The position numbers and the translations under genes are program-made. A model generated the notes under the pieces. That model ran no database searches. It saw only the letters and a list, made by a program, of their open reading frames with translations, and was not told the origin of the DNA. This document shows, in pieces, positions 1 to 64,000 of a DNA stretch of 64,000 bases. Where the stretch lies: NCBI GenBank assembly GCA_026683435.1, contig GCA_026683435.1_4866.1. One strand, 5' to 3'. This DNA comes from a phage. The first letter of the stretch is position 1. The number at the start of each line of letters is the position of its first letter.

Positions 1-1
1 T

Positions 2-424
2 GAGCGTTTTGTGTCGGTAAATGGGACAATGCTCTCTAACTACCCTGGATATATCATCGTGGGCAGTGAGAAAATTCCGGGTAATGTTATACCTTTCGGT
101 GCGTCGACAACAGCTGTTCAGATATCCAGGACTCTTGCCCGCACGAAACCGATGCAGCCAATTCACATCGTGTTCGTGCCTCCGGAAGGTTCTGTGCCGC
201 CGTTGCAAGCGAAGTTCACTATTAATGGCGTAGGTAGTAGTGGTAATCCGATGTTCGTGATTACTGAAACGTCACCGATTGAACTTCGCACTGGAGGCGA
301 GACGATTCTCATTGAGAAGCGTAATCCATTCCACATCCCCACCAGGACATGGGATTGGATTTTACAAACGTTAGATACTGAACGTAGAAACGAAGGCAAC
401 AACTCGGGTGAGTGGGCCTCTTAG
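2..424 (+). CDS. 5'-truncated CDS, C-terminal part of an upstream gene (probably structural); product unknown
   Basis: Frame is open from the window edge to the stop at 424 (ORF track starts at a GTG at 11). Same strand as the following fibre gene. Confidence 0.5.
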   Translation, partial: ERFVSVNGTMLSNYPGYIIVGSEKIPGNVIPFGASTTAVQISRTLARTKPMQPIHIVFVPPEGSVPPLQAKFTINGVGSSGNPMFVITETSPIELRTGGETILIEKRNPFHIPTRTWDWILQTLDTERRNEGNNSGEWAS

Positions 425-458
425 GACGGACTGCCTGCGGGCGGGTAGTCCGTAGGTA

Positions 459-500
459 AACCGCCCTTCCGTTATTGGGAGGGCGGTCTCCGTTTTATTA
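459..500 (+). terminator. putative intrinsic terminator
   Basis: Stem ACCGCCCT/AGGGCGGT followed by T-rich CTCCGTTTTATTA, between the stop at 424 and the RBS of the next gene. Confidence 0.4.
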
Positions 501-519
501 CAGATTAGGAGTGTTTGCA

Positions 520-3500
520 ATGCCGAGAGAAGATGCGGCGCAGTTTAACGGTACGCTCAGTACCGCTACTTACCCGAACCGTTATTCGGCGGTCATTCCC
601 GTCGAAGCACCGTTCTATCGCATCGGGTTAACGTTAACCGTTACCGATAAAACAACCGGAACCAAACGCAAGTTAATAGAAGGTCTCGATTATTTCTTAG
701 GACATTACTTCCAGGAATTAGCCGAGGCTGAGAACGATGCAATATACGGCAGCATAATGCTGCTGAACGCCACAGAGGTAGAATACGAGTTACTGTCGGT
801 TGGTCGACAGTATCGCATCCCTGCTTCTGAAATCGGCAAGTATCTGGTTAAGACAGATATGAAAGACCCGCGTAACTGCGATTGGTCTGAGCTGATGAAA
901 TATCCGCCGATTATCTCGCCAATCGACCCGCCAAAAGACCTCGAAGAAGCGATTCTTCACGATGAAATCGTAAAGGCGTTGGAAGATATCCGTCTGGGTA
1001 TTTTAGAGCGCGCCCACGAGCTGGATGAGGCTTTTGCCGAAGTTACCGATTTGATTTATCAGAACGGTAAGCAGGTGTTTGATGACGAAATGTATCAACA
1101 CCACCTGATTAAAAATGCACATGGTTACACCTGCGGTGACATTGGCGCTCTCCCGGTACTCGGCAAAGCCGTAGATGCGACTAAGGCATTCGGACGTACC
1201 CTGGCAGAGCTAGTGACGTTAATGTCTACCAGCGGCATCCAACAGAAACACGTTGACATGCTTCTGGATAATACCCTGGGTGATTTACTGGGCCGTATGC
1301 GTGTTCTGAATAACGACGCGATTACGTTCCAAACAACGTCTGGTCACGTTATCAGCATGAAGGGTGAGAAGTTCATCATCACCTCGACAAAACCGCTGGT
1401 ATTAAAAGCTGACCAGGATAACAACGAACCGGGCATCGCTACGGAGTTCAGTGCTGGTCTGAACACGCTTTGGGTTCACTCGGGTAAAGCAGGTGACAAG
1501 TGGGGCGCTTATGATGCAGGTGTGCTTGCACCTGTGTATAACAGCGTGTATCTCGTTACGCCGGATATGGTTAAGATGTACTTGACCTCGGTGAAGATAC
1601 TTCCAGCAAACGCCTACTTCAAGTCCAGCGACACGTTGAAGATTTACGGCTCTGGTAAAGAAACAAACAAACTTTACATGAATGCGGAGCTGCCTGCAGC
1701 AACCACAACTGTGCAGGGTTTGTTTGCGATTACTAACCTTTCGGCGTCCGCTGCAGCATCCACAGCGATTTCCCAAAAAGCTGTTACTGACTTGAAGAAC
1801 AAACTCGACGGATATGCGGACGACACGTATACAGTCAACGGTAAAGGGTTTGTGTTAGACGAAAACGGTCAAATGCATTTAACCTTAACCGCGTCGGATT
1901 TCGGTATTGAGAAGATGAACAATACCGGGCCGCTGGAGAAACCGGTTACTAACGCGTTGCGCACCGTTCTATCAGGCAAAGCGCTTACAACGCACACCCA
2001 CACCATTGCCGATCTCGATAACGTGCCGTACGCATCCACGTCTGTTACAGGTTTGGCTAAACTGTGGGATGCTATTGACACCACAACAGATAAGATGGTT
2101 ACTGCCCGTCAGGGTTTCTTGCTCGAACAAAAGATCGGTACACTGAACGACAAGATTGCTACGTTATTACCGGCGTGGACTGTCGGCGGATCATCGTACG
2201 GCAACAATAACTTCTTGCCTATACCTGTCCAGGGGAACTACGAAGGGTATACCAAAAACCAAACCTGGCAGAAAGGTTTGGCGCGTTACGAGTCTGGTAA
2301 GGTTTACTCGCTCCGTAACGGTTCTAACGGGAACCCACCTGGTGACTGGGCTATCTATTACGCCTATGCTGATGTGTCGCCAAGCAATACGCTGGAAAAT
2401 ATGCAGCAGACGTCCGTACGTTATCGACCCGCTGGAATGTCGGCGTATCCTGGGGTGAATCTGGTTGCTATTGTGATTACCGGTACCGATGCAATGATCT
2501 GCTTAGGCAGTGACGGTGCGTACTACTTGGTCATCTTCGATGGGACGATTGACCATGCAAAACATCATCGTGTTGTTAAAGTGGTGTTGGGTGATTACAA
2601 GAACGGTAATGGTGCGGGCACAGTAACGACAGCACCGTGGGCTCCAAACGCTTCTACAGACGATTTGATTGTTTGTAATGAACGTGTCTACCTGTTGCGT
2701 ACGGTGCTTACCTCCGGTAACTATTTCGTGAGTATGCGTAGCATCGCACTCAACGAACTTAATCCGGGTGGTAGCAACACGTTTGTGGCGGATGCGTTAA
2801 CAGGCGGGATATTAACGTCGGGTGAAAACGTTTATCTGCGACAGGGACAGAAACGTGCACCTTCCGATGCGCTCCCAGCACCAGTTACACAGATCTACGC
2901 AGACGCGTTAGCGAAGTGGAACAATGCAACCAACTTTGTACATGGTCCTGAGTGTAATCACGCGATTGGTGTTGATGGGCTGAGCTTTCGTGTTGGTTTA
3001 ACGCCAACGGTTTGGTTTGCTTCTACTACAGGGCAAACTATTAACTTTAAACAATGGGTGTCAAGCTTTGTTGTCGACTGTAGCGCATTAACGGTAACGC
3101 TGGAAGGTGCTGATCGATTCCCTATTGTGGCTGATCTTACCACGGTTCGTTATAACGGTGGTACTGAGATTGGGATTCCAAGCCGGAAGTGGGGCGAAGG
3201 TCAAGCTAATAACCGAACCTTTGCAACATCGCAAGACAAGTATATCGTTTCGCAAGGACATGCAGGCGATCGCGACCTAATGCCGATTGTCACGATTACC
3301 ACGTTAGACGACGGTGTGAGTTGGTACGAGTACCTGTCGTGCGACTACAACTTCACTGCCAGAAGGTTTAGTGCGGTAACGTTAAACCAAGGTCGTGGTT
3401 CTATCTACGAGCTGGGTATGGCGTATCCACTGACTCTGGGAGCGAATTCCAGACTTATCTGGTTGTCACAGCCACGTTCCCGTTTGGCAATTGAGGTTGA

Positions 3501-5703
3501 GTTTGATCCGAACACCACTTACTCAGGTAAAGCGGGGTATGGCCCAACTAACAATCGACGTGTAGTGGATTCTACCACGTACGAGAATCTGTCGCAGATG
3601 TGCCACATTGTTACACCGGCGTCGCCTGGTACAGAGTTAAACGGCTGGTATTGCACAGGACCAGAAACATTCCCTTACCACAACGTTTCTGGCACTTTCA
3701 CGATTCATGCCGATCGGTTGACGCTGTCACAAGCCGAATGGGATAAGATGAAGCAGATGATCATCGACGGTGCACCGGCAGGCGCTGCGAATGGTTATGC
3801 TTCGGAATTTATCCTTGCCGCAAATAACGCAGGAAAGGCATTGTTCTCCGTTTGGTTCATCGGCATTGGTACGGCCACACCGCTCACGTTAGCACAAGTA
3901 GCATGTACGCGTACTGTGAACAACGTTAACGTGTTGGATATCTACTACTTTACACTGAAACCAACAATCAGCAACGGGCAGGTAACATTCCCCGCAGCGA
4001 TATTGGCTTTGTTTGACTTCTATAACAACCTCGACTATGACTTGAACTATGCTACGTTGGGAGAGATAACGGGAGGAAAAACACGCCGGCCGGGACAACC
4101 TACCATGGTGTCGGTAGATGGTACGCAGTTCGGGTTGTATCTTCCACACACGTTAACCTTGCGCCAAATTGGCGACTTGGGTGCGCTTAACTACGCTGTT
4201 GGTCTTACGTTGTCTAATGGTACCTGGACGCGTTCTTCTGCTCCACACGGCGTTGGACGTATGGCACCGTCACACACTCCAGTCAGTCCAGCTTATCTGG
4301 CACATCGCGATCAAGTGATGTTACACAACTCATCTCTCGACTACGTCTATTGTGGTGGTATCGCAACGTCGTCGAGAGATTTTGTCGCGGCTCCTAATTT
4401 TAGTGGCCCGACTGAATCGGTTGTCATTGCTGGTGTGGAAACAGCTGAAGGTTGGCTGGTATATGTGACTGAGGAAGTTGACCTGCGTTTCGGCTCGAGC
4501 ACTTATAAGCTGCCTACGTGGTATATTGACCTCAGCGCAGCATTTCCAACAAACCATCAGAACCGGACATTCTACCTGCACGCCAAGGTAGAAAATGGTA
4601 CACCGAAGTACGTAATGGACGTGATTCAACATCCAGACACTGAAACGGAACTCTATATCGGGTATGTTAAAACGGGCTCGTCGCGAGTCGTCGAGACTAA
4701 CGTCGAACATGCTAAGCGATTAGGGGCGGTGAAACAACTGTTGGAACATGCGGCGGTTGAGAATAAGCATGATGTGGAAGTGGGAAGGGACGCAGCAACG
4801 GGCAGACTGGCACCATTGCGTAAAGAAGCGATGGGTCCTTTGTCGATCGATGCTACGAAAGGCTATCTGGATAGTCAGTTGCTTTATACCGTATCTGACG
4901 CACAGCGTCGCGGTAAACCGATGGTCTCCAAACGTTTCGAAGGCTTGAAAACTTTGCCGGCGTTTACTCAGGCAAACAAGTCGGGGGCGTTTTGGAAACA
5001 TCCTACAACAATTGCGACGGTAACGGCCGATGAGAACGGTGAAGCGGCATCGTTGGGAATGGAGTGGGTAGGTATCCCTACGCCTGCTTTCTCTCCGACC
5101 TCAGGAACGATGATAGTGGTGATACAAAGTAAATTCGTCGTCCCAGGTACACCGGGAGTAGAAACGACCTTTAATGTTCACGTTGCCCCATGGGAGGCGG
5201 TGGACGGCTTTTTCTACAACATCGAGGCGGAAGGTACGGATGTTAACATTGACGAAAATCCAGAAGTGTTATTGCCGTCACCACATACCGTGCACCACAA
5301 ACAGCACTCTCTGCCAGCAGGCGTGCCGTGCACCTTTACATTTGTCGCGGCGGTAAGTTCTTCAGCGCTCGAAACAGCTAACCAGCATATTTGCTCTTGG
5401 CTTTTCACGGACGCTGGGGGTCTACCAATCACCACCGATCTTTCGGATAGTAAGATTCAAATCTTACCAGCGGCGGGAGAGACCAACGGCACACCAGTTG
5501 TTCTGAACAGTCGTAGCTACACGTTTACGAATGTGACAGGTGCAATCCCGGTTGTTACCACGGGCGCTCAGGGTTTATTCCCACCACCGATCGTGGCGTG
5601 GGATGGCGATGATCTTACGTTAACGATTGCGCACGATTGGGTGAACGAGAGAGGATGGCAACAGCCTGATATTATCCAGGTCAATCTTATGTTCCGTACC
5701 TAA
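520..5703 (+). CDS. large tail-fibre-like virion protein (about 1727 aa)
   Basis: Uninterrupted 5.2-kb ORF. AGGAG lies 8 nt upstream of ATG 520; the ORF-track start 475 is an upstream TTG inside the terminator hairpin. Gly/Thr/Asn/Ser-rich with an 'ASTSVTGLAKL' fibre-type motif. Function inferred from composition and size. Confidence 0.7.
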   Translation: MPREDAAQFNGTLSTATYPNRYSAVIPVEAPFYRIGLTLTVTDKTTGTKRKLIEGLDYFLGHYFQELAEAENDAIYGSIMLLNATEVEYELLSVGRQYRIPASEIGKYLVKTDMKDPRNCDWSELMKYPPIISPIDPPKDLEEAILHDEIVKALEDIRLGILERAHELDEAFAEVTDLIYQNGKQVFDDEMYQHHLIKNAHGYTCGDIGALPVLGKAVDATKAFGRTLAELVTLMSTSGIQQKHVDMLLDNTLGDLLGRMRVLNNDAITFQTTSGHVISMKGEKFIITSTKPLVLKADQDNNEPGIATEFSAGLNTLWVHSGKAGDKWGAYDAGVLAPVYNSVYLVTPDMVKMYLTSVKILPANAYFKSSDTLKIYGSGKETNKLYMNAELPAATTTVQGLFAITNLSASAAASTAISQKAVTDLKNKLDGYADDTYTVNGKGFVLDENGQMHLTLTASDFGIEKMNNTGPLEKPVTNALRTVLSGKALTTHTHTIADLDNVPYASTSVTGLAKLWDAIDTTTDKMVTARQGFLLEQKIGTLNDKIATLLPAWTVGGSSYGNNNFLPIPVQGNYEGYTKNQTWQKGLARYESGKVYSLRNGSNGNPPGDWAIYYAYADVSPSNTLENMQQTSVRYRPAGMSAYPGVNLVAIVITGTDAMICLGSDGAYYLVIFDGTIDHAKHHRVVKVVLGDYKNGNGAGTVTTAPWAPNASTDDLIVCNERVYLLRTVLTSGNYFVSMRSIALNELNPGGSNTFVADALTGGILTSGENVYLRQGQKRAPSDALPAPVTQIYADALAKWNNATNFVHGPECNHAIGVDGLSFRVGLTPTVWFASTTGQTINFKQWVSSFVVDCSALTVTLEGADRFPIVADLTTVRYNGGTEIGIPSRKWGEGQANNRTFATSQDKYIVSQGHAGDRDLMPIVTITTLDDGVSWYEYLSCDYNFTARRFSAVTLNQGRGSIYELGMAYPLTLGANSRLIWLSQPRSRLAIEVEFDPNTTYSGKAGYGPTNNRRVVDSTTYENLSQMCHIVTPASPGTELNGWYCTGPETFPYHNVSGTFTIHADRLTLSQAEWDKMKQMIIDGAPAGAANGYASEFILAANNAGKALFSVWFIGIGTATPLTLAQVACTRTVNNVNVLDIYYFTLKPTISNGQVTFPAAILALFDFYNNLDYDLNYATLGEITGGKTRRPGQPTMVSVDGTQFGLYLPHTLTLRQIGDLGALNYAVGLTLSNGTWTRSSAPHGVGRMAPSHTPVSPAYLAHRDQVMLHNSSLDYVYCGGIATSSRDFVAAPNFSGPTESVVIAGVETAEGWLVYVTEEVDLRFGSSTYKLPTWYIDLSAAFPTNHQNRTFYLHAKVENGTPKYVMDVIQHPDTETELYIGYVKTGSSRVVETNVEHAKRLGAVKQLLEHAAVENKHDVEVGRDAATGRLAPLRKEAMGPLSIDATKGYLDSQLLYTVSDAQRRGKPMVSKRFEGLKTLPAFTQANKSGAFWKHPTTIATVTADENGEAASLGMEWVGIPTPAFSPTSGTMIVVIQSKFVVPGTPGVETTFNVHVAPWEAVDGFFYNIEAEGTDVNIDENPEVLLPSPHTVHHKQHSLPAGVPCTFTFVAAVSSSALETANQHICSWLFTDAGGLPITTDLSDSKIQILPAAGETNGTPVVLNSRSYTFTNVTGAIPVVTTGAQGLFPPPIVAWDGDDLTLTIAHDWVNERGWQQPDIIQVNLMFRT

Positions 5704-5750
5704 CAGATAGCGCTATGGGGCAAGGAAGCCCCAATCAAAGGAGTTTGGCA

Positions 5751-6953
5751 ATGGCCGAAATCATTCATCAGTACCCGCTCGACCTTACCGGGACATTAAC
5801 GTCGAACGCCGTTACACGGCGTATTACGTTAGGTTCTGGTAAAGTTAACCGGGCTTTTGCTTTTCCTGACGGAGCTTTCTACGCGGATACCTTCCGCTTG
5901 GCAGCTGCGAATAAACCAGGTGTCTACCCGTACAAACGCGGTACAGACTACGAACTGATTTTTGCACATACTGCATATCAGAAAATGACCAAGAACCGTG
6001 AAGTGGTCATGGGTGTGGTGGTAACTAACTCGGCCATTCCTACTGATATCGAAGTCTCTGCGCAAGTCGTTGGTGGTTTTCAGTCTGCGAACGTCGAAGG
6101 CATCCGACAAGCGATTGCGTCGTTGAAAATTGAAGACCGTGTGGTGGACTTCAAGGATCTTCGAAACGTACCCGATACGTTCCCGTCCGCCCCGACGTAT
6201 AAAGACCTTGGCGATATCTACGGTTTTGAGTATATCATTACCGTACTCGCGGGGATTAAAGATGCGATTAACTCCGGCTCTGCAGTACAGCTGGAAGAAA
6301 TTAAAGGTATTCTGGATGGTCTGAAAAACGACTTCCTCGACGCCTTAAATACCCACATCAACGCCGAAGGTAACGTACACAATCTCGACATTCATCAGGT
6401 TAATGGCCTGACGGAGACGGAGATTCGTGCCCTGATTCAAAGTGTACAGACTGCCATTGACGCCACTATCAAAGATATCGGCGACTTAAGAGCAGCAGAC
6501 ACAGCGTTGGGGCAACGCATCGATGCAATTGTGGCTTCGTTAGCCGCGTGGAACGACCAGCTTAACGTGGTTGCTCAAAATTACCAGAAAATGTCGTTAG
6601 CATTAGCTAACCTTAATTCTCTGGTGTTGCAATTACAGAAGATGGTTAACGATCTTCAGTCTGCACTGAATAAAACAAATCAGCGCGTCACGGATCTTGA
6701 GAATCAGGGCAAAGACTTCCAACAGCAAATTGATAACCTGCAAGGACAAATCAACAGTCTTAAAACTCAGGTTGTAAATAACACCAACGCAATTTCGCAG
6801 GCAAACCAGAATCTGGCGAACCATGCGGCTGCGGATAACCCACACCCGAATTACCTCCATAAACAGTATGGCGGTGTTGTGCAGGCTGCTGTTCACGTCA
6901 ACAACAGCCTCACCTCGCGCGACGATGTTCAAGCTGAAGCGGGTACTAAGTAA
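5751..6953 (+). CDS. fibre-associated protein with long C-terminal coiled coil (fibritin- or tail-fibre-like)
   Basis: AAGGAG lies 9 nt upstream of ATG 5751; the ORF-track ATG 5715 has no RBS. C-terminal half is heptad-like and Q/N/L-rich (LQLQKMVNDLQSALNKTNQRVTDLENQ...). Confidence 0.65.
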   Translation: MAEIIHQYPLDLTGTLTSNAVTRRITLGSGKVNRAFAFPDGAFYADTFRLAAANKPGVYPYKRGTDYELIFAHTAYQKMTKNREVVMGVVVTNSAIPTDIEVSAQVVGGFQSANVEGIRQAIASLKIEDRVVDFKDLRNVPDTFPSAPTYKDLGDIYGFEYIITVLAGIKDAINSGSAVQLEEIKGILDGLKNDFLDALNTHINAEGNVHNLDIHQVNGLTETEIRALIQSVQTAIDATIKDIGDLRAADTALGQRIDAIVASLAAWNDQLNVVAQNYQKMSLALANLNSLVLQLQKMVNDLQSALNKTNQRVTDLENQGKDFQQQIDNLQGQINSLKTQVVNNTNAISQANQNLANHAAADNPHPNYLHKQYGGVVQAAVHVNNSLTSRDDVQAEAGTK

Positions 6954-6965
6954 CTTGTTTACGAG

Positions 6966-7007
6966 CCGGACTATGTTTATGGACATAGTCCGCTCGTTCT
7001 ACTTTTT
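6966..7007 (+). terminator. hairpin plus T-run (terminator or attenuator) upstream of the Cys-repeat peptide genes
   Basis: 10-bp perfect stem CGGACTATGT/ACATAGTCCG with a 6-nt loop, followed by TTCTACTTTTTAA. Confidence 0.4.
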
Positions 7008-7018
7008 AAGGAAGCGTA

Positions 7019-7411
7019 ATGGCGATATCTATTAAAGACGTCAGAAACCGCGTCCAGATAGTCGAAGCTAACATGGCGACAGGCCCCCGTATCGACGCGC
7101 AAGTGGCCTCTAAAGCCCATAATGCGGCAGACCGATTTGGGGGTTGGACGAAAGCACAGCTAGATTGCGGCGGGACATGTTCTTGGACGTGCTCTAACGG
7201 TTGCTCGCATGGCTGTTCGAGCTGTTCAGGAAGCTGTTCTGCTTCTTGTATCGGTAGCTGTTCTTCGACGTGTGGCGGTAACTGTTCTGGTTGCTCTGGT
7301 TGTTCTGGTGGTTGCAGTAGTAGCTGTACCGGTAACTGCTCAGGTGGTTGCGGGGGGGCTTGTTCTTCCAATTGTTCCGGAGCCTGCTCCGGTGGCTGTT
7401 CAGGTCGCTAA
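7019..7411 (+). CDS. Cys/Ser/Gly-repeat small protein 1 (130 aa; putative RiPP-like precursor)
   Basis: AAGGAAG RBS. About 50-aa Cys-free N-terminal region conserved with the next two ORFs, then about 80 aa with about 21 Cys mostly as C-S-x-x units. Confidence 0.6.
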   Translation: MAISIKDVRNRVQIVEANMATGPRIDAQVASKAHNAADRFGGWTKAQLDCGGTCSWTCSNGCSHGCSSCSGSCSASCIGSCSSTCGGNCSGCSGCSGGCSSSCTGNCSGGCGGACSSNCSGACSGGCSGR

Positions 7412-7421
7412 GGGGGATTAA

Positions 7422-7826
7422 ATGGCAATTGGATTAAAAGAACTGAATAACCGATTAAACACGATCGATGCAAACGCTTTAAAGAACACCACGAATGTGC
7501 AAAACTACATTCGCAATAAAGCTACGAATAACGCCGACTTGTTCGCAGGTCAAGGTCGTTCGCACTACGACTGTGGTGGTACGTGTTCTTTTAGCTGCTC
7601 AAGTTGCTCTGGCGGCTGCACAGGGTCTGCGACAGGTGGTTGTGGGTCGACTTGTTCCGCAAACTGTGTATCAGGCTGTAGCAGCAGCTGCACGGGCTGT
7701 AGCTCTTCGTGCTCTGGTGGTTGTAGCGGCACGTGCACAGGCAGCTGTTCTGGGGGTTGTGGTAAATCCTGCTCCGCAAACTGCTCAGGTGCGTGCTCTG
7801 GTGGTTGTTCAGGTCCTAACTCCTAA
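7422..7826 (+). CDS. Cys/Ser/Gly-repeat small protein 2 (134 aa; putative RiPP-like precursor)
   Basis: AGGGGG RBS. Paralogous to 7019-7411 with the same leader-like N-terminus (MAI..K.(V/L)(R/N)NR(V/L), ..NAAD(R/L)F.G, ...(H)YDCGGTCS) and about 20 Cys in the core. Confidence 0.6.
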   Translation: MAIGLKELNNRLNTIDANALKNTTNVQNYIRNKATNNADLFAGQGRSHYDCGGTCSFSCSSCSGGCTGSATGGCGSTCSANCVSGCSSSCTGCSSSCSGGCSGTCTGSCSGGCGKSCSANCSGACSGGCSGPNS

Positions 7827-7841
7827 CTGACGGAGGCTTAT

Positions 7842-8048
7842 GTGATCAGTCTCAAGACTATTCGAAACCGTCTCGTTACGGTAGAAGGTTACATTACAAC
7901 CGCACAGGCAAACAACTATATTGCTAACCAGGGCACCGTGTCGACCACAAATAACCTGGCTGGCTTACCGCTTTCTCACTATAACTGTAATGGTGGGTGT
8001 AGCTGGTCCTGCAGCGGAAGCTGTAGCCGTGGAGCGGGGAATCGATAA
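7842..8048 (+). CDS. Cys/Ser/Gly-repeat small protein 3 (68 aa; short-core paralogue)
   Basis: GGAGG RBS with a GTG start. Conserved leader-like N-terminus (MISLKTIRNRL...LSHYNCNGGCSWSCSGSCS) and a short core with 4 Cys. Confidence 0.55.
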   Translation: MISLKTIRNRLVTVEGYITTAQANNYIANQGTVSTTNNLAGLPLSHYNCNGGCSWSCSGSCSRGAGNR

Positions 8049-8070
8049 CAGAAAACGTTCGGAGTATTAA

Positions 8071-8958
8071 ATGAAAAACGATTTGCATCTTGCGTATAAA
8101 ACCACATTCAACCACCCGCTGCATCTATCTTCCCCAGATTCAGTGCGTGCACACCTTGCTGACAAAGTCAGACTGATTGCACAGATTCCTGGTGAGTGGC
8201 CAAAGGTTCGTGGTCGCTTCTTGACCGACAAGAAGAACTACACCGTAGAAAATACGTTTAAGATCCGTGATATGGTTGCAGAGGCCATCGTTATCTTTAA
8301 CGGCGATGGTAACTCTCGTGGCGTGTTAGTCGACGGTAAGTATTTCTTCAGTGAAGGGATTTTGAACAACAGCGTCGATTTAGAACTGATGTTTACACCG
8401 TTTGACGAACTTGAAGCAAAACCGATGGCGCGCCGTTGGTGGAGTCCGGACTATCTGGGCTCGTTCCCTTACTACTTTGTACTGGTACCTGCCGATACGG
8501 AAACGTATTTCGACACCGAACCATACATCGATATCGAGGGGTATAAAGAACTCGGCATCACCCGTTTAGCGGACATGATGGCGTATAGCTATAAGTTCGT
8601 GTGGGATAAAAAGCGTTCTGTCTGGTATGCGCTGACTGACGATTTTGAAATCACCAAACGTATTCGTAAGCCGTGGATGCAACACCTGGTTCAAACCCGA
8701 TATGGGGATTACCCGGCGACAGAAGCGGACTTGAGTAAGCTGGTAAGCTTCCTCTTAACAAAGGTGGATTTAACGAAAGAAGAAGCAGAAGCTGTTTCTG
8801 AGATTCGTGGTCGTTCGGTAACGTTGGCCGATTTGAAACGTCTGAACGAAAGACACGCCGACCTGAACAAAATTTTAGCTGCCTATCACGACCCGATGTT
8901 ACTGGTGCCTGGCGCTAATGTAGACGAAGATCCTTTATTCGCCATTGATTATATTTAA
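8071..8958 (+). CDS. hypothetical protein (295 aa) in the rSAM cassette
   Basis: GGAG RBS. Co-oriented and tightly packed between the peptide genes and the rSAM genes. No motif recognised. Confidence 0.65.
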   Translation: MKNDLHLAYKTTFNHPLHLSSPDSVRAHLADKVRLIAQIPGEWPKVRGRFLTDKKNYTVENTFKIRDMVAEAIVIFNGDGNSRGVLVDGKYFFSEGILNNSVDLELMFTPFDELEAKPMARRWWSPDYLGSFPYYFVLVPADTETYFDTEPYIDIEGYKELGITRLADMMAYSYKFVWDKKRSVWYALTDDFEITKRIRKPWMQHLVQTRYGDYPATEADLSKLVSFLLTKVDLTKEEAEAVSEIRGRSVTLADLKRLNERHADLNKILAAYHDPMLLVPGANVDEDPLFAIDYI

Positions 8959-8980
8959 AAATATACTGGAGCAACCTGCA

Positions 8981-9895
8981 ATGACAGATCAAGTAGAATC
9001 CAGGATCTCGTCTGAACTGTACGACAAACCGTCAATTCTGTCGGTTGTCGCAACTTCTAAGTGTAACTTAGACTGTAGCTTCTGTGGAGGGGCTTATTAC
9101 ATGGATAGAGAAGATACTTCTCGTGAGTTTCAACGTGAAGAGATTCTCTCGATTTTAGAGAAGAATCCGGATATCGGTGAGATTCATTGGACGGGCGGTG
9201 AGCCGCTGTTAGCGCAGCGTAAGATTGAAGACTTCGTGAACGAGTTGAAGGAGTCTCATCCTAACCTCCGTCATCACATGTACACCAACGGTTTAAAGAT
9301 GCGTAAATCACATCTGCCGTTGCTGAAACAGTTCGACCTTATCTTTGTGTCCATTGACGGCTACAAGAAGTCGGAACGTCCGTTTATGAACTTTGTAAAC
9401 GGTGGTAATCACGAAGCGCTGGAAGTGCTGTACGAGCTGGACAACTATTACACCTGGGGTGTGATGACGCGTGACCAGTTAGGCGATAAACGCTGGTACG
9501 AAGATTTCATCGAGCTGCACCGAGCAATCTATCATTACCGTCCAGGTGGTGTGTCGTTGTTGTTTGATGCGATGATGCCGAAACCGTTATCGCCAGACCA
9601 CGTCATGAACTTCATGTACGGGTATTGGAAAATACTCGACAATATCGAACGCCTTAACATGCAGAACGATTCTGAATGTGGGCTTGCGATCAGTAAAATG
9701 TTCGATACCGAGTGCAACACGTGCAGTGAAGTGCTGTGGCTTAACGCCGACGGTACGCAGGAGCAAATTCAGAACGCCCCAGAGATATTGGAAGTCGGCT
9801 GTAATCGCCTGGCGCGTTCTATCGGCGTTGATGCGTATAACTACATCAACCGTGTAATTTCTGCTAAGCGTAAACGGGCGGCGAACAATGAGTAA
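8981..9895 (+). CDS. radical SAM enzyme (about 304 aa)
   Basis: CNLDCSFC (CX3CX2C) near the N-terminus, GGEPLL glycine motif, and C-terminal Cys cluster (C-x11-C-x2-C). ATG 8981 has a GGAG RBS; the ORF-track start 8945 is a TTG overlapping the previous gene. Confidence 0.8.
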   Translation: MTDQVESRISSELYDKPSILSVVATSKCNLDCSFCGGAYYMDREDTSREFQREEILSILEKNPDIGEIHWTGGEPLLAQRKIEDFVNELKESHPNLRHHMYTNGLKMRKSHLPLLKQFDLIFVSIDGYKKSERPFMNFVNGGNHEALEVLYELDNYYTWGVMTRDQLGDKRWYEDFIELHRAIYHYRPGGVSLLFDAMMPKPLSPDHVMNFMYGYWKILDNIERLNMQNDSECGLAISKMFDTECNTCSEVLWLNADGTQEQIQNAPEILEVGCNRLARSIGVDAYNYINRVISAKRKRAANNE

Positions 9896-11216
9896 TAGCG
9901 AACAGCAAATCCAGTACACACCACGCACGTATCAGGTTGTGACTAACCTGTCATGTAACCTGGACTGCGAATACTGCTACGAGCGTAAATATCCGCGTAA
10001 CAACAAAGTAGCAGACGTGATTGATTTTATCCACGCTTGTTTCGAGCGTGATAAAGATATCCCGAACGTTGAAGTCATCATCGATATCATCGGTGGTGAG
10101 CCGTTCATGCAGCCTAAACTTCTTTTGGCGGCCTTTGAAACCGCAGAGAAGTTATGCGCAGAACACAATCGCCCGTATATGTTCAGTATCTCCACGAACG
10201 GTACGCTTCTGGACCGTCCGCTGAACAAAGAAATTATCGAGCGCTGGAAAGACAAACTGTCTATTGGGGTCTCCATCGATGGTTTACCTGAAGTCCATGA
10301 CAAATATCGTATCTTTACCACGACGCGTGAAGGGTCGTACGAAGCTGCGGTACGCGGTTACAATTATCTGAAGAGTGTTGGCATCGCTGAGCTGGGCGTA
10401 AAGGCGACGTTTACGATCGATACATTGCCGCACTATGCCGCCAGCATGAAATCGTTAATTGACATGTCCGGCGGTGGTACCATCTCTGGTAACGTAACGT
10501 ACGAAGATATCCTGCCGCGCCATATGGCGTTGGATATCGCGAACCAGATGATGGACGTGATGGACTACTGGATTGAGAAGGGTCTGCACACCAACCCGCG
10601 TAACACGATTACACACATCATCCCGGATGGCCTGAACTTTATGGCAACTTGGGACCCGGATTGGCGTGACAAACTCTTACATGACGACTCTGTTCGTCTC
10701 GACCCAGAACGCCTGAAACCGTACTGCGGTACGTTGACGCACATGACCTGTCTCGGCTTTGATCGCAAGATTTACGGTTGTAACCGTTTCATGTCCACGG
10801 TAACTTCCCGCTCTGCTGTAGCAGAACTGGTCGGTCGTGAGTTTGTGAGCCTGGACGGTGGTAAGCTGTTAGAAGAGATTCAAACGCAGTACACCAACTA
10901 CCCAGAAACCTGTTTAGGGTGTCCGATGAAACACAGCTGCGGTAGCTGCGCAGCAGCATCGTACGAAAACGGTGAAGGTACACTGGAAGACCGTAAAGCG
11001 TATCATGCCGAGCGTCGTCAGTGTGGTTGGACTACTGCGAAGCTGATGGCGGCGGAATATTGGTATCAGAAAACTGGTACGACCCGCGCATCAGATTTGC
11101 ATGATAAATCCATGTGCTATTGTTCACGTTGTGTACGCCAACGTGCTGAAGCAGAAAAATTACAAAACGGAGCCCAGAATGAAGTCAATACTGATTCACA
11201 ATTTTACGAAGCGTAA
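9888..11216 (+). CDS. radical SAM enzyme with SPASM-type C-terminal domain (anSME-like RiPP maturase fold)
   Basis: CNLDCEYC (CX3CX2C), GGEPFM, STNGTLL and SIDG motifs, and C-terminal CLGCPMKHSCGSC plus further Cys. Start overlaps the stop of the previous rSAM gene (ATGAGTAA). Confidence 0.8.
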   Translation: MSNSEQQIQYTPRTYQVVTNLSCNLDCEYCYERKYPRNNKVADVIDFIHACFERDKDIPNVEVIIDIIGGEPFMQPKLLLAAFETAEKLCAEHNRPYMFSISTNGTLLDRPLNKEIIERWKDKLSIGVSIDGLPEVHDKYRIFTTTREGSYEAAVRGYNYLKSVGIAELGVKATFTIDTLPHYAASMKSLIDMSGGGTISGNVTYEDILPRHMALDIANQMMDVMDYWIEKGLHTNPRNTITHIIPDGLNFMATWDPDWRDKLLHDDSVRLDPERLKPYCGTLTHMTCLGFDRKIYGCNRFMSTVTSRSAVAELVGREFVSLDGGKLLEEIQTQYTNYPETCLGCPMKHSCGSCAAASYENGEGTLEDRKAYHAERRQCGWTTAKLMAAEYWYQKTGTTRASDLHDKSMCYCSRCVRQRAEAEKLQNGAQNEVNTDSQFYEA

Positions 11217-11745
11217 ACTGCACTTGGTCGATCGCTTCCTGCGCAAAAGCAAGCTGTACAATGTGCACGCAATTGTGGCAGGGGAAGACTTCACTGATGA
11301 AATCCAAAGCCTGTTGATTAAATACGGGCTGAACGTGATGATCCCGGTCTACTGCGTTGAGAAAGGACACGAGTCTGTCGCGGAAATCGAAAAGCGCAAT
11401 CCTGGCTTTGAGAAGCGACTGCTCGCATACCCACGCCACAAAATCGAACTGCTACGTCATTCCATCGATGAAGCCAGTCCTGAAAGTTTAGTGGCTTTGG
11501 GCTTGTCTTTCCCGCGGATGCGTATTCGTAACTTACGCTCCAATAATCCGGTCGACGCGTATTACACAGAGCGTCAAATCTTCGAAGAACACCTGCTCCC
11601 GCAGTTGGAAGAAGAAGAGCAACACAACATTTCTGTGTTGTGGGCCGGTAACCTCGATCAGGACTTCCAGATGCTGGACTTCGGTTTGTTGTTAGAACTT
11701 GGCCTGATTGAGGAGGACGAATGTCTGTTACTGACAAAAGCTTAA
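11179..11745 (+). CDS. hypothetical protein (about 188 aa), cassette accessory candidate
   Basis: ACGGAG upstream of ATG 11179. The ORF-track start 11101 lies deep inside the rSAM gene. Confidence 0.55.
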   Translation: MKSILIHNFTKRKLHLVDRFLRKSKLYNVHAIVAGEDFTDEIQSLLIKYGLNVMIPVYCVEKGHESVAEIEKRNPGFEKRLLAYPRHKIELLRHSIDEASPESLVALGLSFPRMRIRNLRSNNPVDAYYTERQIFEEHLLPQLEEEEQHNISVLWAGNLDQDFQMLDFGLLLELGLIEEDECLLLTKA

Positions 11746-12392
11746 CGAACGAAGAGATCCGCGCCCGTTATTTCCAGCGTGATTTGCCGATTGATCGTCA
11801 CGGTAATTTCATGGAACGAATCGGTGCGCAGGATCAGGGTCGTACCGGATTTTGTGCATTACTCCATTACCATCTCATCGAAGGGATGTCTGATAAAGAA
11901 GCCCTGGCACGTATGAAGCTGTATGAGATGTCGGAGATTGAAGCTAACTTCACATTGAAACGCACGAAAGAGTTTATTGCTAATGTGCTGGAGATTGACC
12001 TCGACGAAATTCGCGGGAATCTGAAATCCACCGCACGTTACATTTACGAAGACGTGCAGAAGATGCTGTTGGAACTTGACCACCGCTACGAAGATGAGCG
12101 TCATGGTTATATCGAGTTTGAAGGTAGCCACTTTCAAGCCGATGAATCGTCGCGCGCCATCCTCGGTCAATACATTCAGGCAGATACCGCACCAGAATAC
12201 TGGCTCGATACGCTGAATACTAAGCACAGTCCGTTTACAGTAGACCAATGTAAAGCGTTGTTGGGCGCTATTGTTGCACGCGACCAGGTGTTGCACTCAG
12301 CAATGGCAGATAACAAACGCCAAATCCGTGAGTTAGCTGAAAAGCGCGATTACACCGGTTTAAAAACATTGTCCGAATCACTCGGCATGTAA
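11721..12392 (+). CDS. hypothetical protein (223 aa), last gene of the rightward block
   Basis: GAGGAGGA RBS. Overlaps the previous gene by 25 nt and is followed by a strong terminator. Confidence 0.65.
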   Translation: MSVTDKSLTNEEIRARYFQRDLPIDRHGNFMERIGAQDQGRTGFCALLHYHLIEGMSDKEALARMKLYEMSEIEANFTLKRTKEFIANVLEIDLDEIRGNLKSTARYIYEDVQKMLLELDHRYEDERHGYIEFEGSHFQADESSRAILGQYIQADTAPEYWLDTLNTKHSPFTVDQCKALLGAIVARDQVLHSAMADNKRQIRELAEKRDYTGLKTLSESLGM

Positions 12393-12406
12393 GCAAAGAA
12401 AATAAA

Positions 12407-12450
12407 GGCCCTACCTCCCCGAAGGGAGGTAGGTACCTTTTATTTATTTC
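12407..12450. terminator. bidirectional intrinsic terminator at the strand-polarity switch
   Basis: Stem CTACCTCCC/GGGAGGTAG with CGAA loop, flanked by T-runs on both strands, between convergent genes. Confidence 0.65.
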
Positions 12451-12472
12451 TTAGAAACTACTAATTGCTCTG

Positions 12473-13021
12473 TTACACGACAGTGTGACCTTCGCCGCCG
12501 AATCCGCCCAGTTCACCGTTGGTGGTGCTCAGGTCAGTTTTAACGATTGGCTGCGTTACAGTATAAACTGCAAGGCTGGCAGGTTGGTATTTAATGTGGC
12601 CTTCTTTCACCTTAACAGTGATGACTTTCTCACCACTGCTGCCGTCCTCGCGTGTAATGGTGAGTTCAGACAACGCAAACGCATCTTCCGTTTCACCGTC
12701 GCCAAATAGTTCTGCGTTGACAAAAGCAAGCACTTCTTCATCGGTATCCCATTCTGCCTGGTCAGCGGTAACTGCTTTCGCACCGATGATGTTCGATGAA
12801 TCGAGGCGGGTATAATGCAGCTCTTTCTCGCCAGTAAAGTTAGCGGATTCCGCGGTGGCAGTGATGGTGAGTTTGGAGTTGCGAGTGTCTCCAGAATCTG
12901 CTGGTGAATAGTCAGCAACAGCGCCGAATGTAACGTCAGCAGAAGTTAACGGACTAGACAGTCCGCTGTTTGCAGCATTAAACAGCGCGACGAGTTGGTC
13001 TTTTGCAGAGATGACTGCCAT
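12473..13021 (-). CDS. small member of the fibre-associated paralogue family (182 aa)
   Basis: AAGGAAA RBS. N-terminal module with 'LHYTRLDSSNI' (family Y-x-R-L motif) and C-terminal 'NGELGGF' shared with the 470-aa paralogues. Confidence 0.65.
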   Translation of the reverse strand: MAVISAKDQLVALFNAANSGLSSPLTSADVTFGAVADYSPADSGDTRNSKLTITATAESANFTGEKELHYTRLDSSNIIGAKAVTADQAEWDTDEEVLAFVNAELFGDGETEDAFALSELTITREDGSSGEKVITVKVKEGHIKYQPASLAVYTVTQPIVKTDLSTTNGELGGFGGEGHTVV

Positions 13022-13144
13022 GGTTGTTTCCTTATAGTAGGTTTGTGGTGCATACTAAATCGTTCTAAAAACAACATAGTGGGCTTAATATGACAGTAAA
13101 GTTGGCTGTTAAACGAGAAAGTTTTTACCACTGAAAGGTACTCT

Positions 13145-13636
13145 ATGAAACGTCTATTTATCGTATTCGCGATTATAAACCTGTTGGCCGGTTGTGTTCA
13201 GTCGCCAAGCAACATAGGACAATTTAGCGCCACACCAGTAAAGAATCACGACTTGGTGATTTATACATGCACAGGGACGCAGGAGAAGTTTGTAGACTAC
13301 CGTCCGGTACTGGACAACCTACAAATGATGCCGCGGTCAGTAACAGTAATGGATGTGGGTGCAAACTGGGTAGCAGCGTGGGACGGTGGCAAACTAGAGT
13401 CACCGATGATGTTTAAAGATACAATTGGCAAAATCGACGGGAATGTTAACACCACCACAGGTGAGCGTTATTACCGTATTAATAAAACCGTAAACGATAG
13501 CCCCACTTATTCTTTTTCGGATGTGAACCCGTATACCGGCGAAGGTAAAGGGATGACATTCTTTCGCTGCAGCAGCGGGTTTATCGGTGAAGTTCCTACT
13601 CCGATTACGATTGTTCCGTTAGAAGAAAATAAATAG
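13145..13636 (+). CDS. putative lipoprotein (163 aa)
   Basis: N-terminal signal peptide with lipobox LLAGC. Followed by a strong hairpin terminator. Confidence 0.65.
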   Translation: MKRLFIVFAIINLLAGCVQSPSNIGQFSATPVKNHDLVIYTCTGTQEKFVDYRPVLDNLQMMPRSVTVMDVGANWVAAWDGGKLESPMMFKDTIGKIDGNVNTTTGERYYRINKTVNDSPTYSFSDVNPYTGEGKGMTFFRCSSGFIGEVPTPITIVPLEENK

Positions 13637-13640
13637 TGTT

Positions 13641-13680
13641 TACCCACTCCCGTAAGGGGAGTGGGTAAGGGCTTTATTTA
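13641..13680 (+). terminator. intrinsic terminator
   Basis: Stem TACCCACTCCC/GGGAGTGGGTA with GTAA loop, then GCTTTATTTA. Confidence 0.6.
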
Positions 13681-13761
13681 CCCTCTAAAACGCTCTGTAA
13701 CGCTCTCTAAGCGCATTAAACGTATCAAATGATAAATGATATTACTTTTGATTAAAGTGGC

Positions 13762-14277
13762 TTAGATTTTAACTAGCTTGCTCCAATCGATGGGTTGTTG
13801 CTTAACCACTTTAACGGTACCACGTGTCGGTGACCAGAAGGTGATATCAGGCTGGTTGCGTACGTCAACATGCAGCCAGGTAATATCGCACTCGATAAAG
13901 TGAATAAACGGAAACTCGTTAGGGTTCGCGGCAATATAGTCGTGTACTTTCTGCAACGGAGTATCAAGCATTGTTGCATCAAACGCATTACCGAATTTAT
14001 GCATACTGCCCGATTCGGCGTACAGTTTGTTTGCACGAGTTTGCCAATCGCCACCCTTTGGTTTCTCTTGATTAATAAAGAACTGCAGGGTACGCAGACT
14101 ACGCTGTTGCTGGGAACTGGTTAAAATCACCATCCGCCCAAAACGATTACGAATCTGTTGGAGCGAGATTAGCAGTAACGGATTAAGGAAACGAATAGCA
14201 CCTTCGCCGTATTTCGCGATGTACTCCTGCGGCATCAACTCTTTTAACGCGAAGTTGGCAGGATTCGGATGAAACAT
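13762..14277 (-). CDS. zinc peptidase, M15-like (peptidoglycan peptidase candidate)
   Basis: 'SGSMHKFGNAFDA' (H..G.A.D) and 'WLHVDVR' motifs are typical of the M15/YcbK-like fold. Adjacent to the endolysin region. Confidence 0.55.
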   Translation of the reverse strand: MFHPNPANFALKELMPQEYIAKYGEGAIRFLNPLLLISLQQIRNRFGRMVILTSSQQQRSLRTLQFFINQEKPKGGDWQTRANKLYAESGSMHKFGNAFDATMLDTPLQKVHDYIAANPNEFPFIHFIECDITWLHVDVRNQPDITFWSPTRGTVKVVKQQPIDWSKLVKI

Positions 14278-14286
14278 TTTCTCTCC

Positions 14287-14928
14287 TTAAGGGGCAGTCA
14301 GGAACGCACGTTTGATATTCAAATACTGCACGTTTACCGGTTGCCCATTAGTAATGTCAACACGTTCGTGTTCAGGAATCGCTAACGTACGCGACGTTCT
14401 AAAGAACAGGTAGTTGCGATTATAGGACAACGTCTTTTCTACCGGCCGGCTATAAACCACTTTAGAGTTATCGTCTACATAGGACGGCCAACCAAACTCG
14501 TGAACGGCACGGTAGAAGGACTTACGAATAAAGGTGTCAACGCCTAATGCCTCCATGATGCGTAAGAACATCAGGTCAGCGAATGTTTTGTCGCAAGCAC
14601 GAGATAGATTACCTTCAACGGTGTCAGGGTAAAAGCCTACCGATGAACGTTTCTGGTAAAACAAATCATGCACACAAGCGGCAGCAGCCCAAGGCCCATC
14701 CGGATGCAGGATAGGACGTAACGCTTCTGGAATGCTTGCCAGGTCCGTCACAAATCCTTTCGGTACCGTTACCCATAACGGGGTATCCGGATGCACACCT
14801 GCTAATGCTACCATCGCATCCATTCCGGCGTGTTCACGATAGAGGCTGCGCAACGTAAACTCGAAATGGAAATCATCCGTGAGGATAAACCACGGCTTCT
14901 CTAACAACTTATACTTAAGTGCTTCCAT
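14287..14928 (-). CDS. DUF1353-like protein (213 aa)
   Basis: 'PKGFVTDLASIP' and 'CVHDLFY' motifs match my recollection of DUF1353. Confidence 0.5.
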   Translation of the reverse strand: MEALKYKLLEKPWFILTDDFHFEFTLRSLYREHAGMDAMVALAGVHPDTPLWVTVPKGFVTDLASIPEALRPILHPDGPWAAAACVHDLFYQKRSSVGFYPDTVEGNLSRACDKTFADLMFLRIMEALGVDTFIRKSFYRAVHEFGWPSYVDDNSKVVYSRPVEKTLSYNRNYLFFRTSRTLAIPEHERVDITNGQPVNVQYLNIKRAFLTAP

Positions 14929-14935
14929 ACTGACC

Positions 14936-15028
14936 TCACGTCATATAACGCACGAGCATCGTGAGGACCATTAATCCCAGTAAAATGGGCATTAAGCCTT
15001 TCGGCCAGTCGTCGTTGTCGTATTGCAT
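14936..15028 (-). CDS. possible very small membrane protein (30 aa; below ORF-track cutoff)
   Basis: GGAGGG RBS 8 nt upstream of the ATG. MQYDNDDWPKGLMPILLGLMVLTMLVRYMT has one hydrophobic helix. Coordinates hand-derived. Confidence 0.3.
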   Translation of the reverse strand: MQYDNDDWPKGLMPILLGLMVLTMLVRYMT

Positions 15029-15118
15029 GGCTTTACCCTCCGACAGAAGATCGCGCGTAATAGTTTGAAGAACCCAGAATCGTAATACGTTTCCGGAACG
15101 GTTTGTACTTCGGGGAAC

Positions 15119-15220
15119 TTAGGCGGAGTTGGACGGTGGGTCATTACGTTTTCTCCTTGCGGCAAAAACAAGGGCGCGCCAGATAGCTTTCATTAAGGCA
15201 GCAAACCAATTCTGTTTCAT
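15119..15220 (-). CDS. possible small ORF (33 aa) coupled to the endolysin stop
   Basis: ATGA overlap with the endolysin stop. MKQNWFAALMKAIWRALVFAARRKRNDPPSNSA has a hydrophobic N-terminus then a basic stretch. Hand-derived. Confidence 0.3.
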   Translation of the reverse strand: MKQNWFAALMKAIWRALVFAARRKRNDPPSNSA

Positions 15221-15834
15221 TTGCACATCCCCAACTTAGCCACGTAGTCTGGCATTTCCTGATAGACGCGGCCATACCAGCCGTAAGTAAACTCTTCGTT
15301 ATCCTCACGCCCTTCACTGATTTCCGTGTAGTACGCAACCTGATGACAGGTTAAAGCGAACATCAGTCGATTCAGGCCCTCTTCCCCACGGGCTTTGATG
15401 AAGCCTTCTAACGCTGTTAACGTACGTGGCCCGATACCACCATCGGCATCGATATCATCGTATAGTTTACCCTGACGGTTTAATACGTTCAGAATACGTT
15501 GCAGGGACTTGATACAGTTACCGCGTCCTGCGTTGATGCCGAAGTCAAACATCCGGTCAGCTAGCAGGACATTCATTTTCATAATCTGGTCTAAGCGCAT
15601 CCGCTGCCACCAGAGCTTGTTGTAAATGTCTAACGCGATTTCTAAGCTCAGGTCACGCATATCCCCTTTATAGCCATATTCTCGCGCAGTGAGTTCAGTG
15701 ACACCGCGGTTCGTTGCTTTGCCCAAATCTTTCGGGTTATTAACGTAACCGGCTTCGATGTTTACTTTGGCACGAATAATGCCCTCTTTACTCCAACGAT
15801 CGACCACGATAACCTCCTGAGTTGATAGGGTCAT
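15217..15834 (-). CDS. endolysin, GH108-like muramidase with C-terminal peptidoglycan-binding-like region
   Basis: N-terminal 'EAGYVNNPKDLGKATNRGVT' resembles the GH108 E-G-G-Y motif. Internal ATG (MTLSTQEV) chosen because the longer ORF start lies inside the upstream terminator hairpin. Confidence 0.55.
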   Translation of the reverse strand: MTLSTQEVIVVDRWSKEGIIRAKVNIEAGYVNNPKDLGKATNRGVTELTAREYGYKGDMRDLSLEIALDIYNKLWWQRMRLDQIMKMNVLLADRMFDFGINAGRGNCIKSLQRILNVLNRQGKLYDDIDADGGIGPRTLTALEGFIKARGEEGLNRLMFALTCHQVAYYTEISEGREDNEEFTYGWYGRVYQEMPDYVAKLGMCK

Positions 15835-15866
15835 AAAAAGAAAGCCTCTTCCCCGTGGGGAAGAGG
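15831..15866 (-). terminator. intrinsic terminator for the upstream fibre gene
   Basis: Stem CCTCTTCCCC/GGGGAAGAGG with T-run on the minus strand. Confidence 0.5.
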
Positions 15867-15912
15867 GCATGGATTATCTTTAGGCTTTAAACCCGTCAAG
15901 TTCCTCGTTAAA

Positions 15913-18090
15913 TTACGATAACGGTATCGTTGGCCGCACCCACGGTTTAGGGGCAGATTTGGTATACGGATTACATTCCATCATTTTACCGAGATACGCA
16001 TCGTAATACACGAAGCGATCGACGTAGAACTTCTCCACCGGTGCACTACTGGTAGCCGATTTCACCCGGTTGCGTTCCACAGCGAGGCTAATCGCCCCGG
16101 TAGGTGCGGGTTTTAGCGTGAACATCACCGCGCGGTTGTAACGCCAAGTGTCGTGCACAATATCAAACTCCGATACACAGTGTGCCATGATACCAAACAA
16201 TGTGGTGGCTGGTAAGTTGGCTACAGCATCGCCGTATGGTGTTCCCACCAAACCGCCGGGTATGTTTTGCTTTTGGAACAGCGTACCTGAAATAATCGTA
16301 CCTAAGAACTCCACAACTACAGGCTTGGTTGGGTCGGTGACTTTATCTATCCCATCCGCACTGGCCAATCGGTTGGCATCTAAATCTGCGAGGTAGTCGA
16401 GGAACTCTTGGTACTCGTTGGTGACATTCGGTTTCACCGTTCCGACGGATACCCAGTTGACGATACTTTTATTCCCACCGACGGCTTCGCCTGCCATCCC
16501 AGGGCGAGTCCATGACATCCCGTCTTCACGACCGTAGACATAGATCGGCGAGCCGGTAGCCGGGGTGTTCCATTGCTCGAACGCTGTATATCGTCCCGGC
16601 TGGCCCCAATCCCCACCCGGACCGCCATAGTAGCGACTCTGGTAGCCGGTAAATTGTGCGACGACTAACTGAGTAGCACCGCCTTTGTCACGGGACCCAG
16701 CTAAGCCGTTACGGTTATTGGTGCCGCTGGGCACCACCGCGCCTGTCCCGAGTGGCGCACCACCAGCTCCACCGATCTTGGTGGTGCTAAACGCATAGTA
16801 GTCGCCCCCACCCCCACCTCCGGCGATGGTGCCGTAGTTTTCGATGGTGACTTTGCCACGGAAGGCATCGGTAATGTGGATTGCGTCAGCTCCGTCTGCT
16901 GATGTGTTCGCAGGCAGAGAATAGACCATACCCGAACCACCACGACCAAGAATGGTTCCCCGGTTAACGAAGTTCCAAACCACCTCGCCAATTTGCGGCA
17001 ATTCGTCGATAACGAACGTCGGTTTCAGGTTGCTGTCGCGATAAACGAAAGCCCCCGCATCTACGGTCACGTTAACAAACAAACGCCCGCACGCCGCATG
17101 GTTGGTCAACGTCGTGGCCCAGTAGCTGTCCGAAACTTGCGACGTAGTTGTGTAGTTCAGGTTAAGGGTTTGCTCGTTATCTTGATAGCGTGCCACATTC
17201 AACGTGGCACTGCCCATGACTTTGTACGAACCCTCCACGGGTGCCAATTGCACTTGTCTTGGCCACTCGCCTGTCAAGTTCTCTACAGGAGCAATTTCGT
17301 TTACATCAAAAACACTCCGAATGCCGAGTGTCTCGATGGCCAGAGCATCGTGCAGGCTACCGGTGAAATCATCCGGGACGTATGTGGTTTTGCCTGCATA
17401 TGTCTCGAGTTTGTTACGTGAAAAGAACACATACTTCGTTCCAAACATCCCGCTCCCCGGTCTAGCGGTCAAAGCTACGACGCTGTTATACGCAGAGGTT
17501 TGGCCTATATCCTCCGGGGACATAGGGGAGCTGACATCGACTTTATCAAGATCCACGATCCGTTTGGTTGCATTAGAGTAGAAGTTAATCCACTGCTGTT
17601 TATTCGCAGCCTTTAGCGTGAGAATGATGTTGGTAACAGTGTAGACGGTGTTGATATCCACGTCACCGTTTATCACATCTAGCGTTTGGCTGCCGTACCA
17701 GATAAGACTTGTCTGTTTCGTCTGGAACGTGATGCGCGCAGCATTGTTTGTCCAAGTGATAGGCAGGTCTTCAAAGTCGTCAGTTAAAAAGGTAATCCCT
17801 AGTAGAGTGTCTAAATGCGGCAACAGTTCGTGGATGGACGCACAAGTGGGAATGGCATCCAACTTAACCTTGGCGAAATAATCAGCAATATTTTGCTTCG
17901 TGACTTGGGCCGTAATTTGACCGTAATTTGAATACCCCGGACCCCCTGTCAGTGTGACGTCTAGGGTTTTTTCGTCACGATGCGCCACGGACACCAGGCG
18001 TACGTTAGCGGGGTCTACTGCTTTGGCGACCGCGTTTTTACGGTTGAGCGACCGAATCACGGTCGCCACTAAATCAGGAGTGTAGGACAT
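15913..18090 (-). CDS. large tail-fibre or receptor-binding-like protein (725 aa)
   Basis: Gly-rich segments (GGGGGDYYAFSTTKIGGAGGAP). C-terminal 'YTKSAPKPWVRP' is shared with the next gene. Confidence 0.7.
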   Translation of the reverse strand: MSYTPDLVATVIRSLNRKNAVAKAVDPANVRLVSVAHRDEKTLDVTLTGGPGYSNYGQITAQVTKQNIADYFAKVKLDAIPTCASIHELLPHLDTLLGITFLTDDFEDLPITWTNNAARITFQTKQTSLIWYGSQTLDVINGDVDINTVYTVTNIILTLKAANKQQWINFYSNATKRIVDLDKVDVSSPMSPEDIGQTSAYNSVVALTARPGSGMFGTKYVFFSRNKLETYAGKTTYVPDDFTGSLHDALAIETLGIRSVFDVNEIAPVENLTGEWPRQVQLAPVEGSYKVMGSATLNVARYQDNEQTLNLNYTTTSQVSDSYWATTLTNHAACGRLFVNVTVDAGAFVYRDSNLKPTFVIDELPQIGEVVWNFVNRGTILGRGGSGMVYSLPANTSADGADAIHITDAFRGKVTIENYGTIAGGGGGGDYYAFSTTKIGGAGGAPLGTGAVVPSGTNNRNGLAGSRDKGGATQLVVAQFTGYQSRYYGGPGGDWGQPGRYTAFEQWNTPATGSPIYVYGREDGMSWTRPGMAGEAVGGNKSIVNWVSVGTVKPNVTNEYQEFLDYLADLDANRLASADGIDKVTDPTKPVVVEFLGTIISGTLFQKQNIPGGLVGTPYGDAVANLPATTLFGIMAHCVSEFDIVHDTWRYNRAVMFTLKPAPTGAISLAVERNRVKSATSSAPVEKFYVDRFVYYDAYLGKMMECNPYTKSAPKPWVRPTIPLS

Positions 18091-18104
18091 GGTGACACCT
18101 TAGT

Positions 18105-19424
18105 CTATAGCGGTGGATACCAAGGGACCGGGGCGGTTTTGCTATATGGACTGTAGACCATATAGCCGCCTTTGCTTGGGTCGTAATAGATGAAATAGTT
18201 ACAGTAATTCGAGTAGAGGCTCGTCATTTGTTTGGATTGGTATCCGTTACGGTATAGTCCCTGGTAAGTAGTAGCTGATGTCGTGGTGGTGTAAGCAGTG
18301 TGGTACAGTACCCGACGCCGGTTAGCAATACTTTCTTGGAACATCTCTTCGGTCGGAAACGCGTGTTGCATCAGCCGTCGAATACTCCCGGTACAGTATC
18401 GAGTGCCATACGGGGAACCCGTTAAATCATCCGCCGTTTCAGGCGATTCTGCCCGAGTCAACACGTACTCGTTTTGATACAACGTGACGCTCATCGAATT
18501 TGGGCTGGTTTCCCGGAAACTCATGTAACGCGCATAACGTTCGACGTCCTCTTCCTGCGCCAAATAGGCCACGTTATTTTTCGGACCAAAGTGCAAGAAG
18601 AACGGACGACGGAGATTACCCATATCCTCAGGTGGCGTCAACTTCACGCAGTAATTGTACTCCCCACGCATATCAGGGTCTAAGCCTGGGTTGTTATTGC
18701 GTGTAGCGACATACCCATAGAGGTCATACGGGTTATCAGTAGCAGCATTACCGATAGTGAACGGGATGCCCGACCATGCCGACAGCGCCGCGATGAACTG
18801 GGTCATGTACGAGTTACTGTTTAGTCGCAGCGGGGTACCCATTGGAATATTGATTATCTGTTGGGTGTACATGCTCCAGTCGAGTCGATAGACCGTGCTG
18901 TAAACATCCATGGGTTCCCAAGCCCCGGTTTCGGTGGTGTGGTACAAGTCGGCAAAGCTGGGCTCTTCACGAATAAAGCTAATAGGAATGTGACCCGTGA
19001 ATGCGGGGTTATCCGATTTAATCGCCACCGTCCGATCGCCCGTTGCCACAGTGATCATTGCAAACTGGCTGTCGGGATACGTTAAATCGTCAGCAGTAAG
19101 CACCAACCCACAAGCTGCGGAAATCCGGTCGATGATGTCGCGGTAGGACGTCGCCCGATAAGGTACTTTAACCGGTACGCTGACGCCTTTAAAATACTGC
19201 GAAAGGTTTAAGCGGTCGTAGTAGATGTCCATCTTACCGCTGTAACCACCACCCTGTAATCCGTTTACCACTATACGGCTGTTGCGGCCATCGCGCAAGG
19301 CATTGGTTAAAGGACCTTGTAATAACGCCACGTTTGTTGCGTTGAGTGGTTTCTTGAGCTGCGGGTTATCACGATTAATCTGATCCCAAACCAGCTGCAT
19401 GACAGGTTTGTTATAGTTGATCAT
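18105..19424 (-). CDS. fibre-like protein with family N-terminal module (439 aa)
   Basis: N-terminal 'MDIYYDRLNLSQYF' module and C-terminal 'YSKTAPVPWYPPL'. Confidence 0.7.
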   Translation of the reverse strand: MINYNKPVMQLVWDQINRDNPQLKKPLNATNVALLQGPLTNALRDGRNSRIVVNGLQGGGYSGKMDIYYDRLNLSQYFKGVSVPVKVPYRATSYRDIIDRISAACGLVLTADDLTYPDSQFAMITVATGDRTVAIKSDNPAFTGHIPISFIREEPSFADLYHTTETGAWEPMDVYSTVYRLDWSMYTQQIINIPMGTPLRLNSNSYMTQFIAALSAWSGIPFTIGNAATDNPYDLYGYVATRNNNPGLDPDMRGEYNYCVKLTPPEDMGNLRRPFFLHFGPKNNVAYLAQEEDVERYARYMSFRETSPNSMSVTLYQNEYVLTRAESPETADDLTGSPYGTRYCTGSIRRLMQHAFPTEEMFQESIANRRRVLYHTAYTTTTSATTYQGLYRNGYQSKQMTSLYSNYCNYFIYYDPSKGGYMVYSPYSKTAPVPWYPPL

Positions 19425-19429
19425 TGCAA

Positions 19430-19466
19430 CGTCCTAAAAAAAGAAAATAGGCCCTTCGGGGCCTAT
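19430..19466 (-). terminator. intrinsic terminator
   Basis: Stem ATAGGCCC/GGGCCTAT with TTCG loop on the transcript, then T-run, immediately before the start at 19424. Confidence 0.5.
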
Positions 19467-19639
19467 TTTTAGCTGTTATGGTGAAGTACGCTATCCCTTT
19501 AACTCCAGCTGATTCGACCTGCGTGTTGGGGATTATCCCGCTGAATGAGCCGACACAACAGCTCAAGTGCAGTGGATGAGTAAAACCCCATATTAGCTCC
19601 TGTTAGCTAAGAACCAATTCGATAACGTGGACTACCGAC

Positions 19640-20078
19640 GCGCTACTGTTCGAAGAGATGTACGATGGTGAGTCTGGATAAGTGGCGCGATAATACCACG
19701 TGTTGGCGTTGCCAGCGATTTGATAGGCGCGTCTACCGACTGTACACTGCTATCAGATAACCAAACACCGTATAAATCACGTAGAGCTGGGAGAAGATCC
19801 CGCACGGTCTTGGCCGTTTGTGGTACGTAGACGCGCGGAGCTATTTAAAATAGATCTGATAATGTTAAACGGTCGTAATAAACCGTGCACTCCCCAGAGA
19901 AACCTTTACCGGGTTTACCTACCAACGTAATTACCGTGTTACGACCATTCTTAGTGGTCTCGGCAGGAATACCCCTCACCCCAATCGAATCAGCGCTGAT
20001 TCTTCCTGCGAGTTCAGGGTTATCCCTTACAACCTGTTGGCAGAGCAGTTCCAGTTCGGGTGCGCTATACAATCCCAT
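19640..20078 (-). pseudogene. truncated, decayed copy of the 472-aa fibre paralogue
   Basis: First 77 codons are about 75% identical to the N-terminus of 21991-23409 and end at a TAA where the intact copy has Lys. About 68 further codons still resemble the paralogue, then the frame ends. The following 200 bp or so has no ORF. Confidence 0.55.
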
Positions 20079-20089
20079 GAAGTCTCCTG

Positions 20090-21025
20090 TTAAGGCAGAA
20101 CGAGTTCAAGTACCGCAATAGAACGTATTGTATCGGTTTCGTATCTACCGTTCGACGGCGACTCTGGGTAAGGTGGACGGCTGTACCACTGATTGTAAAT
20201 GTCAGACATAGTCGCAAAGAGTGCAGATTGCGGGGCAGTAGTCGAATCGGTTGGACCGACCGGAAGGTCGTCAAAGCGCGGCAACTGCCCACTGTAGTTG
20301 TACAGGCGCGCGAAAGTGTTAAACCACTCACCGTCGAGATACAGCTCGGTCTTACCGCTTCTAACGTTAGTCGTCCAGAATCTGTAGTCGAACAAATACG
20401 GCAAACGCACCACGTATTCGTAACCGTTCTTCGCCACCGTGCGGCGTTGGTTACGTGCAGTGGCCCAGCTCGGTACAAATCCATTGCCATCCTGGCCGTA
20501 CATCAGCCCCTGGTTATAAATGAACTGCGGGCTAGCGTATATTATCGCGTTATCGGACATAAACAGAATACGGTTTTTGTAAATGAACTTATGCCAGGCA
20601 CCAACGGCGGAACTGAACATATTCACCACGAGGCTGTTCAGTTCCGTGTTAGTGAATAACTCTGTTGGCGTTACTGTTCCAAAGTATCCAGCGTGCCAGT
20701 CGCCGTATAACAGCTTCTGGGGGCCAGGCCCGGTGTCTAAAAAGAACCCTTGGGCGGTAGGGGTGTTGAAGACACGCTCACCGTCTTTAACCGCAGCTAT
20801 CCAATAACGGTAAGTGGTGTTGTTTTCCACAGCGTTGTCTTCGTACGATGTAGCGTCACCCGGAAGGGTTGCCAGAGGCGTTCCCGGTGCATTAACATCA
20901 ATGGTGGCGTTGCCCGGCGTCTTGCGATAGATTTCGATGCTATCGAGCGCCTGTGGCTTCCGTTGTGCAAAGTTTAATGTAATAGGCATGATTAATCCTC
21001 GATAAGCTCGATTACTGGAATCCAA
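20090..21025 (-). CDS. fibre-module protein, 311 aa (paralogue of 23423-24346)
   Basis: Shared 'IEIYRK..NATIDV', 'TYRYW(I/V)AAVKD', 'DTGPGPQ..L.GDW..GYFGTV' and C-terminal 'ELVLP' motifs. Confidence 0.7.
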   Translation of the reverse strand: MDSSNRAYRGLIMPITLNFAQRKPQALDSIEIYRKTPGNATIDVNAPGTPLATLPGDATSYEDNAVENNTTYRYWIAAVKDGERVFNTPTAQGFFLDTGPGPQKLLYGDWHAGYFGTVTPTELFTNTELNSLVVNMFSSAVGAWHKFIYKNRILFMSDNAIIYASPQFIYNQGLMYGQDGNGFVPSWATARNQRRTVAKNGYEYVVRLPYLFDYRFWTTNVRSGKTELYLDGEWFNTFARLYNYSGQLPRFDDLPVGPTDSTTAPQSALFATMSDIYNQWYSRPPYPESPSNGRYETDTIRSIAVLELVLP

Positions 21026-21978
21026 ACACCGCCCGCGGTCGCACCAGCGACATGTTGTATACGCTGGAGGTTATCCACGGTATCAGTGGAACCCGCCGCC
21101 GTTCCGCGCGTCAGCCCCAACTTACGGTCTGGGTCAAACTCCTGACAATGCGCCCCGCGGCCACTCACCGCCGATCCACTTCCGAATATGCTGGTGTTCG
21201 ACCACTTTATCAGGGACATCACTTTTTTCTTTTCTGGGAACCAGCTACTTATCCCATAGATGAGTCGGTTGTATTCGCTATCGGCAGTATACGGTGACGC
21301 GTCATGGAGTTTACCGTCCCACTGTGCATCGAGTGTCATGACCGGGCTTTCACTGTCGAGTGTTAAACCGCGCAGCAGGCGCATCCGATAGCGGTCACCC
21401 AACCACGTAAACTCCCCAGCCTGGTCAACGTCAGGTAAATCACCATGACCGCCTTCCGGACCAGGTCCCGCCACACCGTACAGCAAACCCGCGTTATAAA
21501 TCGCATCACGGCTATACAGCGTGTTGCCGTTCACACGAAGACCACTAAACAGATACAGAATTTTACCGTCTAGCTGGAACTTCATCAAGCCCGGCTTAAC
21601 AGTTGGGTCGTATCCAGAAAGGGCCACAAACCCTGGCGGATAATCAGCCGCGCTAGGCAATTCACCGTACGCCACATACCCGTAATACGCAAAGCGGTCA
21701 TCACCGTACTGTGGAGCCACGATGCCGATACCGCGACGGTTCTGAATTAGAATTGATTTCTGCGGACTGAACAGTGTCCGACTTCCCACTGTCACGGTGG
21801 TCATGTAGTAATACGTTGTCCCCAGTATCGCTGTTCGGTCAGTATACTCAGTTTCCCCGTTAGTGAACGTTGCCAGGGGTTCAGGTAATGCCGTACGCAC
21901 CAGAGGTTTGGTGTCGCGGTACAGCTTCACGGTCGAAGCCCCAGGGTTATTGTTCGTCCAACGAATTGTAAAAGCCAT
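20992..21978 (-). CDS. fibre-module protein, 328 aa (paralogue of 24356-25354)
   Basis: Shared 'F(T)(I/L)RW.N.N', 'LPEP(L/I)AT(F/L).NGETE', 'PGPEGGHGDLP' and C-terminal 'ELI' motifs. Confidence 0.7.
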   Translation of the reverse strand: MAFTIRWTNNNPGASTVKLYRDTKPLVRTALPEPLATFTNGETEYTDRTAILGTTYYYMTTVTVGSRTLFSPQKSILIQNRRGIGIVAPQYGDDRFAYYGYVAYGELPSAADYPPGFVALSGYDPTVKPGLMKFQLDGKILYLFSGLRVNGNTLYSRDAIYNAGLLYGVAGPGPEGGHGDLPDVDQAGEFTWLGDRYRMRLLRGLTLDSESPVMTLDAQWDGKLHDASPYTADSEYNRLIYGISSWFPEKKKVMSLIKWSNTSIFGSGSAVSGRGAHCQEFDPDRKLGLTRGTAAGSTDTVDNLQRIQHVAGATAGGVWIPVIELIED

Positions 21979-21990
21979 TGTCGTTACCTC

Positions 21991-23409
21991 TTATTGGAAT
22001 CCATCCAACTCACCGTTAGTATCGCCCAGAGTAATTTTTGAAGGTTGGGCGATTTGGTCAGTCGTGAGAATAATCGGTCTAATCTTAACGCTAGCCATGC
22101 CTGTTACCGCGACGGAATATGCACGTTCATCATTGTCCGTCGTGGCAAGCAGAGGACGTGGATTCGCTGCAGCGGAGGTTTCCGTAATAGGCACCACACG
22201 AAGCGATTCGTTTTGGTCGATGTCTGTCAGAGTAACCACGGACGGTGCCCATGTCAGTTCTGCACCTTCGTCAATCAACGGCACAGGTTCATTGGCAACA
22301 TCAAACATCTCCAGGATTGGCCAAAAGCCAGAAGAGGTGTGGATGTATGTGTATGAACGATAGCTCCCACTGATAGACTGGTAATACGCTTGGTCGGCAC
22401 CGAACTGGTGTCGTAACCACACGTAATCCAGGAAGTTAGCATCAGTCGTGCTAAGAGTTCCCCATTCCCCATATACGTTCACCGACCCCAATTTGCTGGT
22501 CAGTGACAGGATAGAGGTGATTGACGGCGGTTTACTCCAATCAGGCGCGGCGGCGTTCTCGGTGTAATACGGGATAGACATTCTGAAATAATGCGTTCCT
22601 TCATCATCCCGTTTTACCATGTATTTCAACTGTTCAACATCGACAGGTGTGTAAGTCGACTTCGGGCGAGGTCCTGCGTCTCCGGAATCAAATATTGCAC
22701 CCTTGTTGTACAGGTCTGCCCAGGTAACGTTGCAAATCGCACGGGTCGGAACAAACACTACCGCCCCATTCAGAAAGAATTTGAGCCACTTGATAGCGTA
22801 GCGGTTAGGCCAGTTGGTGCCGTTATAGAGGGCATACACCATTTCATCAGATGTGAATAACTCTTCCGCGCTTACCAACCCAAAGAATCCGTATAACTCA
22901 TTACCGGCCATTAATCCTTTTGGCCCAGGACCCGATTTCGGATACATCGCAATCGGTTCGTAAACATAGGTCATCTTGCATGACCCGGTATAACACAAGG
23001 AGTTAGCGTGCGCCGTCAGAGTTACAGTTTCCGGCGTAGCGTATTTCATTAATGCAACGTTTGGACTGGTGATGTCACTCGCGGTTAAGTTCAACCCGTT
23101 CAATTCATTGAACGCCGGTAACGCTTCCGCATGGGTTTGTGCGCTACGTGGAATACTCACCATATTCGGGCCAGACTTGAACAGACTGGCCAGATTCAAC
23201 CGGTCGTAATATACCGTTATTTCCCCAGCAAATCCTTTACCGGGTTTTCCTACCAACGTAATCTGTGTGTTTCGTCCGTTAACGTTTTTCGCAACAGGAA
23301 CACCCCTGACCCCAATGGAGTCAGCGGTGATTTTTCCTGCTAAACCGGGATTGTCACGCACAATTTGTTGGCAGAGCAGTTCCATTGAAGGTTCTGTATA
23401 CAACCCCAT
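21991..23409 (-). CDS. fibre-like protein, 472 aa: family N-module plus GPGP/GYFG module
   Basis: 'ITVYYDRLNLASLF', 'PKSGPGPKGL', C-terminal 'NGELDGFQ'. Confidence 0.75.
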   Translation of the reverse strand: MGLYTEPSMELLCQQIVRDNPGLAGKITADSIGVRGVPVAKNVNGRNTQITLVGKPGKGFAGEITVYYDRLNLASLFKSGPNMVSIPRSAQTHAEALPAFNELNGLNLTASDITSPNVALMKYATPETVTLTAHANSLCYTGSCKMTYVYEPIAMYPKSGPGPKGLMAGNELYGFFGLVSAEELFTSDEMVYALYNGTNWPNRYAIKWLKFFLNGAVVFVPTRAICNVTWADLYNKGAIFDSGDAGPRPKSTYTPVDVEQLKYMVKRDDEGTHYFRMSIPYYTENAAAPDWSKPPSITSILSLTSKLGSVNVYGEWGTLSTTDANFLDYVWLRHQFGADQAYYQSISGSYRSYTYIHTSSGFWPILEMFDVANEPVPLIDEGAELTWAPSVVTLTDIDQNESLRVVPITETSAAANPRPLLATTDNDERAYSVAVTGMASVKIRPIILTTDQIAQPSKITLGDTNGELDGFQ

Positions 23410-23422
23410 GGTATTTACTCCA

Positions 23423-24346
23423 TTACGGTAAGACTAATTCAAAAGCAAAGAACATCGTGGCCGAGTTCCCGACACCTGAGGTGTTACTAATCCCCATAGG
23501 CGCATAACCGTACGCATAAGCGAAAATGTTGTTGCTCCATAAAGGAGCTAATGCAGCAGCACCTGTTTCGTTAGGCTGGTAAGTTGAACCTTGCGCCGGT
23601 ATTGAATCGATGGCACCAAGACCAATAGGCGGGAACTGTGAACCGACAGGATACAAACGGCCCATTGTGTTTCGCCATTCACCGTTGTTGTAATCCTGTC
23701 CTGAGAGTGCCGCGTCGTACGGGACTGCGTAAGGTAACCGGATACGGTACGTACGACCATCCTTCGTGACCTTACAATCTTGTTTGGTCGCCGTGGCCCC
23801 CAGCGGAACAATACTTCCGTCATCATCGGTCCCGTACATCATGCCGTACTGATACGCCATTTGTACCGAGTTGCTTTTCGAATGCATCGTCGCTGGGAAG
23901 AAGACAATTCGCCCACGGAAAATAAACTTGTGCCATTCCTGAGGGTCGTAAGTAAACATGTTTCCCTGCTGCGCGGTTAACATGAGTTTTAACTCGGCAG
24001 TATTAAAGAACTCGGTATTAGATACCGTACCGAAATAGCCTGACGCCCAATCGCCACGCAAAATAGTTTGTGGCCCCGGTCCAGTGTCCGGATAGAACCC
24101 TTGCGTAATCGGATTGCCGATAAGTCGTTCATTATCTTTCACAGCAGCTACCCAGTAACGATAAGTTGTATTCTTCGTCAGGGTATCGATATTATCTACG
24201 AACTCTACCGCGCTACCGGATAAGGTGGCGTGGGGTGTACCTGGGTTGTAAACGTCGATTGTTGCGTTCCATCCTTCCTTGCGGTAGATTTCAATCGCGG
24301 TAAGACCTTTGCTGGCTTGGGACGGCCAGCTTAACCGTATAGTCAT
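23423..24346 (-). CDS. fibre-module protein, 307 aa
   Basis: 'PDTGPGPQTILRGDWASGYFGTV' and C-terminal 'FELVLP'. Confidence 0.75.
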   Translation of the reverse strand: MTIRLSWPSQASKGLTAIEIYRKEGWNATIDVYNPGTPHATLSGSAVEFVDNIDTLTKNTTYRYWVAAVKDNERLIGNPITQGFYPDTGPGPQTILRGDWASGYFGTVSNTEFFNTAELKLMLTAQQGNMFTYDPQEWHKFIFRGRIVFFPATMHSKSNSVQMAYQYGMMYGTDDDGSIVPLGATATKQDCKVTKDGRTYRIRLPYAVPYDAALSGQDYNNGEWRNTMGRLYPVGSQFPPIGLGAIDSIPAQGSTYQPNETGAAALAPLWSNNIFAYAYGYAPMGISNTSGVGNSATMFFAFELVLP

Positions 24347-24355
24347 GACTGCCCC

Positions 24356-25354
24356 TTACTCGACCAGTTCAAAGATAGGGTAGTAGCGCCCTTTCGTGGT
24401 GGGTGATAAATAGTTTATACGCTGAATCGTGGATACGGGTGTTCCACCGGCATTGTTAAAAATACCACGATGGAGCACACGGTCTTCCGCGGTATCGTGT
24501 TCCATACAGAGAACACCACCGCCGAAATACTGTGCCAAGGTTCCCAAAGTACCCTGTCCCAGATAAGTATAACCGATTGTTGCCCAGTTAGCCCAACGCT
24601 GTTTCTTCGGCACCTCGTTAACCATCGTGTAAAGTAAATCGTTATACTCACACGGGTTGGTTAGAGAAGCGATTTCATCATGGGTTTTCCCATTATAGTC
24701 AGCTACGAAAGGATACGCAGGAGGCTCGCTAGACGTCGTCAGGCCGCGAGGAAGACGCATAATGTACGTATCCCCTTTGTGGACTATCTTAGCGTCTTGT
24801 GGAGTGGCCGGTAGCGTTCCATGGCCGTTCTCTGGGCCAGCATCGCCCGTACCATAGACTAAACCAGCTTGATAGAGGGAAGCCCAGTCCACAGGCGTAT
24901 TCGGGAACTGCGACGTGTTAGATAGCATGTAATAGATCTTCCCGTTTCGGGTAAATTTATACAACGCCACACGATCGGTTAGTAGGTTAGGGAACATCGC
25001 CAAAAATGCAGGTGGCATTTGCGACGGAAGCCACTGTTCGTCGTAAGGAACCGCACCCATAAACCCTAAACGGTCGTCACCGTTTAGAATAGTCATTGGG
25101 CCTATCCCGCGTTTTACCTCAACAGTATATTTCTGGCTAGACGATGCCACTGTTTTACCGTTGGCGGTTACCGTCAGAAGGTAATAATAGGTTGCGCCTG
25201 GTGTGGCGGTGGTATCACGCCATTCTGTCTCGCCATTTGAGAGCGTTGCAATCGGTTCAGGCAAAGCGCCTGGTGTGATATCTTTAACATCACGGTAGAT
25301 TTTTACTACCGTAGGGATTACGTTTGGATTTTTCCAACGCAAAGTAAAAGACAT
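24356..25354 (-). CDS. fibre-module protein, 332 aa
   Basis: FN3-like N-terminus (MSFTLRWKNPN), 'AGPENGHGTLP', C-terminal 'FELVE'. Confidence 0.75.
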   Translation of the reverse strand: MSFTLRWKNPNVIPTVVKIYRDVKDITPGALPEPIATLSNGETEWRDTTATPGATYYYLLTVTANGKTVASSSQKYTVEVKRGIGPMTILNGDDRLGFMGAVPYDEQWLPSQMPPAFLAMFPNLLTDRVALYKFTRNGKIYYMLSNTSQFPNTPVDWASLYQAGLVYGTGDAGPENGHGTLPATPQDAKIVHKGDTYIMRLPRGLTTSSEPPAYPFVADYNGKTHDEIASLTNPCEYNDLLYTMVNEVPKKQRWANWATIGYTYLGQGTLGTLAQYFGGGVLCMEHDTAEDRVLHRGIFNNAGGTPVSTIQRINYLSPTTKGRYYPIFELVE

Positions 25355-25365
25355 GGATGATACCT

Positions 25366-26778
25366 CTACTTAAAGCCGTCCAGTTCACCGTTAAGAGACG
25401 TTAACGTTGTCTTGTCGGGGGGAGTATACATTTCAGCGGTAGCCGCAATAGGTTGGAAGTCGACTGTCTTCGGCAGCATTAATGCAGGCGGATGCAGTGC
25501 GAAACTGTTTTCTGAAGTAACAACTACCGGTTCGAAATCGGTAGTATCTGGATTACCGAGCACCAACGGCTTGAGACTAAACGTGTTTTCTGCGGACACG
25601 CTGCACGGTTGGAGGCTGTAATCTACCGCGCCGTGGATATCTTCTAAGCCCAAGGTAACCGTGGACTTATCCACCAACTCTAGCACCGGGAACCAGTAGT
25701 AGTTGCCTGCGCTCGATGATTTTTCTAAGTTTGTCCAACTGGCTCCAGACAACGTCGCCATGCGATGATAGGCGACGTTGGTCTTCAGTGTATCTTTCAA
25801 TAAACAGAACAGCGTCCAGTAACTGTTAATCGGTTTGTCCCACGTTCCATTATACAGAAAGTTGAACATCTCAAACTCACTACCTGCTAACTCAGCGGCA
25901 GTTGGGGTGCCGCTGACGTATGGGTCTTTCCCGGCACTAGGTAGACGAACACGGAAGTAAAACCTTTTGTTGTCTGCGCCTGTAAAGCTAATGATGCGTC
26001 CCTGGTTAACGGGCGTCGCCGCAGGGTATTTACCATTATCATCTGTTCCGTAAACGAGTCCGTTTGTATATAATGTATTCCAGGAGATGGAGCTAGCGAC
26101 AGGACTGATCGGGAGGTAAATAACCCTACCCTGGTAAAAGAACTTGTACCAACCTTCGGCACCAGAATGTACCGGTGGTAACGCACCGGCCGATATAGTG
26201 GCATTAAGAAGTTGAGAGTGTGTAAACAACTCTGCAATTGTGGTTGTTCCGAAATAACCCGCAATAGTGTTACCTTGCAGCAACGTTTTAGGGCCAGGTC
26301 CAGAATCGGGGTAAATTGCACCGCTCGGGACGGTATAACGTATCGTTAAGCTGCCTGTAAACGCAGGGCAATTACCTGAGATATTTAATTTCAGCGTCTG
26401 CGGCGAAGCGCTCGGTTTAGGTAGACTTGCGTCAGGTAACTGCAAATCAGAAGCAACTAATGTAAGCCCCAATGCGTCGTTTATTGCAGGTAGCGCGTCT
26501 CGTACCGTTAAGACTGTATCTTTGATAGCCACAGTCGGCACAAAATTAAATAAAGTGGCCAGGTTAATCCGGTCGTAGTACACGGTAACATTACCTTGTA
26601 CACCTGTCCCTGGATACCCGGTGAAAACAGCTTTGGTGTTACGTTGGTTTAACGTAACTGAAGTTGGGCCGCTGGTTAAAGCAGCGATAGCCGGCGTCAG
26701 CTTAACAACTAAATCAGGGTTATCCCGATTGACTTGGTCGTATACAAGCAGTGCCGACTCCTTCGAGTAAAATAGCAT
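25366..26778 (-). CDS. fibre-like protein, 470 aa: family N-module plus GPGP/GYFG module
   Basis: 'VTVYYDRINLATLF', 'PDSGPGPKTLLQGN..GYFG', C-terminal 'NGELDGFK'. Confidence 0.75.
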   Translation of the reverse strand: MLFYSKESALLVYDQVNRDNPDLVVKLTPAIAALTSGPTSVTLNQRNTKAVFTGYPGTGVQGNVTVYYDRINLATLFNFVPTVAIKDTVLTVRDALPAINDALGLTLVASDLQLPDASLPKPSASPQTLKLNISGNCPAFTGSLTIRYTVPSGAIYPDSGPGPKTLLQGNTIAGYFGTTTIAELFTHSQLLNATISAGALPPVHSGAEGWYKFFYQGRVIYLPISPVASSISWNTLYTNGLVYGTDDNGKYPAATPVNQGRIISFTGADNKRFYFRVRLPSAGKDPYVSGTPTAAELAGSEFEMFNFLYNGTWDKPINSYWTLFCLLKDTLKTNVAYHRMATLSGASWTNLEKSSSAGNYYWFPVLELVDKSTVTLGLEDIHGAVDYSLQPCSVSAENTFSLKPLVLGNPDTTDFEPVVVTSENSFALHPPALMLPKTVDFQPIAATAEMYTPPDKTTLTSLNGELDGFK

Positions 26779-26827
26779 AGGGACTCCGCATCGCCAAAAG
26801 AGGGGGGGCTCCGAAGAGCCCCTACAC

Positions 26828-27658
26828 TTAGCTGTTATAGTGGTAGTACGCCACGCCTTTCACGCCTTCCTCATCGATACCCGTTTGGACAACCACGCGG
26901 TCGTACGATTTGTTAGCGAACTGAGCGGTGGATGTCGGCACATCCTGAACGGTGTTACTGTTCAGTGGCCCCGCGTAGTTCGGAATACCCAGGTCATCCA
27001 ACACCTTACGCAAACCAGCCCACTGCGGTAGGCCAGAAGCATCTACTGTCAGTAGGTTTTTATACGCGGTAAAGTCAATACCGTACGTCAACAAATCAAT
27101 ACACTTCTTACCGAGAGACGGTGAAATAGGCTCTTGAATCGCATTCAAGACATCCGATTTCACCGAAGTGTCTAGTACCGGTAAACCACGGTTATAACGC
27201 AACGTCGCAGAACCGATATAAGCCGGAGATGTCGATAGCGCTACGATGTTCTGTGTATTGGTGTAATTTGGGGTATTGGGACCCGCCAGTGGGAGGTTAT
27301 AGATATCGATTGCAGAGAAGTTTACTCCGTAAGTATCCAAGAGCACCGAAAAGGCTGAGTGGAGGTTGGGAGCGTCAAACGTGACGAACTGCGCCTGGAC
27401 AGAAGGACCCCACGGCAATAACCGCGCTAAGTTCACACGGTCGTAGTAAACGGTGATTGCGTCTCGAAATCCAGAACCCTGAATACCGCGCAAGCGTGCC
27501 GACGTATTGCGGTTGTTGGAAGCTGCATTAACGGGAACCTGTGTCACTTTCTCCACGTAGCAGTTTGCCGGCGACGCTTTAATAGGTAGGTTTGGGTTAT
27601 CCCGGTTAATGAGGTCAAAGACCAACTCGTTTGACGGCTTAGCATAGTTGATCATCAA
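26828..27658 (-). CDS. paralogue-family protein (276 aa)
   Basis: N-module 'ITVYYDRVNLARLL'; C-terminal 'YYHYNS'. Confidence 0.75.
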   Translation of the reverse strand: MMINYAKPSNELVFDLINRDNPNLPIKASPANCYVEKVTQVPVNAASNNRNTSARLRGIQGSGFRDAITVYYDRVNLARLLPWGPSVQAQFVTFDAPNLHSAFSVLLDTYGVNFSAIDIYNLPLAGPNTPNYTNTQNIVALSTSPAYIGSATLRYNRGLPVLDTSVKSDVLNAIQEPISPSLGKKCIDLLTYGIDFTAYKNLLTVDASGLPQWAGLRKVLDDLGIPNYAGPLNSNTVQDVPTSTAQFANKSYDRVVVQTGIDEEGVKGVAYYHYNS

Positions 27659-28546
27659 TTATACCTCGCTTGGATCGTCCAGATCGTTGAACTGGAGATA
27701 CAACGTTCCGACGATGGTGGTACAGGTAACAGGCAGTTTCAACACCAGCGCATACTTGTACTTCGCGTTTGTCGGCATTGCAACAGGGTCATTCAGACCA
27801 ACGCTGATAACCTCCGCGCCCGCCAAACCGTAGGAAGCGGAAGTGGTCGCTACCCATGCAGTACCCGTGATATCTTTCAGCAGGTTAACCATATCCGTCA
27901 ACGGCTGTCCAGACAGAATACCCGGCTTGTATGCCAGCAGAGCATCTCGGTACTTAGTGAAGTTGTACGGGTAGGAATAGACCTCTGCAATGACCGCAGT
28001 AACATTTTCGGAACCCATCTGACCGTTCGGGTATTTCAGACCGGTCAGGACGTTAGTAGTGACCGCAGAGACTAACGACTCATCGCCTTTCACGACTTTA
28101 AATGTCGCCTGTCCAACCCAACCGATAGACTCTGGATGTGCAACAACACGCACAGTACCTTCGGTCTTATCACCGTTCCATTCGATATCTGCGTCCTGCA
28201 GGTCAGCTTCTTCCAGAACAAAACCGTAACGTTGGTTCAGTCCAGGAATGGCCGCATACAAGGTTTCGTTGGATGGGCCGATCGCCAACGTGTCACCAAT
28301 CAACACTAACAAGTCTTCGACTTTCATGCGGTTGTAGAAGACATTTTTCTTACCCGACCAGGTAGAGCCCGTTACCCCATCTGCCGTAATTTTAATTTGC
28401 GTGTTACGGTTAGTCAGCGTTTCCTTTTCCGTACCACGGATGTCCTTTGGCGTGGACCAGATGATGTCAGTCATCTTAACAGCAAGCGAGTTCTGTGCGT
28501 TCACTGCTGCCAACAGGACGTCTTTAGAAGGTTGATAAATAGCCAT
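27659..28546 (-). CDS. paralogue-family protein (295 aa)
   Basis: N-module 'VFYNRMKVEDLL'; C-terminal 'LYLQFNDLD'. Confidence 0.75.
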   Translation of the reverse strand: MAIYQPSKDVLLAAVNAQNSLAVKMTDIIWSTPKDIRGTEKETLTNRNTQIKITADGVTGSTWSGKKNVFYNRMKVEDLLVLIGDTLAIGPSNETLYAAIPGLNQRYGFVLEEADLQDADIEWNGDKTEGTVRVVAHPESIGWVGQATFKVVKGDESLVSAVTTNVLTGLKYPNGQMGSENVTAVIAEVYSYPYNFTKYRDALLAYKPGILSGQPLTDMVNLLKDITGTAWVATTSASYGLAGAEVISVGLNDPVAMPTNAKYKYALVLKLPVTCTTIVGTLYLQFNDLDDPSEV

Positions 28547-28556
28547 TCGCTAATTC

Positions 28557-29414
28557 CTAGTTGTTGTAGTGCAACATACACTCGCCGATTACTTTCGGGT
28601 CGTTCTGAATGCCGGTAATCAGCAATACGTTATCGTACGCTTTATTGGCGGTCGCCAACTCACTCGTTTTGTAGCGGGTAATTGTGCAGTTCGTCGGATC
28701 AAACGACGGTACCCCACGTGCGACCAATGTGGCCATCAGATTGGACGTGTAACCCAAATCAAAGTTACTTCCTACGTCCATTCGCCCGTTCTTAAACGAG
28801 GCCATAACCTGCACTTCATCGGTAAAGTCTTCCCCGTACGTCAAGAAGCCCATGTATTTCTTACCAGTGCTTGCTGCTGCAGGGTGGTTCAAAGCCAACA
28901 AGATGTCGTTTACCACGAGGTCTTCGAGGCTATTCTTACCCCGGATAGACATAAAGGTGATGCTGCCAGTGTATTGGATACAGCTAGCGTTAATACGCAT
29001 CGTGTTGTTTACGTTCAGATAAACGTATTGTTCTGGGATATCATCTGCAACCAGGTTTAATCCATAACGACCGTTCAGGTTCTGCGCAAACGCAGTACGT
29101 TTCGACTCCACGTTCAACCAACCGTAGGCATTCGGTGCAGTTACCTGAGGTGTCATGTTCTTAAATAAGTCGTTCAGCGACAAGCGCTTATAACGGAACG
29201 TTTGAGGACCGATATAACCACGACCTTGACGACCACGAATGATAATCTCGGTGTTGGCACCGCTTGCTGTCGGTGTGATTGCTTTCGGCGTACCGATGAT
29301 AGCATTGTCTAAACCCATCGGTAGAACAGCATCCGGGTTTTCGGCATTAATCGCATCGTACAGATATTGTCGCTGAGACAGACTATATAAAGCCATAATA
29401 GCCTCCTCGGCCAA
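28557..29414 (-). CDS. paralogue-family protein (285 aa)
   Basis: GAGGAGG RBS. N-module 'TFRYKRLSLNDLF'; C-terminal 'MLHYNN'. Confidence 0.75.
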   Translation of the reverse strand: MAEEAIMALYSLSQRQYLYDAINAENPDAVLPMGLDNAIIGTPKAITPTASGANTEIIIRGRQGRGYIGPQTFRYKRLSLNDLFKNMTPQVTAPNAYGWLNVESKRTAFAQNLNGRYGLNLVADDIPEQYVYLNVNNTMRINASCIQYTGSITFMSIRGKNSLEDLVVNDILLALNHPAAASTGKKYMGFLTYGEDFTDEVQVMASFKNGRMDVGSNFDLGYTSNLMATLVARGVPSFDPTNCTITRYKTSELATANKAYDNVLLITGIQNDPKVIGECMLHYNN

Positions 29415-29465
29415 AAAAGAAAGGAGTAGCCAGGAGGAGGATTTCCTCCTCCCAGCGAGGCCTAA

Positions 29466-30377
29466 TTAGGCATTAAAGTGCAGGTACATGATACCCTGGA
29501 AGTTGGTGCACAGAGTGTCATCCAGCTGCAGCAGCAGAACCTGGTTGTAAGCAGTGTTTGCACCTTCAACCGGTTTCTTAGGTTCGTCGCCTGAAGCAGT
29601 GCCATCGTCAGTAGTAGAACCAACGTACAACACGTTAGCGCCTTTCAGGTTATAATCCGCAGGCTTATCAGATGCAACCCACAGTTCCGGCACAACTTTA
29701 TTCAGCTCAACCGGGAATGCAGAGTCGCCAGCGATAACACCTTTCGCCTGTACTTTCAGGAATGCTGCGATTGCTGTGCAGTCTACACCGTAAGAGTAGA
29801 TGTAACCCTGACCCTTCGCAGCGCTTGGACCATCTGGGTAAACCAGGCCGTCGAGCTTGGTTTGTGTTACCACCAGACTCAGACGTTCACCAACCTGAGG
29901 CTTAGCACCGATTTTAACCGGGATGCTGCCCAGATAAGCGTAGCAGTCTTCTTTGAAAGTAATGACGTGGTCAACCGGTGCTGGGTCCGGATCGTTCGGG
30001 TTAGTCAGCGGCGGGTTGGTATTTTCCGGAATAGCCGCCGGAACGATATCGTCTTCGGTCAGCTTCAATCCGTATTGGGTGTTCAGGGTCGTCAGCAGGT
30101 CGGTGGTGGTTTTCGGCAGTTTAACGTCGAGGTATGCGGTTACATTACGGAACAGCGCACTGCCTTCCAGGCGATTATAAGTCACGTCCTGAGTACCGAT
30201 GTACCCGGAGTTCTTTTTCGCAGTCAGGGTCATGCTGGTATTGCGATCGGCACCTTCATCGCTAATAGGGGTCGGTGTGCCGAGCGTTATTTTAGAAAGT
30301 TCCAGTTCTGCGTCTGGGTTTTTCTCATTAATAAAATCCAGAACCAGCTTATCGGACGTTTTGTTTAAAGGTTTCAT
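29466..30377 (-). CDS. paralogue-family protein (303 aa)
   Basis: N-module 'DVTYNRLEGSALF'; C-terminal 'MYLHFNA'. Confidence 0.75.
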   Translation of the reverse strand: MKPLNKTSDKLVLDFINEKNPDAELELSKITLGTPTPISDEGADRNTSMTLTAKKNSGYIGTQDVTYNRLEGSALFRNVTAYLDVKLPKTTTDLLTTLNTQYGLKLTEDDIVPAAIPENTNPPLTNPNDPDPAPVDHVITFKEDCYAYLGSIPVKIGAKPQVGERLSLVVTQTKLDGLVYPDGPSAAKGQGYIYSYGVDCTAIAAFLKVQAKGVIAGDSAFPVELNKVVPELWVASDKPADYNLKGANVLYVGSTTDDGTASGDEPKKPVEGANTAYNQVLLLQLDDTLCTNFQGIMYLHFNA

Positions 30378-30398
30378 TCTTACTTCCTTTACTCAGGA

Positions 30399-31244
30399 TT
30401 AATCAGGGTCGTTGTAATGCAAATACAAACGCCCGCCAAAATTCAGACAGTACAACGACAGCTCCACAATCAGCACGTTGTCGACTGCTGGGTTGGTTGG
30501 TAATTCCGCTTTGTTACGCCCGTTATAGACGACGACGGCTTCACGAAGGTTAAAGTCGATAGGGTTGCGGTACGTTGTCCAGTTATCACCGGTGACCGTT
30601 TTGAGAATCTGTGCCAGACGTTCTGTGGTTATCGCAGCACCTAGTCGTTGAAATTCCTCCGCGAAATTATCAAAGCGCCAGGGATACGAATAAACTGCAC
30701 CTTGACCGACCTTGATGTTAAAATACGGATACTCGTAAGGCATCACTGTTAACGGTTCGAAGTTTGCAGGAAGCAACGCATCGCCTGGTAACAGCTGTAC
30801 CTGTTGTTGCCCTATCCAACCTAAAGAAGTGGGCGTGGCAATCAGATCCACACGCCATGTCTTCCTGTCGATTTCGGTATTCACCACATCTGCAGGTTTA
30901 AGGCTGAGACCGTAATACTGGTTAATTAACCCGACCACGTCATGCATCTGGTAAACAGCATCGAGACGTGCAGGAACACGTAGAGGTTGAATCCCGTCCG
31001 GATCGGTAAACATGTCTGCGAAGTCAACACGATCGTAGTACACGGTAGTGGCACCGATAGCATTAGCCGTGGCCAATGCCTGAATGCGCACCATCGCGTT
31101 GTGACCGTTAGCTTTTGCCAGGTCTTCGTCAGACGTCGGAATCGCAGGGACACCAAAAACAACATCTTCGACTTTTAAATCGAGATTGTTTTCGACGTTA
31201 ACTTCCGCGATAATAATCTTTTCAGCTGTGGCTAAAAGTGGCAT
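30399..31244 (-). CDS. paralogue-family protein (281 aa)
   Basis: N-module 'TTVYYDRVDFADMF'; C-terminal 'LYLHYNDPD'. Confidence 0.75.
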   Translation of the reverse strand: MPLLATAEKIIIAEVNVENNLDLKVEDVVFGVPAIPTSDEDLAKANGHNAMVRIQALATANAIGATTVYYDRVDFADMFTDPDGIQPLRVPARLDAVYQMHDVVGLINQYYGLSLKPADVVNTEIDRKTWRVDLIATPTSLGWIGQQQVQLLPGDALLPANFEPLTVMPYEYPYFNIKVGQGAVYSYPWRFDNFAEEFQRLGAAITTERLAQILKTVTGDNWTTYRNPIDFNLREAVVVYNGRNKAELPTNPAVDNVLIVELSLYCLNFGGRLYLHYNDPD

Positions 31245-31254
31245 GTCAAAATCC

Positions 31255-32097
31255 TTATATCGGGAGATAATGAAGGATGAGATTACCGGCGTAGTTGCTG
31301 TCCGCAGCTAGCTTGATAATCGCCACACGCTGATAATCGGGGTTGTAACTATCGTTCGGTGTGACTGAAGTTATCCCCATAAATCGTGCACCTTGGAGTG
31401 CAATTTGTTCAGGTTGCGCATTCGCCCCCGTCACATATGCAAACTTTAATGGCACCACTTCATTCAACAACTCAACATCCGCTGCAGTGATTGCACGGTT
31501 GTAAACCCAATCGGTGGTGAACTGTTTTTGCAGTTCAGTCCAATCGTAACCATACGCCACATACTCAGCCTGCGGTTTACTAGCAACCACGAACGGCGCG
31601 ATAATTGCGCTGAGGTCAACATCCGTCACCACATCCGCCAAGTTCGGGAAGAACTTCGCAAAGCGTAAACGGAAACCACCTTGCCAGGCCAAGCAACCGG
31701 GCTTAATAGTCACATCGATTAACCAGCTTTCTCCCAAATCTTTTACTGACTGGTCAACGATATCGTCGGCAACTAAAGACAAGCCGTATTTCGCATTCAG
31801 AAACGGCAACAACTCAGAGAGTTTATTTACCGGGTCGGCAACGACTACCGGTATTACGTTCCTGAACAGAATTTCCATTTCGATACGGTCGTATTCGAGC
31901 GTAACGTTGCCTTTGTAGCCCTTGCCGTTCAACCCGTATAAGAGCACACGCGTATTCCGGTCAGCGCCAGGCGTTTGGACAGACTCAGGGAAGCCAGTTG
32001 CAACCTGCTCCCATGTGAGTGGATTGGCCGTTAATCCGTTCTGTCGGTTAATAGCATCTAACAACATCTCTTTCGAGGGCTTATCGTAAATAGACAC
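31255..32097 (-). CDS. paralogue-family protein (280 aa)
   Basis: N-module 'VTLEYDRIEMEILF'; C-terminal 'LILHYLPI'. Confidence 0.75.
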   Translation of the reverse strand: MSIYDKPSKEMLLDAINRQNGLTANPLTWEQVATGFPESVQTPGADRNTRVLLYGLNGKGYKGNVTLEYDRIEMEILFRNVIPVVVADPVNKLSELLPFLNAKYGLSLVADDIVDQSVKDLGESWLIDVTIKPGCLAWQGGFRLRFAKFFPNLADVVTDVDLSAIIAPFVVASKPQAEYVAYGYDWTELQKQFTTDWVYNRAITAADVELLNEVVPLKFAYVTGANAQPEQIALQGARFMGITSVTPNDSYNPDYQRVAIIKLAADSNYAGNLILHYLPI

Positions 32098-32107
32098 CTA
32101 TACCCTC

Positions 32108-32905
32108 CTAGTTGTTAAAGTGTAGGTTGAGGCTGCCCTGGAAGTTCGTACATTTATCGGTCAGTTGCACTGACACGACTTTCGCGAACGCCGTATTTGC
32201 TCCCGGCAAGTCTGCAGGTACGCCGTCGAATACGACAGTGGCACCACGCAGGTTATACGGGGATGGGGTATCTTCAGCTACCCAAATCTCAGGAACACAT
32301 TTGTTGAGTTCGATTGCCAACGCCGTGTCATCTACCTCGATACCGACCGCTAAGAGGCTCAGGAAACGAGAGATGTGGCTACAATCGATGTCACGCGAAT
32401 AGATATACGCCTGACCCAACTGGATGTCCTGGTGATCCGGGTACAGAAGACCGCTCAACTCTGTATTGGTTACTACTTCTGCCAGAGGTGTAGCAGGTTT
32501 CAGCTCGATGACCGCTTGACTTCGCCACTCGTGGGAAGTTTCAACAGCAACGACTGTGTGCGTCTGTCCATCAATGGGGTTATCTTCGATATCCTCAGGT
32601 AAGATAGACAGATTAAAACGCTCGTTAATCGCCGCGAGTAAGTCGTGCGTGGTTTGCACGTCCTCGTCTCCAAAGGCAACATCGCCTGTAAGGTAGTCCT
32701 CTAATGGGCGACGATGGTAGTCCACAATCACTTGCGTACCTTCATCACCGCGCATCTTCGAGGTAAGGACTACCTCCGAATCACGACCGTCTACTGACAC
32801 AACCTCCGGCAGTCCGATATCAACATCGTCAAAGGTAAGCGGTGGGCTTATCTTATTCTCTTCGTTGATGAGTTTTAGCAGATTCTGTTTTGAAGTAAAA
32901 GACAT
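32108..32905 (-). CDS. paralogue-family protein (265 aa), first gene of the array
   Basis: N-module 'VIVDYHRRPLEDYL'; C-terminal 'LNLHFNN'. Confidence 0.75.
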   Translation of the reverse strand: MSFTSKQNLLKLINEENKISPPLTFDDVDIGLPEVVSVDGRDSEVVLTSKMRGDEGTQVIVDYHRRPLEDYLTGDVAFGDEDVQTTHDLLAAINERFNLSILPEDIEDNPIDGQTHTVVAVETSHEWRSQAVIELKPATPLAEVVTNTELSGLLYPDHQDIQLGQAYIYSRDIDCSHISRFLSLLAVGIEVDDTALAIELNKCVPEIWVAEDTPSPYNLRGATVVFDGVPADLPGANTAFAKVVSVQLTDKCTNFQGSLNLHFNN

Positions 32906-33004
32906 CGCGTTAACTCGAGTTAAGGGATTATTGAGGTCGTAAGATTTTTAGACCCCCTGCCAGCATATTAAAAGCGTAGTGCGTACCAGAATCCGAACAA
33001 GAGC

Positions 33005-33052
33005 AAACAAAAAAAGAAAAGGAAACAAAAAAGAAGGGGAGCCGAAGCTCCC
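33005..33052 (-). terminator. intrinsic terminator (possibly bidirectional)
   Basis: Stem GGGAGC/GCTCCC with TTCG loop on the minus transcript, then a long T-run. Confidence 0.5.
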
Positions 33053-33083
33053 TTTTCTTCACGACTATATCCTCAATCGTCGA

Positions 33084-33302
33084 TTAACAGACCCACACAA
33101 GGCCGTTATTCTTTGGGCGGTCTTTAACACCGTAGGTTACTTCAACATTGTCAATCTTTTTTTCGTCGTCTTTCATTGTATTCATGAAAGCTTTGGCTTC
33201 TGCTGCAGACATTTTCAGCAGCAGGTCAATCATGTCGGGCTTACGTTTGGCTGCGGTTTCAACAACAGGTTTGATTTCAGATTTGGAGAACAGGTTGCGC
33301 AT
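33084..33302 (-). CDS. hypothetical small protein (72 aa)
   Basis: ORF with lysine-rich composition in the leftward early-type block. Confidence 0.5.
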   Translation of the reverse strand: MRNLFSKSEIKPVVETAAKRKPDMIDLLLKMSAAEAKAFMNTMKDDEKKIDNVEVTYGVKDRPKNNGLVWVC

Positions 33303-33363
33303 GGGATATTCCTTTTTTGTAGATTGCGGGTGAATTGGCGGGACTTTGCCCGCCGGGTTATTA

Positions 33364-33810
33364 TTAGTGTACTTCTTTTTCTAAACGCAGGCGATGCGTC
33401 GCTAAGGCAACCGCGCGGTTTTCGAATTCAAGACTGAATGGACTGATTTGTGCCATGTATTTCTTTACAACATCGTCAGAGACAACTTGACGACGATAAT
33501 CACGAATCATTTCAGCGAAGCTGCTAGTAGGAAGTTCGTCGTATTCGATTTCCATACCACGTCTATTGATGTAATACGAAGCAACCATGTCGTTAAACAT
33601 TACGTCACCGGCTTCACCTAAAGGGAACTCGTCACGTGTGGGTTCCGTAGTCTGGAACGTGGCTTCTTTGGCGTTGGCGATAATCTCTTCGAAGTCCTCA
33701 GTAGTGAATTCGCTAGGGTCTTGTTTGTTGGCCGCCATCACGATTAGGAAAGAAATCATAATCGGGTTTTTGCTAGCGTACTTAGTAAGTTCGTTATTCA
33801 GAATGTACAT
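33364..33810 (-). CDS. hypothetical protein (148 aa)
   Basis: AAGGAG RBS, preceded by the conserved upstream motif. Confidence 0.65.
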   Translation of the reverse strand: MYILNNELTKYASKNPIMISFLIVMAANKQDPSEFTTEDFEEIIANAKEATFQTTEPTRDEFPLGEAGDVMFNDMVASYYINRRGMEIEYDELPTSSFAEMIRDYRRQVVSDDVVKKYMAQISPFSLEFENRAVALATHRLRLEKEVH

Positions 33811-33856
33811 GTTAAAACTCCTTAAGATAATGGTCGATTAGATAAGAGTTAATGGT

Positions 33857-33887
33857 TAACTCTCACCTAAGTAATATATATCTGAAA
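33857..33887 (-). promoter_or_regulatory. conserved upstream motif, copy 1 (putative phage promoter or operator)
   Basis: TAACTCTCACCTAAGTAATATATATCTGAAA on the plus strand, identical to 52611-52641, about 45-75 nt upstream of the ATG. Confidence 0.5.
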
Positions 33888-33904
33888 ATAATTGTAATCG
33901 GACT

Positions 33905-33945
33905 AGACAAAAAAAGAAGAAACCCTACTCCCGAAGGAGTAGGGT
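33905..33945 (-). terminator. intrinsic terminator
   Basis: Stem CCCTACTCC/GGAGTAGGG with UUCG loop on the transcript, then T-run. Confidence 0.55.
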
Positions 33946-33981
33946 ACTGCTTTATTCGCTACCCTTGGGATAAGCGTCATC

Positions 33982-34410
33982 CTAGTTGATGTGGAGTAGA
34001 GTGTCCTTCAACGCCTTCTGCTTTTCGTACGACTGACGACACAAGGAAGTCAGCGTCGAATACGCCGTGCCGGTACGCACCGGTAATTCGCCACCCGCTT
34101 CGGTGGGTTCTGTACGAACAAAAGACCCTTCTTCAAACGGCGGCGCTGCGTGTGGGAAGTTCTTTTTCATGTATCGCTTATACCAGCCGGCTACAACACG
34201 GATAACTTTTGGCATCTGAGATCGTCGGTCACGTACTTTCTTCCCGTGCATCTGATTCATCTCGGAAGACATGCATAGCGAGGTGTACTGACTGAATCCG
34301 TCACTGACCCACTTACCGTCCTGGACCAGTAATTTCTTACCAACTGCTACAGCGATTCTCGGAGAGAAAATGACCGCACCATCTTTACGTTTCTTAGGCT
34401 TAAGCATCAT
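33982..34410 (-). CDS. hypothetical basic protein (142 aa)
   Basis: N-terminus MMLKPKKRKDG resembles the N-terminus of the next gene. Confidence 0.6.
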   Translation of the reverse strand: MMLKPKKRKDGAVIFSPRIAVAVGKKLLVQDGKWVSDGFSQYTSLCMSSEMNQMHGKKVRDRRSQMPKVIRVVAGWYKRYMKKNFPHAAPPFEEGSFVRTEPTEAGGELPVRTGTAYSTLTSLCRQSYEKQKALKDTLLHIN

Positions 34411-35203
34411 TATCGTCCTTGTATAGGGAGTCGTAAGGGCTGTTAGTGTTCATGTTAAATTCTTGTTCTACTTCAGGATGTTGTGAAAGGGAATCCAGAA
34501 AGATCGGTTGATATCCACCCTCTGTACGTTTCTTTATCATTTCAAGGAACGACTTTCCATCAGGAACATCAGGTGTTGATACTAACACCGTGTCAGAGAC
34601 TGTCGGTAAACGCGTGCAGCCTTCAGTGTTCAGCTGTAGTACCGCGTCTGGTGCGATGTGTCTGATGTTAGGAAACTTCAACGCGATCTCTTCCATCTTC
34701 GCTTTCAATGCATCACCGTTTAGCAGCGGTACAGTCGGCGTCATATAAGCGAACTCAACATCTCGATCGGCCACATAATCGCGTAAGTGTTTTCGGGCTG
34801 CTACTGTAGCAGAAACTTGCTCTTTATTAGCGTTTATGCCGATGTCATTAAAGCGTTTTAGTTTGTCTAAGAAAACGCTAATGTTTTCCTTCGGCATAGG
34901 GCGTGGGAACTTACGCAGAAAATAAAGTTGTTCGCGGCCAGGCACCCAGCTGAGTACCCAGCACGCTTTTAGTGTACGGAAGATATCACGATAGGGTTTC
35001 TTCTCTTGAAAGAAATCCCCTTTTAACTGGCAACGGTCTTCAACCATTGCCTGGAGTTGGGTGGCTACGTTGGCCATTGCCGACCAGGTGATAAGACGAC
35101 TACGGTGTTTACCCACGTAGAGACGTCCACCTGTAACACGACGGGACTGTGGATGTACTATTTTGACAAACTGTAATCTTTTCTGTTTGCGTGGTTTTAA
35201 CAT
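34400..35203 (-). CDS. hypothetical protein (about 267 aa)
   Basis: AAGGAG lies 8 nt upstream of the internal ATG (MLKPRKQKRLQF...). Confidence 0.6.
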   Translation of the reverse strand: MLKPRKQKRLQFVKIVHPQSRRVTGGRLYVGKHRSRLITWSAMANVATQLQAMVEDRCQLKGDFFQEKKPYRDIFRTLKACWVLSWVPGREQLYFLRKFPRPMPKENISVFLDKLKRFNDIGINANKEQVSATVAARKHLRDYVADRDVEFAYMTPTVPLLNGDALKAKMEEIALKFPNIRHIAPDAVLQLNTEGCTRLPTVSDTVLVSTPDVPDGKSFLEMIKKRTEGGYQPIFLDSLSQHPEVEQEFNMNTNSPYDSLYKDDNDA

Positions 35204-35280
35204 TTTAATACTCCTTATGGTCGTAACTAATTTGAAACTGTTGCTTTTAAGGATTAACGAACAGCCTGCCAACCTCTAAT

Positions 35281-35697
35281 TTACTCATCTTTTACCTCGA
35301 AACCGTGACTACGGAAATACTCGATGGCCGCAGAACGTTTACCTACACAGGAGAGTTTTTCATAGAGCAACTCAAGGAGTGTTTTTGGTTCCCAACGTTG
35401 CTCTATGAAATAGATTAGGGCACCCAGGTTCCGTCCTAACATCTTGTCACGCAGATCCGCATCTCGTCGGGCATCCCGTAGCTCATCTTCGAGTTTCCGG
35501 TTCTTAGACTGTTCCTCAGAAAGTAGTCGTGTAAGCTTACGGCGTTCTTCGAAAGATTCATCAAGATTTCTTTTCCACGCTTCTTTCGAAATTTCCAACT
35601 CAGTCTTTGATAGGCTGAGTTCCAATTCCAGTATTTCTAATTGGCGACGCAACTGTTTTTTCTCCTGAAACAGGCCGAACATGTTTTCTCCTTGCAA
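35281..35697 (-). CDS. hypothetical coiled-coil protein
   Basis: Charged heptad-like region (LEILELELSLSKTELEISKEAWKRNLDESFEERRKL...). Confidence 0.55.
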   Translation of the reverse strand: MQGENMFGLFQEKKQLRRQLEILELELSLSKTELEISKEAWKRNLDESFEERRKLTRLLSEEQSKNRKLEDELRDARRDADLRDKMLGRNLGALIYFIEQRWEPKTLLELLYEKLSCVGKRSAAIEYFRSHGFEVKDE

Positions 35698-35747
35698 TAG
35701 CTCTATCGATTCTGTTACGAATTTCTGCTAACGTTAACGGTTCCCAC

Positions 35748-36068
35748 TTAAAATCCATTGCGACCTCCATGTGCGATGTATAACGCACATTTCGCATTGA
35801 GTGCTTCGATATTAGCGATAAGTATCATCACCCCGCCGAGTGTTCGTGGTACGCGAACTGCTTCGTACTCGCGACTTTGTGTACGGACACAATATTCATC
35901 GCCCAGGAACGCGATTTCGTAATACTCAGCACGTAACGGTACAAATGACTGTAGCAACATATCTGCGGTTTGATAGTCGTCAGTCAGTTTCCCGCCCTCG
36001 AGTAAATATTTCTGAATCTCGTGAATAGTCAGTCCCCGTAATGAAATAGACACCGGCTTCTCCTTCAT
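35748..36068 (-). CDS. hypothetical protein (106 aa)
   Basis: ORF in the co-directional block; overlaps the upstream ORF in another frame. Confidence 0.45.
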   Translation of the reverse strand: MKEKPVSISLRGLTIHEIQKYLLEGGKLTDDYQTADMLLQSFVPLRAEYYEIAFLGDEYCVRTQSREYEAVRVPRTLGGVMILIANIEALNAKCALYIAHGGRNGF

Positions 36069-36411
36069 GGTCGATTAATAACAGTTCAGGTGGTACGTCG
36101 TAGTCGATGGGTGCGGACTCCTCCATCACGCTATACAATCGCTGATAGAACTCTCTGGAGGTTTCCAGGTGCCCTCTTGACACGTGTCTGACATGCGGTG
36201 TATTAGGATGATAAAACTCGCCGTAGGTTATCGCTAACTCGACAAACCATAGACATAGTTCTCTTGGCCCGTATCGGTTATAAAACTTTATCACCCCAAC
36301 ATCAAACATCTTGTTGTAATGCGGTAAATCACGATAACGAAGTTTTAGTGTACCTACACCGATGCGTTGAAGCTCGATAGAGATAGCTACGTCTATGGTT
36401 AACATTATCAA
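35980..36411 (-). CDS. hypothetical protein (143 aa)
   Basis: ORF in the co-directional block. Confidence 0.5.
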   Translation of the reverse strand: MIMLTIDVAISIELQRIGVGTLKLRYRDLPHYNKMFDVGVIKFYNRYGPRELCLWFVELAITYGEFYHPNTPHVRHVSRGHLETSREFYQRLYSVMEESAPIDYDVPPELLLIDHEGEAGVYFITGTDYSRDSEIFTRGRETD

Positions 36412-36428
36412 TTACCCTTATCTACCGA

Positions 36429-36812
36429 TCAGTTAAATCCGGTATATTCGTTGATGCTACCGTCCTTGATATACACGCCTGGCGTCAGTGCAACTTTACG
36501 TGGATCGTTATCAGCACGCTCGCCGTTACACTGAACGTTCCACTCGTTGACTAAGCGCTCCATTTCGCGCGATGCATATAGGCGCACGTCTGTAACCAGC
36601 TCGCTGGCCTCACCCAGATGCGTTGCGTGAAGCACGCTATTCTCCAGGCCGTAGAGTTTAGCGAGCAGGATTTTGTTAAGTTCTAACGCTGCTTTTGCAA
36701 CGAGCGCGTACCCTTGACGTTGTCCATCTATGTCTGCGTTCAGTAACGTCAGCTGATGATTTTTCATGTGCTCGATAGCCAGTGCTAAATCGGTGTTCGG
36801 TGGTGTTTCCAT
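36429..36812 (-). CDS. hypothetical protein (127 aa)
   Basis: ORF with an ATGA-type junction to the upstream gene. Confidence 0.55.
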   Translation of the reverse strand: METPPNTDLALAIEHMKNHQLTLLNADIDGQRQGYALVAKAALELNKILLAKLYGLENSVLHATHLGEASELVTDVRLYASREMERLVNEWNVQCNGERADNDPRKVALTPGVYIKDGSINEYTGFN

Positions 36813-37132
36813 TAGTTTTTATCCTCACGTTTACTAAATTCTTCTAACATCTCGTCGTACGCACTCCTGGTATCTTTTAATCCCTGAACGGCCGCGTCAT
36901 AGGCACGCCGCGCAGGGGACGTAAGATGGTAGTGCCCAATACGTTCGATAATGTCGTGACAGCGACTTATGTGCGTGCAGAGCCTACTCGCATTAACGCC
37001 CAGTTCCGCGAGGTCGTGTCTTAACTGCAAGTTATCGGCCTGTACACGACGGTTAGCGGCAGCTAATTCTCGGTTTTCTTCGTACAGTTGTTTTTGTCGC
37101 TTGTTAATCAGCGCCAGTAACCAGTTCAACAT
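36812..37132 (-). CDS. hypothetical coiled-coil protein (106 aa)
   Basis: ORF with charged helical composition. Confidence 0.55.
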   Translation of the reverse strand: MLNWLLALINKRQKQLYEENRELAAANRRVQADNLQLRHDLAELGVNASRLCTHISRCHDIIERIGHYHLTSPARRAYDAAVQGLKDTRSAYDEMLEEFSKREDKN

Positions 37133-37142
37133 CCTGTCCCCC

Positions 37143-37661
37143 TTAACGCTTCAGATAGATAACGTTATGGTTTTCGTACTTCGCGTCTACCCAGGAAAAT
37201 TCCCAGTAATGTCTCGGACGATCGGCGATTTTCATGTCCAGTTCCAGTATACCGTCTAAAGGTACCTGTCTGAGCACCTCTACGATGCTCTGCAGCTCGT
37301 TACGAGGCCGGTCGTGGATTAGCTCCAGATAACGCTCCAAACGCGCAGGCGTCGCTACAGTGCGAATATGAGTACGTTTATCATCGTCGTGCAGGTAAAG
37401 GAAGTTTGGTGTGCGTGGAACGTACCAGTGCCAGGTACCGATATACGGACCGGGCTGATAATCAGACAGTTGTTTGATTGCATTTAATACCGACGAACAA
37501 CGGAAATACCAGATGTCCCATTCATCACGAGGGAACAGTTCCGCGACTTTCACTTTCAATGGGTCGATACTAATATCCCCCGCAGCCAATACTTCCGGGG
37601 CAACGCCCGATTCTAAAACGTTACGTTCCCGTTTGGTATACAGGTTCATGATAATATTCAC
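37143..37661 (-). CDS. hypothetical protein (172 aa)
   Basis: ORF in the co-directional block. Confidence 0.55.
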   Translation of the reverse strand: MNIIMNLYTKRERNVLESGVAPEVLAAGDISIDPLKVKVAELFPRDEWDIWYFRCSSVLNAIKQLSDYQPGPYIGTWHWYVPRTPNFLYLHDDDKRTHIRTVATPARLERYLELIHDRPRNELQSIVEVLRQVPLDGILELDMKIADRPRHYWEFSWVDAKYENHNVIYLKR

Positions 37662-37688
37662 TTAATGCTCCTTAGGATTTAAAATAGC

Positions 37689-38024
37689 TTACTGTTTAGC
37701 CCAGTATTCGGCTAACGTTTGGTCACCTTTACCGATGCGAGCATGAATGCCCATTTTACGCAGCCGGTACAGTTCAAGGGACATGGTGTTTAGTTTGATA
37801 AGATTTACGTCCGTTGGGCTCTTAAGGCAATCGTCTAATACATTAACGAATTTATCCAGCGCCTCTTGCGGAACTTTGCCTTCTGGGTAGTCGTACAGTG
37901 TTATCACTTTAAAGGTGTAACCGTCGATATTCGACAACTGTTTTACAGCTTCACCGATATCACGATTTATCATTGGTGTCCTATTGAGACGCATTGGTCT
38001 GGCAACACGGATTACTCTACCCAT
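37689..38024 (-). CDS. hypothetical protein (111 aa)
   Basis: ORF in the co-directional block. Confidence 0.5.
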   Translation of the reverse strand: MGRVIRVARPMRLNRTPMINRDIGEAVKQLSNIDGYTFKVITLYDYPEGKVPQEALDKFVNVLDDCLKSPTDVNLIKLNTMSLELYRLRKMGIHARIGKGDQTLAEYWAKQ

Positions 38025-38349
38025 TGACCACCCCCAAATCGCTTACAGTGGATGCTGCGGGGACATCCAGGTTATTCATCCATAACGACAGCTTGTTCAT
38101 CTTCGCCGCGGTTTCAGGACTAGGGTTATTGCGCAAGTCACTTAAAGCCATCGCAAACTGGGTTGCCAGGATTTGACTGCCGTAGAAAGCACTGCGGCTT
38201 ACTGGTAACGCTTCGAAGCGTGCATCGAAATTGTTTGCTTGGTTAAGTTCTTTAACAGTGCTCAGAATGGCTTCCTGCATTCGAAGTTCACCGTCGCCTT
38301 CAAGGTCAGTTGCCTGACGCAATACCGCAATGTGATAGACTTTAGACAT
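38017..38349 (-). CDS. hypothetical protein (110 aa)
   Basis: AAGGAG RBS, with terminator plus conserved motif upstream. Confidence 0.6.
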   Translation of the reverse strand: MSKVYHIAVLRQATDLEGDGELRMQEAILSTVKELNQANNFDARFEALPVSRSAFYGSQILATQFAMALSDLRNNPSPETAAKMNKLSLWMNNLDVPAASTVSDLGVVNG

Positions 38350-38411
38350 TTTAAGTGCTCCTTAATACATGACATAAGCTCTGATTGAAACGTAAATTTC
38401 AGAGGTTCACT

Positions 38412-38431
38412 GAGATAATATCTATCTGAAA
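38412..38431 (-). promoter_or_regulatory. conserved upstream motif, copy 2
   Basis: GAGATAATATCTATCTGAAA on the plus strand, directly downstream of the terminator hairpin of the preceding gene. Confidence 0.45.
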
Positions 38432-38471
38432 TAAAATAAAGGTTAGGTGGTACCTCGTAGAGGTACCACCT
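38430..38471 (-). terminator. intrinsic terminator
   Basis: Stem AGGTGGTACCTC/GAGGTACCACCT, then T-rich run on the minus transcript. Confidence 0.55.
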
Positions 38472-38477
38472 AGACAC

Positions 38478-40637
38478 TTACTGATATATTTTGATTTGTG
38501 GGTAACTATAGCTATAGCTATCGCTATCAACATCCTGACCGACAAACAAAATGCCTGTGTTAGAAAACGCCGCGCTGCAATACAATGTTAGCCCGGCGGG
38601 GTTAGAAATCGTATTACCGTAGTAGGCGCTGTAGCGCATGTACTTACCGTCATTCTTCACAAACAGGCTGCCTAACGATCCAACCATTCCGAAGATCAAA
38701 CAAGCACCATCGGGAGAAACACAGACATTGCCGTTCGGATATCGAGTGGATGTTACACTATAATCAATTTCCGTGTAATCCAACTCACGTGTCGCCACCC
38801 AACCATCGGCGCGTTTTTCGAAGATGTTGTATTTGTGGGTTTCAAGGACGGATACCAGTATGACTGAAAAGTTCGAAGATGCTGCCACCTTCAACGTCGA
38901 GGCTTCTGCTAACCCTGGGATGTCTAGCTTAGCGGTTTCAACATAGAGTCCTTCTGAACCTTTAGTTACGATATGAACAGATTTTCCATTGTGCTCTGAA
39001 AAAGCAACGCTGGTGCCATCGGCGGTCATCGCAATACTGTCGTACGAACCACACAGAGCACCAGAATCGTCGAAGTCAAACGTGAGCGTTTCGTAATTTG
39101 AAAACCCATCACTTTTTTGGTAAACAGCTATTTCGCGCGTACCATTCCCAACGAACAGTGTCTCTCCGTCCGGGGTGAGTTTGACCAACTTACCGTTTAC
39201 ACCGGTGGCCGGGAGATTGGTAATTGCTGTTGGCGTCACTTTGCCCCACGGCATGTCGGCACTGTTGTCGTAAACCAGCACTGCGCCCTTCGTTGTTTCC
39301 CCAGTTATCGCGGAAGGAATCCCGACGACGAACAAATCGCCTGACTTGTTTATCGATACCGGACAACGCCCATCGGTTTCCGCATTTTCACCAGTATCAA
39401 AAGTTAGATCCATCAGAATGCTGGCATCGTGTCTATAGCCTGGGAAATCTTTTCTATATATAGAAATTGTAGTTGAACGCTTTGCAAGTGGAGTGGTAAT
39501 CAGTACATTTGCATCGCTACTACAATCCAATTCTGCACCCAACGAATAATTATTTTCCGAAGACACGTTCAACGACTGGAATTCATTCGATGGGTATACG
39601 TTTCGGCTTATCTTTATCCGATAAGGATCGGACCACTGTCCGACGGTGTCCTCACCACGATATCTGACGCGTAGCCAATAACTACTACCGTATTGAAGCA
39701 CGTTATCCGGCAGAGTTATCGTTGTAAGGTTTCGCATATCGAACAATGAAGAGAATGGTAGGTTGCTACTAGGACTAAAATCTAACGTATCGCCATAGTT
39801 ATAATAGAGTTTCCAATCTGTAGCAATATGCGTTTCCGTGCCTGAAGTTTCAAACGTCGATGTTTCTATCGTTAAACCTGACGGTCCGTTCACATCGGTT
39901 GGGGTTGGCGACACTATCGTCGGTTTTTGGATTGTGGTCTCTATTACCGAAAACATGGTTACTGACCAGTCACTATTAACCGTATCTGAGTGAAATTTAG
40001 CACGGGCGTAATACGTCTTGTTTCCTACCAGTGTGCCGGGTGGTAAAGTTAGAAATTTTTTAGCATCCTGAGATTCGAGCAATTGGTAAACCGTAGTGGA
40101 AAAATCTTCATTTTCAGACACTTCCCAACTCGTCGCTCTATGAGGTGTTGTTTGAAACGGCCTTGCAGTGAAGCCATTGAGGATAAAATCCAGATCACTA
40201 GCTGAACTAGAACCGTAGTACGGGGAAATCCATGTAGGCGCGTCCACTACATTAGAGACCACCTCAATTTCATAGGTTTTGGTGATGCCGTTAGCAGAAA
40301 CGGTCAGCGTAATAATTTGTCCTAACTGCCGAGGATCTTCGATAAACAACGTATAGTTTAAACCTCCATAATGCCTGATTATTGCTTCAGGGCACGTTAC
40401 CTGATAAACCGACGGTTCTTCATTACCGGCAATGTAAAAAAACGTTTCCCTGCCTAGAATGCATTTTTTTTCATCTCCGTCGGAAAAGATTACAGTGAAT
40501 GATGACTCTGCAGAAGCATCTGACAACGGTATCTTGTATTCGATTCCATCCTTACTAAATAAAACAACCCCACCCGTTTTATCCCCAGTAAATTCAGGCA
40601 GTTCGTGTAAACGTTTCTTTTTGACTACAGTTGCCAT
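38478..40637 (-). CDS. large hypothetical protein (719 aa)
   Basis: Long ORF. An FN3-like/beta-rich architecture is a guess from Ser/Thr/Gly-rich composition. Confidence 0.65.
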   Translation of the reverse strand: MATVVKKKRLHELPEFTGDKTGGVVLFSKDGIEYKIPLSDASAESSFTVIFSDGDEKKCILGRETFFYIAGNEEPSVYQVTCPEAIIRHYGGLNYTLFIEDPRQLGQIITLTVSANGITKTYEIEVVSNVVDAPTWISPYYGSSSASDLDFILNGFTARPFQTTPHRATSWEVSENEDFSTTVYQLLESQDAKKFLTLPPGTLVGNKTYYARAKFHSDTVNSDWSVTMFSVIETTIQKPTIVSPTPTDVNGPSGLTIETSTFETSGTETHIATDWKLYYNYGDTLDFSPSSNLPFSSLFDMRNLTTITLPDNVLQYGSSYWLRVRYRGEDTVGQWSDPYRIKISRNVYPSNEFQSLNVSSENNYSLGAELDCSSDANVLITTPLAKRSTTISIYRKDFPGYRHDASILMDLTFDTGENAETDGRCPVSINKSGDLFVVGIPSAITGETTKGAVLVYDNSADMPWGKVTPTAITNLPATGVNGKLVKLTPDGETLFVGNGTREIAVYQKSDGFSNYETLTFDFDDSGALCGSYDSIAMTADGTSVAFSEHNGKSVHIVTKGSEGLYVETAKLDIPGLAEASTLKVAASSNFSVILVSVLETHKYNIFEKRADGWVATRELDYTEIDYSVTSTRYPNGNVCVSPDGACLIFGMVGSLGSLFVKNDGKYMRYSAYYGNTISNPAGLTLYCSAAFSNTGILFVGQDVDSDSYSYSYPQIKIYQ

Positions 40638-41188
40638 TATACATCGTCTCCGTAGGTTAACACTGCATCATCACCGATGCATAAAACAGTTTCTTCATCC
40701 AGACTTGCCACAGCTTCTTTTTCATTAAACGCCGTGAATGTAAAGGTAGCCGTCCAAGCCGGTGAATCGTCACTCATCGCTGCAATCAATGGCTCGTTTG
40801 TTGGTGTAATAACCCCTGTCGAGATGTCTTCACGTGACAAGTTTAAACCGCATAACTGGTTTACAACTGTCGCTAAATCAGCATAGGTGTCGCCGGGAGC
40901 TACAGTAACCAGTATCGGTCCTTGCGGGTCGATAATCTTATTAGCGACTAGACGGTCGTAATAGACGGTAACCTTCTTGCCGTTAGGTTTACGTGCTTTC
41001 GCAATGTACGCTTGCGAGGTACGGGCACTTTCAACACCTAAGTCGATTGGCCCTACTCCGCTTATCACAATCTCGTCAGGCGATAATGACAAGCCGTTAT
41101 CGTGATTAATCAACGCCACGACAAGCGCTTTCGACGAGAGTGTTAGGTCTGGCTGATAGCGGTCTGCCATTAACGCCTCCAGAAACAA
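40637..41188 (-). CDS. short member of the fibre-associated paralogue family (183 aa)
   Basis: N-module 'VTVYYDRLVANKII'. Located outside the main array. Confidence 0.65.
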   Translation of the reverse strand: MFLEALMADRYQPDLTLSSKALVVALINHDNGLSLSPDEIVISGVGPIDLGVESARTSQAYIAKARKPNGKKVTVYYDRLVANKIIDPQGPILVTVAPGDTYADLATVVNQLCGLNLSREDISTGVITPTNEPLIAAMSDDSPAWTATFTFTAFNEKEAVASLDEETVLCIGDDAVLTYGDDV

Positions 41189-41224
41189 AAAAATAAGCTA
41201 CCACACATATGATCGTGTGGTAGC
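41184..41224 (-). terminator. intrinsic terminator
   Basis: Stem CTACCACAC/GTGTGGTAG, then T-run on the minus transcript. Confidence 0.5.
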
Positions 41225-41238
41225 CTACTCGTACGCTG

Positions 41239-41634
41239 TTAGTGCAGTGTAGCACTGTGCACAACAGTTAACCCGCGACGTTTGATCTCATCCGCGATGG
41301 ATTGCAATAGCTTATCGTAACCCACCTTTACAAATTCAGGTAAGCCACGGTCAACCATCTCCATCTCGGTGATTTCTTCACGGAAAACTTGACAACAGCC
41401 TTCTAAATAACGTTTAGCTTCTGTCACGTCATCGACATACCGCGCATAACTCAGGGCGATCGCGTAACCTTCTGCAATAAACGCATACTTCATGAAGACT
41501 TCAGGGTCGAGTTCTTCAACTGCCACGTCTAGACGTGAAGCGGTCTGACGTACAGAGTTGCGTAATGATTCAGAAAACAGTGTAGTCGTAACCATATCCT
41601 GATTAGGAACGGTTTTAGGCATAATCAATTTCAC
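41239..41634 (-). CDS. hypothetical protein (131 aa)
   Basis: ORF in the co-directional block. Confidence 0.55.
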   Translation of the reverse strand: MKLIMPKTVPNQDMVTTTLFSESLRNSVRQTASRLDVAVEELDPEVFMKYAFIAEGYAIALSYARYVDDVTEAKRYLEGCCQVFREEITEMEMVDRGLPEFVKVGYDKLLQSIADEIKRRGLTVVHSATLH

Positions 41635-41645
41635 GAGGACTCTCC

Positions 41646-42029
41646 TTACGATAACTCGCCCATGTAAATTACTTCATAACCGAACCACTCACCGATTTCA
41701 ATAAGGTAAGAAACTAGCAAGTGGCGATGACAGAATTTCCCCGGTGGGCAATAGCACATTAGTACGACCTCGCCCTGGCGGAGAATCTCTATCAACTTAT
41801 CAGTGTCTTCATCAAACAACCGACTAAGTTTCTGCAGGTAGCGTTTGGTATACGCAGCTTCTGCGTCGGGGCCTTTGTCAGACTTCTTGTAGTCCATCAG
41901 AAAGTCCCAGTCGGGTGCCAAATATTTCAGCCCCGACTTAACCGTTATATCCAGCTTTGGCAAATTCCGTTTTTCAGCTATCCGCCACTTCGCCAGTTGG
42001 AGCGTCCACAGCTTTACTTGCTTTGGCAT
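41646..42029 (-). CDS. DUF488-like protein (127 aa)
   Basis: 'VVLMCYCPPGKFCHRHL' resembles the DUF488 signature. Overlaps the upstream gene by 56 nt. Confidence 0.45.
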   Translation of the reverse strand: MPKQVKLWTLQLAKWRIAEKRNLPKLDITVKSGLKYLAPDWDFLMDYKKSDKGPDAEAAYTKRYLQKLSRLFDEDTDKLIEILRQGEVVLMCYCPPGKFCHRHLLVSYLIEIGEWFGYEVIYMGELS

Positions 42030-42981
42030 TTTTCGCTATCTCTTTTTCTTTCTCCTGAAGCGCTTTAAAATGTGGCGCATACGCGCACCACTCTTCCGCG
42101 GTAAACGATGTGATACATAACCGGTTAGTATCTTCACTTACCGTAAAGGTCGTGTGGTTTCTTTCCGGGTCCTTAAAGTTAGCAAAAGCCGGTACGCCCA
42201 AACCCATAGCAGAAATAGCACTACCGAGAGCAGAACACCATACCCGTCTGTAAGCATCGTTGATTTTAATCTCCCATCCCACAGACGGTGTAATACCAAG
42301 ACTACGATAATTCTGCGACTTTGCCGACGGATGGGCATAAACGATGAGCACGTTATTCTCACGGTCTATCGCGAATTCGTAGTTGTTGTTGTTACTGACC
42401 TGTACCAACCTACGAATATCTTCCGGCAACTCCTGCCACATTTCCAGTTTCTCTTTATCCCACGCAGGTGTTAGAAGCGGTGGAACGCGACCGGCATGAT
42501 CTTGGAAATACATCAATTCGCTATAGAGGTTCTTTAAGCGAGCGTACTCGTCTAATGTCCAATCTCCCAGCTCTAGACTATTCTCCAACGCATCTAGCTT
42601 ATTCCAACCAACAACTGCATAGGCGTGGTGCTGTTTGCGCGTAATACCACACATCAGTTTAGCGAGACCGTTAACAACATTGCCCTGCTGAACCAGAGGC
42701 GACCAGCCGTTAGCATATCCAGCGGTAACGACAGGCTGGAAGTTCTCTTCCCCGAGCACCGCCCATGTAACATGTTCGGTTTGTGCATGGTGTCTATCCA
42801 TCAACCGTTCAACAATGGCCACGCTACAAAGAATTTCCATGAAGTTCGCGTTACCTCCATTCCACATGGAGAAATATGCAGGACGGACATGTCGCGCTTC
42901 ATTGGCCGGTGCTTTGCACAACAGCTGATACATTATCCAGGTGGAATCCAACCCTGCTGAAAACGAAACAAGCTTTGTCAT
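41974..42981 (-). CDS. PP-loop superfamily ATPase-like protein (QueC/PAPS-reductase-like N-terminus) with unknown C-terminal extension
   Basis: N-terminal 'MTKLVSFSAGLDSTW' is an SGGxDS-like PP-loop motif. Start shares ATGA with the stop of the upstream gene. Confidence 0.5.
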   Translation of the reverse strand: MTKLVSFSAGLDSTWIMYQLLCKAPANEARHVRPAYFSMWNGGNANFMEILCSVAIVERLMDRHHAQTEHVTWAVLGEENFQPVVTAGYANGWSPLVQQGNVVNGLAKLMCGITRKQHHAYAVVGWNKLDALENSLELGDWTLDEYARLKNLYSELMYFQDHAGRVPPLLTPAWDKEKLEMWQELPEDIRRLVQVSNNNNYEFAIDRENNVLIVYAHPSAKSQNYRSLGITPSVGWEIKINDAYRRVWCSALGSAISAMGLGVPAFANFKDPERNHTTFTVSEDTNRLCITSFTAEEWCAYAPHFKALQEKEKEIAKNAKASKAVDAPTGEVADS

Positions 42982-43463
42982 TGTTTCACCGTATGTAGAA
43001 ATTGATAACGTGGGGTTTCTTCTGCCACAACATCGAAAGATGGGATGCAAACAATCTTCCCATATCCATCGAGTTCTATACGTGGAGAAATCGTGATGGT
43101 GCCTGCACGCATCACTTCAATCGCTAACGCTTTGAGTGGGCCGTGTGGTGTGAATTCACCGCGGAGTTGAAAGTAACCATCGACAACGCCATAGCAGACG
43201 TTCGATACATAACCGCAAACGCGTACGAGTTCAATACAACGTATCCGATCAATGGCGGCCTTTACTTCCCCGAACGATTGACACGGTTTAATCACAGGCG
43301 CGTCGAATTCACAGAAAACGTGTCCGCGACGTAATGCTAACGATATCGTTTCGTCGGGACGGGCCGAGTCTTTAAATTCGTCGCACGGTATAGACAGTAT
43401 CAGTCCACTCGCGGATGCCACGGTTTGTGCGGGTATTTCCTTAACCTCGGTTTGTAGTTTCAT
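42978..43463 (-). CDS. hypothetical protein (161 aa)
   Basis: ORF translationally coupled to the PP-loop gene. Confidence 0.55.
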   Translation of the reverse strand: MKLQTEVKEIPAQTVASASGLILSIPCDEFKDSARPDETISLALRRGHVFCEFDAPVIKPCQSFGEVKAAIDRIRCIELVRVCGYVSNVCYGVVDGYFQLRGEFTPHGPLKALAIEVMRAGTITISPRIELDGYGKIVCIPSFDVVAEETPRYQFLHTVKQ

Positions 43464-43553
43464 TTATTCACTCGATAATTAATGGGGTTAAAATCAAATC
43501 CATGTAACCTAGGGTTAATAGCGCCACTATCTCAATCGGCGTGAGGTTTTCCA

Positions 43554-43763
43554 TTATTTTTCCTCTTTCAATATCTCAGCAACCGCTTTGCGACACGCGT
43601 TCACAGCGTCAGGATAAGTGCTATTGTTCGGGTCTACTCGATCAATACACATTCTGAACGTGCTGGTTGCGGTCTCTCGACGTTCTGCAGTGCGGGTACT
43701 GGTACTGACGGCGATATAAATACAGAACAACACAGCAGCTGCGATCGGCCAACGTAGATTCAT
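43554..43763 (-). CDS. small membrane protein (69 aa)
   Basis: Hydrophobic N-terminal helix (WPIAAAVLFCIYIAV). Start overlaps the stop of the upstream gene. Confidence 0.5.
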   Translation of the reverse strand: MNLRWPIAAAVLFCIYIAVSTSTRTAERRETATSTFRMCIDRVDPNNSTYPDAVNACRKAVAEILKEEK

Positions 43764-44461
43764 CAGTAATCCCCTGTTGCCCCTATCGCAGTCGCTACTT
43801 TACCGACGACCTCGTCAACCGGAAGTACCACCTCGTCTTTCTTGCTCACAATCTCTGGTACTTCTTTGACATGTTCAACGGTCACGTCAAACTTCCGAGT
43901 ATAACCAACAAGTAACTTTGCCATATCTGCACGACTAACGAACTGTTGTTCTTCCGACAGATGTAACGACGTATCAAGTAGTCCAGAATGCATGAAGTTT
44001 TCAATGAGTTGGTCTTCTTCCTCTTTGAAGTCGTACCGCTCGTTCGGGGCGGCCACAAATGCATAACCGAAATACTTCCCCTCTTCCTGTTCAGGGCGTA
44101 ACGATTTAACTAACTCCTCAGCGTGTTCACAGAAGTCCGCCAAAGTATAATCGTCAAGTGTGGCAACTGCGGTTTCTGTTACAATTTCACCGGTGTCGAG
44201 TTCAGTGAGGTGCATCACCCAAAGATGCCATGGTCGCGGTTGGTCGAACAGCCCACCGACTAACATATCTGTGGCGATAGCACGAATGCGAGGACTTGCC
44301 GTAAAGTGAAAACCACGGCCCGCGTACGGCCCGAGGCGACGAATCGAACTGCCGATAAACGTGATACGATTCAGAGCGTTTTCAGCGACGGTGTGTGCCG
44401 TACGTTCTGTGGCAACTTTCGGGTTATACTTTTTGTTACGGGGTTTCTTTTGCTTAGCCAT
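43763..44461 (-). CDS. hypothetical protein (about 232 aa)
   Basis: Internal ATG (MAKQKKPRNKK) chosen because the ORF-track start overlaps the upstream gene by 86 nt. Confidence 0.5.
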   Translation of the reverse strand: MAKQKKPRNKKYNPKVATERTAHTVAENALNRITFIGSSIRRLGPYAGRGFHFTASPRIRAIATDMLVGGLFDQPRPWHLWVMHLTELDTGEIVTETAVATLDDYTLADFCEHAEELVKSLRPEQEEGKYFGYAFVAAPNERYDFKEEEDQLIENFMHSGLLDTSLHLSEEQQFVSRADMAKLLVGYTRKFDVTVEHVKEVPEIVSKKDEVVLPVDEVVGKVATAIGATGDY

Positions 44462-44504
44462 GTTCTGATTCTCTTTGTGGGTTACATTAAATGTGGCGGT
44501 GATG

Positions 44505-45062
44505 TTAAAAATAGTCTTTCTTATTTTCGCTACGCGGGAACTCAGCGAAGGGGACGGTTCCGTTTTCATCGAGCTTTGCAACCAGCTCACTGAATTTCAT
44601 GAACGGTACAAAACGGTTATTGCCGGGGAACACCGAACAGATTTTCTCAATGCGCTCAATCGTCCAGTTCCCGTTTTCAGGATCAAGGTCAGGGTTTAAT
44701 GCGAGGTGCTCAATAAAGGTCGACAGCAGCGACGATTCTCTATCTTCGGGAATCACCACTACGCGATGATGACTGTGGGTTGAAACCAAACGATAGTTCG
44801 GCCCCGCTAACTTGACGTCTAAGATTTCACCCCCTGCTCGAATCAACGTACCGGCGTAAGTGATTTCTTCATGACGCAGGTTATCCTTACCCGTGTTCAG
44901 TACGTCCGTTAACATCCGTACGTTTTCCGTTGGGAACCACCAACCGTGTATGGTGAAGTGTTCTTCTGGGTTACTGGGCATGGGTAGGTTTAAGCCAACG
45001 TGGTTCGTGTTGACGTAAATCTGGTCGTCGATAATAACGCCTGAGATATAAACGTTATTCAT
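44505..45062 (-). CDS. hypothetical protein (185 aa)
   Basis: ORF in the co-directional block. Confidence 0.55.
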   Translation of the reverse strand: MNNVYISGVIIDDQIYVNTNHVGLNLPMPSNPEEHFTIHGWWFPTENVRMLTDVLNTGKDNLRHEEITYAGTLIRAGGEILDVKLAGPNYRLVSTHSHHRVVVIPEDRESSLLSTFIEHLALNPDLDPENGNWTIERIEKICSVFPGNNRFVPFMKFSELVAKLDENGTVPFAEFPRSENKKDYF

Positions 45063-45583
45063 TTACGCAAATCCTCTCTGTAAACCACGTCGCATTTACG
45101 ACTGGTCATGGGGTCAATGTACGATACCAACTGAACGATGTTCTTCGGCTCCATCCCGCAAGCCCAACCACAGATTGCTAAATCCCCTCCGCTACCAAAC
45201 CCAATAGGTGCACGCAAGTCCAGCTCATCAACCATCAGTATTTTGTTGGGTTCTGGCATGTTGGTGTTCGGGTCTTCCAACGACATCATGGAGTTATGCA
45301 ATTTAAAGGATTTGGTGCGGGTCATTATCAGCAACGTATCGAATGCAATGAACTGGTTGATAAATGCTTCCGCTGCTTCGCGTGCTTTACGCTTGCCAAA
45401 TACGAAAGCGTAGACCGCCTTGTCGAGTTTTACACGTTGTTCGGTAGTTGGGTGGCTGGAACCAAAGAAATACGCTATACGGCCTTTTAAGACCTGTATT
45501 TTCGTATCATCAACAACCATTCCATTCAGCAACACTGCGCGGTCACCAACGAGGTAGTCTTGAGTGAATAATACCGTGGTCAC
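45059..45583 (-). CDS. hypothetical protein (174 aa)
   Basis: AAGGAGG RBS with a GTG start. Confidence 0.55.
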   Translation of the reverse strand: MTTVLFTQDYLVGDRAVLLNGMVVDDTKIQVLKGRIAYFFGSSHPTTEQRVKLDKAVYAFVFGKRKAREAAEAFINQFIAFDTLLIMTRTKSFKLHNSMMSLEDPNTNMPEPNKILMVDELDLRAPIGFGSGGDLAICGWACGMEPKNIVQLVSYIDPMTSRKCDVVYREDLRK

Positions 45584-45592
45584 GCGACCTCC

Positions 45593-45634
45593 TTAAAAAA
45601 GAAAAAAGACGTCCTACTCCCGAAGGAGTAGGAC
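45593..45634 (-). terminator. intrinsic terminator
   Basis: Stem GTCCTACTCC/GGAGTAGGAC with UUCG loop, then T-run. Confidence 0.55.
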
Positions 45635-45640
45635 ACCGAA

Positions 45641-45985
45641 TTAGAAGTGCTTACGGAAGATAGACTCGTTGCAGGTCTCCCCACGCGTCTTACCACGAGA
45701 CACGGTGGTTTTGTTTGCAGCAGTTTTACCATCACCCACAGCGGTCTTCGCCAGCGGCAGACGTTCGCTTGCACCACGGAATGCGTAGTAGCGAATGTTT
45801 TCTGGGGCAGCGACATCGCCTTCGAACTGGAAGGTGATACCTTTACGCAGTGACTTGTAGGTGTAGCCTTTCAAGTCCAGCGTCTGCGGCAGTGCATTTT
45901 CATCGGCACCATGTTGGTAGTGGATAACCGTACCTACACGTTTGATGACGATATACATCTGCGCTGCTTTTGGTGCTTTGGCCAT
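45641..45985 (-). CDS. hypothetical protein (114 aa), possibly abundant
   Basis: AAGGAG RBS, conserved motif upstream and strong terminator downstream. Confidence 0.6.
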   Translation of the reverse strand: MAKAPKAAQMYIVIKRVGTVIHYQHGADENALPQTLDLKGYTYKSLRKGITFQFEGDVAAPENIRYYAFRGASERLPLAKTAVGDGKTAANKTTVSRGKTRGETCNESIFRKHF

Positions 45986-46036
45986 TCTCGATACTCCTTA
46001 TAGATTAAAATGTGAGGGAGAAAACAATCTTCTCCC

Positions 46037-46057
46037 CTAGATAACATCTATCTGAAA
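46037..46057 (-). promoter_or_regulatory. conserved upstream motif, copy 3
   Basis: CTAGATAACATCTATCTGAAA on the plus strand; contains inverted repeat AGATA-N5-TATCT. Confidence 0.45.
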
Positions 46058-46066
46058 AGTAATGCG

Positions 46067-46393
46067 TTAGAGGCGGATTTGCAGCTGGATAGGATCGCTG
46101 TTTTCTCTGTGGGTATCAGGCCAGCAGAAAATACGATGATGTACGCGACTTATCTCAACCACTAACCCGATAGCGGGTACAAACAGGAACACGTTCAGCG
46201 GCATGGTGAAGTCAATCTTACTTTCAAGATTGGTGAAGTGGACTTCTTTGTTATCCACCCCAATCACCTGTGCGTACACCTGCCGTGCTTCCGGCGGACA
46301 CCCTAACGACTTCTGAAACGCAGACTGCATCCGAATGAGTAGCTCACTCGGCGACAGTTCATCGCGGACATCAATGAGGGATGGGCTCGACAT
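46067..46393 (-). CDS. hypothetical protein (108 aa)
   Basis: ORF in the co-directional block. Confidence 0.5.
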   Translation of the reverse strand: MSSPSLIDVRDELSPSELLIRMQSAFQKSLGCPPEARQVYAQVIGVDNKEVHFTNLESKIDFTMPLNVFLFVPAIGLVVEISRVHHRIFCWPDTHRENSDPIQLQIRL

Positions 46394-46685
46394 GGTGGTT
46401 GGTATCCAGTACGAAGGAGTTCTCGCCGGTCTTTTTCGCCAGCGCCCACATCCACTTGTCGGTGGACTTGTCGTGCCACGATGCTAACCACACGCCATCG
46501 ACAATGCCTGCGGTGTCAACTTCCGGGTGGAACAGCATGTATTCGTTTTCTTCCGCATCGAGGACAACGAACTGCCCTTCCTCCATACGGTCGAAGTTAG
46601 CGACACCAACGGTAATCGGTTCCGCATCGACAGAAAGGGTCACTTCACGTTTTGGCAGGTCACGATGAATAGCACTTAACCACAT
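46371..46685 (-). CDS. hypothetical protein (104 aa)
   Basis: ORF in the co-directional block. Confidence 0.5.
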   Translation of the reverse strand: MWLSAIHRDLPKREVTLSVDAEPITVGVANFDRMEEGQFVVLDAEENEYMLFHPEVDTAGIVDGVWLASWHDKSTDKWMWALAKKTGENSFVLDTNHHVEPIPH

Positions 46686-46781
46686 TCTCTTAATTCCTCT
46701 TTACGTGGGTTGTTTCACATAAGTTAGTGGACTGATGTAAATAAAAAGGGACCCCCTCACCCGTGGGCAAGGAGGCAAACC

Positions 46782-47276
46782 TTACAGTTGGTTTTCTTCG
46801 CGGTCGTCTGTCAGGACGGCTGCGCAGATAAAGCGCGCGAGTTTCAATTTCGCAGCCGCTGTCTCCTCTGCAGACGGATTCGGGTCAACCGGCGCAGCCA
46901 AATCAACATCTGCCAGCTCTTCCGCGTATTTCTCAGCAGCTTCATCGAAGCCTGCACGGATACCTGCCAGAAGGTCTTGTACTTCATCGCTTGGCACAGG
47001 ACCATCGATAAGAATCTTCTGAGCATCTGATGGCTCTACATCGGCAAAGTTCATTTCGTTCAACATGCCAATGCGTTCTGCGTTAGAGGTGATGAGTTGT
47101 GCCAACAGTTTTTCAAAACGGTTGATATACTCATCGTCCAACGGTTGACCGGTCAGTAGCTCGTAGTAGCGGGCCATTAGTGTGTTCGCGTCGGCCCCTT
47201 CCTCATGACGCACGCCTAAATCAAAATCGTGCTGAGGGAGCTGACCTAATTCGATCATATCCATAGTTAACCTCAA
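46782..47276 (-). CDS. hypothetical acidic protein (164 aa)
   Basis: ORF with strongly acidic composition. Confidence 0.55.
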   Translation of the reverse strand: MRLTMDMIELGQLPQHDFDLGVRHEEGADANTLMARYYELLTGQPLDDEYINRFEKLLAQLITSNAERIGMLNEMNFADVEPSDAQKILIDGPVPSDEVQDLLAGIRAGFDEAAEKYAEELADVDLAAPVDPNPSAEETAAAKLKLARFICAAVLTDDREENQL

Positions 47277-47304
47277 CGGTGTTTAAGGGTCATACAATGG
47301 CGAA

Positions 47305-47595
47305 TTACGCCGTTACCGGAACAGGGGTGATTAACAGCTCCCCTTCCACCTCACGTAACTGATAACCGTACATAACGTTGTAGGATTTAATGCCGTCGCG
47401 CTGTTTGGCTTTCGCGACGAGCTTTTCCAACACGCGACTATGTGCACGAGTCATCTCTTCTTTCGAATAAACAACTTGGAGTACGTGCTGTTCGTCAATA
47501 ACGGCACGGAACTGCATTACGTCGCCATCCTCAACGTTGTAAACGACTTCTTTAGACTTCGACACTGTACGATTAATTTGCATTATTTTCTCCAT
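47305..47595 (-). CDS. hypothetical protein (96 aa)
   Basis: ORF in the co-directional block. Confidence 0.5.
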   Translation of the reverse strand: MEKIMQINRTVSKSKEVVYNVEDGDVMQFRAVIDEQHVLQVVYSKEEMTRAHSRVLEKLVAKAKQRDGIKSYNVMYGYQLREVEGELLITPVPVTA

Positions 47596-48385
47596 TAGTA
47601 GTTTTCAGGGCACGTCCGTACACATAACTTTCGGGTAGCCAACCGTTTTCTAATAACCACATTGCGGCTGGTCCCCCAGTATATTGGTGGTAAGTGTAAA
47701 CTAATTCATCCCCCACCGGTAATTCAGACTGGATACAATGCATCAACAGTCCGAACTCCTCTCGAGTTAGAGTAACCACCCCTTCTGCGGTAAACCATCC
47801 ACCAATAACCCAGCGTTGTCCACGATGTGAGAGCACTGTCAACTTGTAGCTATCAGCGTTTCGCCACGACATCAGCCTCCCACCCATGACAAGCGTTGAG
47901 TAGATTGAGCTTGTACCGTAAAGCATCCTAACCCAATCCAAGAACGCTTTCTTACTATCGAACAACGAACTGACATCCCCACAGAAATCCTCATCGTGGC
48001 TAGGCACCGATGAATTAATTTTGCGGTAGTTTATCGTTTCGCAACAAAAGCCCATGCGAGCATATTCGTCCCCTTCAGAACGAGTAAAATGCATCGCGTA
48101 GTTACGCCCAGCTGCACGAAGTAAGGAATCCGCAAGCGAGGTTAACTGGGCGTCTAAAGCACGAACCATATTGATAACTTCTAACATGTATCCGTGGTCC
48201 AGACAGAGCACGATCGCATCAGGCGCAACTGTGTCCCGACTGAAAACTTCAAAGATTCGGTAGTAAAGACGACGTTCATCTTGTAACGTGGAAGGATCGA
48301 TATCATTTAACAACGATAACGCTTTACGGTCTTCCAACCACGTTCGGTCCAGAATCCTCTCCGTGCGTTCGATAACTCTCAGCAT
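47573..48385 (-). CDS. hypothetical protein (270 aa)
   Basis: ORF in the co-directional block. Confidence 0.6.
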   Translation of the reverse strand: MLRVIERTERILDRTWLEDRKALSLLNDIDPSTLQDERRLYYRIFEVFSRDTVAPDAIVLCLDHGYMLEVINMVRALDAQLTSLADSLLRAAGRNYAMHFTRSEGDEYARMGFCCETINYRKINSSVPSHDEDFCGDVSSLFDSKKAFLDWVRMLYGTSSIYSTLVMGGRLMSWRNADSYKLTVLSHRGQRWVIGGWFTAEGVVTLTREEFGLLMHCIQSELPVGDELVYTYHQYTGGPAAMWLLENGWLPESYVYGRALKTTNGENNAN

Positions 48386-48394
48386 ATTCTCTCC

Positions 48395-49198
48395 TTACGC
48401 AAGGGTGTAGTGATGCGTGATTACACGATACTCTAACCCATCGATAGAAGGAAACTCGTGCTCTATCGCAACACCCATGTTGACCTTCTTACCTTTCTGT
48501 CCCGCCAAATGCAAAATGGCGTGGTAGTGTTTTAGAAACTCTACCGAGTAGGCAATCGGGTCAAAAGTTTGGCAGCAGAATTGCTCAGTAATGATGCTCT
48601 TCGGGAACTCCTTATAAAGCATTAATGAAAACGGTTTCTGACCGTGCAACCCCACGAACGCAGAGACAAAACCATTTGCTAATTCACCCAACATCTCACG
48701 CGTTCCTGCGTCTTTTAGCGTAGGTCGCATTAGATAGCAAACATCTTGGGTTTGTTCTAATGACAATGTCTCCAACGGGACAACCGATGGGTCTGACGTA
48801 AAACCGTATTTCGGACTGACAGTAATCTCCACACGCTTCGTTACAGCTTCGAACCCCAGACGTTGGTACAATGCCGCATGTTCGGTGTCATGCGGAAAAC
48901 AGGTAATATCAAGCATCTGCACTTCCAGGAGTCGCGTTAAACGCTTCCACTCGTGGAACAGGGGCTCGGAAAGCACGTGCAACTCGTAGATGTAGTAAAC
49001 AATACCTGAACGACATCCACGAAAATACATTTGCGCACGACCGCTATTGCTCAACACTAACCAATGATCGTCTTCTTGGTCTGCGACGGGTCGCAAATCT
49101 TGAATCCGTTCACGGAGTTGCCCCAAGGTGGTCAATCGACCACTAAACTCTACGGTCAGGTCATTTTTGTCCATACCGTATAGATTAAATAGTTGCAT
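48395..49198 (-). CDS. hypothetical protein (267 aa), possibly GNAT-like
   Basis: Weak C-terminal 'YQRLGFEAV' GNAT-like motif only. Confidence 0.5.
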   Translation of the reverse strand: MQLFNLYGMDKNDLTVEFSGRLTTLGQLRERIQDLRPVADQEDDHWLVLSNSGRAQMYFRGCRSGIVYYIYELHVLSEPLFHEWKRLTRLLEVQMLDITCFPHDTEHAALYQRLGFEAVTKRVEITVSPKYGFTSDPSVVPLETLSLEQTQDVCYLMRPTLKDAGTREMLGELANGFVSAFVGLHGQKPFSLMLYKEFPKSIITEQFCCQTFDPIAYSVEFLKHYHAILHLAGQKGKKVNMGVAIEHEFPSIDGLEYRVITHHYTLA

Positions 49199-49207
49199 GT
49201 TGGTACC

Positions 49208-50026
49208 TTATAAGGTGCCGATTAGCTCTGTCACCGCTTTACGTTTATTCGCATCCGCAGACATATATCGACCTACTTGAACTTCGCGCCAAGTAAAGCC
49301 GTAATAAATATCGCGTGTGAGTAACGTATCTGCGTTTGACAGAACGATCTTATTGCCATCGGCAGCTTGTTGTTTTAAAAGTTTCGCTAACTCGCGGTGG
49401 TCAGCTTGTGAAAATTCCTTGCTGTGATACTGCGCATGTTTAGCCGTATCCGAAAGTGGGATGTATGGCGGGTCAGCGTATATCACTGCGTTAGATGGGC
49501 ACTTATTTAAGATGTCGCGGAAGTCGGCGCAGAGCAGCTCGACGTTGGTTTCCGAACAACGTTTCGCCCACGCCAGAATTTCCTCTTCAGGGAAATAGAC
49601 ACCGTTCGGATGTTGACCATAAGGCACGTTAAACCCACCCGACTGATTGTATCTGCACAAGCCGTTGTAACCATGACGTGTAAGATACAGGAACATCGCA
49701 GCGCGCTGGAGATTAGGTTTCCCCGTGGTTGTCTCGCTGTTAAATTCCTCGCGTCGTTTCATGTACAGACCGCGGTCCGTCCCATTTGCAAAGAGCGCCT
49801 TTGCTTCCAGTATCAACGCCTCCGGACGATCGCGCGCCATGGTCAATAACTCGATTAAGTCCGGGTTCGTGTCGCCGAGAATATAGTTCGGGTATTTAGT
49901 GTTTAAAAACACTGACCCTGCACCCACAAACGGTTCAACGAAATACTCAGCATCTGGAAGCACCTGTAGCAGCTCGGGAAGTACGCGACTCTTACCACCC
50001 ATCCATTTTAAAATTGGTCTTATCAC
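49208..50026 (-). CDS. dam: DNA N6-adenine methyltransferase (Dam family)
   Basis: 'KWMGGK', 'FVEPFVGAGSVF' (motif I) and 'DPPY' (motif IV). Confidence 0.8.
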   Translation of the reverse strand: MIRPILKWMGGKSRVLPELLQVLPDAEYFVEPFVGAGSVFLNTKYPNYILGDTNPDLIELLTMARDRPEALILEAKALFANGTDRGLYMKRREEFNSETTTGKPNLQRAAMFLYLTRHGYNGLCRYNQSGGFNVPYGQHPNGVYFPEEEILAWAKRCSETNVELLCADFRDILNKCPSNAVIYADPPYIPLSDTAKHAQYHSKEFSQADHRELAKLLKQQAADGNKIVLSNADTLLTRDIYYGFTWREVQVGRYMSADANKRKAVTELIGTL

Positions 50027-50032
50027 CCGTTA

Positions 50033-51061
50033 TCATCCTCTCATGCCAGATTGAAACATATCACTGATAGTCAGCCTGGTTGTAGTCTCCACCGGAATGC
50101 TAGGTTCTTCTTTCAGCACTCGATCGGCGCGGTTCCCATTCACCCGTTTCCAGCTAATAAGTTCAGGATCGCGTTTCAACGTTAGTGTACGCAGTACCTG
50201 CTTGCAACGTAAGATGTTACCGTACAGGTGATTTGCTGGATTATTATCAGCAGCTGTTTCAATATAGACTTGGTCGGAATGACGTTGTGCGAAATCGAAC
50301 AGCGCGCCCATTAGCCGGCGACCAATGCCACGTTTACGATGCGTAGGTGCAACCGTCAAGCCAGAGAGTTCAACGACGCCTGGCGCGACCAAACGCATTT
50401 GGGCAATGCCGACGATATCACGACCGTCTCGCCAAATCGCGGTTTCCACATTAGCGTGCTGAATTCTTGCTATCACGGTTTCTGCCAAAGGACCAATGTG
50501 TGTATAATAGCCACGAATGTCATACCCCAGTTCCTCGCAAATTGCACCACTGACCAGATTCAGGATAACGTCTTTGTCGTCCTTGGAAAGTTCTGCGTAT
50601 GCGTCACCAGAAATAATCTTGATTTCCGATGCAGTTATTACTTTATCAAACAGTTTAGAATGACATGCCCAGACGATATCTGAAAGAACAAACCCTTTTT
50701 CGACCAGTTTTTGTTCAACATCGCCAGTAGGTGCCGGGCACGACATATATTCGAAGCCTGTGTGGTCGAGCACAAGGGCTAAACCAACTTTATCGAATGC
50801 CCCAGGTACAAACTCCTCAAAATAGTGACAGGTTAGTGTAGGGTCACCGTGTCGATAGGTGGCCACTAAATAACCCTCCCAGGTTTCTCTATTCCGTACC
50901 ACGTAAACAGAATAAGTCTCGTCCTTTAGAAACTCTTTTAGGCGGCGTGCTCGTACAGTATCGCTACCGACGTTATTTTGGAACTCGGCAGAGCGAATGC
51001 TGCTGCGGAACAATTTAGCCACAGTTTTCATTGTAATGCCCTCAAAAGGTAATGCTGTCAC
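50033..51061 (-). CDS. two-domain protein with C-terminal GNAT acetyltransferase domain
   Basis: 'HRKRGIGRRLMGALFDFA' GNAT acetyl-CoA-binding motif in the C-terminal half. Confidence 0.6.
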   Translation of the reverse strand: MTALPFEGITMKTVAKLFRSSIRSAEFQNNVGSDTVRARRLKEFLKDETYSVYVVRNRETWEGYLVATYRHGDPTLTCHYFEEFVPGAFDKVGLALVLDHTGFEYMSCPAPTGDVEQKLVEKGFVLSDIVWACHSKLFDKVITASEIKIISGDAYAELSKDDKDVILNLVSGAICEELGYDIRGYYTHIGPLAETVIARIQHANVETAIWRDGRDIVGIAQMRLVAPGVVELSGLTVAPTHRKRGIGRRLMGALFDFAQRHSDQVYIETAADNNPANHLYGNILRCKQVLRTLTLKRDPELISWKRVNGNRADRVLKEEPSIPVETTTRLTISDMFQSGMRG

Positions 51062-51079
51062 AACATGAGGATAATGCGT

Positions 51080-51117
51080 AAAAAGACAAAAAATTAAGGG
51101 GTCCGAAGACCCCTTAA
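51080..51117 (-). terminator. intrinsic terminator
   Basis: Stem TTAAGGGGTC/GACCCCTTAA with UUCG loop, then T-run. Confidence 0.55.
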
Positions 51118-51120
51118 TGA

Positions 51121-51777
51121 TTACAGTTCAGGTTTGGAGACAAGCGCCGTCCAAGTTTCAGAATGTTTGATACTGACGTGCGCCAAGCGATTCACCATGA
51201 ACGCAAATTTGTCCATATGCTTCTGCACTTCGTTATCAGTCAGATTACCAGCGATAACTTTACCGTCTTTGGTCAGCACGATATAACCGTGGTTGTTGTC
51301 TACAGTAGTAAACGCCACGTCAATCGTAACTGGGTACAGTTTCACCAGCGTCGGCAGAATATGACCAACACGATCCGCCATACCCGCAAGCTGACCACAA
51401 AGGTCGGCTTTATCCTGCATGAACAAACGCAACATCGCTACTGCAAACACCGGATAGATGTTTTCGATTTGCGTGTCGTAACGAGACAGACCGATAACTT
51501 CATCACCACGGGTTAGCACCATGTTGTTCAGATGCGCGCCTTTATAGATGGTAAAGCGTACGTCGCTACCAAGGTTAACCGCAACGATTTCCTGACCAAG
51601 GTCAATCGGATATTCGCGCTCGATGTGAATTGTTTTCAGACGTTCACTGATTGGTACAATTACATCCGGTTTAGGAATGGTAGGTGGGCGTGGAGATTCG
51701 GTAGTACGCGTTTTTGTGGCTTTAATCGCGTTGCTTGCCGTTGAATCTTTTGCTACAGTTTTAGGGGCCTTCGCCAT
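51121..51777 (-). CDS. hypothetical protein (about 218 aa)
   Basis: AAGGAG RBS at the internal ATG (MAKAPKTVAKD). Confidence 0.55.
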   Translation of the reverse strand: MAKAPKTVAKDSTASNAIKATKTRTTESPRPPTIPKPDVIVPISERLKTIHIEREYPIDLGQEIVAVNLGSDVRFTIYKGAHLNNMVLTRGDEVIGLSRYDTQIENIYPVFAVAMLRLFMQDKADLCGQLAGMADRVGHILPTLVKLYPVTIDVAFTTVDNNHGYIVLTKDGKVIAGNLTDNEVQKHMDKFAFMVNRLAHVSIKHSETWTALVSKPEL

Positions 51778-51799
51778 GATATACTCCTTAAGGGTTATA

Positions 51800-52189
51800 T
51801 TAGTTATCCCAGAAAGCTGCTTCTGGAAAGTCGTGTTCAAATGCCCGACGGTCATTCTCTACACGGTTTAAATGTGTCGGTAAAGACACACAGTTATTAC
51901 AGATACAAAGTTCTTTATCCCCTTGACTGGGGTCAAAGTCGTGCCATTTCCACTCAACAGTATCCCGTTTCGGGAAGGTACCTTTGCAATCGTCGCAGAC
52001 CACTTCTTCAGCTGCAATTTCAGCCTGCAGTTTTTCCCAGCAGTCTTCGCACATGTAATACGTTTCGCGGCCCCATGGGTCGCACTCTGCCGTATAGCGC
52101 GGGGCTATAGAGCCCACTTTAAGATGTTTACATCGATCATCCTCTTCCGTCATCACGCGACGGGTGATACCATTTACAAACCAATTCAT
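51800..52189 (-). CDS. Cys-rich zinc-finger-like protein (129 aa)
   Basis: Paired CxxC motifs (CEDCWEKL, CDDCKGT, CICNNC). Confidence 0.5.
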   Translation of the reverse strand: MNWFVNGITRRVMTEEDDRCKHLKVGSIAPRYTAECDPWGRETYYMCEDCWEKLQAEIAAEEVVCDDCKGTFPKRDTVEWKWHDFDPSQGDKELCICNNCVSLPTHLNRVENDRRAFEHDFPEAAFWDN

Positions 52190-52200
52190 ATGTTTGCTCC

Positions 52201-52566
52201 CTACATTACTGCAGAAGGTTTACGTGCCATGACTTTGAGTCCTGTTTCTCGTACCCGGATAGGACAGTTATTCATGTAGTCGGTGCAGGATTCAATTTTG
52301 AAGCTATGGCGGCATTTGCCGTTGATGGAACGGTAAACGATTTCGTAATTCAGGCGCAGTGTATCGGCAACACGCATCAGAGTTTCGATAGTCACGGCTT
52401 TCTCGCGTTCATTTTTAATCGCAGAGATTTGTGACGGTGAGCAGCCTACCAACAATGCAATGTCTTTCTGCGTAACATCCTTCGCAGTGACACGAGTAAT
52501 AATGTAAGAGAGACGAACCAGAAATGCTTTCTTTGCCAACACAACGGTTTGATGTTTAAAACGCAT
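52201..52566 (-). CDS. helix-turn-helix DNA-binding protein (121 aa)
   Basis: 'QKDIALLVGCSPSQISAIKN' HTH-like segment. AAAGGAG RBS, conserved motif upstream. Confidence 0.55.
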   Translation of the reverse strand: MRFKHQTVVLAKKAFLVRLSYIITRVTAKDVTQKDIALLVGCSPSQISAIKNEREKAVTIETLMRVADTLRLNYEIVYRSINGKCRHSFKIESCTDYMNNCPIRVRETGLKVMARKPSAVM

Positions 52567-52610
52567 TAGAATACTCCTTTAGATTAATAGTCGATTAGAG
52601 AGTTTAGTAG

Positions 52611-52641
52611 TAACTCTCACCTAAGTAATATATATCTGAAA
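52611..52641 (-). promoter_or_regulatory. conserved upstream motif, copy 4
   Basis: Identical 31-mer to copy 1, within an approximately 80-bp region highly similar to 33811-33890. Confidence 0.5.
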
Positions 52642-52683
52642 TTTAGTGGAGTGGAAGCAAAAAGCATAAGACTGTTCTGATCT

Positions 52684-52723
52684 GTAAAAAAAGACAATAC
52701 CCTCTTACCCGAAGGTAAGAGGG
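52684..52723 (-). terminator. intrinsic terminator
   Basis: Stem CCCTCTTACC/GGTAAGAGGG with UUCG loop, then T-run. Confidence 0.55.
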
Positions 52724-52729
52724 GTACAA

Positions 52730-53353
52730 CTAACCTGCCAGAATACGTTCAACGATACGCGCGGCTTGTAACGCTATATCGTCGTCAGCCGTAACACGCA
52801 TCAGCGGGAACTTATCGCCGCCATCTGTGGTGATGTGGAAAGCAAAACGGTAATGGTCGCGTAAGGCGTCCCAATCGGTCTGTGAGCGCAGATACTTCGC
52901 TGTCAGTACCTCATCATCCCAGTTCTTACCTTGTGCCTCTACGCGCTTCTTAAAGCGTTCTGTGGCGGTTTCGTAAGATACATCGGTTGCCACGTAAAGC
53001 TTTGGTGCGTTAATGTGGTCTAATACCCGCGAACGGAAAACTTCCCCTTTACCATCGACGCCCTGGTAGACAATAGTCGATTGACAAAAACGGTCAAAAA
53101 TAACGACATCGTGCTCTGGTACAACGAGGTCCATCGTGTATTGGAAATCCAGACACATCGCTTTAGCAATGCGTTCGTTAGAAGCGTGCTGGATAACCAG
53201 AGAACGTGCACTAATACCGGCTTCAGTGGTATTCGTCGGGTGATTGACGATGATGACATTAACGCCAGCGGAGCGCAACATCGCTTGAATCATTTTCGCG
53301 AGTGTTGATTTGCCAGAAAAATCTGGACCATCCAGCGCCACTGAGTTTAACAT
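52730..53353 (-). CDS. thymidylate/dNMP kinase-like P-loop kinase
   Basis: 'LDGPDFSGKST' P-loop near the N-terminus and 'DRF' (Tmk DRY/F-like) motif. Start set at the internal ATG. Confidence 0.55.
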   Translation of the reverse strand: MLNSVALDGPDFSGKSTLAKMIQAMLRSAGVNVIIVNHPTNTTEAGISARSLVIQHASNERIAKAMCLDFQYTMDLVVPEHDVVIFDRFCQSTIVYQGVDGKGEVFRSRVLDHINAPKLYVATDVSYETATERFKKRVEAQGKNWDDEVLTAKYLRSQTDWDALRDHYRFAFHITTDGGDKFPLMRVTADDDIALQAARIVERILAG

Positions 53354-53413
53354 TTTATTCTTCCCCAAAAGTTTAATTAATTGTAGTGGTGTCACAATAT
53401 AGCGAGCATACGT

Positions 53414-53449
53414 AAAGAAAAAAAATAATAGGCACTCCGAAGAGTGCCT
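53414..53449 (-). terminator. intrinsic terminator
   Basis: Stem AGGCACTC/GAGTGCCT with UUCG loop, then T-run. Confidence 0.55.
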
Positions 53450-53456
53450 AGCTTAC

Positions 53457-54221
53457 TTAGAAGTCAACTCGCGTTTTCGATTTTTCCTCAATGCCTTCTG
53501 GCCATGAATCAATCCACGCTTGCAGCACCGCAGCTACACGGGGCTCAGCTAAGAACCTCTTCAATAACGGCCATGACTGGAGAGGATATAAAAACTTCAA
53601 CGAAACTTGACCTGGGTCAAACTCATTCCGAACAGTAAACGGTAAACGGAAATCATAAGTTACCTGAACAACTGGCTCACTGAAAGGCTGGCCAAAGAAA
53701 CTCAGGTTCCGAGTTACCGAAAGGACATGCCCTGCAAACTCACCCCGAATCAGTTCGCTGCTCTTAACGGAGACAAACGAATAACCGTCGGTGTTCGGCT
53801 TACGCAGTCGTTCGGTTTTCATCACGTTAGCGAAGAAGTTATCAATCACTTCTTCGACCAATACGTAATTCAGACACTCCCCACGCAACGCCTCGAGATT
53901 GTGTTGAGACCATGCATCCCATAGCGCCGGTTTTCTGGCAATCAGCTTAAAGAACAGACGTGCAGAAACCGCCCGGAGTTCGCCGAGCATTTTCTTGGTC
54001 AGTTCAGTTTGATCCCAACTGGGGGCACAAAAGATTGTCCTTCCGCCGGAACCTACTAAGGTGGCACCGGTCACGCTGTTAATCAGTTTGTGACTTAACA
54101 TGTGCGGAATACCTTTTGCCGTCAGGTCATTTTCGTCATACGTGAATACGTAGCGATACTGACCATCTGCGGTAGGTACGGAAAGCCATTCTTTGGTTGC
54201 TGCTTTATTGAGTTTTGACAT
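53457..54221 (-). CDS. hypothetical protein (254 aa)
   Basis: ORF in the co-directional block. Confidence 0.6.
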   Translation of the reverse strand: MSKLNKAATKEWLSVPTADGQYRYVFTYDENDLTAKGIPHMLSHKLINSVTGATLVGSGGRTIFCAPSWDQTELTKKMLGELRAVSARLFFKLIARKPALWDAWSQHNLEALRGECLNYVLVEEVIDNFFANVMKTERLRKPNTDGYSFVSVKSSELIRGEFAGHVLSVTRNLSFFGQPFSEPVVQVTYDFRLPFTVRNEFDPGQVSLKFLYPLQSWPLLKRFLAEPRVAAVLQAWIDSWPEGIEEKSKTRVDF

Positions 54222-54320
54222 TTTGTTTACTCGCTTTTAAGTTTAAGTTGGTGAGTTTTAACCGACTCACAACGGCTTCTAGCATATGCTAAGGATGAAA
54301 CGTAATTTTTGCACGTCTCC

Positions 54321-54342
54321 CTAAGATAACATCTATCCAAAA
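54321..54342 (-). promoter_or_regulatory. conserved upstream motif, copy 5 (variant)
   Basis: CTAAGATAACATCTATCCAAAA on the plus strand, next to a terminator hairpin. Confidence 0.4.
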
Positions 54343-54356
54343 AAGAATAGAGTCGA

Positions 54357-54376
54357 CCCACTCCCGAAGGAGTGGG
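54357..54376 (-). terminator. intrinsic terminator
   Basis: Stem CCCACTCC/GGAGTGGG with UUCG loop, then T-run. Confidence 0.5.
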
Positions 54377-54382
54377 TATAAC

Positions 54383-54982
54383 TCACTGATGATCAACTGT
54401 CGGTTCAGACCACTCTGGGACTGGCGGAAGCTTAATATCAGCTGCATACTCTGAAGGTACTGCAAGTGTGGTAAAGCCTCGACATGCTAAATAGTGCTGC
54501 ATTCGTGCTGCCTGGTTTGGTGTATCAGTAATCACCAAATGGGTCTTACGCATAAGTGCGAGTACCGCCTGTCCTTCTTGCGGTGTAGGTGTACGTGGAT
54601 GCTTACTGATAATGCTCATTAACCAGTCACGTGCAATACCGCCTACATTACAACTGGCCTCACGCAAATCAACCACACCTTCTCCCTCACCGACCACCTG
54701 TTTCGTGGAGTTAGGATAAAAGCGATACGGTGCACGACGACGCTTACGACGTACTTCTGAAATAGCACGCCCGAGTATCATCTGTGCATGTTTAACGCTA
54801 CAGCCTTCCACCGGTCTACGCATGTTCGTTACTAAACAGGCAATCTCTAGTACCTTACCGATTTGATAACGACGCTTAAAGCCATGACGACTTATGTCTA
54901 CGTATTCTGGAAGATTGCCGTTTTTATTGATGTTTGCAACCGTAATCAAAAACAGCGAATCGAGAATCATCTCAGACATCAC
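54383..54982 (-). CDS. hypothetical protein (199 aa)
   Basis: ORF in the co-directional block. Confidence 0.55.
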   Translation of the reverse strand: MMSEMILDSLFLITVANINKNGNLPEYVDISRHGFKRRYQIGKVLEIACLVTNMRRPVEGCSVKHAQMILGRAISEVRRKRRRAPYRFYPNSTKQVVGEGEGVVDLREASCNVGGIARDWLMSIISKHPRTPTPQEGQAVLALMRKTHLVITDTPNQAARMQHYLACRGFTTLAVPSEYAADIKLPPVPEWSEPTVDHQ

Positions 54983-54991
54983 AGTCTCCCC

Positions 54992-55363
54992 TTAAAACCC
55001 CGCAACGACTGCAGCCATAAAGTCATGGACGACTTTACGTTGTTCTGCAAGCGGGTAGCCAAATTTAGTAATGTCGTGCATCCACCGAACTCGGTGGGTC
55101 CGACCATCGTGACTGAATGTGGAGCGCAGTACCAGGAAATAATCCGCACTGACTCGAAAATGTAACGAGCAGCTGCCATGTTTGGCTCGCACGGTCAACT
55201 GAATACGCTTTACACCGCCGCCTAAATACTTAGCGTCGATGTCGACCTGGTCAACCTCCGGCACAGCCCGTAAGGCTTGCGCGACGTCTTCCAGGTCCCC
55301 GTTCTTGCTCACATTAGCGCCATGGAGCGCTGCGGTACAGAGTTGAAGCTCTCGATAGAACAT
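54992..55363 (-). CDS. hypothetical protein (123 aa)
   Basis: ORF in the co-directional block. Confidence 0.5.
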   Translation of the reverse strand: MFYRELQLCTAALHGANVSKNGDLEDVAQALRAVPEVDQVDIDAKYLGGGVKRIQLTVRAKHGSCSLHFRVSADYFLVLRSTFSHDGRTHRVRWMHDITKFGYPLAEQRKVVHDFMAAVVAGF

Positions 55364-55917
55364 CCTTCTAGTCTCCTGTCCCTCCCATAGTTCAAGGGAT
55401 TTTTATAATACCAATCTTCATGCACAGGAGTCACGCGGATATACCGGCTGTAAAACAACAAGTATTTGTAAAAGGTATCAATACTGACGTCTTTGTCCAC
55501 TGATAAAAAGTAGTTTAAAGACGGGTCGTCTGGGAACGACACAAAGATACCGGTGAAGTGCGCATCGGAATAGGGGCCATTAAACGGCGTCACTTCACAC
55601 TTCAGGCAAGGTAAGCCAACCTGAAACGCGTTCTGTCCTGTCCAGTAGATTCCACGTGTGGTTGCATCGCGTGTTTTCCCATCGGGACGACAAACGATCC
55701 CTGCCATAAAACTGGAGCGTTGACTTGGGTCAGCCGCATTTAAGAACCGGATTATTCTGTCTACTGAAAAATATTTTAACGTGCCGGGCGGTAATTGCCA
55801 GAACTGTCCCATCGCACGTACCACCTTCCAACCAGGGCGATTTCTTGCCCCGAAACGCTTTACACAAAAAGTATATCGCGAGCCAGTCTGATGTGGCACG
55901 CTGCGGACAGCCACCAT
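55309..55917 (-). CDS. hypothetical protein (202 aa)
   Basis: ORF in the co-directional block. Confidence 0.5.
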   Translation of the reverse strand: MVAVRSVPHQTGSRYTFCVKRFGARNRPGWKVVRAMGQFWQLPPGTLKYFSVDRIIRFLNAADPSQRSSFMAGIVCRPDGKTRDATTRGIYWTGQNAFQVGLPCLKCEVTPFNGPYSDAHFTGIFVSFPDDPSLNYFLSVDKDVSIDTFYKYLLFYSRYIRVTPVHEDWYYKNPLNYGRDRRLEGCSIESFNSVPQRSMALM

Positions 55918-55918
55918 G

Positions 55919-56395
55919 TTAAAGCTCCTTTACCATATCCTGGTATTCAGTTCGAAAACCGAAACGTTCATAAAACGCAATAGCACGGTCATTATTACCG
56001 AGCACGTTAAGCTGCATCCATGCGCAGCCTTTTGATTTGCCGTAATTTTCTACGGCTTCAATTAACTCATGACCGACGCCTTGAGAGCGAACTGATTCAT
56101 CTACAAAAAAGTTATATACCCAGAGGAAACGTTGTCCCTTTTTGGTGTAGCCGAAGGTGATGAAACCAACAGCCACACCACGGTCATCAACGGCGCAAGC
56201 GCACAGCGTACCTTCACCCCAAACCTCCTCCAGTTTTGAGATTTGATTAAACCCTTCACGACCGTTTAAGTCGGCGAGTTTTATTTTCTGATCGTCGTAT
56301 AACTTGTTGTGTAGTCCTAACAAGTCGGCGTAGTATTTCTTTCCATACGGGGAGTTGGGCTTGGTGACAAAAACGATTTTCATCACACCCTCCAA
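55919..56395 (-). CDS. GNAT family N-acetyltransferase
   Basis: 'VRSQGVGHELIEAVENYGKSKG' and 'AIAFYERFGF' motifs. Confidence 0.65.
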   Translation of the reverse strand: MEGVMKIVFVTKPNSPYGKKYYADLLGLHNKLYDDQKIKLADLNGREGFNQISKLEEVWGEGTLCACAVDDRGVAVGFITFGYTKKGQRFLWVYNFFVDESVRSQGVGHELIEAVENYGKSKGCAWMQLNVLGNNDRAIAFYERFGFRTEYQDMVKEL

Positions 56396-56877
56396 TACAT
56401 CTGGTAAGCACCTACCTTAAAGCCAGCTTTGTCGTAGAGCGACTTCGCGGCAGCGTTACCGGCGTTCACGGACAGGTGAACAACTGTACACCCTTTTTCC
56501 GTTGCGGATTTCTTTACCGCATCCATCAACGCGGTGCCGTAACCTTTACCACGTGCGCTGCTGCTAACGACCAGTGAGGATACCGACATCATCGTCACAC
56601 CCTCTTCAGTCATCGTGCGGTATTGCGCAAAGCCATACAAGACACCGTCGTCCACGACCGCCAGTAAACGACCCCGGAAGCGCTCGGCTAACGATTTAGC
56701 CGGCGTAAAACGGACATTAATACCCGTCTCTTTTCGATAGCTTTCTATTTCGCTTTTGTCCAGCTCGTTATAAAGCGCGAGGATATCTGTGGAATATTTC
56801 CTGCCGTTAGCCGTGTCTGGCCCCACTATGGTAATAATCTTCATCAGTTCACCTCGGCCAGCGATTGCTTCGTCCAC
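56383..56877 (-). CDS. GNAT family N-acetyltransferase
   Basis: 'ARGKGYGTALMDAVKKSATEKG' and 'SLYDKAGF' motifs. Confidence 0.65.
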   Translation of the reverse strand: MDEAIAGRGELMKIITIVGPDTANGRKYSTDILALYNELDKSEIESYRKETGINVRFTPAKSLAERFRGRLLAVVDDGVLYGFAQYRTMTEEGVTMMSVSSLVVSSSARGKGYGTALMDAVKKSATEKGCTVVHLSVNAGNAAAKSLYDKAGFKVGAYQMYWRV

Positions 56878-57977
56878 TCCATTAGACCCTCCGCCACGCG
56901 TACCAGTGCCGTGGTGAATGCGTCTTCCATTGCCATTGCATTGCGATAGCGCAGAGTAGCTTCCTTCAGCTCAGCCCCTTCCAGGTTCTTAAGCTCGGAC
57001 TTCATCGCTTCCACTTCTTCGTAAATGCCGGTGTAACCCACAACACGGTTCTTTGTTCCACGTGCAGCAATAGATTTGATAAGTGCTTCCACAGCCTCTA
57101 TTGCTTTCCCACACTGATGCATATCCAGCGACTTAATGGTTTCACCATACTCACCGTCACGCGCAATTGCCCAACTGACCTTACCACTATGGTGCTCAAC
57201 CACAACGATATTTCCAGGGACAGGAAAAGCTTCCACCTTTTTAAAGGGATCGATGATGCCAAGCAACCCAGCAGCACGCTTAACTGCCCAGTTCGTGGAC
57301 TTGCTGATTTGTTTTAAGCCCGGCCCTTCGAATGCTTTGCTTTTCTTCAGAGCAGTGCGTGTGTAAACCGTGTACTTTTGCACGACGCCTTCGTACGCAT
57401 TTGTTTGTTTAGAAAACTTAACACACGCTTCAAAATCGGGTCGATCTTCAAAGCAAATTTTAGACGTCCAGCTACTCGTGTGAACGTCGACCGCAGCGAG
57501 TGTTTTGTGGTCATCTAACAGCGACATTCGCGTTTTAAGCTTATTGAGCTTACGTTCCATGAAAGCAGCTTTCGAAGTTATTTCTTTCAAACGGTCGGCT
57601 TGTTCTTTCGCTAGCGCTTCCGCGAAATCGTAAAAGCGTAATGCGAGCTTTTTCGAGAGTTTACCCGCGCCCTTTGCGGTTGCACCTAGTCCGGCACCCA
57701 CTAACTTTCCAGTACCTTTAACAGCTTTCGCAGTAATGCGCCCTGCTGCGCGATGGATGCCAGCCCGCGGGTCAGTATCAGTCATAAACTGAGCACGCTC
57801 CATCGCTTCGCGCGATTCACGAGCAACCAACATATCTTCACCGTCGTCGGTTAAGCACCAACGCTGACGAATCGCGCAAACCGCAGGGAAGTCGGGCTTA
57901 ACTCCCAGACCTTCGAGTGCGACCAGGCGATCGTAGTCGTCAGTCAGGACTTCTAAATCTAAATCGAGCGTCGACAT
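56844..57977 (-). CDS. hypothetical protein (377 aa)
   Basis: ORF in the co-directional block. Confidence 0.6.
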   Translation of the reverse strand: MSTLDLDLEVLTDDYDRLVALEGLGVKPDFPAVCAIRQRWCLTDDGEDMLVARESREAMERAQFMTDTDPRAGIHRAAGRITAKAVKGTGKLVGAGLGATAKGAGKLSKKLALRFYDFAEALAKEQADRLKEITSKAAFMERKLNKLKTRMSLLDDHKTLAAVDVHTSSWTSKICFEDRPDFEACVKFSKQTNAYEGVVQKYTVYTRTALKKSKAFEGPGLKQISKSTNWAVKRAAGLLGIIDPFKKVEAFPVPGNIVVVEHHSGKVSWAIARDGEYGETIKSLDMHQCGKAIEAVEALIKSIAARGTKNRVVGYTGIYEEVEAMKSELKNLEGAELKEATLRYRNAMAMEDAFTTALVRVAEGLMEWTKQSLAEVN

Positions 57978-57987
57978 CCCCTGCTCC

Positions 57988-58260
57988 TTACATCTGCGTC
58001 AAAGTATAGTAGTAGTTGCGATGTGGCCATCGAACACACAAGGCAAATATCTCTCCCGTATCCGGCGTGGTGTAAACTGTCTGAATTGGGTCATTTTCTT
58101 GTGGTGCGACTTTCGAATCAAAACCGTGGCGTTCCAGGTAATCGAAGAACTCATCCTCGGAGCCTGGGAACAAGCGAAGGCTAGTCACCTTCTTAATCGG
58201 TTTTGACGGCGTAGGGAAGAATGCTTCCCACAAACGACGAGCTAAACTGGTAGTTTGCAT
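57988..58260 (-). CDS. hypothetical protein (90 aa)
   Basis: ORF in the co-directional block. Confidence 0.5.
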   Translation of the reverse strand: MQTTSLARRLWEAFFPTPSKPIKKVTSLRLFPGSEDEFFDYLERHGFDSKVAPQENDPIQTVYTTPDTGEIFALCVRWPHRNYYYTLTQM

Positions 58261-58290
58261 AATAGCGACCTCTGATTAAAGGCAACGTGG

Positions 58291-58890
58291 TCATAATAAG
58301 CACAAGCTCTCAAGCCACAGATGTCCTTCAAGCGCATGGTGGTAACAAGGAATACCACACTGCTTAGCGTATTTCACGCCCATGGCAGTACCGCCGGTCG
58401 GATTACCTTGTTTATCTAAAGGCGCAGAGTAATAAACTGCGTCTACAGGCGTTGCTAAATCATCGCCCATAATTATATTCAGATTACGGCCATGAAGCGC
58501 CCAGGCGAACTCCTGGAGCTTTTCTGGCGCGGGATGAAGCTTACCTACTATCTCACGATAGCGGTCATCCTGAGGGATTACACGGAACTCTACGTTGGGA
58601 TTCTGTTTCTTGAGCCAGAGCTTTTTCTCATCGGGTAGGTAACAAATGAACTCATCATCCCACGCCACTTTCTTGCCGGTATCTTGGTCTATTGTATTCG
58701 CCCACTGTCGGGCAAATCGGAATTGCAATTGGTCTGGACCACACCAGCAGCCGCCAGAAGAAAAATGAATCGTGTAATCTTTGGCGTGCAGCGCATTAAA
58801 CCCACGTAACAATCGCATGTACATTTCAGACATGGTATCTTCATCAGTCTTCCGAGAACCGATTACCGCAATTTTATAAATCTTTTTCAT
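58291..58890 (-). CDS. Rossmann-like protein, DprA/SLOG-like (tentative)
   Basis: 'IAVIGSRK' followed by 'SSGGCWCGPD' resembles DprA/LOG-type nucleotide-binding folds. Confidence 0.4.
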   Translation of the reverse strand: MKKIYKIAVIGSRKTDEDTMSEMYMRLLRGFNALHAKDYTIHFSSGGCWCGPDQLQFRFARQWANTIDQDTGKKVAWDDEFICYLPDEKKLWLKKQNPNVEFRVIPQDDRYREIVGKLHPAPEKLQEFAWALHGRNLNIIMGDDLATPVDAVYYSAPLDKQGNPTGGTAMGVKYAKQCGIPCYHHALEGHLWLESLCLL

Positions 58891-58924
58891 GGACTTACCT
58901 CCTATACGGAGTGGACGATTCGTA

Positions 58925-58967
58925 AGAAAAAAATAAATACCTACCCTCGCTAAACGGGCGAGGGTAG
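58925..58967 (-). terminator. intrinsic terminator
   Basis: Stem CTACCCTCGC/GCGAGGGTAG, then T-run. Confidence 0.5.
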
Positions 58968-58971
58968 TGTC

Positions 58972-59589
58972 TTAAACAAACTCACGATAACGAAAACCGT
59001 TAAGCTTCGTGATAGTCACTTCTTCTAACAGCTTACGCCCCCAGAAACCAGCCAAGTCGTATTCCAGACCAGGCAGCGTTGTCTTGGTTAAGTCTTGGCC
59101 GATATGGTACGGTAGCGTAATGCGTGTGCGCGATTCGTAAACAAATGATTCACATTCATAGACGAGGACGTATCGATCAGTCGGGATGTCGTACTCTACG
59201 TGGCATTGCGCGGGGTTTTCCCACGCCTTACTTACAACGATGCCGCGTTCTGCACACGCCGATTCAAAACTGACCATTGCAGGTTCAGACCATACGCGCA
59301 AATCGGCCGGTTTACCTTTCGACAAATCAAACCATGTGAGATGTTCAGGCTTCAACGTGATTATATCATTTAAGCTCAATTTGCGGTAACGCACAACCAC
59401 ATAGTCATCTGGCTTACTCTTATTAGTCAGCAAAGCACTTACACGACCGTCCGGTTCCGGTGGACCATAACTCTCCACTCGGATACGTTCTGTGGTCAGG
59501 GGCGTATAAACGGTTTCAGCATTAAAAGCATTGACTAAATCGAGCAAGGTTTGACTATGATGGTGGTTAAAGTCAATAACAAAAGACAT
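58972..59589 (-). CDS. hypothetical protein (205 aa)
   Basis: ORF in the co-directional block. Confidence 0.6.
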   Translation of the reverse strand: MSFVIDFNHHHSQTLLDLVNAFNAETVYTPLTTERIRVESYGPPEPDGRVSALLTNKSKPDDYVVVRYRKLSLNDIITLKPEHLTWFDLSKGKPADLRVWSEPAMVSFESACAERGIVVSKAWENPAQCHVEYDIPTDRYVLVYECESFVYESRTRITLPYHIGQDLTKTTLPGLEYDLAGFWGRKLLEEVTITKLNGFRYREFV

Positions 59590-59650
59590 GCCTCGCTCCT
59601 GGTATTTGATTAAGGGGGGTCATAATACTTCACAGGAAAATAATAAACAG

Positions 59651-59670
59651 TATAGGGGCCGAAGCCCCTA
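59651..59670 (-). terminator. intrinsic terminator hairpin
   Basis: Stem ATAGGGGC/GCCCCTAT with UUCG loop; weaker T-run. Confidence 0.4.
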
Positions 59671-59680
59671 TACGCTGTGT

Positions 59681-60070
59681 TTAATAATCGTACAAAGGAT
59701 ACCGTGCGGAAATTTCTTTACCTACCCAAAAAGTTAACTGGTGGGTATTAACGCTGCGGTGTGTTCGTACTGACGGGACAATTGTCGCTTTAACTTTCGG
59801 CGAACACGTACCGGCATCTATTGGCTGGTACGTCTTGCGCTTTGTGTTAACGAGATAAAAGCCACCGCCCGGACACAGTTCAGAACGCCCGTAGTTGACC
59901 ACGGCAAACTCACCCTTCTCCACTGTCACGACTGGTTCATCTTTGTCGCTAAATTTTACAGGTGCGTCAGTTTCCCACATCGGTTTATACTGCGGGAAGT
60001 CCTGAATGGTAAAGGCGTTTACTGGCGCAGTAACGCAGACTATAAACACAGCTAATACAGCACGCATCAT
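59681..60070 (-). CDS. secreted or periplasmic small protein (129 aa)
   Basis: N-terminal signal-peptide-like MMRAVLAVFIVCVTAPVNA. Confidence 0.55.
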   Translation of the reverse strand: MMRAVLAVFIVCVTAPVNAFTIQDFPQYKPMWETDAPVKFSDKDEPVVTVEKGEFAVVNYGRSELCPGGGFYLVNTKRKTYQPIDAGTCSPKVKATIVPSVRTHRSVNTHQLTFWVGKEISARYPLYDY

Positions 60071-60072
60071 AT

Positions 60073-60549
60073 CTAGTCCTCTTCCAGATAGGGTAGAAGC
60101 CAGTCCATTTTCTCCAAACGGTGAATCATGTTGCGAGTGTTTGGCGATACCTGTAGGGCATCATGGAACTGTTTTTTGAAGTGATGCCAGTGATAAGAGA
60201 AAGGTTTTGTTGGATAGCCCGCTTCCTTGAGAACTTCTTCCCACTCCAACCTCTGGATAAGGTGCTCGTCGACCAAAACCTCAACTAAAGCCTTCCAGGC
60301 ACTCCGACGAAAATGCCGGGACAACCGACGTTTTAAATCGGCATAACTTTTTCTTTTACTGGACCGTATTGCTGGTGATGTCTTACTGTGATGAAAAGAA
60401 CGTCTCGTAAGATTCAGAATCTTAACAGGAGTGCCCCTAAGCGAACTGTCTGCAATATTCAGTTCATGCTGAGGAACAAGCTCCACACGGCGGATGACGT
60501 TTATACGGGTTCCATCCGTATCTCGTGTTTCGTAAGCAACACGTATCAT
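60073..60549 (-). CDS. hypothetical protein (158 aa)
   Basis: ORF in the co-directional block. Confidence 0.55.
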   Translation of the reverse strand: MIRVAYETRDTDGTRINVIRRVELVPQHELNIADSSLRGTPVKILNLTRRSFHHSKTSPAIRSSKRKSYADLKRRLSRHFRRSAWKALVEVLVDEHLIQRLEWEEVLKEAGYPTKPFSYHWHHFKKQFHDALQVSPNTRNMIHRLEKMDWLLPYLEED

Positions 60550-60566
60550 TATACACTCTCGCTCGT

Positions 60567-61052
60567 TTAGACGAAATGACCTTCTGCCATCGAAAGAAAA
60601 ATGGGAACGCTTTCAGCGTAATGAGTTAAAAACTTTTCCTCCGGTGGCGTGTGTGACGAAATAACATTGTAGTTCGTCATACGAAAATACCGTTGGCCGT
60701 CAGCAGCAATATACCATCGGTCAATCTGGAAGCCTTGTTGGTGAAAGAATCCTAGCGCGGGAATGTTGGTCGGGTGAACACGACAGCTGATGTGTTTACG
60801 ATCGGAGTTCTGCTGAAGATACTTAAGCATAAATCTGCCGACACCGCCCCGCCGCGATTCTTCGGGCACTACCATATAGACCAAATGGCCAGGTTCCCAT
60901 GCCATGATTCCCCGCACGATATCATCCTCAACAAACATCGTGAGTTTAATAGGCTCCTCGCGGATACTGTTTAAGTCGCGCACCCATTCAACCAGTTCAG
61001 GATAAACATTCGCGGGAATCTTATCCTCGACCACATTAATAACAAGCATCAC
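60567..61052 (-). CDS. GNAT-like acetyltransferase (tentative)
   Basis: 'ESRRGGVGRFMLKYL' and 'GFFHQQGFQ' motifs. Confidence 0.5.
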   Translation of the reverse strand: MMLVINVVEDKIPANVYPELVEWVRDLNSIREEPIKLTMFVEDDIVRGIMAWEPGHLVYMVVPEESRRGGVGRFMLKYLQQNSDRKHISCRVHPTNIPALGFFHQQGFQIDRWYIAADGQRYFRMTNYNVISSHTPPEEKFLTHYAESVPIFLSMAEGHFV

Positions 61053-61687
61053 TTCTCTCCACTAAGCAGGTATCTGGCTTCTGCCAATGACAGGGACGGT
61101 TTTAACAGCATGTGTAGCGGCAGGATTGTTGAACGGTGAAACTGTGCCGGTGTTTTTGCCAGGTGTTCCAGATAGCGATTGACCGACATTTCTTGCCAAT
61201 CGATAGTAGGACGAACCCAACTTATCTGTAACCATTTCCCCAATGAGACGTCACGCTTACCGCGTGGCATAATTATACTTAACTTGTACCCGTGGTCAAA
61301 CTGACGCGGCGGATGGCCTGGCTCCCAAGGAACTTCGGGACCTAACGCATCTGCAAGAAACCCTTCTTTAATTAACACATTTCTGACGGCAGCGAATATC
61401 CGTCCACGTTGCGCGGTGATCTCTTTGACGTGTGCCATGGCATTTAGTTTACGTTTGGTAATTGCAGCGGAAAGCGCGCTGACAAACTGCCCTTCAACAT
61501 ACGGGGCGTTTAAGCAGCTACGAAACGGCACTACGTAAAACGCCTCCCACAATACTTCTTCGACTGCCGCCAATAACAACGCTTCTTTCTCAGCTGCAGT
61601 AAAATCCACAGACAGCATTTTGGTAAACGAACCTAATATAGCGCTAAACGGTAGTAGTACAGACCGTTGACGAAATTGTAATTGCAT
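61049..61687 (-). CDS. hypothetical protein (212 aa)
   Basis: ORF with 4-nt overlap to the downstream gene. Confidence 0.55.
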   Translation of the reverse strand: MQLQFRQRSVLLPFSAILGSFTKMLSVDFTAAEKEALLLAAVEEVLWEAFYVVPFRSCLNAPYVEGQFVSALSAAITKRKLNAMAHVKEITAQRGRIFAAVRNVLIKEGFLADALGPEVPWEPGHPPRQFDHGYKLSIIMPRGKRDVSLGKWLQISWVRPTIDWQEMSVNRYLEHLAKTPAQFHRSTILPLHMLLKPSLSLAEARYLLSGEK

Positions 61688-61751
61688 TTTTATATTCCTT
61701 TTGGGCCGTGCTTACACAGTAATTTACGTAGACGTAATAAAAAAATAAGAA

Positions 61752-61778
61752 GCCTCTTCTCCAGGAGGAGAAGAGGGC
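61752..61778 (-). terminator. intrinsic terminator
   Basis: Stem GCCTCTTCTCC/GGAGAAGAGGGC, then T-run. Confidence 0.5.
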
Positions 61779-61782
61779 TTAA

Positions 61783-62355
61783 TTACACTTTAGGTGCGGT
61801 AGTCTGTTGCTTCGCGTTGCTCTTATTCAGCTTGTATTCAACAACCTTGGCACCAATGGCCATCGAATTGTAAGCAAGTGTCTTAATCGGCCATGTAAAG
61901 AACACGGCCTGAGCAAACAAAGGTAAGAGCGCCACAATCAGCACATCCGTTAACTCCTGTGGATAATGTAGGTGCGTGTCCCAGGCCATCGCGCCAGTAA
62001 TCACCACAGTGGTCAGCACCAACAAAACGATAAGGACTTTCTGCGGACCTTTCAAATTTGGCCACAGGGTCAATAACGTTTCTTTGGCGAGCTTTTCATC
62101 CATGCTTTCTACGGCGGCTTTTGCTTGCGATTCAAACGTTTTCGCCATGTTCCCTACCTGCTCAAGGATGAGGGGGCGTAAAGAAGTAAGAATCACGTTA
62201 GCAGGTTTAGTGACATCAATTTCAACATCACTTCCCAAAGCGGTCTGGGCGGCTGTTTTTAGTCGGTTACTCTCTTCCAGGCTTAATTTATTGGTGCCCG
62301 CCTGGATAAGAACATCCAACACATCCGTCGAGGCTTCTTGCAAAGACTGCGACAT
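61783..62355 (-). CDS. membrane protein (190 aa)
   Basis: Two hydrophobic helices (VLIVLLVLTTVVITGAMAW, LIVALLPLFAQAVFFTWPI). Confidence 0.55.
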   Translation of the reverse strand: MSQSLQEASTDVLDVLIQAGTNKLSLEESNRLKTAAQTALGSDVEIDVTKPANVILTSLRPLILEQVGNMAKTFESQAKAAVESMDEKLAKETLLTLWPNLKGPQKVLIVLLVLTTVVITGAMAWDTHLHYPQELTDVLIVALLPLFAQAVFFTWPIKTLAYNSMAIGAKVVEYKLNKSNAKQQTTAPKV

Positions 62356-62357
62356 CG

Positions 62358-63008
62358 CTATTTCCTCCGGCGTCTTCCTTTCCGCTTACCGGCCTTAGCT
62401 TTAGGAACTTTAACCTTGGGCGGAAGAAGACTATTTAGGTTTAATAAGTTGACCCTGACGAAGATATTGCCCACCGCCACGGCATCGATACTGTGTTCAT
62501 CCAATACCGATAAGTCGCACCGGGTATGGTTCGCGTAGAGTTTGGTCACCGCTTGTTGCATATGCGATTTATCTGTACCCTTTGCTTCCACACCAACGTA
62601 CGACTTCACAATAATAGGATTAAACCCATGGAGATATTTTTCGGGAAACACGTCCCAAAGCGTTCGCCGCAACATCAGTTGCAACTCCACCCCAGATTCG
62701 TACGCTGAGAGCTTAGCTCTTCGCATGAACGGTGTTTCGGTAGCGACAAAAGTCGGCCTTGCCAGTTTTAAAAACTCACGAAAGCGTTCTTCTAATTCTA
62801 CCAAACGCGCATCGCGTTTCCCTACGCACTCACCAAAAGAGCCATTGTGCGTAGGGTCCGCAACATGAGCCGTGCCCGCCCAGACAACTTCACCTTGAGG
62901 TTGGCCAAATTCCCAGTCGATAACCGCCATCCCAAGATGGGCAGTACCGGGGTCAACAGCCGCAATCCTCACCATACTGTCGGGTAACCTCGGCTCAGGA
63001 ATCAGCAT
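62358..63008 (-). CDS. RuvC-like Holliday junction resolvase with basic C-terminal tail
   Basis: 'IAAVDPGTAHLGMAV', 'FVATETPF', 'KSHMQQAV' and 'DEHSIDAVAVG' align with RuvC catalytic motifs. Start overlaps the stop of the upstream gene (TGATG). Confidence 0.6.
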   Translation of the reverse strand: MLIPEPRLPDSMVRIAAVDPGTAHLGMAVIDWEFGQPQGEVVWAGTAHVADPTHNGSFGECVGKRDARLVELEERFREFLKLARPTFVATETPFMRRAKLSAYESGVELQLMLRRTLWDVFPEKYLHGFNPIIVKSYVGVEAKGTDKSHMQQAVTKLYANHTRCDLSVLDEHSIDAVAVGNIFVRVNLLNLNSLLPPKVKVPKAKAGKRKGRRRRK

Positions 63009-63895
63009 CAGTTAGCTGTCCCTAAGAACCACGGTGCCGGCTGGCCGATACGGATGGTCAGTGACAGACGATCGTTGGTCTGTGCCAGGTTAGTGAACAG
63101 GGAGATGTAGTACAACGCCTGCACACCGATAGCTTCGTCGTAGCTGAACTGTGAACCGGTAGCCGACTCACCCGTTTCAGGGGTATCAACGCCAGAGCAC
63201 AGCGCAATTTCAGAGATAATCGAACTGCGTGGCGTACCACGTAGAATCGCCGTCACGTTCATGTATTCCTGAACATCAAACTCAGTCCATGGAATCACCA
63301 GGTCTGCGCCCGATTCAACATAACGACCGTCGGGGATCTCTACAGTGCCGTCATCGTCGTAATCGTAGTCTGGGAGTTCTTTCGGTACCGGGTTCAGTTC
63401 CGCATCGGTATAGACGAAATCTTTGACGGTTTCAACACCGTTTTCGCGAGTGATATCCAGGTCAGTGGTCTTCACTGCGCGCATGTCGATACGTTTCAGA
63501 TAATACGCCCAGTAATCCCGCGCGCCGATAGTTTCACGAGTACGGAAAGCGTACTGTTTACGTTGCTCATCAGACAAGTCATTATCCAACGTACGCAGTA
63601 CCAATGGAACGCGCGAGAACATCCCTGACGCAATCGGGGATTTCGCGACGGGAACAACGTCTGCCACAACATCAGACTGATCAACGATGTGACCACGGTT
63701 ACCCACGCACATGTATCCTAAATGCGGACGTGTAGCGCCATCGGGAACTTTCGAGGTCATGAGTTTATAAAACTCGTTCATCGTGGATTTCTGTGGGTAC
63801 TGCACGTCAGCACCTGTCAATAACGCGGTCGTAAGTCGCATCGCGTTAAGAGTCACTGTTGACAGTTTACCATCGTAAACTTTGGTGTTAGCCAT
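63008..63895 (-). CDS. hypothetical protein (295 aa)
   Basis: ORF in the co-directional block. Confidence 0.6.
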   Translation of the reverse strand: MANTKVYDGKLSTVTLNAMRLTTALLTGADVQYPQKSTMNEFYKLMTSKVPDGATRPHLGYMCVGNRGHIVDQSDVVADVVPVAKSPIASGMFSRVPLVLRTLDNDLSDEQRKQYAFRTRETIGARDYWAYYLKRIDMRAVKTTDLDITRENGVETVKDFVYTDAELNPVPKELPDYDYDDDGTVEIPDGRYVESGADLVIPWTEFDVQEYMNVTAILRGTPRSSIISEIALCSGVDTPETGESATGSQFSYDEAIGVQALYYISLFTNLAQTNDRLSLTIRIGQPAPWFLGTAN

Positions 63896-64000
63896 TTAAA
63901 AATTCTCCTGGGCGAAACCCGTCGAGTGCCCGTTTAGTTACCAGCTGCGCCAGCTTACGGGGAGTTGGGTCAACAAAAGTAATCGCAATCGTGCCTTTGA
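63888..64000 (-). CDS. 3' end of a CDS whose start lies beyond the window
   Basis: Frame is open from the window edge to a TAA overlapping the next start (...RPGEFLNG*). Hand-derived. Confidence 0.35.
   Translation of the reverse strand, partial: KGTIAITFVDPTPRKLAQLVTKRALDGFRPGEFLNG

What the first reader, a model, noticed from the sequence alone, without database searches (positions are those of the whole stretch)
15913..26778. Module shuffling among fibre genes: shared internal and C-terminal motifs across different gene types
Seen: the 470/472-aa, 307/311-aa and 328/332-aa proteins all contain a GPGP-type segment ((P/D/K)(D/S/T)GPGP(K/Q)..L.G....G(Y/F)FG or (A/P)GPE(N/G)GHG.LP) and a near-C-terminal (F/W)P(I/V).EL(V/I) element. 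Independently, the 725- and 439-aa proteins end in Y.K(S/T)AP.PW, and the 470/472-aa and 182-aa proteins end in NGELDGF. Inference: mosaic recombination of attachment, shaft and tip modules.
Basis: seen in the sequence. Interest (0 to 1): 0.4.

Follow-up and report, generated by a model that had tools for sequence, protein, structure and literature searches.

The report
Shared modules in jumbo-phage host-recognition genes
The shared motifs are real: they mark three homologous protein modules reused across a tandem gene array of an SPN3US-like giant phage. The array belongs to an already known virion protein family (DUF7941), so the finding refines known biology rather than revealing a new system.

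Summary
The window is an SPN3US-like jumbo phage (Seoulvirus, about 97% identical to known genomes). Region 15913-26778 (minus strand) holds SPN3US gp145-gp155, part of the published "paralog family B", now Pfam DUF7941.

The motifs are statistically real and mark three modules:
- A domain of about 225 aa with a C-type-lectin-like fold, shared by the 470/472, 328/332 and 307/299-aa proteins (hhalign E=3e-40).
- A C-terminal domain of about 105-165 aa, shared by the 439- and 725-aa proteins (BLASTP 8.5e-7). Its fold is unknown.
- A C-terminal peptide of about 14 aa, K-T-x-L-S-x-x-N-G-E-L-x-G-F, shared by the 470/472-aa proteins and a 182-aa protein that lies outside the interval at 12473-13021 (HMM E=1.4e-10).

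The "GPE(N/G)GHG" segment was paired with the wrong part of the domain. The 182-aa protein reads NGELGGF. The genes are not classical shaft-and-tip fibres.

The A, B and C genes form three-gene cassettes that were duplicated as whole units. Among close relatives the cassettes are gained, lost or replaced. Exchange of modules between genes is ancient.

My inference is that the terminal peptide is the DUF7941 "linker" that docks onto the next protomer, threading lectin-bearing subunits into host-recognition filaments. This is a new member of a known kind and of moderate interest.

The parts
25366..26778 (-). A1, 470 aa (SPN3US gp145 orthologue). Layout: DUF7941 N-terminal domain (aa 1-150, nt 26329-26778); lectin-like M domain (aa 152-378, nt 25645-26325); disordered tail of three ~26-aa repeats (aa 379-455); terminal tag ...KTTLTSLNGELDGFK (NGELDGF at 25372-25392).
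24356..25354 (-). B1, 332 aa (gp146 orthologue). FN3-like N-terminal domain (about aa 1-80) followed by the M domain (aa ~81-332, nt 24359-25114), ending YYPIFELVE.
   Evidence: BLASTP against A1 7e-8 and against C1 1e-13. hhalign E=3e-40. The profile N-terminus matches an Fn3-like protein, 3mpc, at E=5.7e-4. No Pfam hit.
23423..24346 (-). C1, 307 aa (gp147 orthologue). FN3-like N-terminal domain followed by the M domain (aa ~80-307, nt 23426-24109), ending FFAFELVLP.
   Evidence: BLASTP against A1 7e-20. phrog_1062 at 2.6e-58. 50 homologues found.
21991..23409 (-). A2, 472 aa (gp148 orthologue, which is 498 aa in SPN3US). Same architecture as A1. It lacks one 26-aa tail repeat relative to SPN3US. 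Tag ...KITLGDTNGELDGFQ (NGELDGF at 21997-22017).
   Evidence: 30% identical to A1 over the full length. A 78-nt in-frame deletion removes one repeat unit.
20992..21978 (-). B2, 328 aa (gp149 orthologue). FN3-like domain plus M domain, ending WIPVIELIED.
   Evidence: 38% identical to B1. phrog_1062 at 1.5e-50.
20090..20989 (-). C2, 299 aa from the ATG (gp150 orthologue). The 311-aa reading starts at a TTG at 21025. FN3-like domain plus M domain, ending SIAVLELVLP.
   Evidence: 41% identical to C1. The orthologue is annotated as 299 aa in Proteus phage 7 and SPN3US.
19603..20078 (-). Pseudogene remnant of a third cassette. It consists of the 5' part of A3 (gp151 orthologue; K78 is now a TAA stop) fused out of frame, at a 17-nt microhomology (19698-19714), to the last ~37 codons of C3 (gp153; ...VVHVIELVLS*). 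About 2.87 kb is missing relative to SPN3US and Proteus phage 7.
   Evidence: blastn breakpoints. Translations. The same junction is present in phage JN03.
18105..19424 (-). gp154 orthologue, 439 aa. Full DUF7941 (N-terminal domain, disordered linker, C-terminal globular part; aa 1-287), then a disordered spacer, then a C-terminal domain (aa ~334-438, nt 18111-18425) ending YSKTAPVPWYPPL.
15913..18090 (-). gp155 orthologue, 725 aa. DUF7941 N-terminal domain with a reduced C-terminal part; a T-even Gp38-like adhesin domain with glycine-rich motifs (aa 373-553, nt 16432-16974); and the same C-terminal domain as gp154 (aa ~556-720, nt 15931-16425), ending YTKSAPKPWVRPTIPLS.
   Evidence: Pfam DUF7941 at 79.8 bits and GP38 (PF05268) at 65.9 bits against a cut-off of 25. 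PDB sequence hits: S16 gp38 (6f45_D) at 1.1e-3 and a gp38 fusion (9v85) at 9e-3. BLASTP against the gp154 C-terminus 8.5e-7.
15883..15912 (-). In-frame relic of the terminal tag (FNEELDGFKA) directly after the TAA stop of gp155. More distant gp155 orthologues read straight through into ...PLSQYNGELDGFKARG.
   Evidence: Sequence. Orthologue alignment. In SPN3US and Proteus phage 7 the relic reads FNEELDGVKA, which indicates decay.
12473..13021 (-). The '182-aa protein' (SPN3US gp160 orthologue). It is a DUF7941 N-terminal domain followed directly by the tag KTDLSTTNGELGGF (nt 12500-12541) and then GGEGHTVV.
   Evidence: ORF scan. phrog_4862 at 1.8e-72 and Pfam DUF7941 at 45.2 bits. Tag HMM E=1.4e-10. 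Reciprocal profile hits between the tails.

Best explanation
**What the region is.** It is part of the DUF7941 gene array (SPN3US 'paralog family B') of an SPN3US-like chimallivirus.

**Module M.**
- It is a domain of about 225 aa running from ...GPGP..G....GYFG to the ...ELV strand.
- Its predicted fold is C-type-lectin-like.
- It sits behind a DUF7941 N-terminal domain in the A proteins (470/472 aa) and behind an FN3-like domain in the B (332/328 aa) and C (307/299 aa) proteins.

**C-terminal domain of gp154 and gp155.**
- It ends in Y.K(S/T)AP.PW and its fold is unknown.
- gp155 additionally carries a T-even Gp38-type adhesin domain.

**Terminal peptide.**
- It is about 14 residues long: K(T)xLSxxNGELxGF.
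- It ends the A proteins, the small abundant gp160-like protein and, in other phages, the gp155 orthologues.

**History (shown).**
- An A-B-C triplet arose once and was duplicated as a whole unit.
- Related phages differ by loss, breakage or replacement of whole triplets and by gain or loss of 26-aa units in the A tails.

**Mechanism (inferred).**
- The DUF7941 N-terminal domain accepts, and the terminal peptide donates, a head-to-tail contact. This peptide is the 'disordered linker' of the Goslar model.
- Tag-bearing proteins would then be threaded into filaments that emanate from the virion, most likely from the peripheral baseplate.
- These filaments would display lectin-like and Gp38-like binding modules for first contact with the host surface. 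For seoulviruses the receptor is LPS O-antigen.
- B and C lack the DUF7941 domain. They are presumably recruited by their cognate A protein, possibly through its repeat tail.
For: **Shown: identity of the locus**
- About 97% identical to SPN3US-like genomes, with gp145-155 in the same order.

**Shown: module homologies**

**Shown: domain assignments**
- DUF7941 is above the Pfam cut-off in A1, A2, gp154, gp155 and the 182-aa protein.
- gp155 has a GP38 domain.

**Shown: the tag**
- The A tail is predicted to be disordered.
- Its last ~14 residues are nevertheless the best-conserved part of that tail. They are present in 28 of 33 orthologues that share as little as 27% identity. This is the signature of a short binding motif.
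- The same peptide ends gp155 orthologues in other phages.
- It follows the N-terminal domain directly in gp160.

**Shown: link to the Goslar model**
- The tail of Goslar gp23 aligns both with the DUF7941 linker columns and with the gp160 tag.

**Shown: history**
- Whole-triplet duplication.
- Cassette polymorphism among relatives.
- Repeat-unit variation in the A tails.

**From the literature**
[quoted passage not shown] Purified gp22 forms filaments. Some members carry carbohydrate-binding domains (10.64898/2026.04.21.720040).
- phiKZ gp127 is modelled in the outer baseplate (PMC13250141).
- SPN3US gp141 and gp160 are highly abundant virion proteins (PMC5694885), paralleling Goslar gp22 and gp23.
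- Seoulviruses need LPS O-antigen, and SPLA1a and SPLA5c differ in sensitivity to O-antigen glucosylation (PMC10949491). These two phages differ at this locus, among other places.
Against: - **Location conflict.** In SPN3US, gp138-154 were detected in tailless particles and classified as head proteins (PMC5105663, PMC5694885). This conflicts with a baseplate location unless free filaments co-purify with the particles.
- **Docking untested.** No multimer prediction was possible with these tools.
- **Weak tag-linker link.** A profile of the linker segment of full-length DUF7941 paralogues does not detect the tags, and the tag profile does not detect those linkers. The equivalence rests on position and on the Goslar gp23 bridge.
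- **Open points.** Nothing shows how B and C are recruited or what any module binds.
- **Tag is dispensable in places.** Five A orthologues lack it. SPN3US-type gp155 has lost it to a stop codon.
Confidence: 0.6

Rival explanations
1. These are head proteins (capsid decoration, or internal or ejected proteins), as the SPN3US literature proposes. On this view the shared terminal peptide and domains serve incorporation into, or binding to, the capsid rather than host recognition.
For: [quoted passage not shown]' (PMC5105663, PMC5694885; read).
Against: - The N-terminal fold matches phiKZ gp127, which is modelled in baseplate density.
- The modules present (C-type-lectin-like, FN3-like, Gp38 adhesin) are typical of extracellular binding proteins.
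- The family is not among the eight proteins processed by the prohead protease (PMC5694885).
- Goslar gp22 self-assembles into filaments, and the Goslar authors report that their PEG/CsCl preparation also captured large non-virion assemblies (10.64898/2026.04.21.720040). I infer that free DUF7941 filaments could likewise co-purify with tailless heads.
- The locus varies between closely related phages, as host-range loci typically do.
Confidence: 0.2
2. This is plain tandem duplication and divergence with no functional modularity. On this view the motifs are only residual similarity among paralogues, and the terminal peptide is a conserved remnant with no docking role.
For: The classes are monophyletic, and cassettes 2 and 3 pair up in all three classes. 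The tag is absent from some A orthologues and has been lost from SPN3US-type gp155.
Against: - The same M domain follows two unrelated N-terminal domains: DUF7941 in A, FN3-like in B and C.
- The same tag ends three otherwise different architectures.
- Elsewhere M occurs with Kelch, LamG and Ig-like domains and in tandem arrays.
- A disordered tail whose last 14 residues are conserved down to 27% overall identity implies selection on that peptide.
Confidence: 0.12
3. These are classical trimeric tail fibres whose C-terminal motifs mark intramolecular-chaperone or trimerisation domains. This is the test the first reader suggested.
For: gp155 carries a Gp38-type adhesin domain that in T-even phages sits at a fibre tip. 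A DUF1353 protein matching a PHROG family labelled 'tail assembly chaperone' (phrog_1158) lies nearby at 14287-14928.
Against: - None of the nine proteins gives a Peptidase_S74 hit or any other Pfam match to a known fibre shaft or trimerisation domain.
- The models show globular domains joined by disordered linkers, not a shaft.
- The NGELDGF tail is disordered and only about 14 residues long.
Confidence: 0.05

Closest known systems
DUF7941 (PF25613) proteins of chimalliviruses: Goslar gp22/gp23 and relatives, phiKZ gp126/gp127/gp143 (bioRxiv 10.64898/2026.04.21.720040; PDB 9XQD)
   Same: - The N-terminal domain is the same by sequence profile and by fold.
- Each genome carries many paralogues.
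- There is a pair of abundant members, one small (N-terminal domain plus linker) and one full-length. SPN3US gp160 and gp141 correspond to Goslar gp23 and gp22.
- Some members carry extra binding domains.
   Different: - Here the extra module is a C-type-lectin-like domain inserted between the N-terminal domain and the linker-type terminal peptide, followed by 26-aa repeats.
- Each such gene comes with two partner genes (FN3-like domain plus the same lectin-like domain) that lack DUF7941.
- The three genes form a cassette that is duplicated and lost as a unit.
- One member (gp155) carries a Gp38-type adhesin domain.
- I did not find any of these features described in the papers I read.
SPN3US 'paralog family B' (gps 83, 138-154, 161, 237; Thomas et al. 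2016, Ali et al. 2017)
   Same: These are the same genes: the window is about 97% identical to SPN3US. Paralogy among gp138-154 was already reported from PSI-BLAST.
   Different: Those papers give no domain dissection and assign the family to the head. gp155, and the tag link between the A-class proteins and gp160, are not described there.
T-even Gp38 adhesins (PF05268; phage S16 gp38, PDB 6F45)
   Same: gp155 residues 373-553 match the glycine-rich receptor-binding domain above the Pfam cut-off.
   Different: The N-terminal domain that attaches Gp38 to the gp37 fibre tip is replaced by DUF7941, and an extra C-terminal domain follows.
C-type-lectin-fold receptor-binding modules of phages and bacteria (Bordetella phage Mtd, the DGR variable proteins TvpA and TaqVP, invasin/intimin, the Bdellovibrio Bd2740 C-terminal domain)
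   Same: The predicted fold is similar. In each case a ligand-binding module is displayed at the end of an extended structure. The sequence is variable in the C-terminal half of the domain.
   Different: There is no detectable sequence relationship. There is no reverse transcriptase or template repeat nearby, so this is not a diversity-generating retroelement target. There is no evidence of trimerisation.

Membership tests
DUF7941 (PF25613) chimallivirus virion proteins | Match to the Pfam model above its gathering score | tested here: met
   Scores against a cut-off of 27 bits: A1 109.9, A2 105.5, gp154 93.9, gp155 79.8, 182-aa protein 45.2. The B and C proteins give no match, so they are not members.
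DUF7941 (PF25613) chimallivirus virion proteins | N-terminal globular domain with the fold of phiKZ gp127 residues 1-150 | tested here: met
DUF7941 (PF25613) chimallivirus virion proteins | Disordered linker after the N-terminal domain that docks on the N-terminal domain of another protomer (head-to-tail oligomers) | not testable with these tools
   Only single-chain prediction was available. Indirect evidence: the tails and linkers are predicted disordered, and the Goslar gp23 tail aligns with both the linker columns and the gp160 tag. Direct profile tests between linker and tag were not significant.
DUF7941 (PF25613) chimallivirus virion proteins | Association with the peripheral baseplate | not testable with these tools
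   phiKZ gp127 is in baseplate density (PMC13250141). SPN3US mass spectrometry instead found gp138-154 in tailless particles (PMC5105663). The question is unresolved.
C-type-lectin-like (CTLD / FGE-type) fold | Structural similarity of the domain to solved CTLD or FGE-type domains | tested here: met
C-type-lectin-like (CTLD / FGE-type) fold | Match to a lectin or FGE sequence family (such as Pfam Lectin_C or FGE-sulfatase) | tested here: not met
   No Pfam match for the M region in any of the six proteins, even at E up to 10. I therefore claim fold resemblance only, not family membership.
C-type-lectin-like (CTLD / FGE-type) fold | Carbohydrate or other ligand binding | not testable with these tools
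   This needs glycan arrays or adsorption assays.
T-even Gp38 adhesin (PF05268) | Match to the Pfam model above its cut-off, with glycine-rich motifs present | tested here: met
   gp155 aa 373-553 scores 65.9 bits against a cut-off of 25. The sequence shows GGGGGG, GGAGGAPLG and GGPGGDWGQPG. PDB hits: 6f45_D at E=1.1e-3 and 9v85_A at 9e-3.
T-even Gp38 adhesin (PF05268) | N-terminal domain that attaches to the gp37 long-tail-fibre tip | tested here: not met
   The Pfam match starts at profile position 61 of 218. The N-terminus of gp155 is DUF7941.
Intramolecular chaperone / Peptidase_S74 C-terminal domains of fibres and spikes | Sequence match to the S74 family, or a comparable folded C-terminal domain | tested here: not met
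Fibronectin type III-like domain (N-termini of B and C proteins) | Sequence-profile similarity to solved FN3 domains | tested here: inconclusive
   The profile of 30 B/C proteins, positions 4-81, matches 3mpc 'Fn3-like protein' at E=5.7e-4 and 5g56 at 0.017. C2 weakly matches phrog_31, positions 984-1060 of its 1565 (the lambda central tail fibre J family), at E=0.007. There is no Pfam hit and no structure was predicted.

The most novel reading that the evidence does not exclude
The C-terminal K-T-x-L-S-x-x-N-G-E-L-x-G-F peptide could be a portable 'plug'. Any protein carrying it could then be threaded onto a DUF7941 polymer.

On this reading:
- The A-B-C cassettes encode heteromeric lectin heads. 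The A protein would recruit B and C through its 26-aa repeats, and the number of repeats would set the stoichiometry.
- The phage would carry a combinatorial, rapidly changing set of glycan binders on a self-assembling filament cloud.
- This would also explain why the family appears in tailless-particle preparations.
Probability: 0.25. Interest if true: 0.6.

Novelty: new member of a known kind. Interest (0 to 1): 0.38.

Why it matters
Giant phiKZ-like phages are being developed for therapy, and how they first find their hosts is poorly understood.

If the model is right, three things follow:
- This locus is a main determinant of host range in SPN3US-type phages.
- The terminal peptide gives a simple handle for testing the proposed DUF7941 filament model, by deleting it or grafting it onto another protein.
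- Natural cassette variants (three, two, broken or replaced triplets) offer ready-made material for linking genotype to O-antigen specificity.

The analysis also flags a conflict in the literature, head versus baseplate location of this family, that a single experiment could settle.

Tried and rejected
**Searches that found nothing**
- PDB sequence searches with A1, C1 and the 276-aa paralogue found nothing usable.
- Pfam found nothing for the B and C proteins, even at E=10.

**The tag-linker equivalence**
- I tried to prove by profile that the terminal tag equals the linker motif of full-length DUF7941 paralogues.
- The tag HMM finds only the A-class and gp160 tails. The linker HMM finds only the full-length paralogues.
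- The equivalence therefore remains positional, supported by the Goslar gp23 bridge.

**Ideas considered and dropped**
That gap is a pseudogene remnant with no NGELDGF.
- Programmed read-through of the gp155 TAA stop into the downstream tag is unlikely. In SPN3US and Proteus phage 7 the relic has lost the invariant F (GVKA instead of GFKA).
- A diversity-generating retroelement was suggested by the fold matches to TvpA, Mtd and TaqVP. None of the proteins I examined near the array is a reverse transcriptase, but I made no dedicated search for a reverse transcriptase or a template repeat.
- The 'glycosyl hydrolase' label on the B and C proteins in the Proteus phage 7 record has no support in Pfam, PHROGs or the fold search.

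Full report
**Where the window comes from.**
The interval 15913-26778 is 96-97% identical at the DNA level to Salmonella phage SPN3US and its relatives (genus Seoulvirus, about 240 kb, phiKZ-like 'chimalliviruses'). All genes lie on the minus strand. By synteny with SPN3US and Proteus phage 7 they are:

| Name used here | Length | Coordinates | SPN3US orthologue |
|---|---|---|---|
| A1 | 470 aa | 25366-26778 | gp145 |
| B1 | 332 aa | 24356-25354 | gp146 |
| C1 | 307 aa | 23423-24346 | gp147 |
| A2 | 472 aa | 21991-23409 | gp148 |
| B2 | 328 aa | 20992-21978 | gp149 |
| C2 | 299 aa from the ATG | 20090-20989 | gp150 |
| non-coding remnant | 665 nt | 19425-20089 | - |
| gp154 | 439 aa | 18105-19424 | gp154 |
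| gp155 | 725 aa | 15913-18090 | gp155 |

SPN3US itself has three A-B-C triplets (gp145-153). The window lacks about 2.87 kb of the third.

**Checking the observation.**
- A six-frame pattern scan finds the GPGP..G....G(Y/F)FG segment in A1, A2, C1 and C2.
- The same scan finds NGELDGF only at the ends of A1 and A2, and Y.K(S/T)AP.PW only at the ends of gp154 and gp155.
- The similarities are far beyond chance:
  - A1 vs C1: E=7e-20.
  - A1 vs C2: 4e-19.
  - A1 vs B1: 7e-8.
  - B1 vs C1: 1e-13.
  - gp154 residues 334-438 vs gp155 residues 614-720: 8.5e-7.
- A profile of 33 A-type proteins against a profile of 30 B/C-type proteins gives hhalign probability 100% and E=3e-40 over 242 columns. The aligned stretch runs from the GPGP segment to the ELV strand.

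Four corrections are needed:
2. The near-C-terminal pattern as written fits only A1. The other five proteins have variants of a hydrophobic-...-E-L-(V/I) strand.
3. The 182-aa protein is not in the interval. It is at 12473-13021 (the SPN3US gp160 orthologue) and ends KTDLSTTNGELGGFGGEGHTVV. Its orthologues end NGELDGFV or NGELDGFGGDAFV.
4. The 311-aa reading of C2 depends on a TTG start that overlaps B2.

The link between the A tails and the 182-aa protein is solid. An HMM built from the last ~18 columns of the A-type alignment scores the 182-aa protein at E=1.4e-10 in a database of all 505 window ORFs, and nothing else scores below E=1. The PHROG profiles of the two families also hit each other's tails.

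**What the modules are: the N-terminal domain.**
The N-terminal ~150 residues of A1, A2, gp154, gp155 and the 182-aa protein are Pfam DUF7941. So are those of seven upstream paralogues of 265-303 aa.

**What the modules are: the shared M domain.**
The shared domain (A1 residues ~152-378) gives a long, consistent list of C-type-lectin-like folds:
- Treponema TvpA: 6.4.
- Bdellovibrio Bd2740 C-terminal domain (8oks): 6.3.
- CarF, PvdO and an FGE paralogue: 5.3-6.3.
- Yersinia InvE: 5.1.
- Bordetella phage Mtd: 4.8.
- More than 25 animal C-type lectin domains: 4.3-5.1.

No sequence family matches it, so I claim the fold only.

**What the modules are: the remaining parts.**
- The B and C N-termini look FN3-like (profile hit to 3mpc at E=5.7e-4). 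This is not settled.
- gp155 carries a T-even Gp38 adhesin domain at residues 373-553 (65.9 bits against a cut-off of 25; PDB 6f45_D at 1.1e-3).
- The C-terminal domain common to gp154 and gp155 (phrog_6409) could not be assigned a fold.
- There is no Peptidase_S74 or other chaperone signature anywhere.

**The A tail and the tag.**
After the ELV strand, A proteins have a disordered tail made of ~26-aa repeats, roughly D(F/Y).(Q/E)P....EN.F.L.P....P. The unit number varies among close relatives:
- The window's A2 lacks exactly one unit relative to SPN3US gp148.
- JN03's A1 has one extra, nearly perfect unit.

The tail ends in K(T)xLSxxNGELxGF. This is present in 28 of 33 orthologues sharing as little as 27% overall identity, while the rest of the tail is poorly conserved.

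The same peptide ends gp155 orthologues of more distant phages, for example ...PWVRPKTPLSQYNGELDGFKARG. In the window, gp155 stops at a TAA exactly at the Q codon, and the next ten codons still read FNEELDGFKA. In SPN3US the relic reads ...GVKA. The tag was therefore lost there and is decaying.

In the 182-aa protein the tag follows the N-terminal domain directly.

**Link to published work.**
A 2026 preprint on phage Goslar (10.64898/2026.04.21.720040) reports the following:
- DUF7941 is specific to chimalliviruses.
- Goslar gp22 (full length) and gp23 (N-terminal domain plus 'disordered linker') are among the most abundant virion proteins.
- AlphaFold3 predicts head-to-tail oligomers in which the linker of one protomer docks on the N-terminal domain of the next.
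- Purified gp22 forms filaments.
- Some members carry carbohydrate-binding, hydrolase or LRR domains.
- The family is proposed to form a 'fibre cloud' anchored at the peripheral baseplate, where phiKZ gp127 is modelled (PMC13250141).

SPN3US gp141 and gp160 are likewise the abundant members (PMC5694885).

I fetched Goslar gp23. Its C-terminal ...KDQLATVLADNVADGFVKP aligns with the linker columns of an HMM built from the N-terminal domain plus linker of full-length paralogues. It also aligns with ...KTDLSTTNGELDGF of the gp160 orthologues.

Direct profile tests between the tags and the linkers of full-length paralogues were not significant. The equation 'tag = DUF7941 linker docking peptide' is therefore an inference from position and from this bridge, not a demonstrated homology.

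**History of the array.**
- Within-class similarity (123-304 bits between members of the SPN3US-type cassettes, 79-191 to the divergent JN03 triplet) is well above most between-class similarity (20-106 bits).
- In each of the three classes, cassettes 2 and 3 are closest, cassette 1 is next, and the extra JN03 triplet is the most distant.
- The A-B-C unit therefore formed once and was copied as a block. Placing M behind two different N-terminal domains is an older event.

More widely:
- FN3-plus-M proteins of about 300 aa form a large family. 698 cluster representatives score E<=1e-30.
- M also occurs in tandem arrays and with Kelch, LamG and Ig-like domains.
- Among sequenced phages it is confined to chimalliviruses.

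Recent change happens at the cassette level:

| Phage(s) | Configuration |
|---|---|
| SPN3US, Proteus phage 7 (annotated regions inspected); 1252 and SPLA1a (inferred from the ~13.8-kb span of the match) | three triplets |
| EC001, SPLA3 (inspected); Lh1B (same match coordinates as EC001) | two triplets |
| SPLA5c | fragmented B gene |
| this window | two triplets plus an A3/C3 fusion pseudogene, joined at a 17-nt microhomology, with K78 changed to a stop |
| JN03 | the same junction, but a non-homologous A-B-C triplet in place of gp154 and gp155 |

A 30-codon relic of yet another DUF7941 N-terminus lies just upstream of gp154 in both the window and SPN3US.

**How it most likely works.**
Shown:
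- The module homologies.
- The DUF7941 assignment and its fold match.
- The disordered but terminally conserved tail.
- The whole-cassette history.

Inferred:
- The N-terminal domain accepts, and the tag donates, a head-to-tail contact.
- Tag-bearing proteins (A1, A2, gp160) can therefore be incorporated within DUF7941 filaments.
- Proteins without the tag (the window's gp155; gp154, whose linker is internal) use the full DUF7941 or act as chain ends.
- The lectin-like and Gp38-like modules bind host surface structures. For seoulviruses the receptor is LPS O-antigen. SPLA1a and SPLA5c differ both at this locus and in sensitivity to O-antigen glucosylation (PMC10949491). That is a correlation only, because other loci differ too.
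- How B and C join is unknown. Binding to the A-tail repeats is a guess.

**The main conflict.**
SPN3US proteomics found gp138-154 in tailless particles and called them head proteins. Self-assembling filaments that co-purify with the particles would reconcile this with the baseplate model, but that has not been tested.

**Verdict.**
The modules are reused and the locus does recombine. However, the array grew by duplication of whole cassettes, the proteins are not shaft-and-tip fibres, and there is no chaperone domain.
- The system belongs to a known family. What I believe is new here:
  - The lectin-like fold assignment.
  - The A-B-C cassette unit.
  - The portable terminal tag.
  - The Gp38-type domain on a DUF7941 protein.
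  - The catalogue of cassette variants.

Noticed in passing
window 15880-15915 (minus strand): gp155 ends at a TAA. In more distant orthologues this position is a Gln codon. The next ten codons still encode the terminal tag (FNEELDGFKA) before a second TAA. In SPN3US and Proteus phage 7 the relic reads FNEELDGVKA.
   Followed up: yes
window 19603-20078 (minus strand): Pseudogene remnant of a third cassette. The 5' part of an A gene (K78 changed to a stop) is fused out of frame to the 3' end of a C gene, at a 17-nt microhomology (19698-19714). Phage JN03 has the same junction.
   Followed up: yes
window 19499-19591 (minus strand): A 30-codon relic (MGFYSSTALELLCRLIQRDNPQHAGRISWS*) of another DUF7941 N-terminus lies just upstream of gp154. 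It is also present in SPN3US, so it is an older lost cassette.
   Followed up: partly
window 21994-22275 and 25369-25644; L003 (JN03) 14930-16420: The disordered tails of the A proteins consist of ~26-aa repeats whose number differs between near-identical phages. The window's A2 has one fewer than SPN3US gp148, and JN03's A1 has one more.
   Followed up: yes
L003 (JN03) 5656-9074: In phage JN03 a divergent A-B-C triplet (504, 326 and 298 aa, with no nucleotide similarity to the window or to SPN3US) replaces gp154 and gp155 between conserved flanks.
   Followed up: partly
window 26828-32905 and 40637-41170 (minus strand): There are seven further full-length DUF7941 paralogues (265-303 aa, ending in ...(L/Y)(H/Y)(Y/F)N-type motifs). 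There is also a 177-aa paralogue consisting of the N-terminal domain only, with no tag.
   Followed up: partly
window 13762-15870 (minus strand): Three genes lie downstream of the array:
- a GH108 plus PG_binding_3 endolysin-like gene (15217-15870);
- a DUF1353 protein matching a PHROG family labelled 'tail assembly chaperone' (14287-14928);
- an endolysin-like gene matching the endolysin family phrog_894, with only a sub-threshold Pfam Peptidase_M15_3 match (13762-14277).
   Followed up: partly
window 38478-40637 (minus strand): A 719-aa ORF sits directly upstream of the 177-aa DUF7941 gene. It gives only faint beta-propeller-like Pfam hits, and its role is unknown.
   Followed up: no
L001 (Proteus phage 7) 7691-16402: The B and C orthologues are annotated 'glycosyl hydrolase' in this record. 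Nothing in Pfam, PHROGs or the fold search supports that label.
   Followed up: partly

What the first reader, a model, noticed from the sequence alone, without database searches (positions are those of the whole stretch)
26828..32905. Array of seven consecutive paralogues sharing an N-terminal module, with more family members elsewhere
Seen: seven adjacent genes of 265-303 aa all begin with a similar module of about 80 aa ending in a Y-(Y/N/K/D/H)-R-(L/I/V/M/R) motif (VYYDRVNL, VFYNRMKV, FRYKRLSL, VTYNRLEG, VYYDRVDF, LEYDRIEM, VDYHRRPL) and mostly end in an L-x-L-H-(Y/F)-N-like C-terminus, while the middle is divergent. The same N-module starts the 439-, 470- and 472-aa fibre-like proteins and the small proteins at 12473-13021 and 40637-41188, giving 12 intact members plus one pseudogene. 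Inference: a conserved attachment module fused to diversified distal domains, consistent with a multi-fibre or decoration system.
Basis: partly seen in the sequence, partly recalled or inferred. Interest (0 to 1): 0.55.

Follow-up and report, generated by a model that had tools for sequence, protein, structure and literature searches.

The report
Jumbo-phage DUF7941 virion paralogue array
Seven neighbouring genes of a SPN3US-like giant Salmonella phage encode related virion proteins of an already described family (Pfam DUF7941, SPN3US "paralog family B") that probably join head-to-tail into flexible host-catching filaments, so the finding is real but not new.

Summary
Seven adjacent minus-strand genes (26828-32905) are paralogues with 17-38% identity.

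Two corrections apply. The seven are homologous over their whole length, and the shared module is about 150 aa, not 80.

The window is a SPN3US-like chimallivirus (98% nucleotide identity). The seven genes are orthologues of SPN3US gp138-gp144. That family was published in 2016-2017 as "paralog family B" and is Pfam DUF7941.

Published mass spectrometry finds all seven in virions. A 2026 Goslar preprint shows that a DUF7941 protein forms filaments, and it proposes a host-recognition "fibre cloud".

The "attachment module plus distal domains" reading is therefore largely right. The baseplate location is not supported for this lineage, because SPN3US orthologues stay at full level on tailless heads. 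That conflict is unresolved and is the only novel angle.

Verdict: already known, modest interest.

The parts
32108..32905 (-). Paralogue 1, 265 aa, orthologue of SPN3US gp138; full-length DUF7941
   Evidence: Pfam DUF7941 E 9.8e-68, profile positions 5-276. Mapped to SPN3US_0138. Positional orthologue in Erwinia phage ChrisDB is 55% identical.
31255..32097 (-). Paralogue 2, 280 aa (GTG start), orthologue of SPN3US gp139
   Evidence: Pfam E 1.2e-70. The GTG start agrees with the mass-spectrometry-revised start of SPN3US gp139. ChrisDB orthologue is 76% identical.
30399..31244 (-). Paralogue 3, 281 aa, orthologue of SPN3US gp140
   Evidence: Pfam E 2.1e-79. ChrisDB orthologue is 80% identical.
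29466..30377 (-). Paralogue 4, 303 aa, orthologue of SPN3US gp141, the most abundant full-length member and candidate major subunit
28557..29396 (-). Paralogue 5, 279 aa from ATG 29396 (the mechanical ORF starts at TTG 29414), orthologue of SPN3US gp142
   Evidence: Pfam E 1.7e-79, aa 7-285 of the long ORF. The SPN3US N-terminus is methionine-processed with P1' = A, which fits MALYS.
27659..28546 (-). Paralogue 6, 295 aa, orthologue of SPN3US gp143, the second most abundant full-length member
   Evidence: Pfam E 7e-82. 1038 peptide-spectrum matches in SPN3US virions.
26828..27655 (-). Paralogue 7, 275 aa from ATG 27655, orthologue of SPN3US gp144
   Evidence: Pfam E 7.6e-87. The SPN3US N-terminus is intact with P1' = I, which fits MINY.
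25366..26778 (-). 470-aa member (gp145-like): DUF7941 N-domain, C-type-lectin-like domain, disordered tail ending in NGELDGF
24356..25354 (-). 332-aa protein (gp146-like). It has no DUF7941 module but shares the lectin-like domain of the 470-aa protein.
   Evidence: No Pfam hit. phrog_1062 E 5e-57 and phrog_3589 positions 160-290. Counted in paralog family B by the SPN3US authors.
23423..24346 (-). 307-aa protein (gp147-like), lectin-like domain only
   Evidence: phrog_1062 E 2.6e-58; phrog_3589 E 3.4e-25.
21991..23409 (-). 472-aa member (gp148-like): N-domain, lectin-like domain (assigned by homology to the 470-aa protein, not modelled), tail ending in NGELDGF
   Evidence: Pfam profile positions 1-153, E 4.5e-30. 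C-tail HMM E 6e-17.
20992..21978 (-). 328-aa protein (gp149-like), lectin-like domain only
   Evidence: No Pfam hit. 46% identical to ChrisDB gp166 and 39% to the gp146 type.
20090..20989 (-). 299-aa protein (gp150-like; ATG 20989), lectin-like domain only
   Evidence: Start read from the sequence. Homology to the gp147/gp150 type.
19698..20078 (-). Pseudogene: the first 127 codons of a gp151-like gene with an in-frame stop at codon 85, joined out of frame to the last 36 codons of a gp153-like gene
   Evidence: There is a 2.87-kb deletion relative to SPN3US. tblastn and three-frame translation. N-module HMM E 4e-14.
18105..19424 (-). 439-aa member (gp154-like): full DUF7941-like region (aa 1 to about 287) plus an extra C-terminal domain shared with the 725-aa protein
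   Evidence: Pfam profile positions 1-170, E 1.5e-26. phrog_1037 covers 1-287 at E 1.7e-66. The C-terminal roughly 105 aa are 28% identical to the end of the 725-aa protein, E 1e-7.
15913..18090 (-).
   Evidence: Pfam DUF7941 E 3e-22 and GP38 E 5.9e-18 at aa 373-553. N-domain copies at aa 11-153 and 176-304. PDB 6F45_D, the S16 receptor recognition protein, E 1e-3.
12473..13021 (-). 182-aa member (gp160-like): N-domain plus short tail only. It is highly abundant in SPN3US.
   Evidence: Pfam profile positions 7-105, E 1.1e-11. Its C-tail matches the 470-family tail HMM at E 2e-10. 1750 peptide-spectrum matches in SPN3US.
40637..41188 (-). 183-aa member (gp122-like): N-domain only. It lies directly upstream of a tail-cassette gene.
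   Evidence: Pfam profile positions 3-162, E 6.4e-18. SPN3US gp122 was detected only in tailed virions, 22 versus 0 peptide-spectrum matches.

Best explanation
The seven genes are orthologues of SPN3US gp138-gp144. They are full-length members of Pfam DUF7941, which is the SPN3US "paralog family B", and they are structural proteins of the virion.

Each protein has three parts:
- an N-terminal globular domain of about 150 aa;
- a poorly ordered linker of about 30 aa;
- a C-terminal globular domain of about 110 aa that ends in the conserved L-H-(Y/F)-N strand.

Inferred mechanism. The linker and C-domain of one subunit dock on the N-domain of the next, so that subunits form non-covalent, flexible head-to-tail heteropolymers.
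- The gp141-like protein would be the major full-length subunit, and the gp160-like N-domain-only protein the major short subunit.
- The other six conserved paralogues would be low-copy, non-interchangeable adaptor subunits.
- Members with the same N-domain but other C-terminal parts would plug ligand-binding modules into the filaments. These are the lectin-like 470- and 472-aa proteins and the Gp38-adhesin-like 725-aa protein.
- The result would be a diffuse adhesive network that increases capture of the host surface. SPN3US is reported to be flagellum-dependent.

What is shown here or in the literature: the homology, the domain architecture, the match to phiKZ gp127, the fused binding domains, the presence in virions and the abundance hierarchy.

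What is inferred: polymerisation in this phage, the adhesive role and the anchoring point. For this lineage the anchoring point is most likely the head or neck rather than the baseplate, because the SPN3US orthologues stay on tailless heads.
For: Identity of the genes:
- 98.3% nucleotide identity to SPN3US over the whole array, with a gene-by-gene mapping.
- DUF7941 full-length hits at 229-292 bits against a 27-bit cut-off.
- Seoulvirus belongs to the Chimalliviridae.

Architecture:
- The AF2 model has pLDDT 87.6 and pTM 0.52. It shows two confident domains and a linker of pLDDT about 70. This matches the description of Goslar gp22.

Relation to a located protein:
- A profile of the seven hits phiKZ gp127 (PDB 9XQD) at E 1.4e-24, including its C-terminal LLIHYN.

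Filament formation by a family member:
- Purified Goslar gp22 forms filaments in negative stain.
- AlphaFold 3 predicts head-to-tail oligomers, and a gp126-gp127 dimer fits phiKZ density (preprint).

Natural covalent concatenation:
- Many of the best 150 of the 3,381 family representatives carry 2-12 tandem N-domain matches.
- The 725-aa protein in this window carries two.

Binding domains on the same N-domain:
- C-type-lectin-like fold.
- Gp38 adhesin domain.
- Ig, SPRY, BNR, arabinofuranosidase, ConA-like lectin and Gp38 domains in long relatives.

Virion presence and abundance:
- SPN3US gp138-144 were all detected. gp141 and gp160 are estimated at more than 300 copies per capsid.
- This parallels Goslar gp22 and gp23, at about 580 and about 2140 copies.

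Non-redundancy:
- Each of the seven has a positional orthologue in Erwinia phage ChrisDB at 55-80% identity, against 25-35% to the other paralogues.

Other points:
- None of the proteins is cleaved by the prohead protease.
- SPN3US is reported to be flagellum-dependent.
Against: - No filaments, hairs or head fibres are mentioned in the SPN3US or SPFM papers I searched.
- I could model monomers only, so the docking step is not tested for these proteins.
- The only family member with an experimentally assigned position is phiKZ gp127. It sits on the peripheral baseplate at 6 copies per virion.
- In SPN3US the family co-purifies with tailless, DNA-filled heads in several independent preparations, at a per-capsid retention of 0.64-1.2.
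  - The SPN3US authors read this as head proteins, possibly ejection proteins.
  - An internal location would make an adhesive role impossible.
- The Goslar work is an unreviewed preprint. It saw no DUF7941 density in its own maps.
- My attempt to link the linker of the seven to the C-terminal NGELxGF tail of the 470/472/182-aa proteins was not significant: hhalign P 0.053, probability 1%.
Confidence: 0.55

Rival explanations
1. Internal head proteins. On this reading the family is packaged inside the capsid with the DNA, like the PF12699 proteins, and is ejected into the cell or serves as internal packing material.
For: - SPN3US orthologues are retained in tailless DNA-filled heads at the same level per capsid as the major capsid protein.
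- The SPN3US authors labelled gp141 and gp160 "Head ejection?".
- SPN3US heads hold a large internal protein mass.
- Goslar maps show no ordered external density for thousands of DUF7941 copies.
- The proteins are acidic, pI 4.2-6.5. That is compatible with this reading but not diagnostic.
Against: - No member is processed by the prohead protease and none has its cleavage motif, unlike the known abundant ejection proteins.
- phiKZ gp127 is external, on the baseplate.
- The same N-domain is fused to lectin-like, Gp38-adhesin, Ig, BNR and glycosidase domains, which are typical of exposed receptor-binding proteins.
- Goslar gp22 forms long filaments.
- The genes sit among tail, fibre and lysis genes rather than in a head-gene cluster.
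Confidence: 0.2
2. Baseplate-anchored fibre cloud, exactly as proposed for Goslar and implied by the first reader. On this reading the head signal in SPN3US is a purification artefact caused by free or detached filaments sticking to heads.
For: - phiKZ gp127 caps a gp139 band in the outer peripheral baseplate, and gp126-gp127 fits the neighbouring density.
- The N-domain-only members gp122 and gp237 behave as tail proteins in SPN3US.
- An SPN3US tail was seen cross-linked to a flagellum through its baseplate or fibres.
Against: - In 255(am107) heads the baseplate and fibre proteins gp167-171 drop to 0.4-1.3% of wild type, while the family members listed as head proteins stay at 64-120% per capsid with small replicate variation.
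- The result recurs in the 64_112(am27) heads and in am59-supF heads.
- From general knowledge rather than a test here, protein-only filaments should not co-band with DNA-filled heads in a CsCl buoyant-density gradient unless they are bound to them.
Confidence: 0.15
3. Ordered capsid decoration or cement proteins that occupy lattice positions on the T=27 shell.
For: - The proteins associate with heads and some are in high copy number.
Against: - The near-atomic Goslar composite model, which includes the capsid, left the DUF7941 proteins unmodelled.
- In the phiKZ atlas the only family member I found assigned is gp127, on the baseplate.
- Copy numbers of the seven differ more than 10-fold and do not follow lattice multiples.
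- The flexible linker and the filament formation by gp22 do not fit a rigid cement role.
Confidence: 0.05

Closest known systems
SPN3US "paralog family B" (gp83, gp138-154, gp160, candidate gp122); J. Thomas laboratory, 2016-2023
   Same: The seven genes are the direct orthologues of gp138-gp144, with 98.3% nucleotide identity and the same order. The family, its size and its virion presence are described.
   Different: - This window's phage has lost one lectin-type triplet, leaving a pseudogene.
- The published family was defined by PSI-BLAST. It includes the lectin-only proteins (gp146/147 type), which lack the DUF7941 module.
- It omits gp155, which has the module.
- No function was proposed in those papers.
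Pfam DUF7941 (PF25613); Goslar gp22 and gp23 (bioRxiv 10.64898/2026.04.21.720040)
   Same: - Same Pfam family at full length.
- Same N-domain, linker and C-domain architecture.
- Same split into an abundant full-length subunit and an abundant N-domain-only subunit.
- Same kind of fusions to carbohydrate-binding or adhesin domains.
   Different: - Goslar has one full-length abundant member, whereas this lineage keeps seven conserved full-length paralogues.
- The preprint places the filaments on the peripheral baseplate and does not cite the SPN3US data. Those data put the orthologues on tailless heads.
phiKZ gp127 (PDB 9XQD, outer peripheral baseplate)
   Different: - gp127 is present once per star-lobe, that is 6 per virion, and caps a gp139 dimer band.
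- The SPN3US orthologues of the seven are present in tens to hundreds of copies and are not tail-dependent.
T2/T6/S16 Gp38 tail-fibre adhesin (Pfam PF05268, PDB 6F45)
   Same: The 725-aa family member carries a Gp38-type polyglycine domain: Pfam E 5.9e-18 and 6F45_D E 1e-3. Another family representative carries the same domain.
   Different: In T-even phages Gp38 caps the long tail fibre. Here the domain follows two DUF7941 N-domains, and the SPN3US orthologue gp155 is scored as head-associated. The seven themselves have no such domain.
C-type-lectin-fold binding proteins of phages and predatory bacteria (Bordetella phage Mtd, DGR variable proteins TvpA and TaqVP, Bdellovibrio Bd2740 fibre tip)
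   Different: - I looked for no diversity-generating retroelement.
- This concerns the lectin-type members, not the seven.
Head- or neck-borne host-capture fibres (T4 Wac whiskers, capsid fibres of flagellotropic phage 7-7-1, Goslar gp126 collar filaments)
   Same: This is a functional analogy only. These are flexible appendages assembled on the head or neck independently of the tail. That would explain retention on tailless heads and flagellum dependence.
   Different: No sequence or fold relationship was found. Attachment of DUF7941 proteins to the head or neck has not been observed.

Membership tests
Pfam DUF7941 (PF25613) | Score above the curated gathering threshold (27 bits) over the whole profile | tested here: met
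   All seven score 229-292 bits and cover profile positions 1(5)-276.
Pfam DUF7941 (PF25613) | N-terminal globular domain, disordered linker and C-terminal globular domain, as described for Goslar gp22 | tested here: met
   The AF2 model of the 303-aa paralogue has confident blocks at aa 1-158 and 190-303, a linker of pLDDT about 70 and pTM 0.52.
Pfam DUF7941 (PF25613) | Encoded by a chimallivirus | tested here: met
   The window is 98% identical to SPN3US and SEGD1. Seoulvirus is placed in the Chimalliviridae.
Pfam DUF7941 (PF25613) | Fold shared with phiKZ gp127, the only member in the PDB | tested here: met
   [not shown]
DUF7941 "fibre cloud" as proposed for Goslar | Head-to-tail self-assembly into filaments | not testable with these tools
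   Only monomer prediction was available. Indirect support comes from the tandem N-domain proteins in the family. The filament evidence concerns Goslar gp22 only.
DUF7941 "fibre cloud" as proposed for Goslar | Anchoring on the peripheral baseplate, so that presence depends on the tail | tested here: not met
   I recomputed published SPN3US data. gp138-144 are retained at 0.88-1.12 per capsid in tailless 255(am107) heads, while baseplate proteins fall to about 0.01. This rests on literature for 98%-identical orthologues, not on this phage itself.
DUF7941 "fibre cloud" as proposed for Goslar | Some members fuse the module to host-recognition domains | tested here: met
   Gp38 adhesin domain in the 725-aa protein. 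C-type-lectin-like domain in the 470-aa protein. Lectin, glycosidase, BNR and Ig domains in long relatives.
SPN3US paralog family B | Orthology to gp138-gp144 in sequence and position | tested here: met
   Megablast covers 100% of the array at 98.3% identity with a gene-by-gene mapping.
SPN3US paralog family B | Products present in purified virions | not testable with these tools
   Shown by mass spectrometry for the SPN3US orthologues, at 200-2239 peptide-spectrum matches each. Not shown for this phage.
Classical phage tail fibres or tailspikes | Elongated trimeric shaft (coiled coil, beta-helix or triple beta-spiral) or a match to known fibre families | tested here: not met
   The models are compact alpha/beta domains. 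The seven have no fibre-family hits in Pfam or the PDB.
Internal head or ejection proteins of phiKZ-like phages (PF12699 type) | PF12699 domain and/or an N-terminal propeptide removed by the prohead protease | tested here: not met
   No PF12699 hit. The SPN3US orthologues lack the cleavage motif and several have intact N-termini.

The most novel reading that the evidence does not exclude
In Seoulvirus-type chimalliviruses the DUF7941 network would be carried by the head or neck rather than by the baseplate. It would form an external, head-borne cloud of heteropolymeric filaments that captures flagella or surface glycans.

The seven conserved paralogues would act as position-specific adaptor subunits. 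Each would connect the major subunit to a different adhesin module: the lectin-type triplets, gp154 or gp155.

This would overturn both the "internal head protein" reading of the SPN3US work and the "universally baseplate-anchored" reading of the Goslar preprint.
Probability: 0.35. Interest if true: 0.6.

Novelty: already known. Interest (0 to 1): 0.3.

Why it matters
The family is one of the largest paralogue sets in any phage genome. It accounts for a large share of the virion protein that current chimallivirus structures have not modelled. Its function bears on how nucleus-forming jumbo phages find their hosts.

For this window nothing new is discovered. The genes, their paralogy and their virion presence are all published.

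The useful outcome is a link that the literature has not yet made:
- Pfam DUF7941 and the Goslar "fibre cloud" family are the same as SPN3US "paralog family B".
- The SPN3US tailless-head proteomes contradict exclusive anchoring on the baseplate.

Resolving that conflict would decide whether these abundant proteins are adhesive appendages or capsid cargo.

Tried and rejected
1. Chance similarity. Rejected by the leave-one-out HMMs and the shuffles.
2. N-module only, with an unrelated middle. Rejected, because the seven align at full length with the Pfam profile and my own profiles.
4. A common docking motif. I tested whether the linker of the seven (…VVTxTxLxGL…) and the C-terminal tail of the 470/472/182-aa proteins (…TxLxxxNGELxGF) are the same motif.
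   - The tail motif itself is significant among the 470-, 472- and 182-aa proteins (E 2e-10).
   - The tail HMM and the linker HMM do not cross-hit.
   - hhalign gives P 0.053 and probability 1%. I treat the link as not supported.
5. A simple regex for the motif found too few sites to be informative.
6. Defence-system membership. There are no PADLOC hits.
7. Micrograph evidence for hairy heads or tails in SPN3US-like phages. The SPN3US and SPFM papers I searched do not mention any. The jumbo-phage "hairy/whisker" literature concerns unrelated phages such as CBB.
8. Prohead proteomes as a way to decide inside versus outside. The protease-mutant preparations contained both proheads and free tails, so they cannot discriminate.
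9. Copy numbers from spectral counts.
   - Calibration on the capsid protein overestimates the portal about five-fold, giving 66 copies where a phage portal normally has 12.
   - I therefore used only rank order and per-capsid retention.

Full report
**What is in the sequence**

The region 26828-32905 holds seven back-to-back minus-strand ORFs of 265-303 aa.
- The seven are 17-38% identical in pairs and are collinear from the first to the last residue.
- Two mechanical ORF starts are slightly too long. The SPN3US orthologues have experimentally observed N-termini that fit ATG 27655 (MINY…) and ATG 29396 (MALYS…). The GTG start at 32097 agrees with a start revised by mass spectrometry.

**Is it more than chance?**

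Yes.
- An HMM of the roughly 80-aa N-module built from any six of the seven finds the seventh at E 3e-7 to 3e-20 (24-66 bits).
- The best of 4,400 shuffled window ORFs scores 9.5 bits.
- The seven-member N-module HMM also finds proteins it was not trained on:
  - the 439-, 470- and 472-aa proteins, at E 1e-15 to 6e-17;
  - a 77-aa ORF at 19845-20078, at 4e-14;
  - the 182-aa protein at 12473-13021, at 6e-9;
  - the 183-aa protein at 40637-41188, at 1e-7.
- An HMM of the remaining part of the seven, and a full-length HMM, show two further things.
  - The seven share the whole protein.
  - The longer proteins share about 150 aa, not 80.
The 725-aa protein at 15913-18090 has two tandem copies of the module, at aa 11-153 and 176-304.

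**What the window is**

The array is 98.3-98.7% identical in DNA to Salmonella phage SPN3US and its relatives (SEGD1, JN03, SPFM phages, Escherichia phage EC001, Proteus phage 7). It is 73-76% identical to Erwinia jumbo phages.
- Gene by gene, the seven are SPN3US_0138 to SPN3US_0144.
- Seoulvirus belongs to the Chimalliviridae, the nucleus-forming phiKZ-like jumbo phages.

**What was already known**

- In 2017 the same group named it paralog family B, with 20 members plus the candidate gp122, and proposed no function.
- Pfam holds the family as DUF7941. All seven match the whole 276-position profile at E 1e-68 to 8e-87.
- The 439-, 470-, 472-, 182-, 183- and 725-aa proteins match its N-terminal part.
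- PHROGs tells the same story. It also shows that the 332- and 307-aa proteins, counted as family B by the SPN3US authors, lack the DUF7941 module. They share the middle domain of the 470-aa protein instead.
- The 2017 text lists "161" as a member.
  - In this window the gp160 homologue carries the module.
  - The gp161 homologue carries DUF4376 and no DUF7941.
  - The 2023 table marks gp160 as family B, so "161" looks like a slip.

**Published evidence on location**

In dual-gradient-purified SPN3US, gp138-144 were all detected, at 200-2239 peptide-spectrum matches each. They were also found at equal or higher normalised levels in tailless heads of the tail-tube amber mutant 255(am107).
- I normalised these counts to the major capsid protein.
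  - Retention per capsid is 0.88-1.12 for the seven.
  - It is 0.64-1.2 for the family members listed as head proteins.
  - It is 0.004-0.03 for sheath, tube and baseplate proteins.
- The same assignment came from the 64_112(am27) heads and from DNA-full heads of am59 grown in supF cells.
- Densitometry gave more than 300 copies each of gp141 and gp160 per capsid.
- None of the family is cut by the prohead protease.
- Two N-domain-only members behave differently. gp237 is now scored as a tail protein, and gp122 was seen only in tailed virions.

**Recent structural work**

- A profile of the seven hits one PDB sequence, phiKZ gp127 in entry 9XQD. The E-value is 1.4e-24, the match runs from residue 67 to the C-terminus, and it includes the C-terminal …LLIHYN.
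- In the 2026 phiKZ atlas, one gp127 caps a band of gp139 dimers in each of the six star-lobes of the outer peripheral baseplate.
- A 2026 preprint on phage Goslar describes DUF7941 as a chimallivirus-specific family. Its main points are:
  - gp22, at about 580 copies, consists of an N-domain, a linker and a C-domain.
  - gp23, at about 2140 copies, has the N-domain and linker only.
  - AlphaFold 3 predicts head-to-tail oligomers, and purified gp22 forms filaments.
  - Some members carry carbohydrate-binding, glycosidase or LRR domains.
  - The authors propose a baseplate-anchored "fibre cloud".
- The preprint does not cite SPN3US. The equivalence with paralog family B, and the tailless-head data, are therefore not discussed there.

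**My structural and family-wide tests**

The 303-aa paralogue (gp141-like):
- The AF2 model has pLDDT 87.6 and pTM 0.52. It shows confident blocks at aa 1-158 and 190-303 and a weaker linker.

The 470-aa protein:
- The middle domain gives a consistent series of C-type-lectin-fold hits:

The 725-aa protein:
- It carries a Gp38-type adhesin domain, with Pfam E 5.9e-18 and S16 gp38 (6F45_D) at E 1e-3.
- It shares its last roughly 105 aa with the 439-aa protein.

Other points:
- The C-terminal tails of the 470-, 472- and 182-aa proteins share a motif, T-x-L-x3-N-G-E-L-x-G-F, at E 2e-10.
- An N-domain profile finds 3,381 cluster representatives among 1.84 billion proteins. They range from 149 to 2032 aa, and many contain 2-12 tandem copies.
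- Long members carry Ig, SPRY, BNR, arabinofuranosidase, ConA-like lectin, beta-propeller or Gp38 domains.

**Evolution of the array**

- Each of the seven has a positional orthologue in Erwinia phage ChrisDB at 55-80% identity, against 25-35% to the other paralogues. The sevenfold duplication is therefore old, and each copy has been kept.
- The lectin-type triplets evolve faster, at 37-67% identity, and vary in number.
  - ChrisDB has at least three complete triplets plus the first gene of a fourth in the stretch retrieved.
  - SPN3US has three.
  - This window has two plus a remnant.
- The remnant results from a 2.87-kb deletion between paralogous triplets. It keeps 127 codons of a gp151-like gene with an in-frame stop at codon 85, joined out of frame to the end of a gp153-like gene.

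**Interpretation**

Several lines point the same way:
- the homology to an exposed baseplate protein;
- filament formation by a relative;
- natural tandem concatenation of the N-domain;
- lectin and adhesin fusions;
- the absence of protease processing;
- the position of the genes among tail, fibre and lysis genes.

Together they favour an external, modular filament system that displays binding domains. SPN3US is reported to depend on flagella, which gives such a system an obvious target.

For the seven themselves it needs adjusting. They carry a conserved C-domain rather than diversified distal domains, and they look like shaft or adaptor subunits.

The location is the weak point.
- In SPN3US the proteins go with the head, not the tail.
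- Possible readings are attachment to the capsid or neck, which I favour; an internal location; or filaments sticking to heads during purification.
- I could not discriminate further. Only monomer models were available, and the published prohead preparations contained free tails.

**Verdict**

The feature is already known. The only point of real interest is the unreconciled conflict between the SPN3US proteomics and the baseplate model, which simple accessibility and reciprocal-proteome experiments could settle.

Noticed in passing
window 38478-40637 (-): A 719-aa ORF replaces SPN3US gp123+gp124, which are tail proteins by mass spectrometry. It has no Pfam, PHROG or PADLOC hit. In 50,697 phage records only its first 39 aa find a match, 69% identical to a tail-fibre-annotated gene of Erwinia phage Asesino. 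It is probably a swapped receptor-binding cassette, and it lies directly downstream of the DUF7941 N-domain-only gene at 40637-41188.
   Followed up: partly
window 19698-20078 (-): Relative to SPN3US there is a 2.87-kb deletion between paralogous triplets. It removes most of gp151, all of gp152 and most of gp153. The remnant has an extra in-frame stop at codon 85 and an out-of-frame junction.
   Followed up: yes
window 19508-19591 (-): A 28-aa vestige of another N-module (MGFYSSTALELLCRLIQRDNPQHAGRIS…, 64% identical to the gp151 N-terminus) lies in the spacer upstream of the 439-aa gene. The stretch is colinear with SPN3US, so the vestige is probably older than the deletion.
   Followed up: partly
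window 15913-18090 (-): The gp155-like 725-aa protein has two tandem DUF7941 N-domains, a Gp38-type polyglycine adhesin domain and a C-terminal domain shared with the 439-aa protein. The SPN3US authors did not count gp155 in paralog family B, although they detect it on tailless heads.
   Followed up: yes
window 20090-25354 (-): genes at 24356-25354, 23423-24346, 20992-21978 and 20090-20989: The lectin-only proteins come in pairs behind each 470-type gene. All end, like the lectin-like domain of the 470-aa protein, in a hydrophobic …(F/I/L)ELV… strand. In SPN3US the members of a triplet have spectral counts per kDa within about 2.6-fold of each other (derived from the counts). This could mean hetero-oligomeric tips, which I did not test.
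   Followed up: no
window 11721-12392 (+) and 12473-13021 (-): The 2017 SPN3US paper lists gp161 as a family B member. Here the gp161 homologue has DUF4376 and no DUF7941, while the gp160 homologue has DUF7941. "161" is probably a slip for 160.
   Followed up: yes
window 14287-14928 (-) and 15217-15870 (-): Directly downstream of the family array lie a DUF1353 protein, which RefSeq calls a tail assembly chaperone, and the endolysin gene. Two radical-SAM genes lie on the opposite strand at about 8945-11216.
   Followed up: no
window 33956-34763, 38441-40600 and 44461-46516: These stretches have no BLAST counterpart above 300 bp in the SPN3US region retrieved, whereas the flanks are 94-98% identical. 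This suggests mosaic replacement of small early or hypothetical genes as well as of the tail cassette.
   Followed up: no

What the first reader, a model, noticed from the sequence alone, without database searches (positions are those of the whole stretch)
33811..33890. An approximately 80-bp 5' regulatory region duplicated upstream of two unrelated genes
Seen: the region from the motif to the ATG of gene 33364-33810 is near-identical to the region upstream of the HTH gene at 52567-52650, including the spacer and the RBS context (..AACTCT.TCTAATCGAC.ATTA.TCT.AAGGAGT..). Inference: recent duplication or gene conversion of a whole promoter and 5'UTR, implying co-regulation of these two genes.
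Basis: seen in the sequence. Interest (0 to 1): 0.45.

Follow-up and report, generated by a model that had tools for sequence, protein, structure and literature searches.

The report
Jumbo-phage early promoter and leader cassette
The two near-identical 80-bp stretches are copies of a regulatory cassette found throughout SPN3US-like giant phages (early promoter, start-of-message hairpin, conserved ribosome-binding leader), so they are a real but fairly ordinary feature and not a recent duplication.

Summary
The regions 33811-33890 and 52567-52650 (both on the minus strand) share a 31-nt exact block and are 80% identical overall. Other gene-upstream pairs in the window average 50 ± 4%.

The window is an SPN3US-like jumbo phage, 99% identical to Escherichia phage EC001. 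Each copy has four parts:
- **Promoter.** It matches the published phiKZ-type early (virion RNA polymerase) consensus TTTCAGATATATATTACYTAGGTG. There are 5 family members in the window and about 24 in the genome; 6 of those are this tight subclass.
- **Hairpin.** A 7-9 bp stem starts at the predicted transcription start. Its sequence covaries across 51 distinct relatives.
- **Leader box.** TAATCGACYATTA is orientation-specific and about 10-fold enriched 19-38 nt before start codons.
- **Ribosome-binding site.** A strong AAGGAG precedes the ATG.

The co-regulation inference holds only in the sense that both genes are predicted early genes, along with about 20 other transcription units. The inference of recent duplication or gene conversion is not supported. 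Orthologues of the HTH gene in other genera carry the same cassette with compensatory stem changes. Orthologous cassettes are at least as similar as the two paralogous copies within a genome.

The function of the leader box is unresolved.

The parts
33909..33945 (-). Intrinsic terminator (stem ACCCTACTCC-TTCG-GGAGTAGGGT plus T-tract) that closes the upstream unit, about 25 nt before promoter copy A
   Evidence: Terminator scan. Coordinates.
33864..33895 (-). Copy A early-type (virion RNAP) promoter: T/A-rich upstream part plus TTTCAGATATATATTACTTAGGTG. TATATTAC lies at 33871-33878. The predicted TSS is near G 33864 (inferred).
   Evidence: PWM score 41.1. Exact repeat. Match to published phiKZ, 201phi2-1, OBP and N1M2 early promoter consensus (PMC7058600 Table 2). 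TSS position by analogy.
33844..33864 (-). Copy A 5'-terminal hairpin, GAGAGTTAA-cca-TTAACTCTT (9 bp, first pair G-U)
   Evidence: Fold, (the centroid is the hairpin only). Anchored-stem statistics. Covariation.
33828..33840 (-). Copy A leader box TAATCGACCATTA
33818..33823 (-). Copy A Shine-Dalgarno AAGGAG. The ATG is at 33808-33810.
   Evidence: Sequence.
33364..33810 (-). Gene A: 148-aa protein of unknown function (EC001 MGA_138, SPN3US gp131, phrog_8484)
52686..52723 (-). Intrinsic terminator (CCCTCTTACC-TTCG-GGTAAGAGGG plus T-tract) after the thymidylate kinase gene, about 60 nt before promoter copy B
   Evidence: Terminator scan. Coordinates.
52618..52649 (-). Copy B early-type promoter with the same 24-nt core. 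TATATTAC lies at 52625-52632. The predicted TSS is near G 52618 (inferred).
   Evidence: PWM score 41.8..
52598..52618 (-). Copy B 5'-terminal hairpin, GAGAGTT-actacta-AACTCTC (7 bp)
   Evidence: The orthologous hairpins carry compensatory changes.
52585..52597 (-). Copy B leader box TAATCGACTATTA
   Evidence: The 28-nt leader is identical in Erwinia phage Asesino.
52574..52579 (-). Copy B Shine-Dalgarno AAGGAG. The ATG is at 52564-52566.
   Evidence: Sequence.
52201..52566 (-). Gene B: 121-aa XRE-family HTH protein (EC001 MGA_104)
   Evidence: Pfam HTH_3, E = 2e-7. phrog_7126. Annotation.
54315..54350 (-). Third member of the promoter family (GGATAGATGTTATCTTAGGGAG variant)
   Evidence: PWM score 33.1.
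46030..46065 (-). Fourth member of the promoter family, also followed by a hairpin at the predicted start (GGGAGAA...TTCTCCC)
   Evidence: PWM score 35.4. Sequence.
38404..38439 (-). Fifth member of the promoter family
   Evidence: PWM score 38.7.
36067..36073 (-). CGACCAT box core without a nearby promoter, 20 nt before the GTG start at 36053
35217..35223 (-). CGACCAT box core without a nearby promoter, 20 nt before the ATG at 35203

Best explanation
Each 80-bp stretch is one copy of a composite early-gene expression cassette of an SPN3US-like (phiKZ-related, nucleus-forming) jumbo phage. It has three working parts.

1. **Promoter.** About 32 bp form a promoter for the phage's own multisubunit virion RNA polymerase, which is injected with the DNA. 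Transcription probably starts at or next to the G that ends TAGGTG.
2. **Hairpin.** The first 21 nt of the mRNA fold into a 7-9 bp stem-loop with no, or almost no, unpaired 5' tail. Its most likely role is to protect the message from 5'-end-dependent decay.
3. **Leader.** An unstructured leader follows. It carries the box TAATCGACYATTA at a fixed distance upstream of a strong Shine-Dalgarno sequence and the ATG.

The two copies look alike because both are close to the consensus of multi-copy functional modules under purifying selection. They are not alike because one was recently copied from the other.

**Shown:** repeat and identity; membership in a genome-wide motif family that matches published early-promoter consensus; hairpin covariation and strand asymmetry; enrichment, orientation and spacing of the box; conservation at orthologous loci.

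**Inferred:** which polymerase acts and when; the exact TSS; the stabilising role of the hairpin; what the box does.
For: **Identity of the phage.**
- 99% identical to vB_EcoM_EC001 (Seoulvirus SPN3US), whose annotation includes several RNAP beta-type subunits.
- SPN3US packages a virion RNAP that makes early transcripts (PMC5694885).

**Promoter.**
- The core TTTCAGATATATATTACYTAGGTG matches 201phi2-1 (TTTRARR_BTATATTACDWHDGTG), phiKZ (TATATTAC) and OBP/N1M2 (TTTCARRYAKATATTATYWAAGTG) (PMC7058600).
- Those motifs are experimentally tied to early TSSs about 10 nt downstream.
- About 24 copies occur in EC001, all upstream of genes and in gene orientation, including upstream of RNAP subunit genes. 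Five occur in the window.
- No sigma-70-like promoter lies on the gene strand at either copy.

**Hairpin.**
- 29 of 43 distinct cassettes have a stem of at least 5 bp anchored exactly at the G after TAGGT, against 11.5% of shuffles. Eight different arm sequences are represented.
- In the covariance-model alignment of 51 distinct sequences, 92% of cells are paired (shuffles 72%). Seven of 8 pairs have double-sided changes. The covariation score is 0.404 against 0.140 (0 of 500 shuffles reach it), and slid controls give at most 0.086.
- There are 34 G-U pairs among 210. The sense RNA is more stable than the antisense in 23 cases against 5.

**Leader box.**
- 14 of 69 CGACYAT occurrences lie 19-38 nt before an SD plus start codon, against 1.4 of 61 for permuted controls.
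- None of 69 do so in the reverse orientation. AATCGACYAT occurs 13 times on the + strand of EC001 and 0 times on the - strand.
- The leader is predicted to be unstructured.

**Age.**
- HTH orthologues in three genera keep the cassette.
- Orthologous identity is at least as high as paralogous identity.
Against: - No transcript 5' ends or timing data exist for SPN3US-like phages in the papers I could search. Polymerase assignment and TSS rest on analogy with phiKZ and 201phi2-1.
- The hairpin is not universal. About a third of the tight-subclass cassettes, and many of the broader family with short leaders, lack it.
- The covariance-model alignment is fitted to the structure it tests, which inflates pair counts.
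- The stabilising role of the hairpin is textbook inference from my own knowledge (E. coli ompA-type 5' stem-loops and 5'-end-dependent RNase E/RppH decay). It was not tested here.
- The function of the box is open. It sometimes follows directly after a terminator, which would also fit a second promoter.
Confidence: 0.8

Rival explanations
1. Recent duplication or gene conversion copied one promoter and 5'UTR onto the other gene.
For: - These two are the most similar upstream pair in the window.
- They share the same stem arms, GAGAGTT/AACTCT.
Against: - The same cassette sits upstream of HTH orthologues in Seoulvirus, Erskinevirus and Machinavirus phages.
- Paralogous identity (0.78) is not above orthologous identity (0.84, 0.79).
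- The loops differ completely, and similarity stops at the promoter's upstream edge and at the ATG.
- GAGAGTTAA/TTAACTCT is the commonest stem across many phages and loci, so it is family consensus.
- All SPN3US-like genomes have the same six copies.
Confidence: 0.07
2. [quoted passage not shown] On this view it is not a feature of the mRNA.
For: - The hairpin abuts the conserved promoter core.
- Its position relative to the core is fixed.
Against: - G-U (G-T) pairs are frequent, and the sense strand folds better than the antisense in 23 cases against 5.
- Loops range from 3 to 13 nt, whereas N4 hairpins have 3-nt loops and lie upstream of the start (my own knowledge; PMC4496689 was listed but I did not read it).
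- Many family promoters have no hairpin at all.
- The jumbo-phage enzyme is a multisubunit polymerase unrelated to the N4 virion RNAP.
Confidence: 0.1
3. The leader box CGACYAT is a second promoter, for example for the non-virion RNA polymerase in the middle phase. The genes would then have tandem early and middle starts, as reported for phiKZ gene 054.
For: - There is a precedent for tandem early plus middle promoters (PMC8244752).
- The box occurs without the early promoter and sometimes immediately after a terminator T-tract.
- It is strictly orientation-specific.
- It contains a YAT core reminiscent of the phiKZ late TATG.
Against: - Its distance to the start codon, and in Erwinia phages its direct abutment on the SD, would leave a very short leader.
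- Structural (late) genes lack it and show a different AGTATGA-like motif.
- The spacer and SD are conserved together with it over 28 nt. This fits a translation-initiation-region element better.
Confidence: 0.25
4. The box is the DNA operator of the XRE-family HTH protein encoded by gene B. The protein would autoregulate and would shut off a set of about 13 early genes.
For: - The HTH gene's own leader carries the best-conserved copy: 28/28 nt identical to Asesino at 59% protein identity.
- TAATCG-A-CYATTA is a 5-of-6 imperfect palindrome (by inspection of the list).
Against: - All copies have one orientation relative to the gene.
- The apparent symmetry centre differs between the Seoulvirus and Erwinia-phage versions.
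- Huxley keeps the HTH gene and the promoter but not the box in that leader.
- There are no binding data.
Confidence: 0.1
5. The cassettes are PeSL-like mobile regulatory cassettes. On this view their main evolutionary role is to provide homology for recombination that shuffles the small genes between them.
For: - Both copies pair a terminator with a strong early promoter.
- The region next to copy A differs by gene-sized indels among phages that are 96-99% identical, with breakpoints at 33946-33974, just upstream of the terminator.
- The same cassette type precedes unrelated genes in different phages.
Against: - The breakpoints lie beside the cassette, not within it.
- Only 4 of 24 promoters have a strict terminator within 120 nt.
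- No recombinant junctions or mini-circles were shown.
- This reading is compatible with the main explanation and does not replace it.
Confidence: 0.2

Closest known systems
Early (virion RNA polymerase) promoters of phiKZ-like jumbo phages (phiKZ, 201phi2-1, OBP, N1M2)
   Same: - Same core sequence (TATATTAC / KATATTAY ... GTG) with a T-rich upstream part.
- Tens of copies per genome at the heads of early operons.
- The phage encodes a packaged multisubunit RNAP.
   Different: - I found no description for SPN3US-like phages in the searchable papers.
- Here a tight six-copy subclass is coupled to a covarying hairpin at the start site and to a conserved leader box. Neither feature is mentioned in the phiKZ dRNA-seq paper or the 201phi2-1 paper I read.
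5'-terminal stabilising stem-loops of bacterial mRNAs (E. coli ompA type)
   Same: - A short stem-loop placed at the very 5' end of the message, followed by an unstructured leader and the ribosome-binding site.
- The structure is conserved, not the sequence.
   Different: - Function is not tested here and the 5' end is only inferred.
- The comparison rests on my own knowledge of 5'-end-dependent RNase E/RppH decay.
PeSLs (promoter-early stem-loops) of T4-type phages
   Same: - Small repeated cassettes that combine a strong early promoter with a stem-loop.
- They lie among small non-essential genes in regions that differ by indels between close relatives (PMC2839356).
   Different: - PeSL promoters are sigma-70-like and the stem-loop is the terminator.
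- Here the promoter is phage-polymerase-specific and no sigma-70 match was found.
- The conserved hairpin is downstream of the promoter and has no T-tract. The terminator is a separate element further upstream.
5'UTR premature-termination units and short RNAs of phiKZ
   Same: Two sister copies outside the window (EC001 164260 and 166080) have promoter, hairpin, intrinsic terminator, box and gene in that order. This resembles the phiKZ 5'UTR terminators that yield abundant short RNAs (PMC10914365).
   Different: The two window copies have no terminator between the promoter and the gene.

Membership tests
phiKZ-like early (vRNAP) promoter | AT-rich core TATATTAC / KATATTAY with a T-rich upstream element and GTG near the start | tested here: met
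   TTTCAGATATATATTACTTAGGTG at both copies against the published consensus strings (PMC7058600 Table 2).
phiKZ-like early (vRNAP) promoter | Many copies per genome, in gene orientation, at the heads of non-structural (early) operons | tested here: met
   About 24 sites in EC001, all upstream of genes on the same strand. Five in the window. Absent from the structural-gene upstream regions examined, except that of MGA_261.
phiKZ-like early (vRNAP) promoter | The phage encodes a virion-packaged multisubunit RNA polymerase | tested here: met
   RNAP beta-type subunit genes are annotated in EC001. The SPN3US vRNAP is documented (PMC5694885).
phiKZ-like early (vRNAP) promoter | Primary transcript 5' end about 10 nt downstream of the AT-rich core, appearing early and independent of host RNAP | not testable with these tools
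   No transcript data for this phage group in the searchable literature.
5'-terminal stabilising stem-loop | Base-paired structure maintained by compensatory changes | tested here: met
5'-terminal stabilising stem-loop | The stem starts within a few nt of the mRNA 5' end | tested here: inconclusive
   The stem is anchored at the G after TAGGT, which is the TSS expected by analogy. The TSS has not been measured.
5'-terminal stabilising stem-loop | Lengthens mRNA half-life | not testable with these tools
   Needs decay measurements on stem mutants.
PeSL (T4-type mobile regulatory cassette) | Sigma-70-like early promoter | tested here: not met
   No sigma-70-type site on the gene strand at either copy.
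PeSL (T4-type mobile regulatory cassette) | The stem-loop of the cassette is a transcription terminator | tested here: not met
   The conserved hairpin lacks a T-tract and lies downstream of the promoter. Separate terminators lie 25-60 nt upstream.
PeSL (T4-type mobile regulatory cassette) | Indel and replacement junctions between close relatives fall at cassette copies | tested here: inconclusive
   The breakpoints at 33946-33974 are next to the copy A terminator. Only one locus was examined.
N4-type DNA hairpin promoter | Short DNA hairpin with a 3-nt loop upstream of the start, recognised by a single-subunit vRNAP | tested here: not met
   Loops of 3-13 nt, the hairpin at or after the start, and G-U asymmetry that favours the sense RNA. 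The polymerase is multisubunit.
Recent segmental duplication / gene conversion | Paralogous copies more alike than orthologous copies; one copy absent in relatives | tested here: not met
   Identity matrix. Orthologous cassettes in three genera. Six places in nearly all SPN3US-like genomes.
rRNA-complementary translational enhancer (T7 gene 10 epsilon type) | Leader element complementary to 16S rRNA beyond chance | tested here: not met
   The longest complement of the box to E. coli 16S is 7 nt. Shuffled controls average 6.8 nt.
Rfam RNA families | Match at the gathering threshold | tested here: not met
   No matches in the whole window.

The most novel reading that the evidence does not exclude
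The leader box TAATCGACYATTA would define a small regulon of about 13 early genes per genome, read by a dedicated phage factor. The box is orientation-fixed, about 10-fold enriched before start codons, and part of a 28-nt leader identical across genera that share only 59% protein identity. It could act in one of two ways: as a factor-dependent second (middle-phase) promoter for the non-virion polymerase, or as an mRNA operator for a translational regulator. The XRE-type HTH protein, whose own leader carries the best-conserved copy, is a candidate factor. Together with the covarying start-site hairpin, this would be a post-initiation control layer not yet described for nucleus-forming jumbo phages.
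Probability: 0.3. Interest if true: 0.55.

Novelty: new member of a known kind. Interest (0 to 1): 0.33.

Why it matters
**Annotation.** The result gives SPN3US-like phages (Salmonella, E. coli and Erwinia jumbo phages used as genetic and therapy models) a concrete map of predicted early promoters and start sites. Five lie in this window and about 24 in the genome.

**New detail.** It also shows that a subset of early messages shares a structured 5' end and a conserved leader box. Promoters of this kind are already known from phiKZ, so the promoter itself is not surprising. The hairpin and the box are cheap to test. They could explain how some early messages are stabilised, or handed from early to middle expression.

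**For the scan.** The lesson is that an 80-bp match between unrelated genes here reflects shared regulatory modules, not a recent rearrangement.

Tried and rejected
- **Rfam scan of the whole window:** nothing.
- **Sigma-70 promoter reading:** no site on the gene strand at either copy.
- **Hairpin as a general feature of the whole promoter family:** rejected. Mean MFE and z-scores over 23 promoters are no better than random genomic 36-mers. The hairpin is a feature of the tight subclass and of some other members.
- **MAFFT alignment of hairpins:** out of register because loop lengths differ. I replaced it with a covariance model built from nine gap-free seeds.
- **Box as a 16S rRNA-complementary enhancer:** rejected.
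- **Box as the late promoter:** rejected. Late and structural genes lack it and show AGTATGA-like motifs instead.
- **Box upstream of the phage tRNA gene** (which would have argued for a promoter): absent, so uninformative.
- **nut/rrn-type antitermination site (hairpin plus linear box):** considered and set aside. The box keeps a fixed distance to start codons and also occurs at internal genes without a hairpin. No boxA-like sequence is seen.
- **RNase III site:** stems of 6-9 bp are too short (my own knowledge).
- **Single-protein locus searches in IMG/VR:** returned only SPN3US itself. I used tblastn against the phage collection instead.
- **Supplementary TSS tables of the phiKZ and 201phi2-1 papers:** not held. 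The Ceyssens 2014 paper is not held either.
- **Search for SPN3US expression-timing data:** nothing usable.

Full report
**1. The observation.**

Both stretches lie on the minus strand, directly upstream of the start codons of ORF 33364-33810 and ORF 52201-52566.
- A 29-nt probe from one copy matches the other exactly (33858-33886 and 52612-52640). It matches nowhere else in the window with up to three mismatches, and none of 100 shuffles gave a match.
- From the T-rich edge of the motif to the ATG the two are 66/82 = 80% identical.
- Among 561 pairs of 80-nt gene-upstream regions in the window this is the top pair (0.80 against 0.496 ± 0.040). Other pairs within the same promoter family reach only 0.59-0.66.
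- The downstream proteins are unrelated. One is an XRE/HTH_3 protein (E = 2e-7) and the other has no Pfam family.

**2. Where the window comes from.**

The window is 97-99% identical to Escherichia phage vB_EcoM_EC001 and 96% identical to Salmonella phage SPN3US (Seoulvirus), which are 240-kb jumbo phages. These phages are phiKZ relatives. They package a multisubunit virion RNA polymerase (vRNAP) that makes the early transcripts, and they encode a second, non-virion enzyme (PMC5694885; PMC7598289). I loaded the whole EC001 genome to see the element in its genomic context.

**3. The first 32 bp are a promoter of a known kind.**
- A position-weight scan finds about 24 sites in EC001 with the consensus AAAWWTTTCAGATAGATATTATCTNAGTGAG. 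All lie upstream of genes and in gene orientation, including in front of RNAP subunit genes.
- Five sites lie in the window, all on the minus strand, ending at 54350, 52649, 46065, 38439 and 33895.
- Six EC001 sites form a tight subclass, AGATATATATTACYTAGGTGA. The two copies in the finding belong to it. BLAST shows the same six places in nearly every SPN3US-like genome.
- The motif matches published early-promoter consensus strings: 201phi2-1 TTTRARR_BTATATTACDWHDGTG, phiKZ TATATTAC, and OBP/N1M2 TTTCARRYAKATATTATYWAAGTG (PMC7058600 Table 2).
- In phiKZ and 201phi2-1 this motif sits about 10 nt upstream of mapped early transcription starts (PMC7598289; PMC11512511; PMC8244752).
- By that spacing the start here falls at or next to the G that ends TAGGTG (33864 and 52618). 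This is inference; no transcript data exist for this phage group in the papers I could search.
- No sigma-70-type promoter is present on the gene strand at either copy.

**4. The next 21 nt form a hairpin whose structure is what is conserved.**

In the six EC001 copies the sequence straight after TAGGT forms stems with different sequences: GAGATTGC/GTAATCTT, GATAGA/TCTATC, GAGAGTT/AACTCTC, GAGAGTTAA/TTAACTCTT and GAGCGTTA/TAACGCTT. A pattern scan of IMG/VR gave 46 further copies from SPN3US-like and Erwinia jumbo phages.
- Of 43 distinct cassettes, 29 have a contiguous stem of at least 5 bp anchored exactly at that G, against 11.5% of shuffles (maximum 26%). Anchors further downstream give almost none.
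- I built a covariance model from nine gap-free seeds and used it to align 61 hits, 51 of them distinct.
- On that alignment 92% of cells pair (shuffles 72.3 ± 1.5, 0 of 500 reach it) and 7 of 8 pairs have changes on both sides (1 of 500).
- The covariation score is 0.404 against 0.140 (0 of 500), and slid controls give at most 0.086.
- The alignment is fitted to the structure, which favours it. The anchored-stem count does not depend on that alignment.
- G-U pairs are common (34 of 210), and the sense RNA is more stable than its complement in 23 cases against 5. This points to an RNA structure, not a DNA cruciform.
- Folding the predicted 5'UTRs gives the hairpin as the only centroid structure. 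The box and the SD are left single-stranded.
- The hairpin is not a property of every family promoter, because those with very short leaders lack it.
- My reading is a 5'-terminal protective stem-loop. This is inferred from the established behaviour of such structures in E. coli (my own knowledge).

**5. The rest is a conserved leader.**

After the hairpin comes TAATCGACYATTA, a short spacer, AAGGAG and the ATG.
- In EC001 the core CGACYAT precedes an SD plus start codon by 19-38 nt in 14 of 69 occurrences. Composition-matched permuted motifs do so in 1.4 of 61 on average, with a maximum of 8.
- The reverse-complement orientation never does so (0 of 69). The 10-mer AATCGACYAT occurs 13 times on the + strand and never on the - strand.
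- The box also occurs without the early promoter, at internal genes and sometimes directly after a terminator. In the window there are two such cores, at 36067-36073 and 35217-35223.
- It is not complementary to 16S rRNA beyond chance.
- It is absent from structural-gene upstream regions, which show AGTATGA-like motifs instead.
- In Erwinia phages the equivalent is GACYATC abutting the SD.

What the box does is open. I rank the readings in this order: an mRNA-level element of the translation initiation region, then a second promoter, then an operator for the HTH protein.

**6. Not a recent duplication.**

tblastn finds HTH orthologues in many jumbo phages. Their upstream regions compare as follows:

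| Phage | Protein identity to the window HTH | Upstream region |
|---|---|---|
| pEa_SNUABM_29 | 70% | Promoter, compensatory hairpin (AGCATTT/AAATGCT) and box |
| Asesino | 59% | Promoter, same stem with a different loop, and a 28-nt leader (TAATCGACTATTAATCTAAAGGAGTATT) identical to the window's |
| Huxley | 35% | Promoter and another compensatory hairpin (GACATTGA/TCAATGTC), but no box |

- A distant homologue of gene A in pEa_SNUABM_29 (29% aa identity) carries a cassette 84-90% identical to copy A.
- Similar cassettes precede unrelated genes in Asesino and SPAsTU.
- In the identity matrix, orthologous cassettes (0.84, 0.79, 0.72) are as similar as or more similar than the two paralogues within a genome (0.78, 0.68, 0.70).

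The resemblance between the two window copies is therefore old and held in place by function.

**7. Surroundings.**
- Each copy is preceded by an intrinsic terminator with a UUCG loop, at 33922-33945 and 52700-52723. This terminator-then-promoter arrangement recalls the PeSL cassettes of T4-type phages (PMC2839356).
- The neighbourhood of copy A differs by gene-sized indels among phages that are 96-99% identical, with breakpoints just upstream of that terminator.
- PeSL promoters are sigma-70-like and their stem-loop is the terminator, so this is an analogy and not membership.
- Genome-wide, only 4 of 24 promoters have a strict terminator within 120 nt, against 3.9% of random positions.

**8. 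Verdict.**

The finding is real.
- It is a promoter and a 5'UTR, and the two genes are predicted to share early timing. That timing is shared with about 20 other units.
- The claim of recent duplication or gene conversion is not supported.
- The promoter is a new member of a known kind.
- The covarying start-site hairpin and the orientation-fixed leader box are modest additions that I did not find described in the papers I read. Both are easy to test.

Noticed in passing
L006:14256-14350 (EC001 164256-164350) and L006:16080-16177; outside the window: Two sister cassettes have the order promoter, 5' hairpin, intrinsic terminator (for example GGCTACCCtcgGGTAGCC followed by TATTCTTTTTT), box, gene. 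They could give a short RNA of about 55 nt, or act as an attenuator, like the 5'UTR premature-termination units reported for phiKZ.
   Followed up: partly
window 33946-34763, 33058-33066 and 35220-35280: Gene-sized indels and replacements relative to SPN3US and JN03, although the flanks are 93-98% identical. About 790 bp (33974-34763) are absent from SPN3US, and JN03 has different sequence there. This is a hyperplastic patch of small ORFs beside cassette copy A.
   Followed up: partly
window, somewhere between 35300 and 51800: The coordinate offset between the window and EC001 differs by 1034 bp at the two loci (150549 against 149515). There is therefore about 1 kb of net indel between them, which I did not locate.
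   Followed up: no
EC001 divergent late-gene intergenic regions (for example L007 28730-28788, L006 7485-7553): Structural-gene upstream regions repeatedly contain AGTATGA/TCATACT-like words, often in both orientations in very short divergent spacers. This resembles the phiKZ late promoter TATG that overlaps the start site. It may be the late promoter of this phage group.
   Followed up: no
window 46030-46065 and 38404-38439 (minus strand): Two of the three other family promoters in the window are also followed by hairpins at the predicted start (GGGAGAA...TTCTCCC and CTCTGA...TCAGAG). Start-site hairpins therefore extend beyond the tight subclass.
   Followed up: partly
window 29466-32905 (minus strand): Four tandem ORFs of 265-303 aa. 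Two neighbours that I compared are distant paralogues (26% identity, E = 1e-9). The region is annotated as virion structural proteins in SPN3US.
   Followed up: partly
window 33811-33820 (copy A leader, GAGTTTTAAC): A 10-nt perfect complement to E. coli 16S rRNA positions 903-912 lies between the SD and the ATG of gene A. It is probably chance: shuffled 19-mers reach 10 nt in about 2% of trials and this leader is longer. It is absent from copy B.
   Followed up: no
window 33909-33945 and 52686-52723 (minus strand): The two terminators upstream of the cassettes resemble each other (CCCT..., a TTCG loop, ...AGGG, then a T-tract). This suggests a conserved terminator family, as described for phiKZ.
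   Followed up: no
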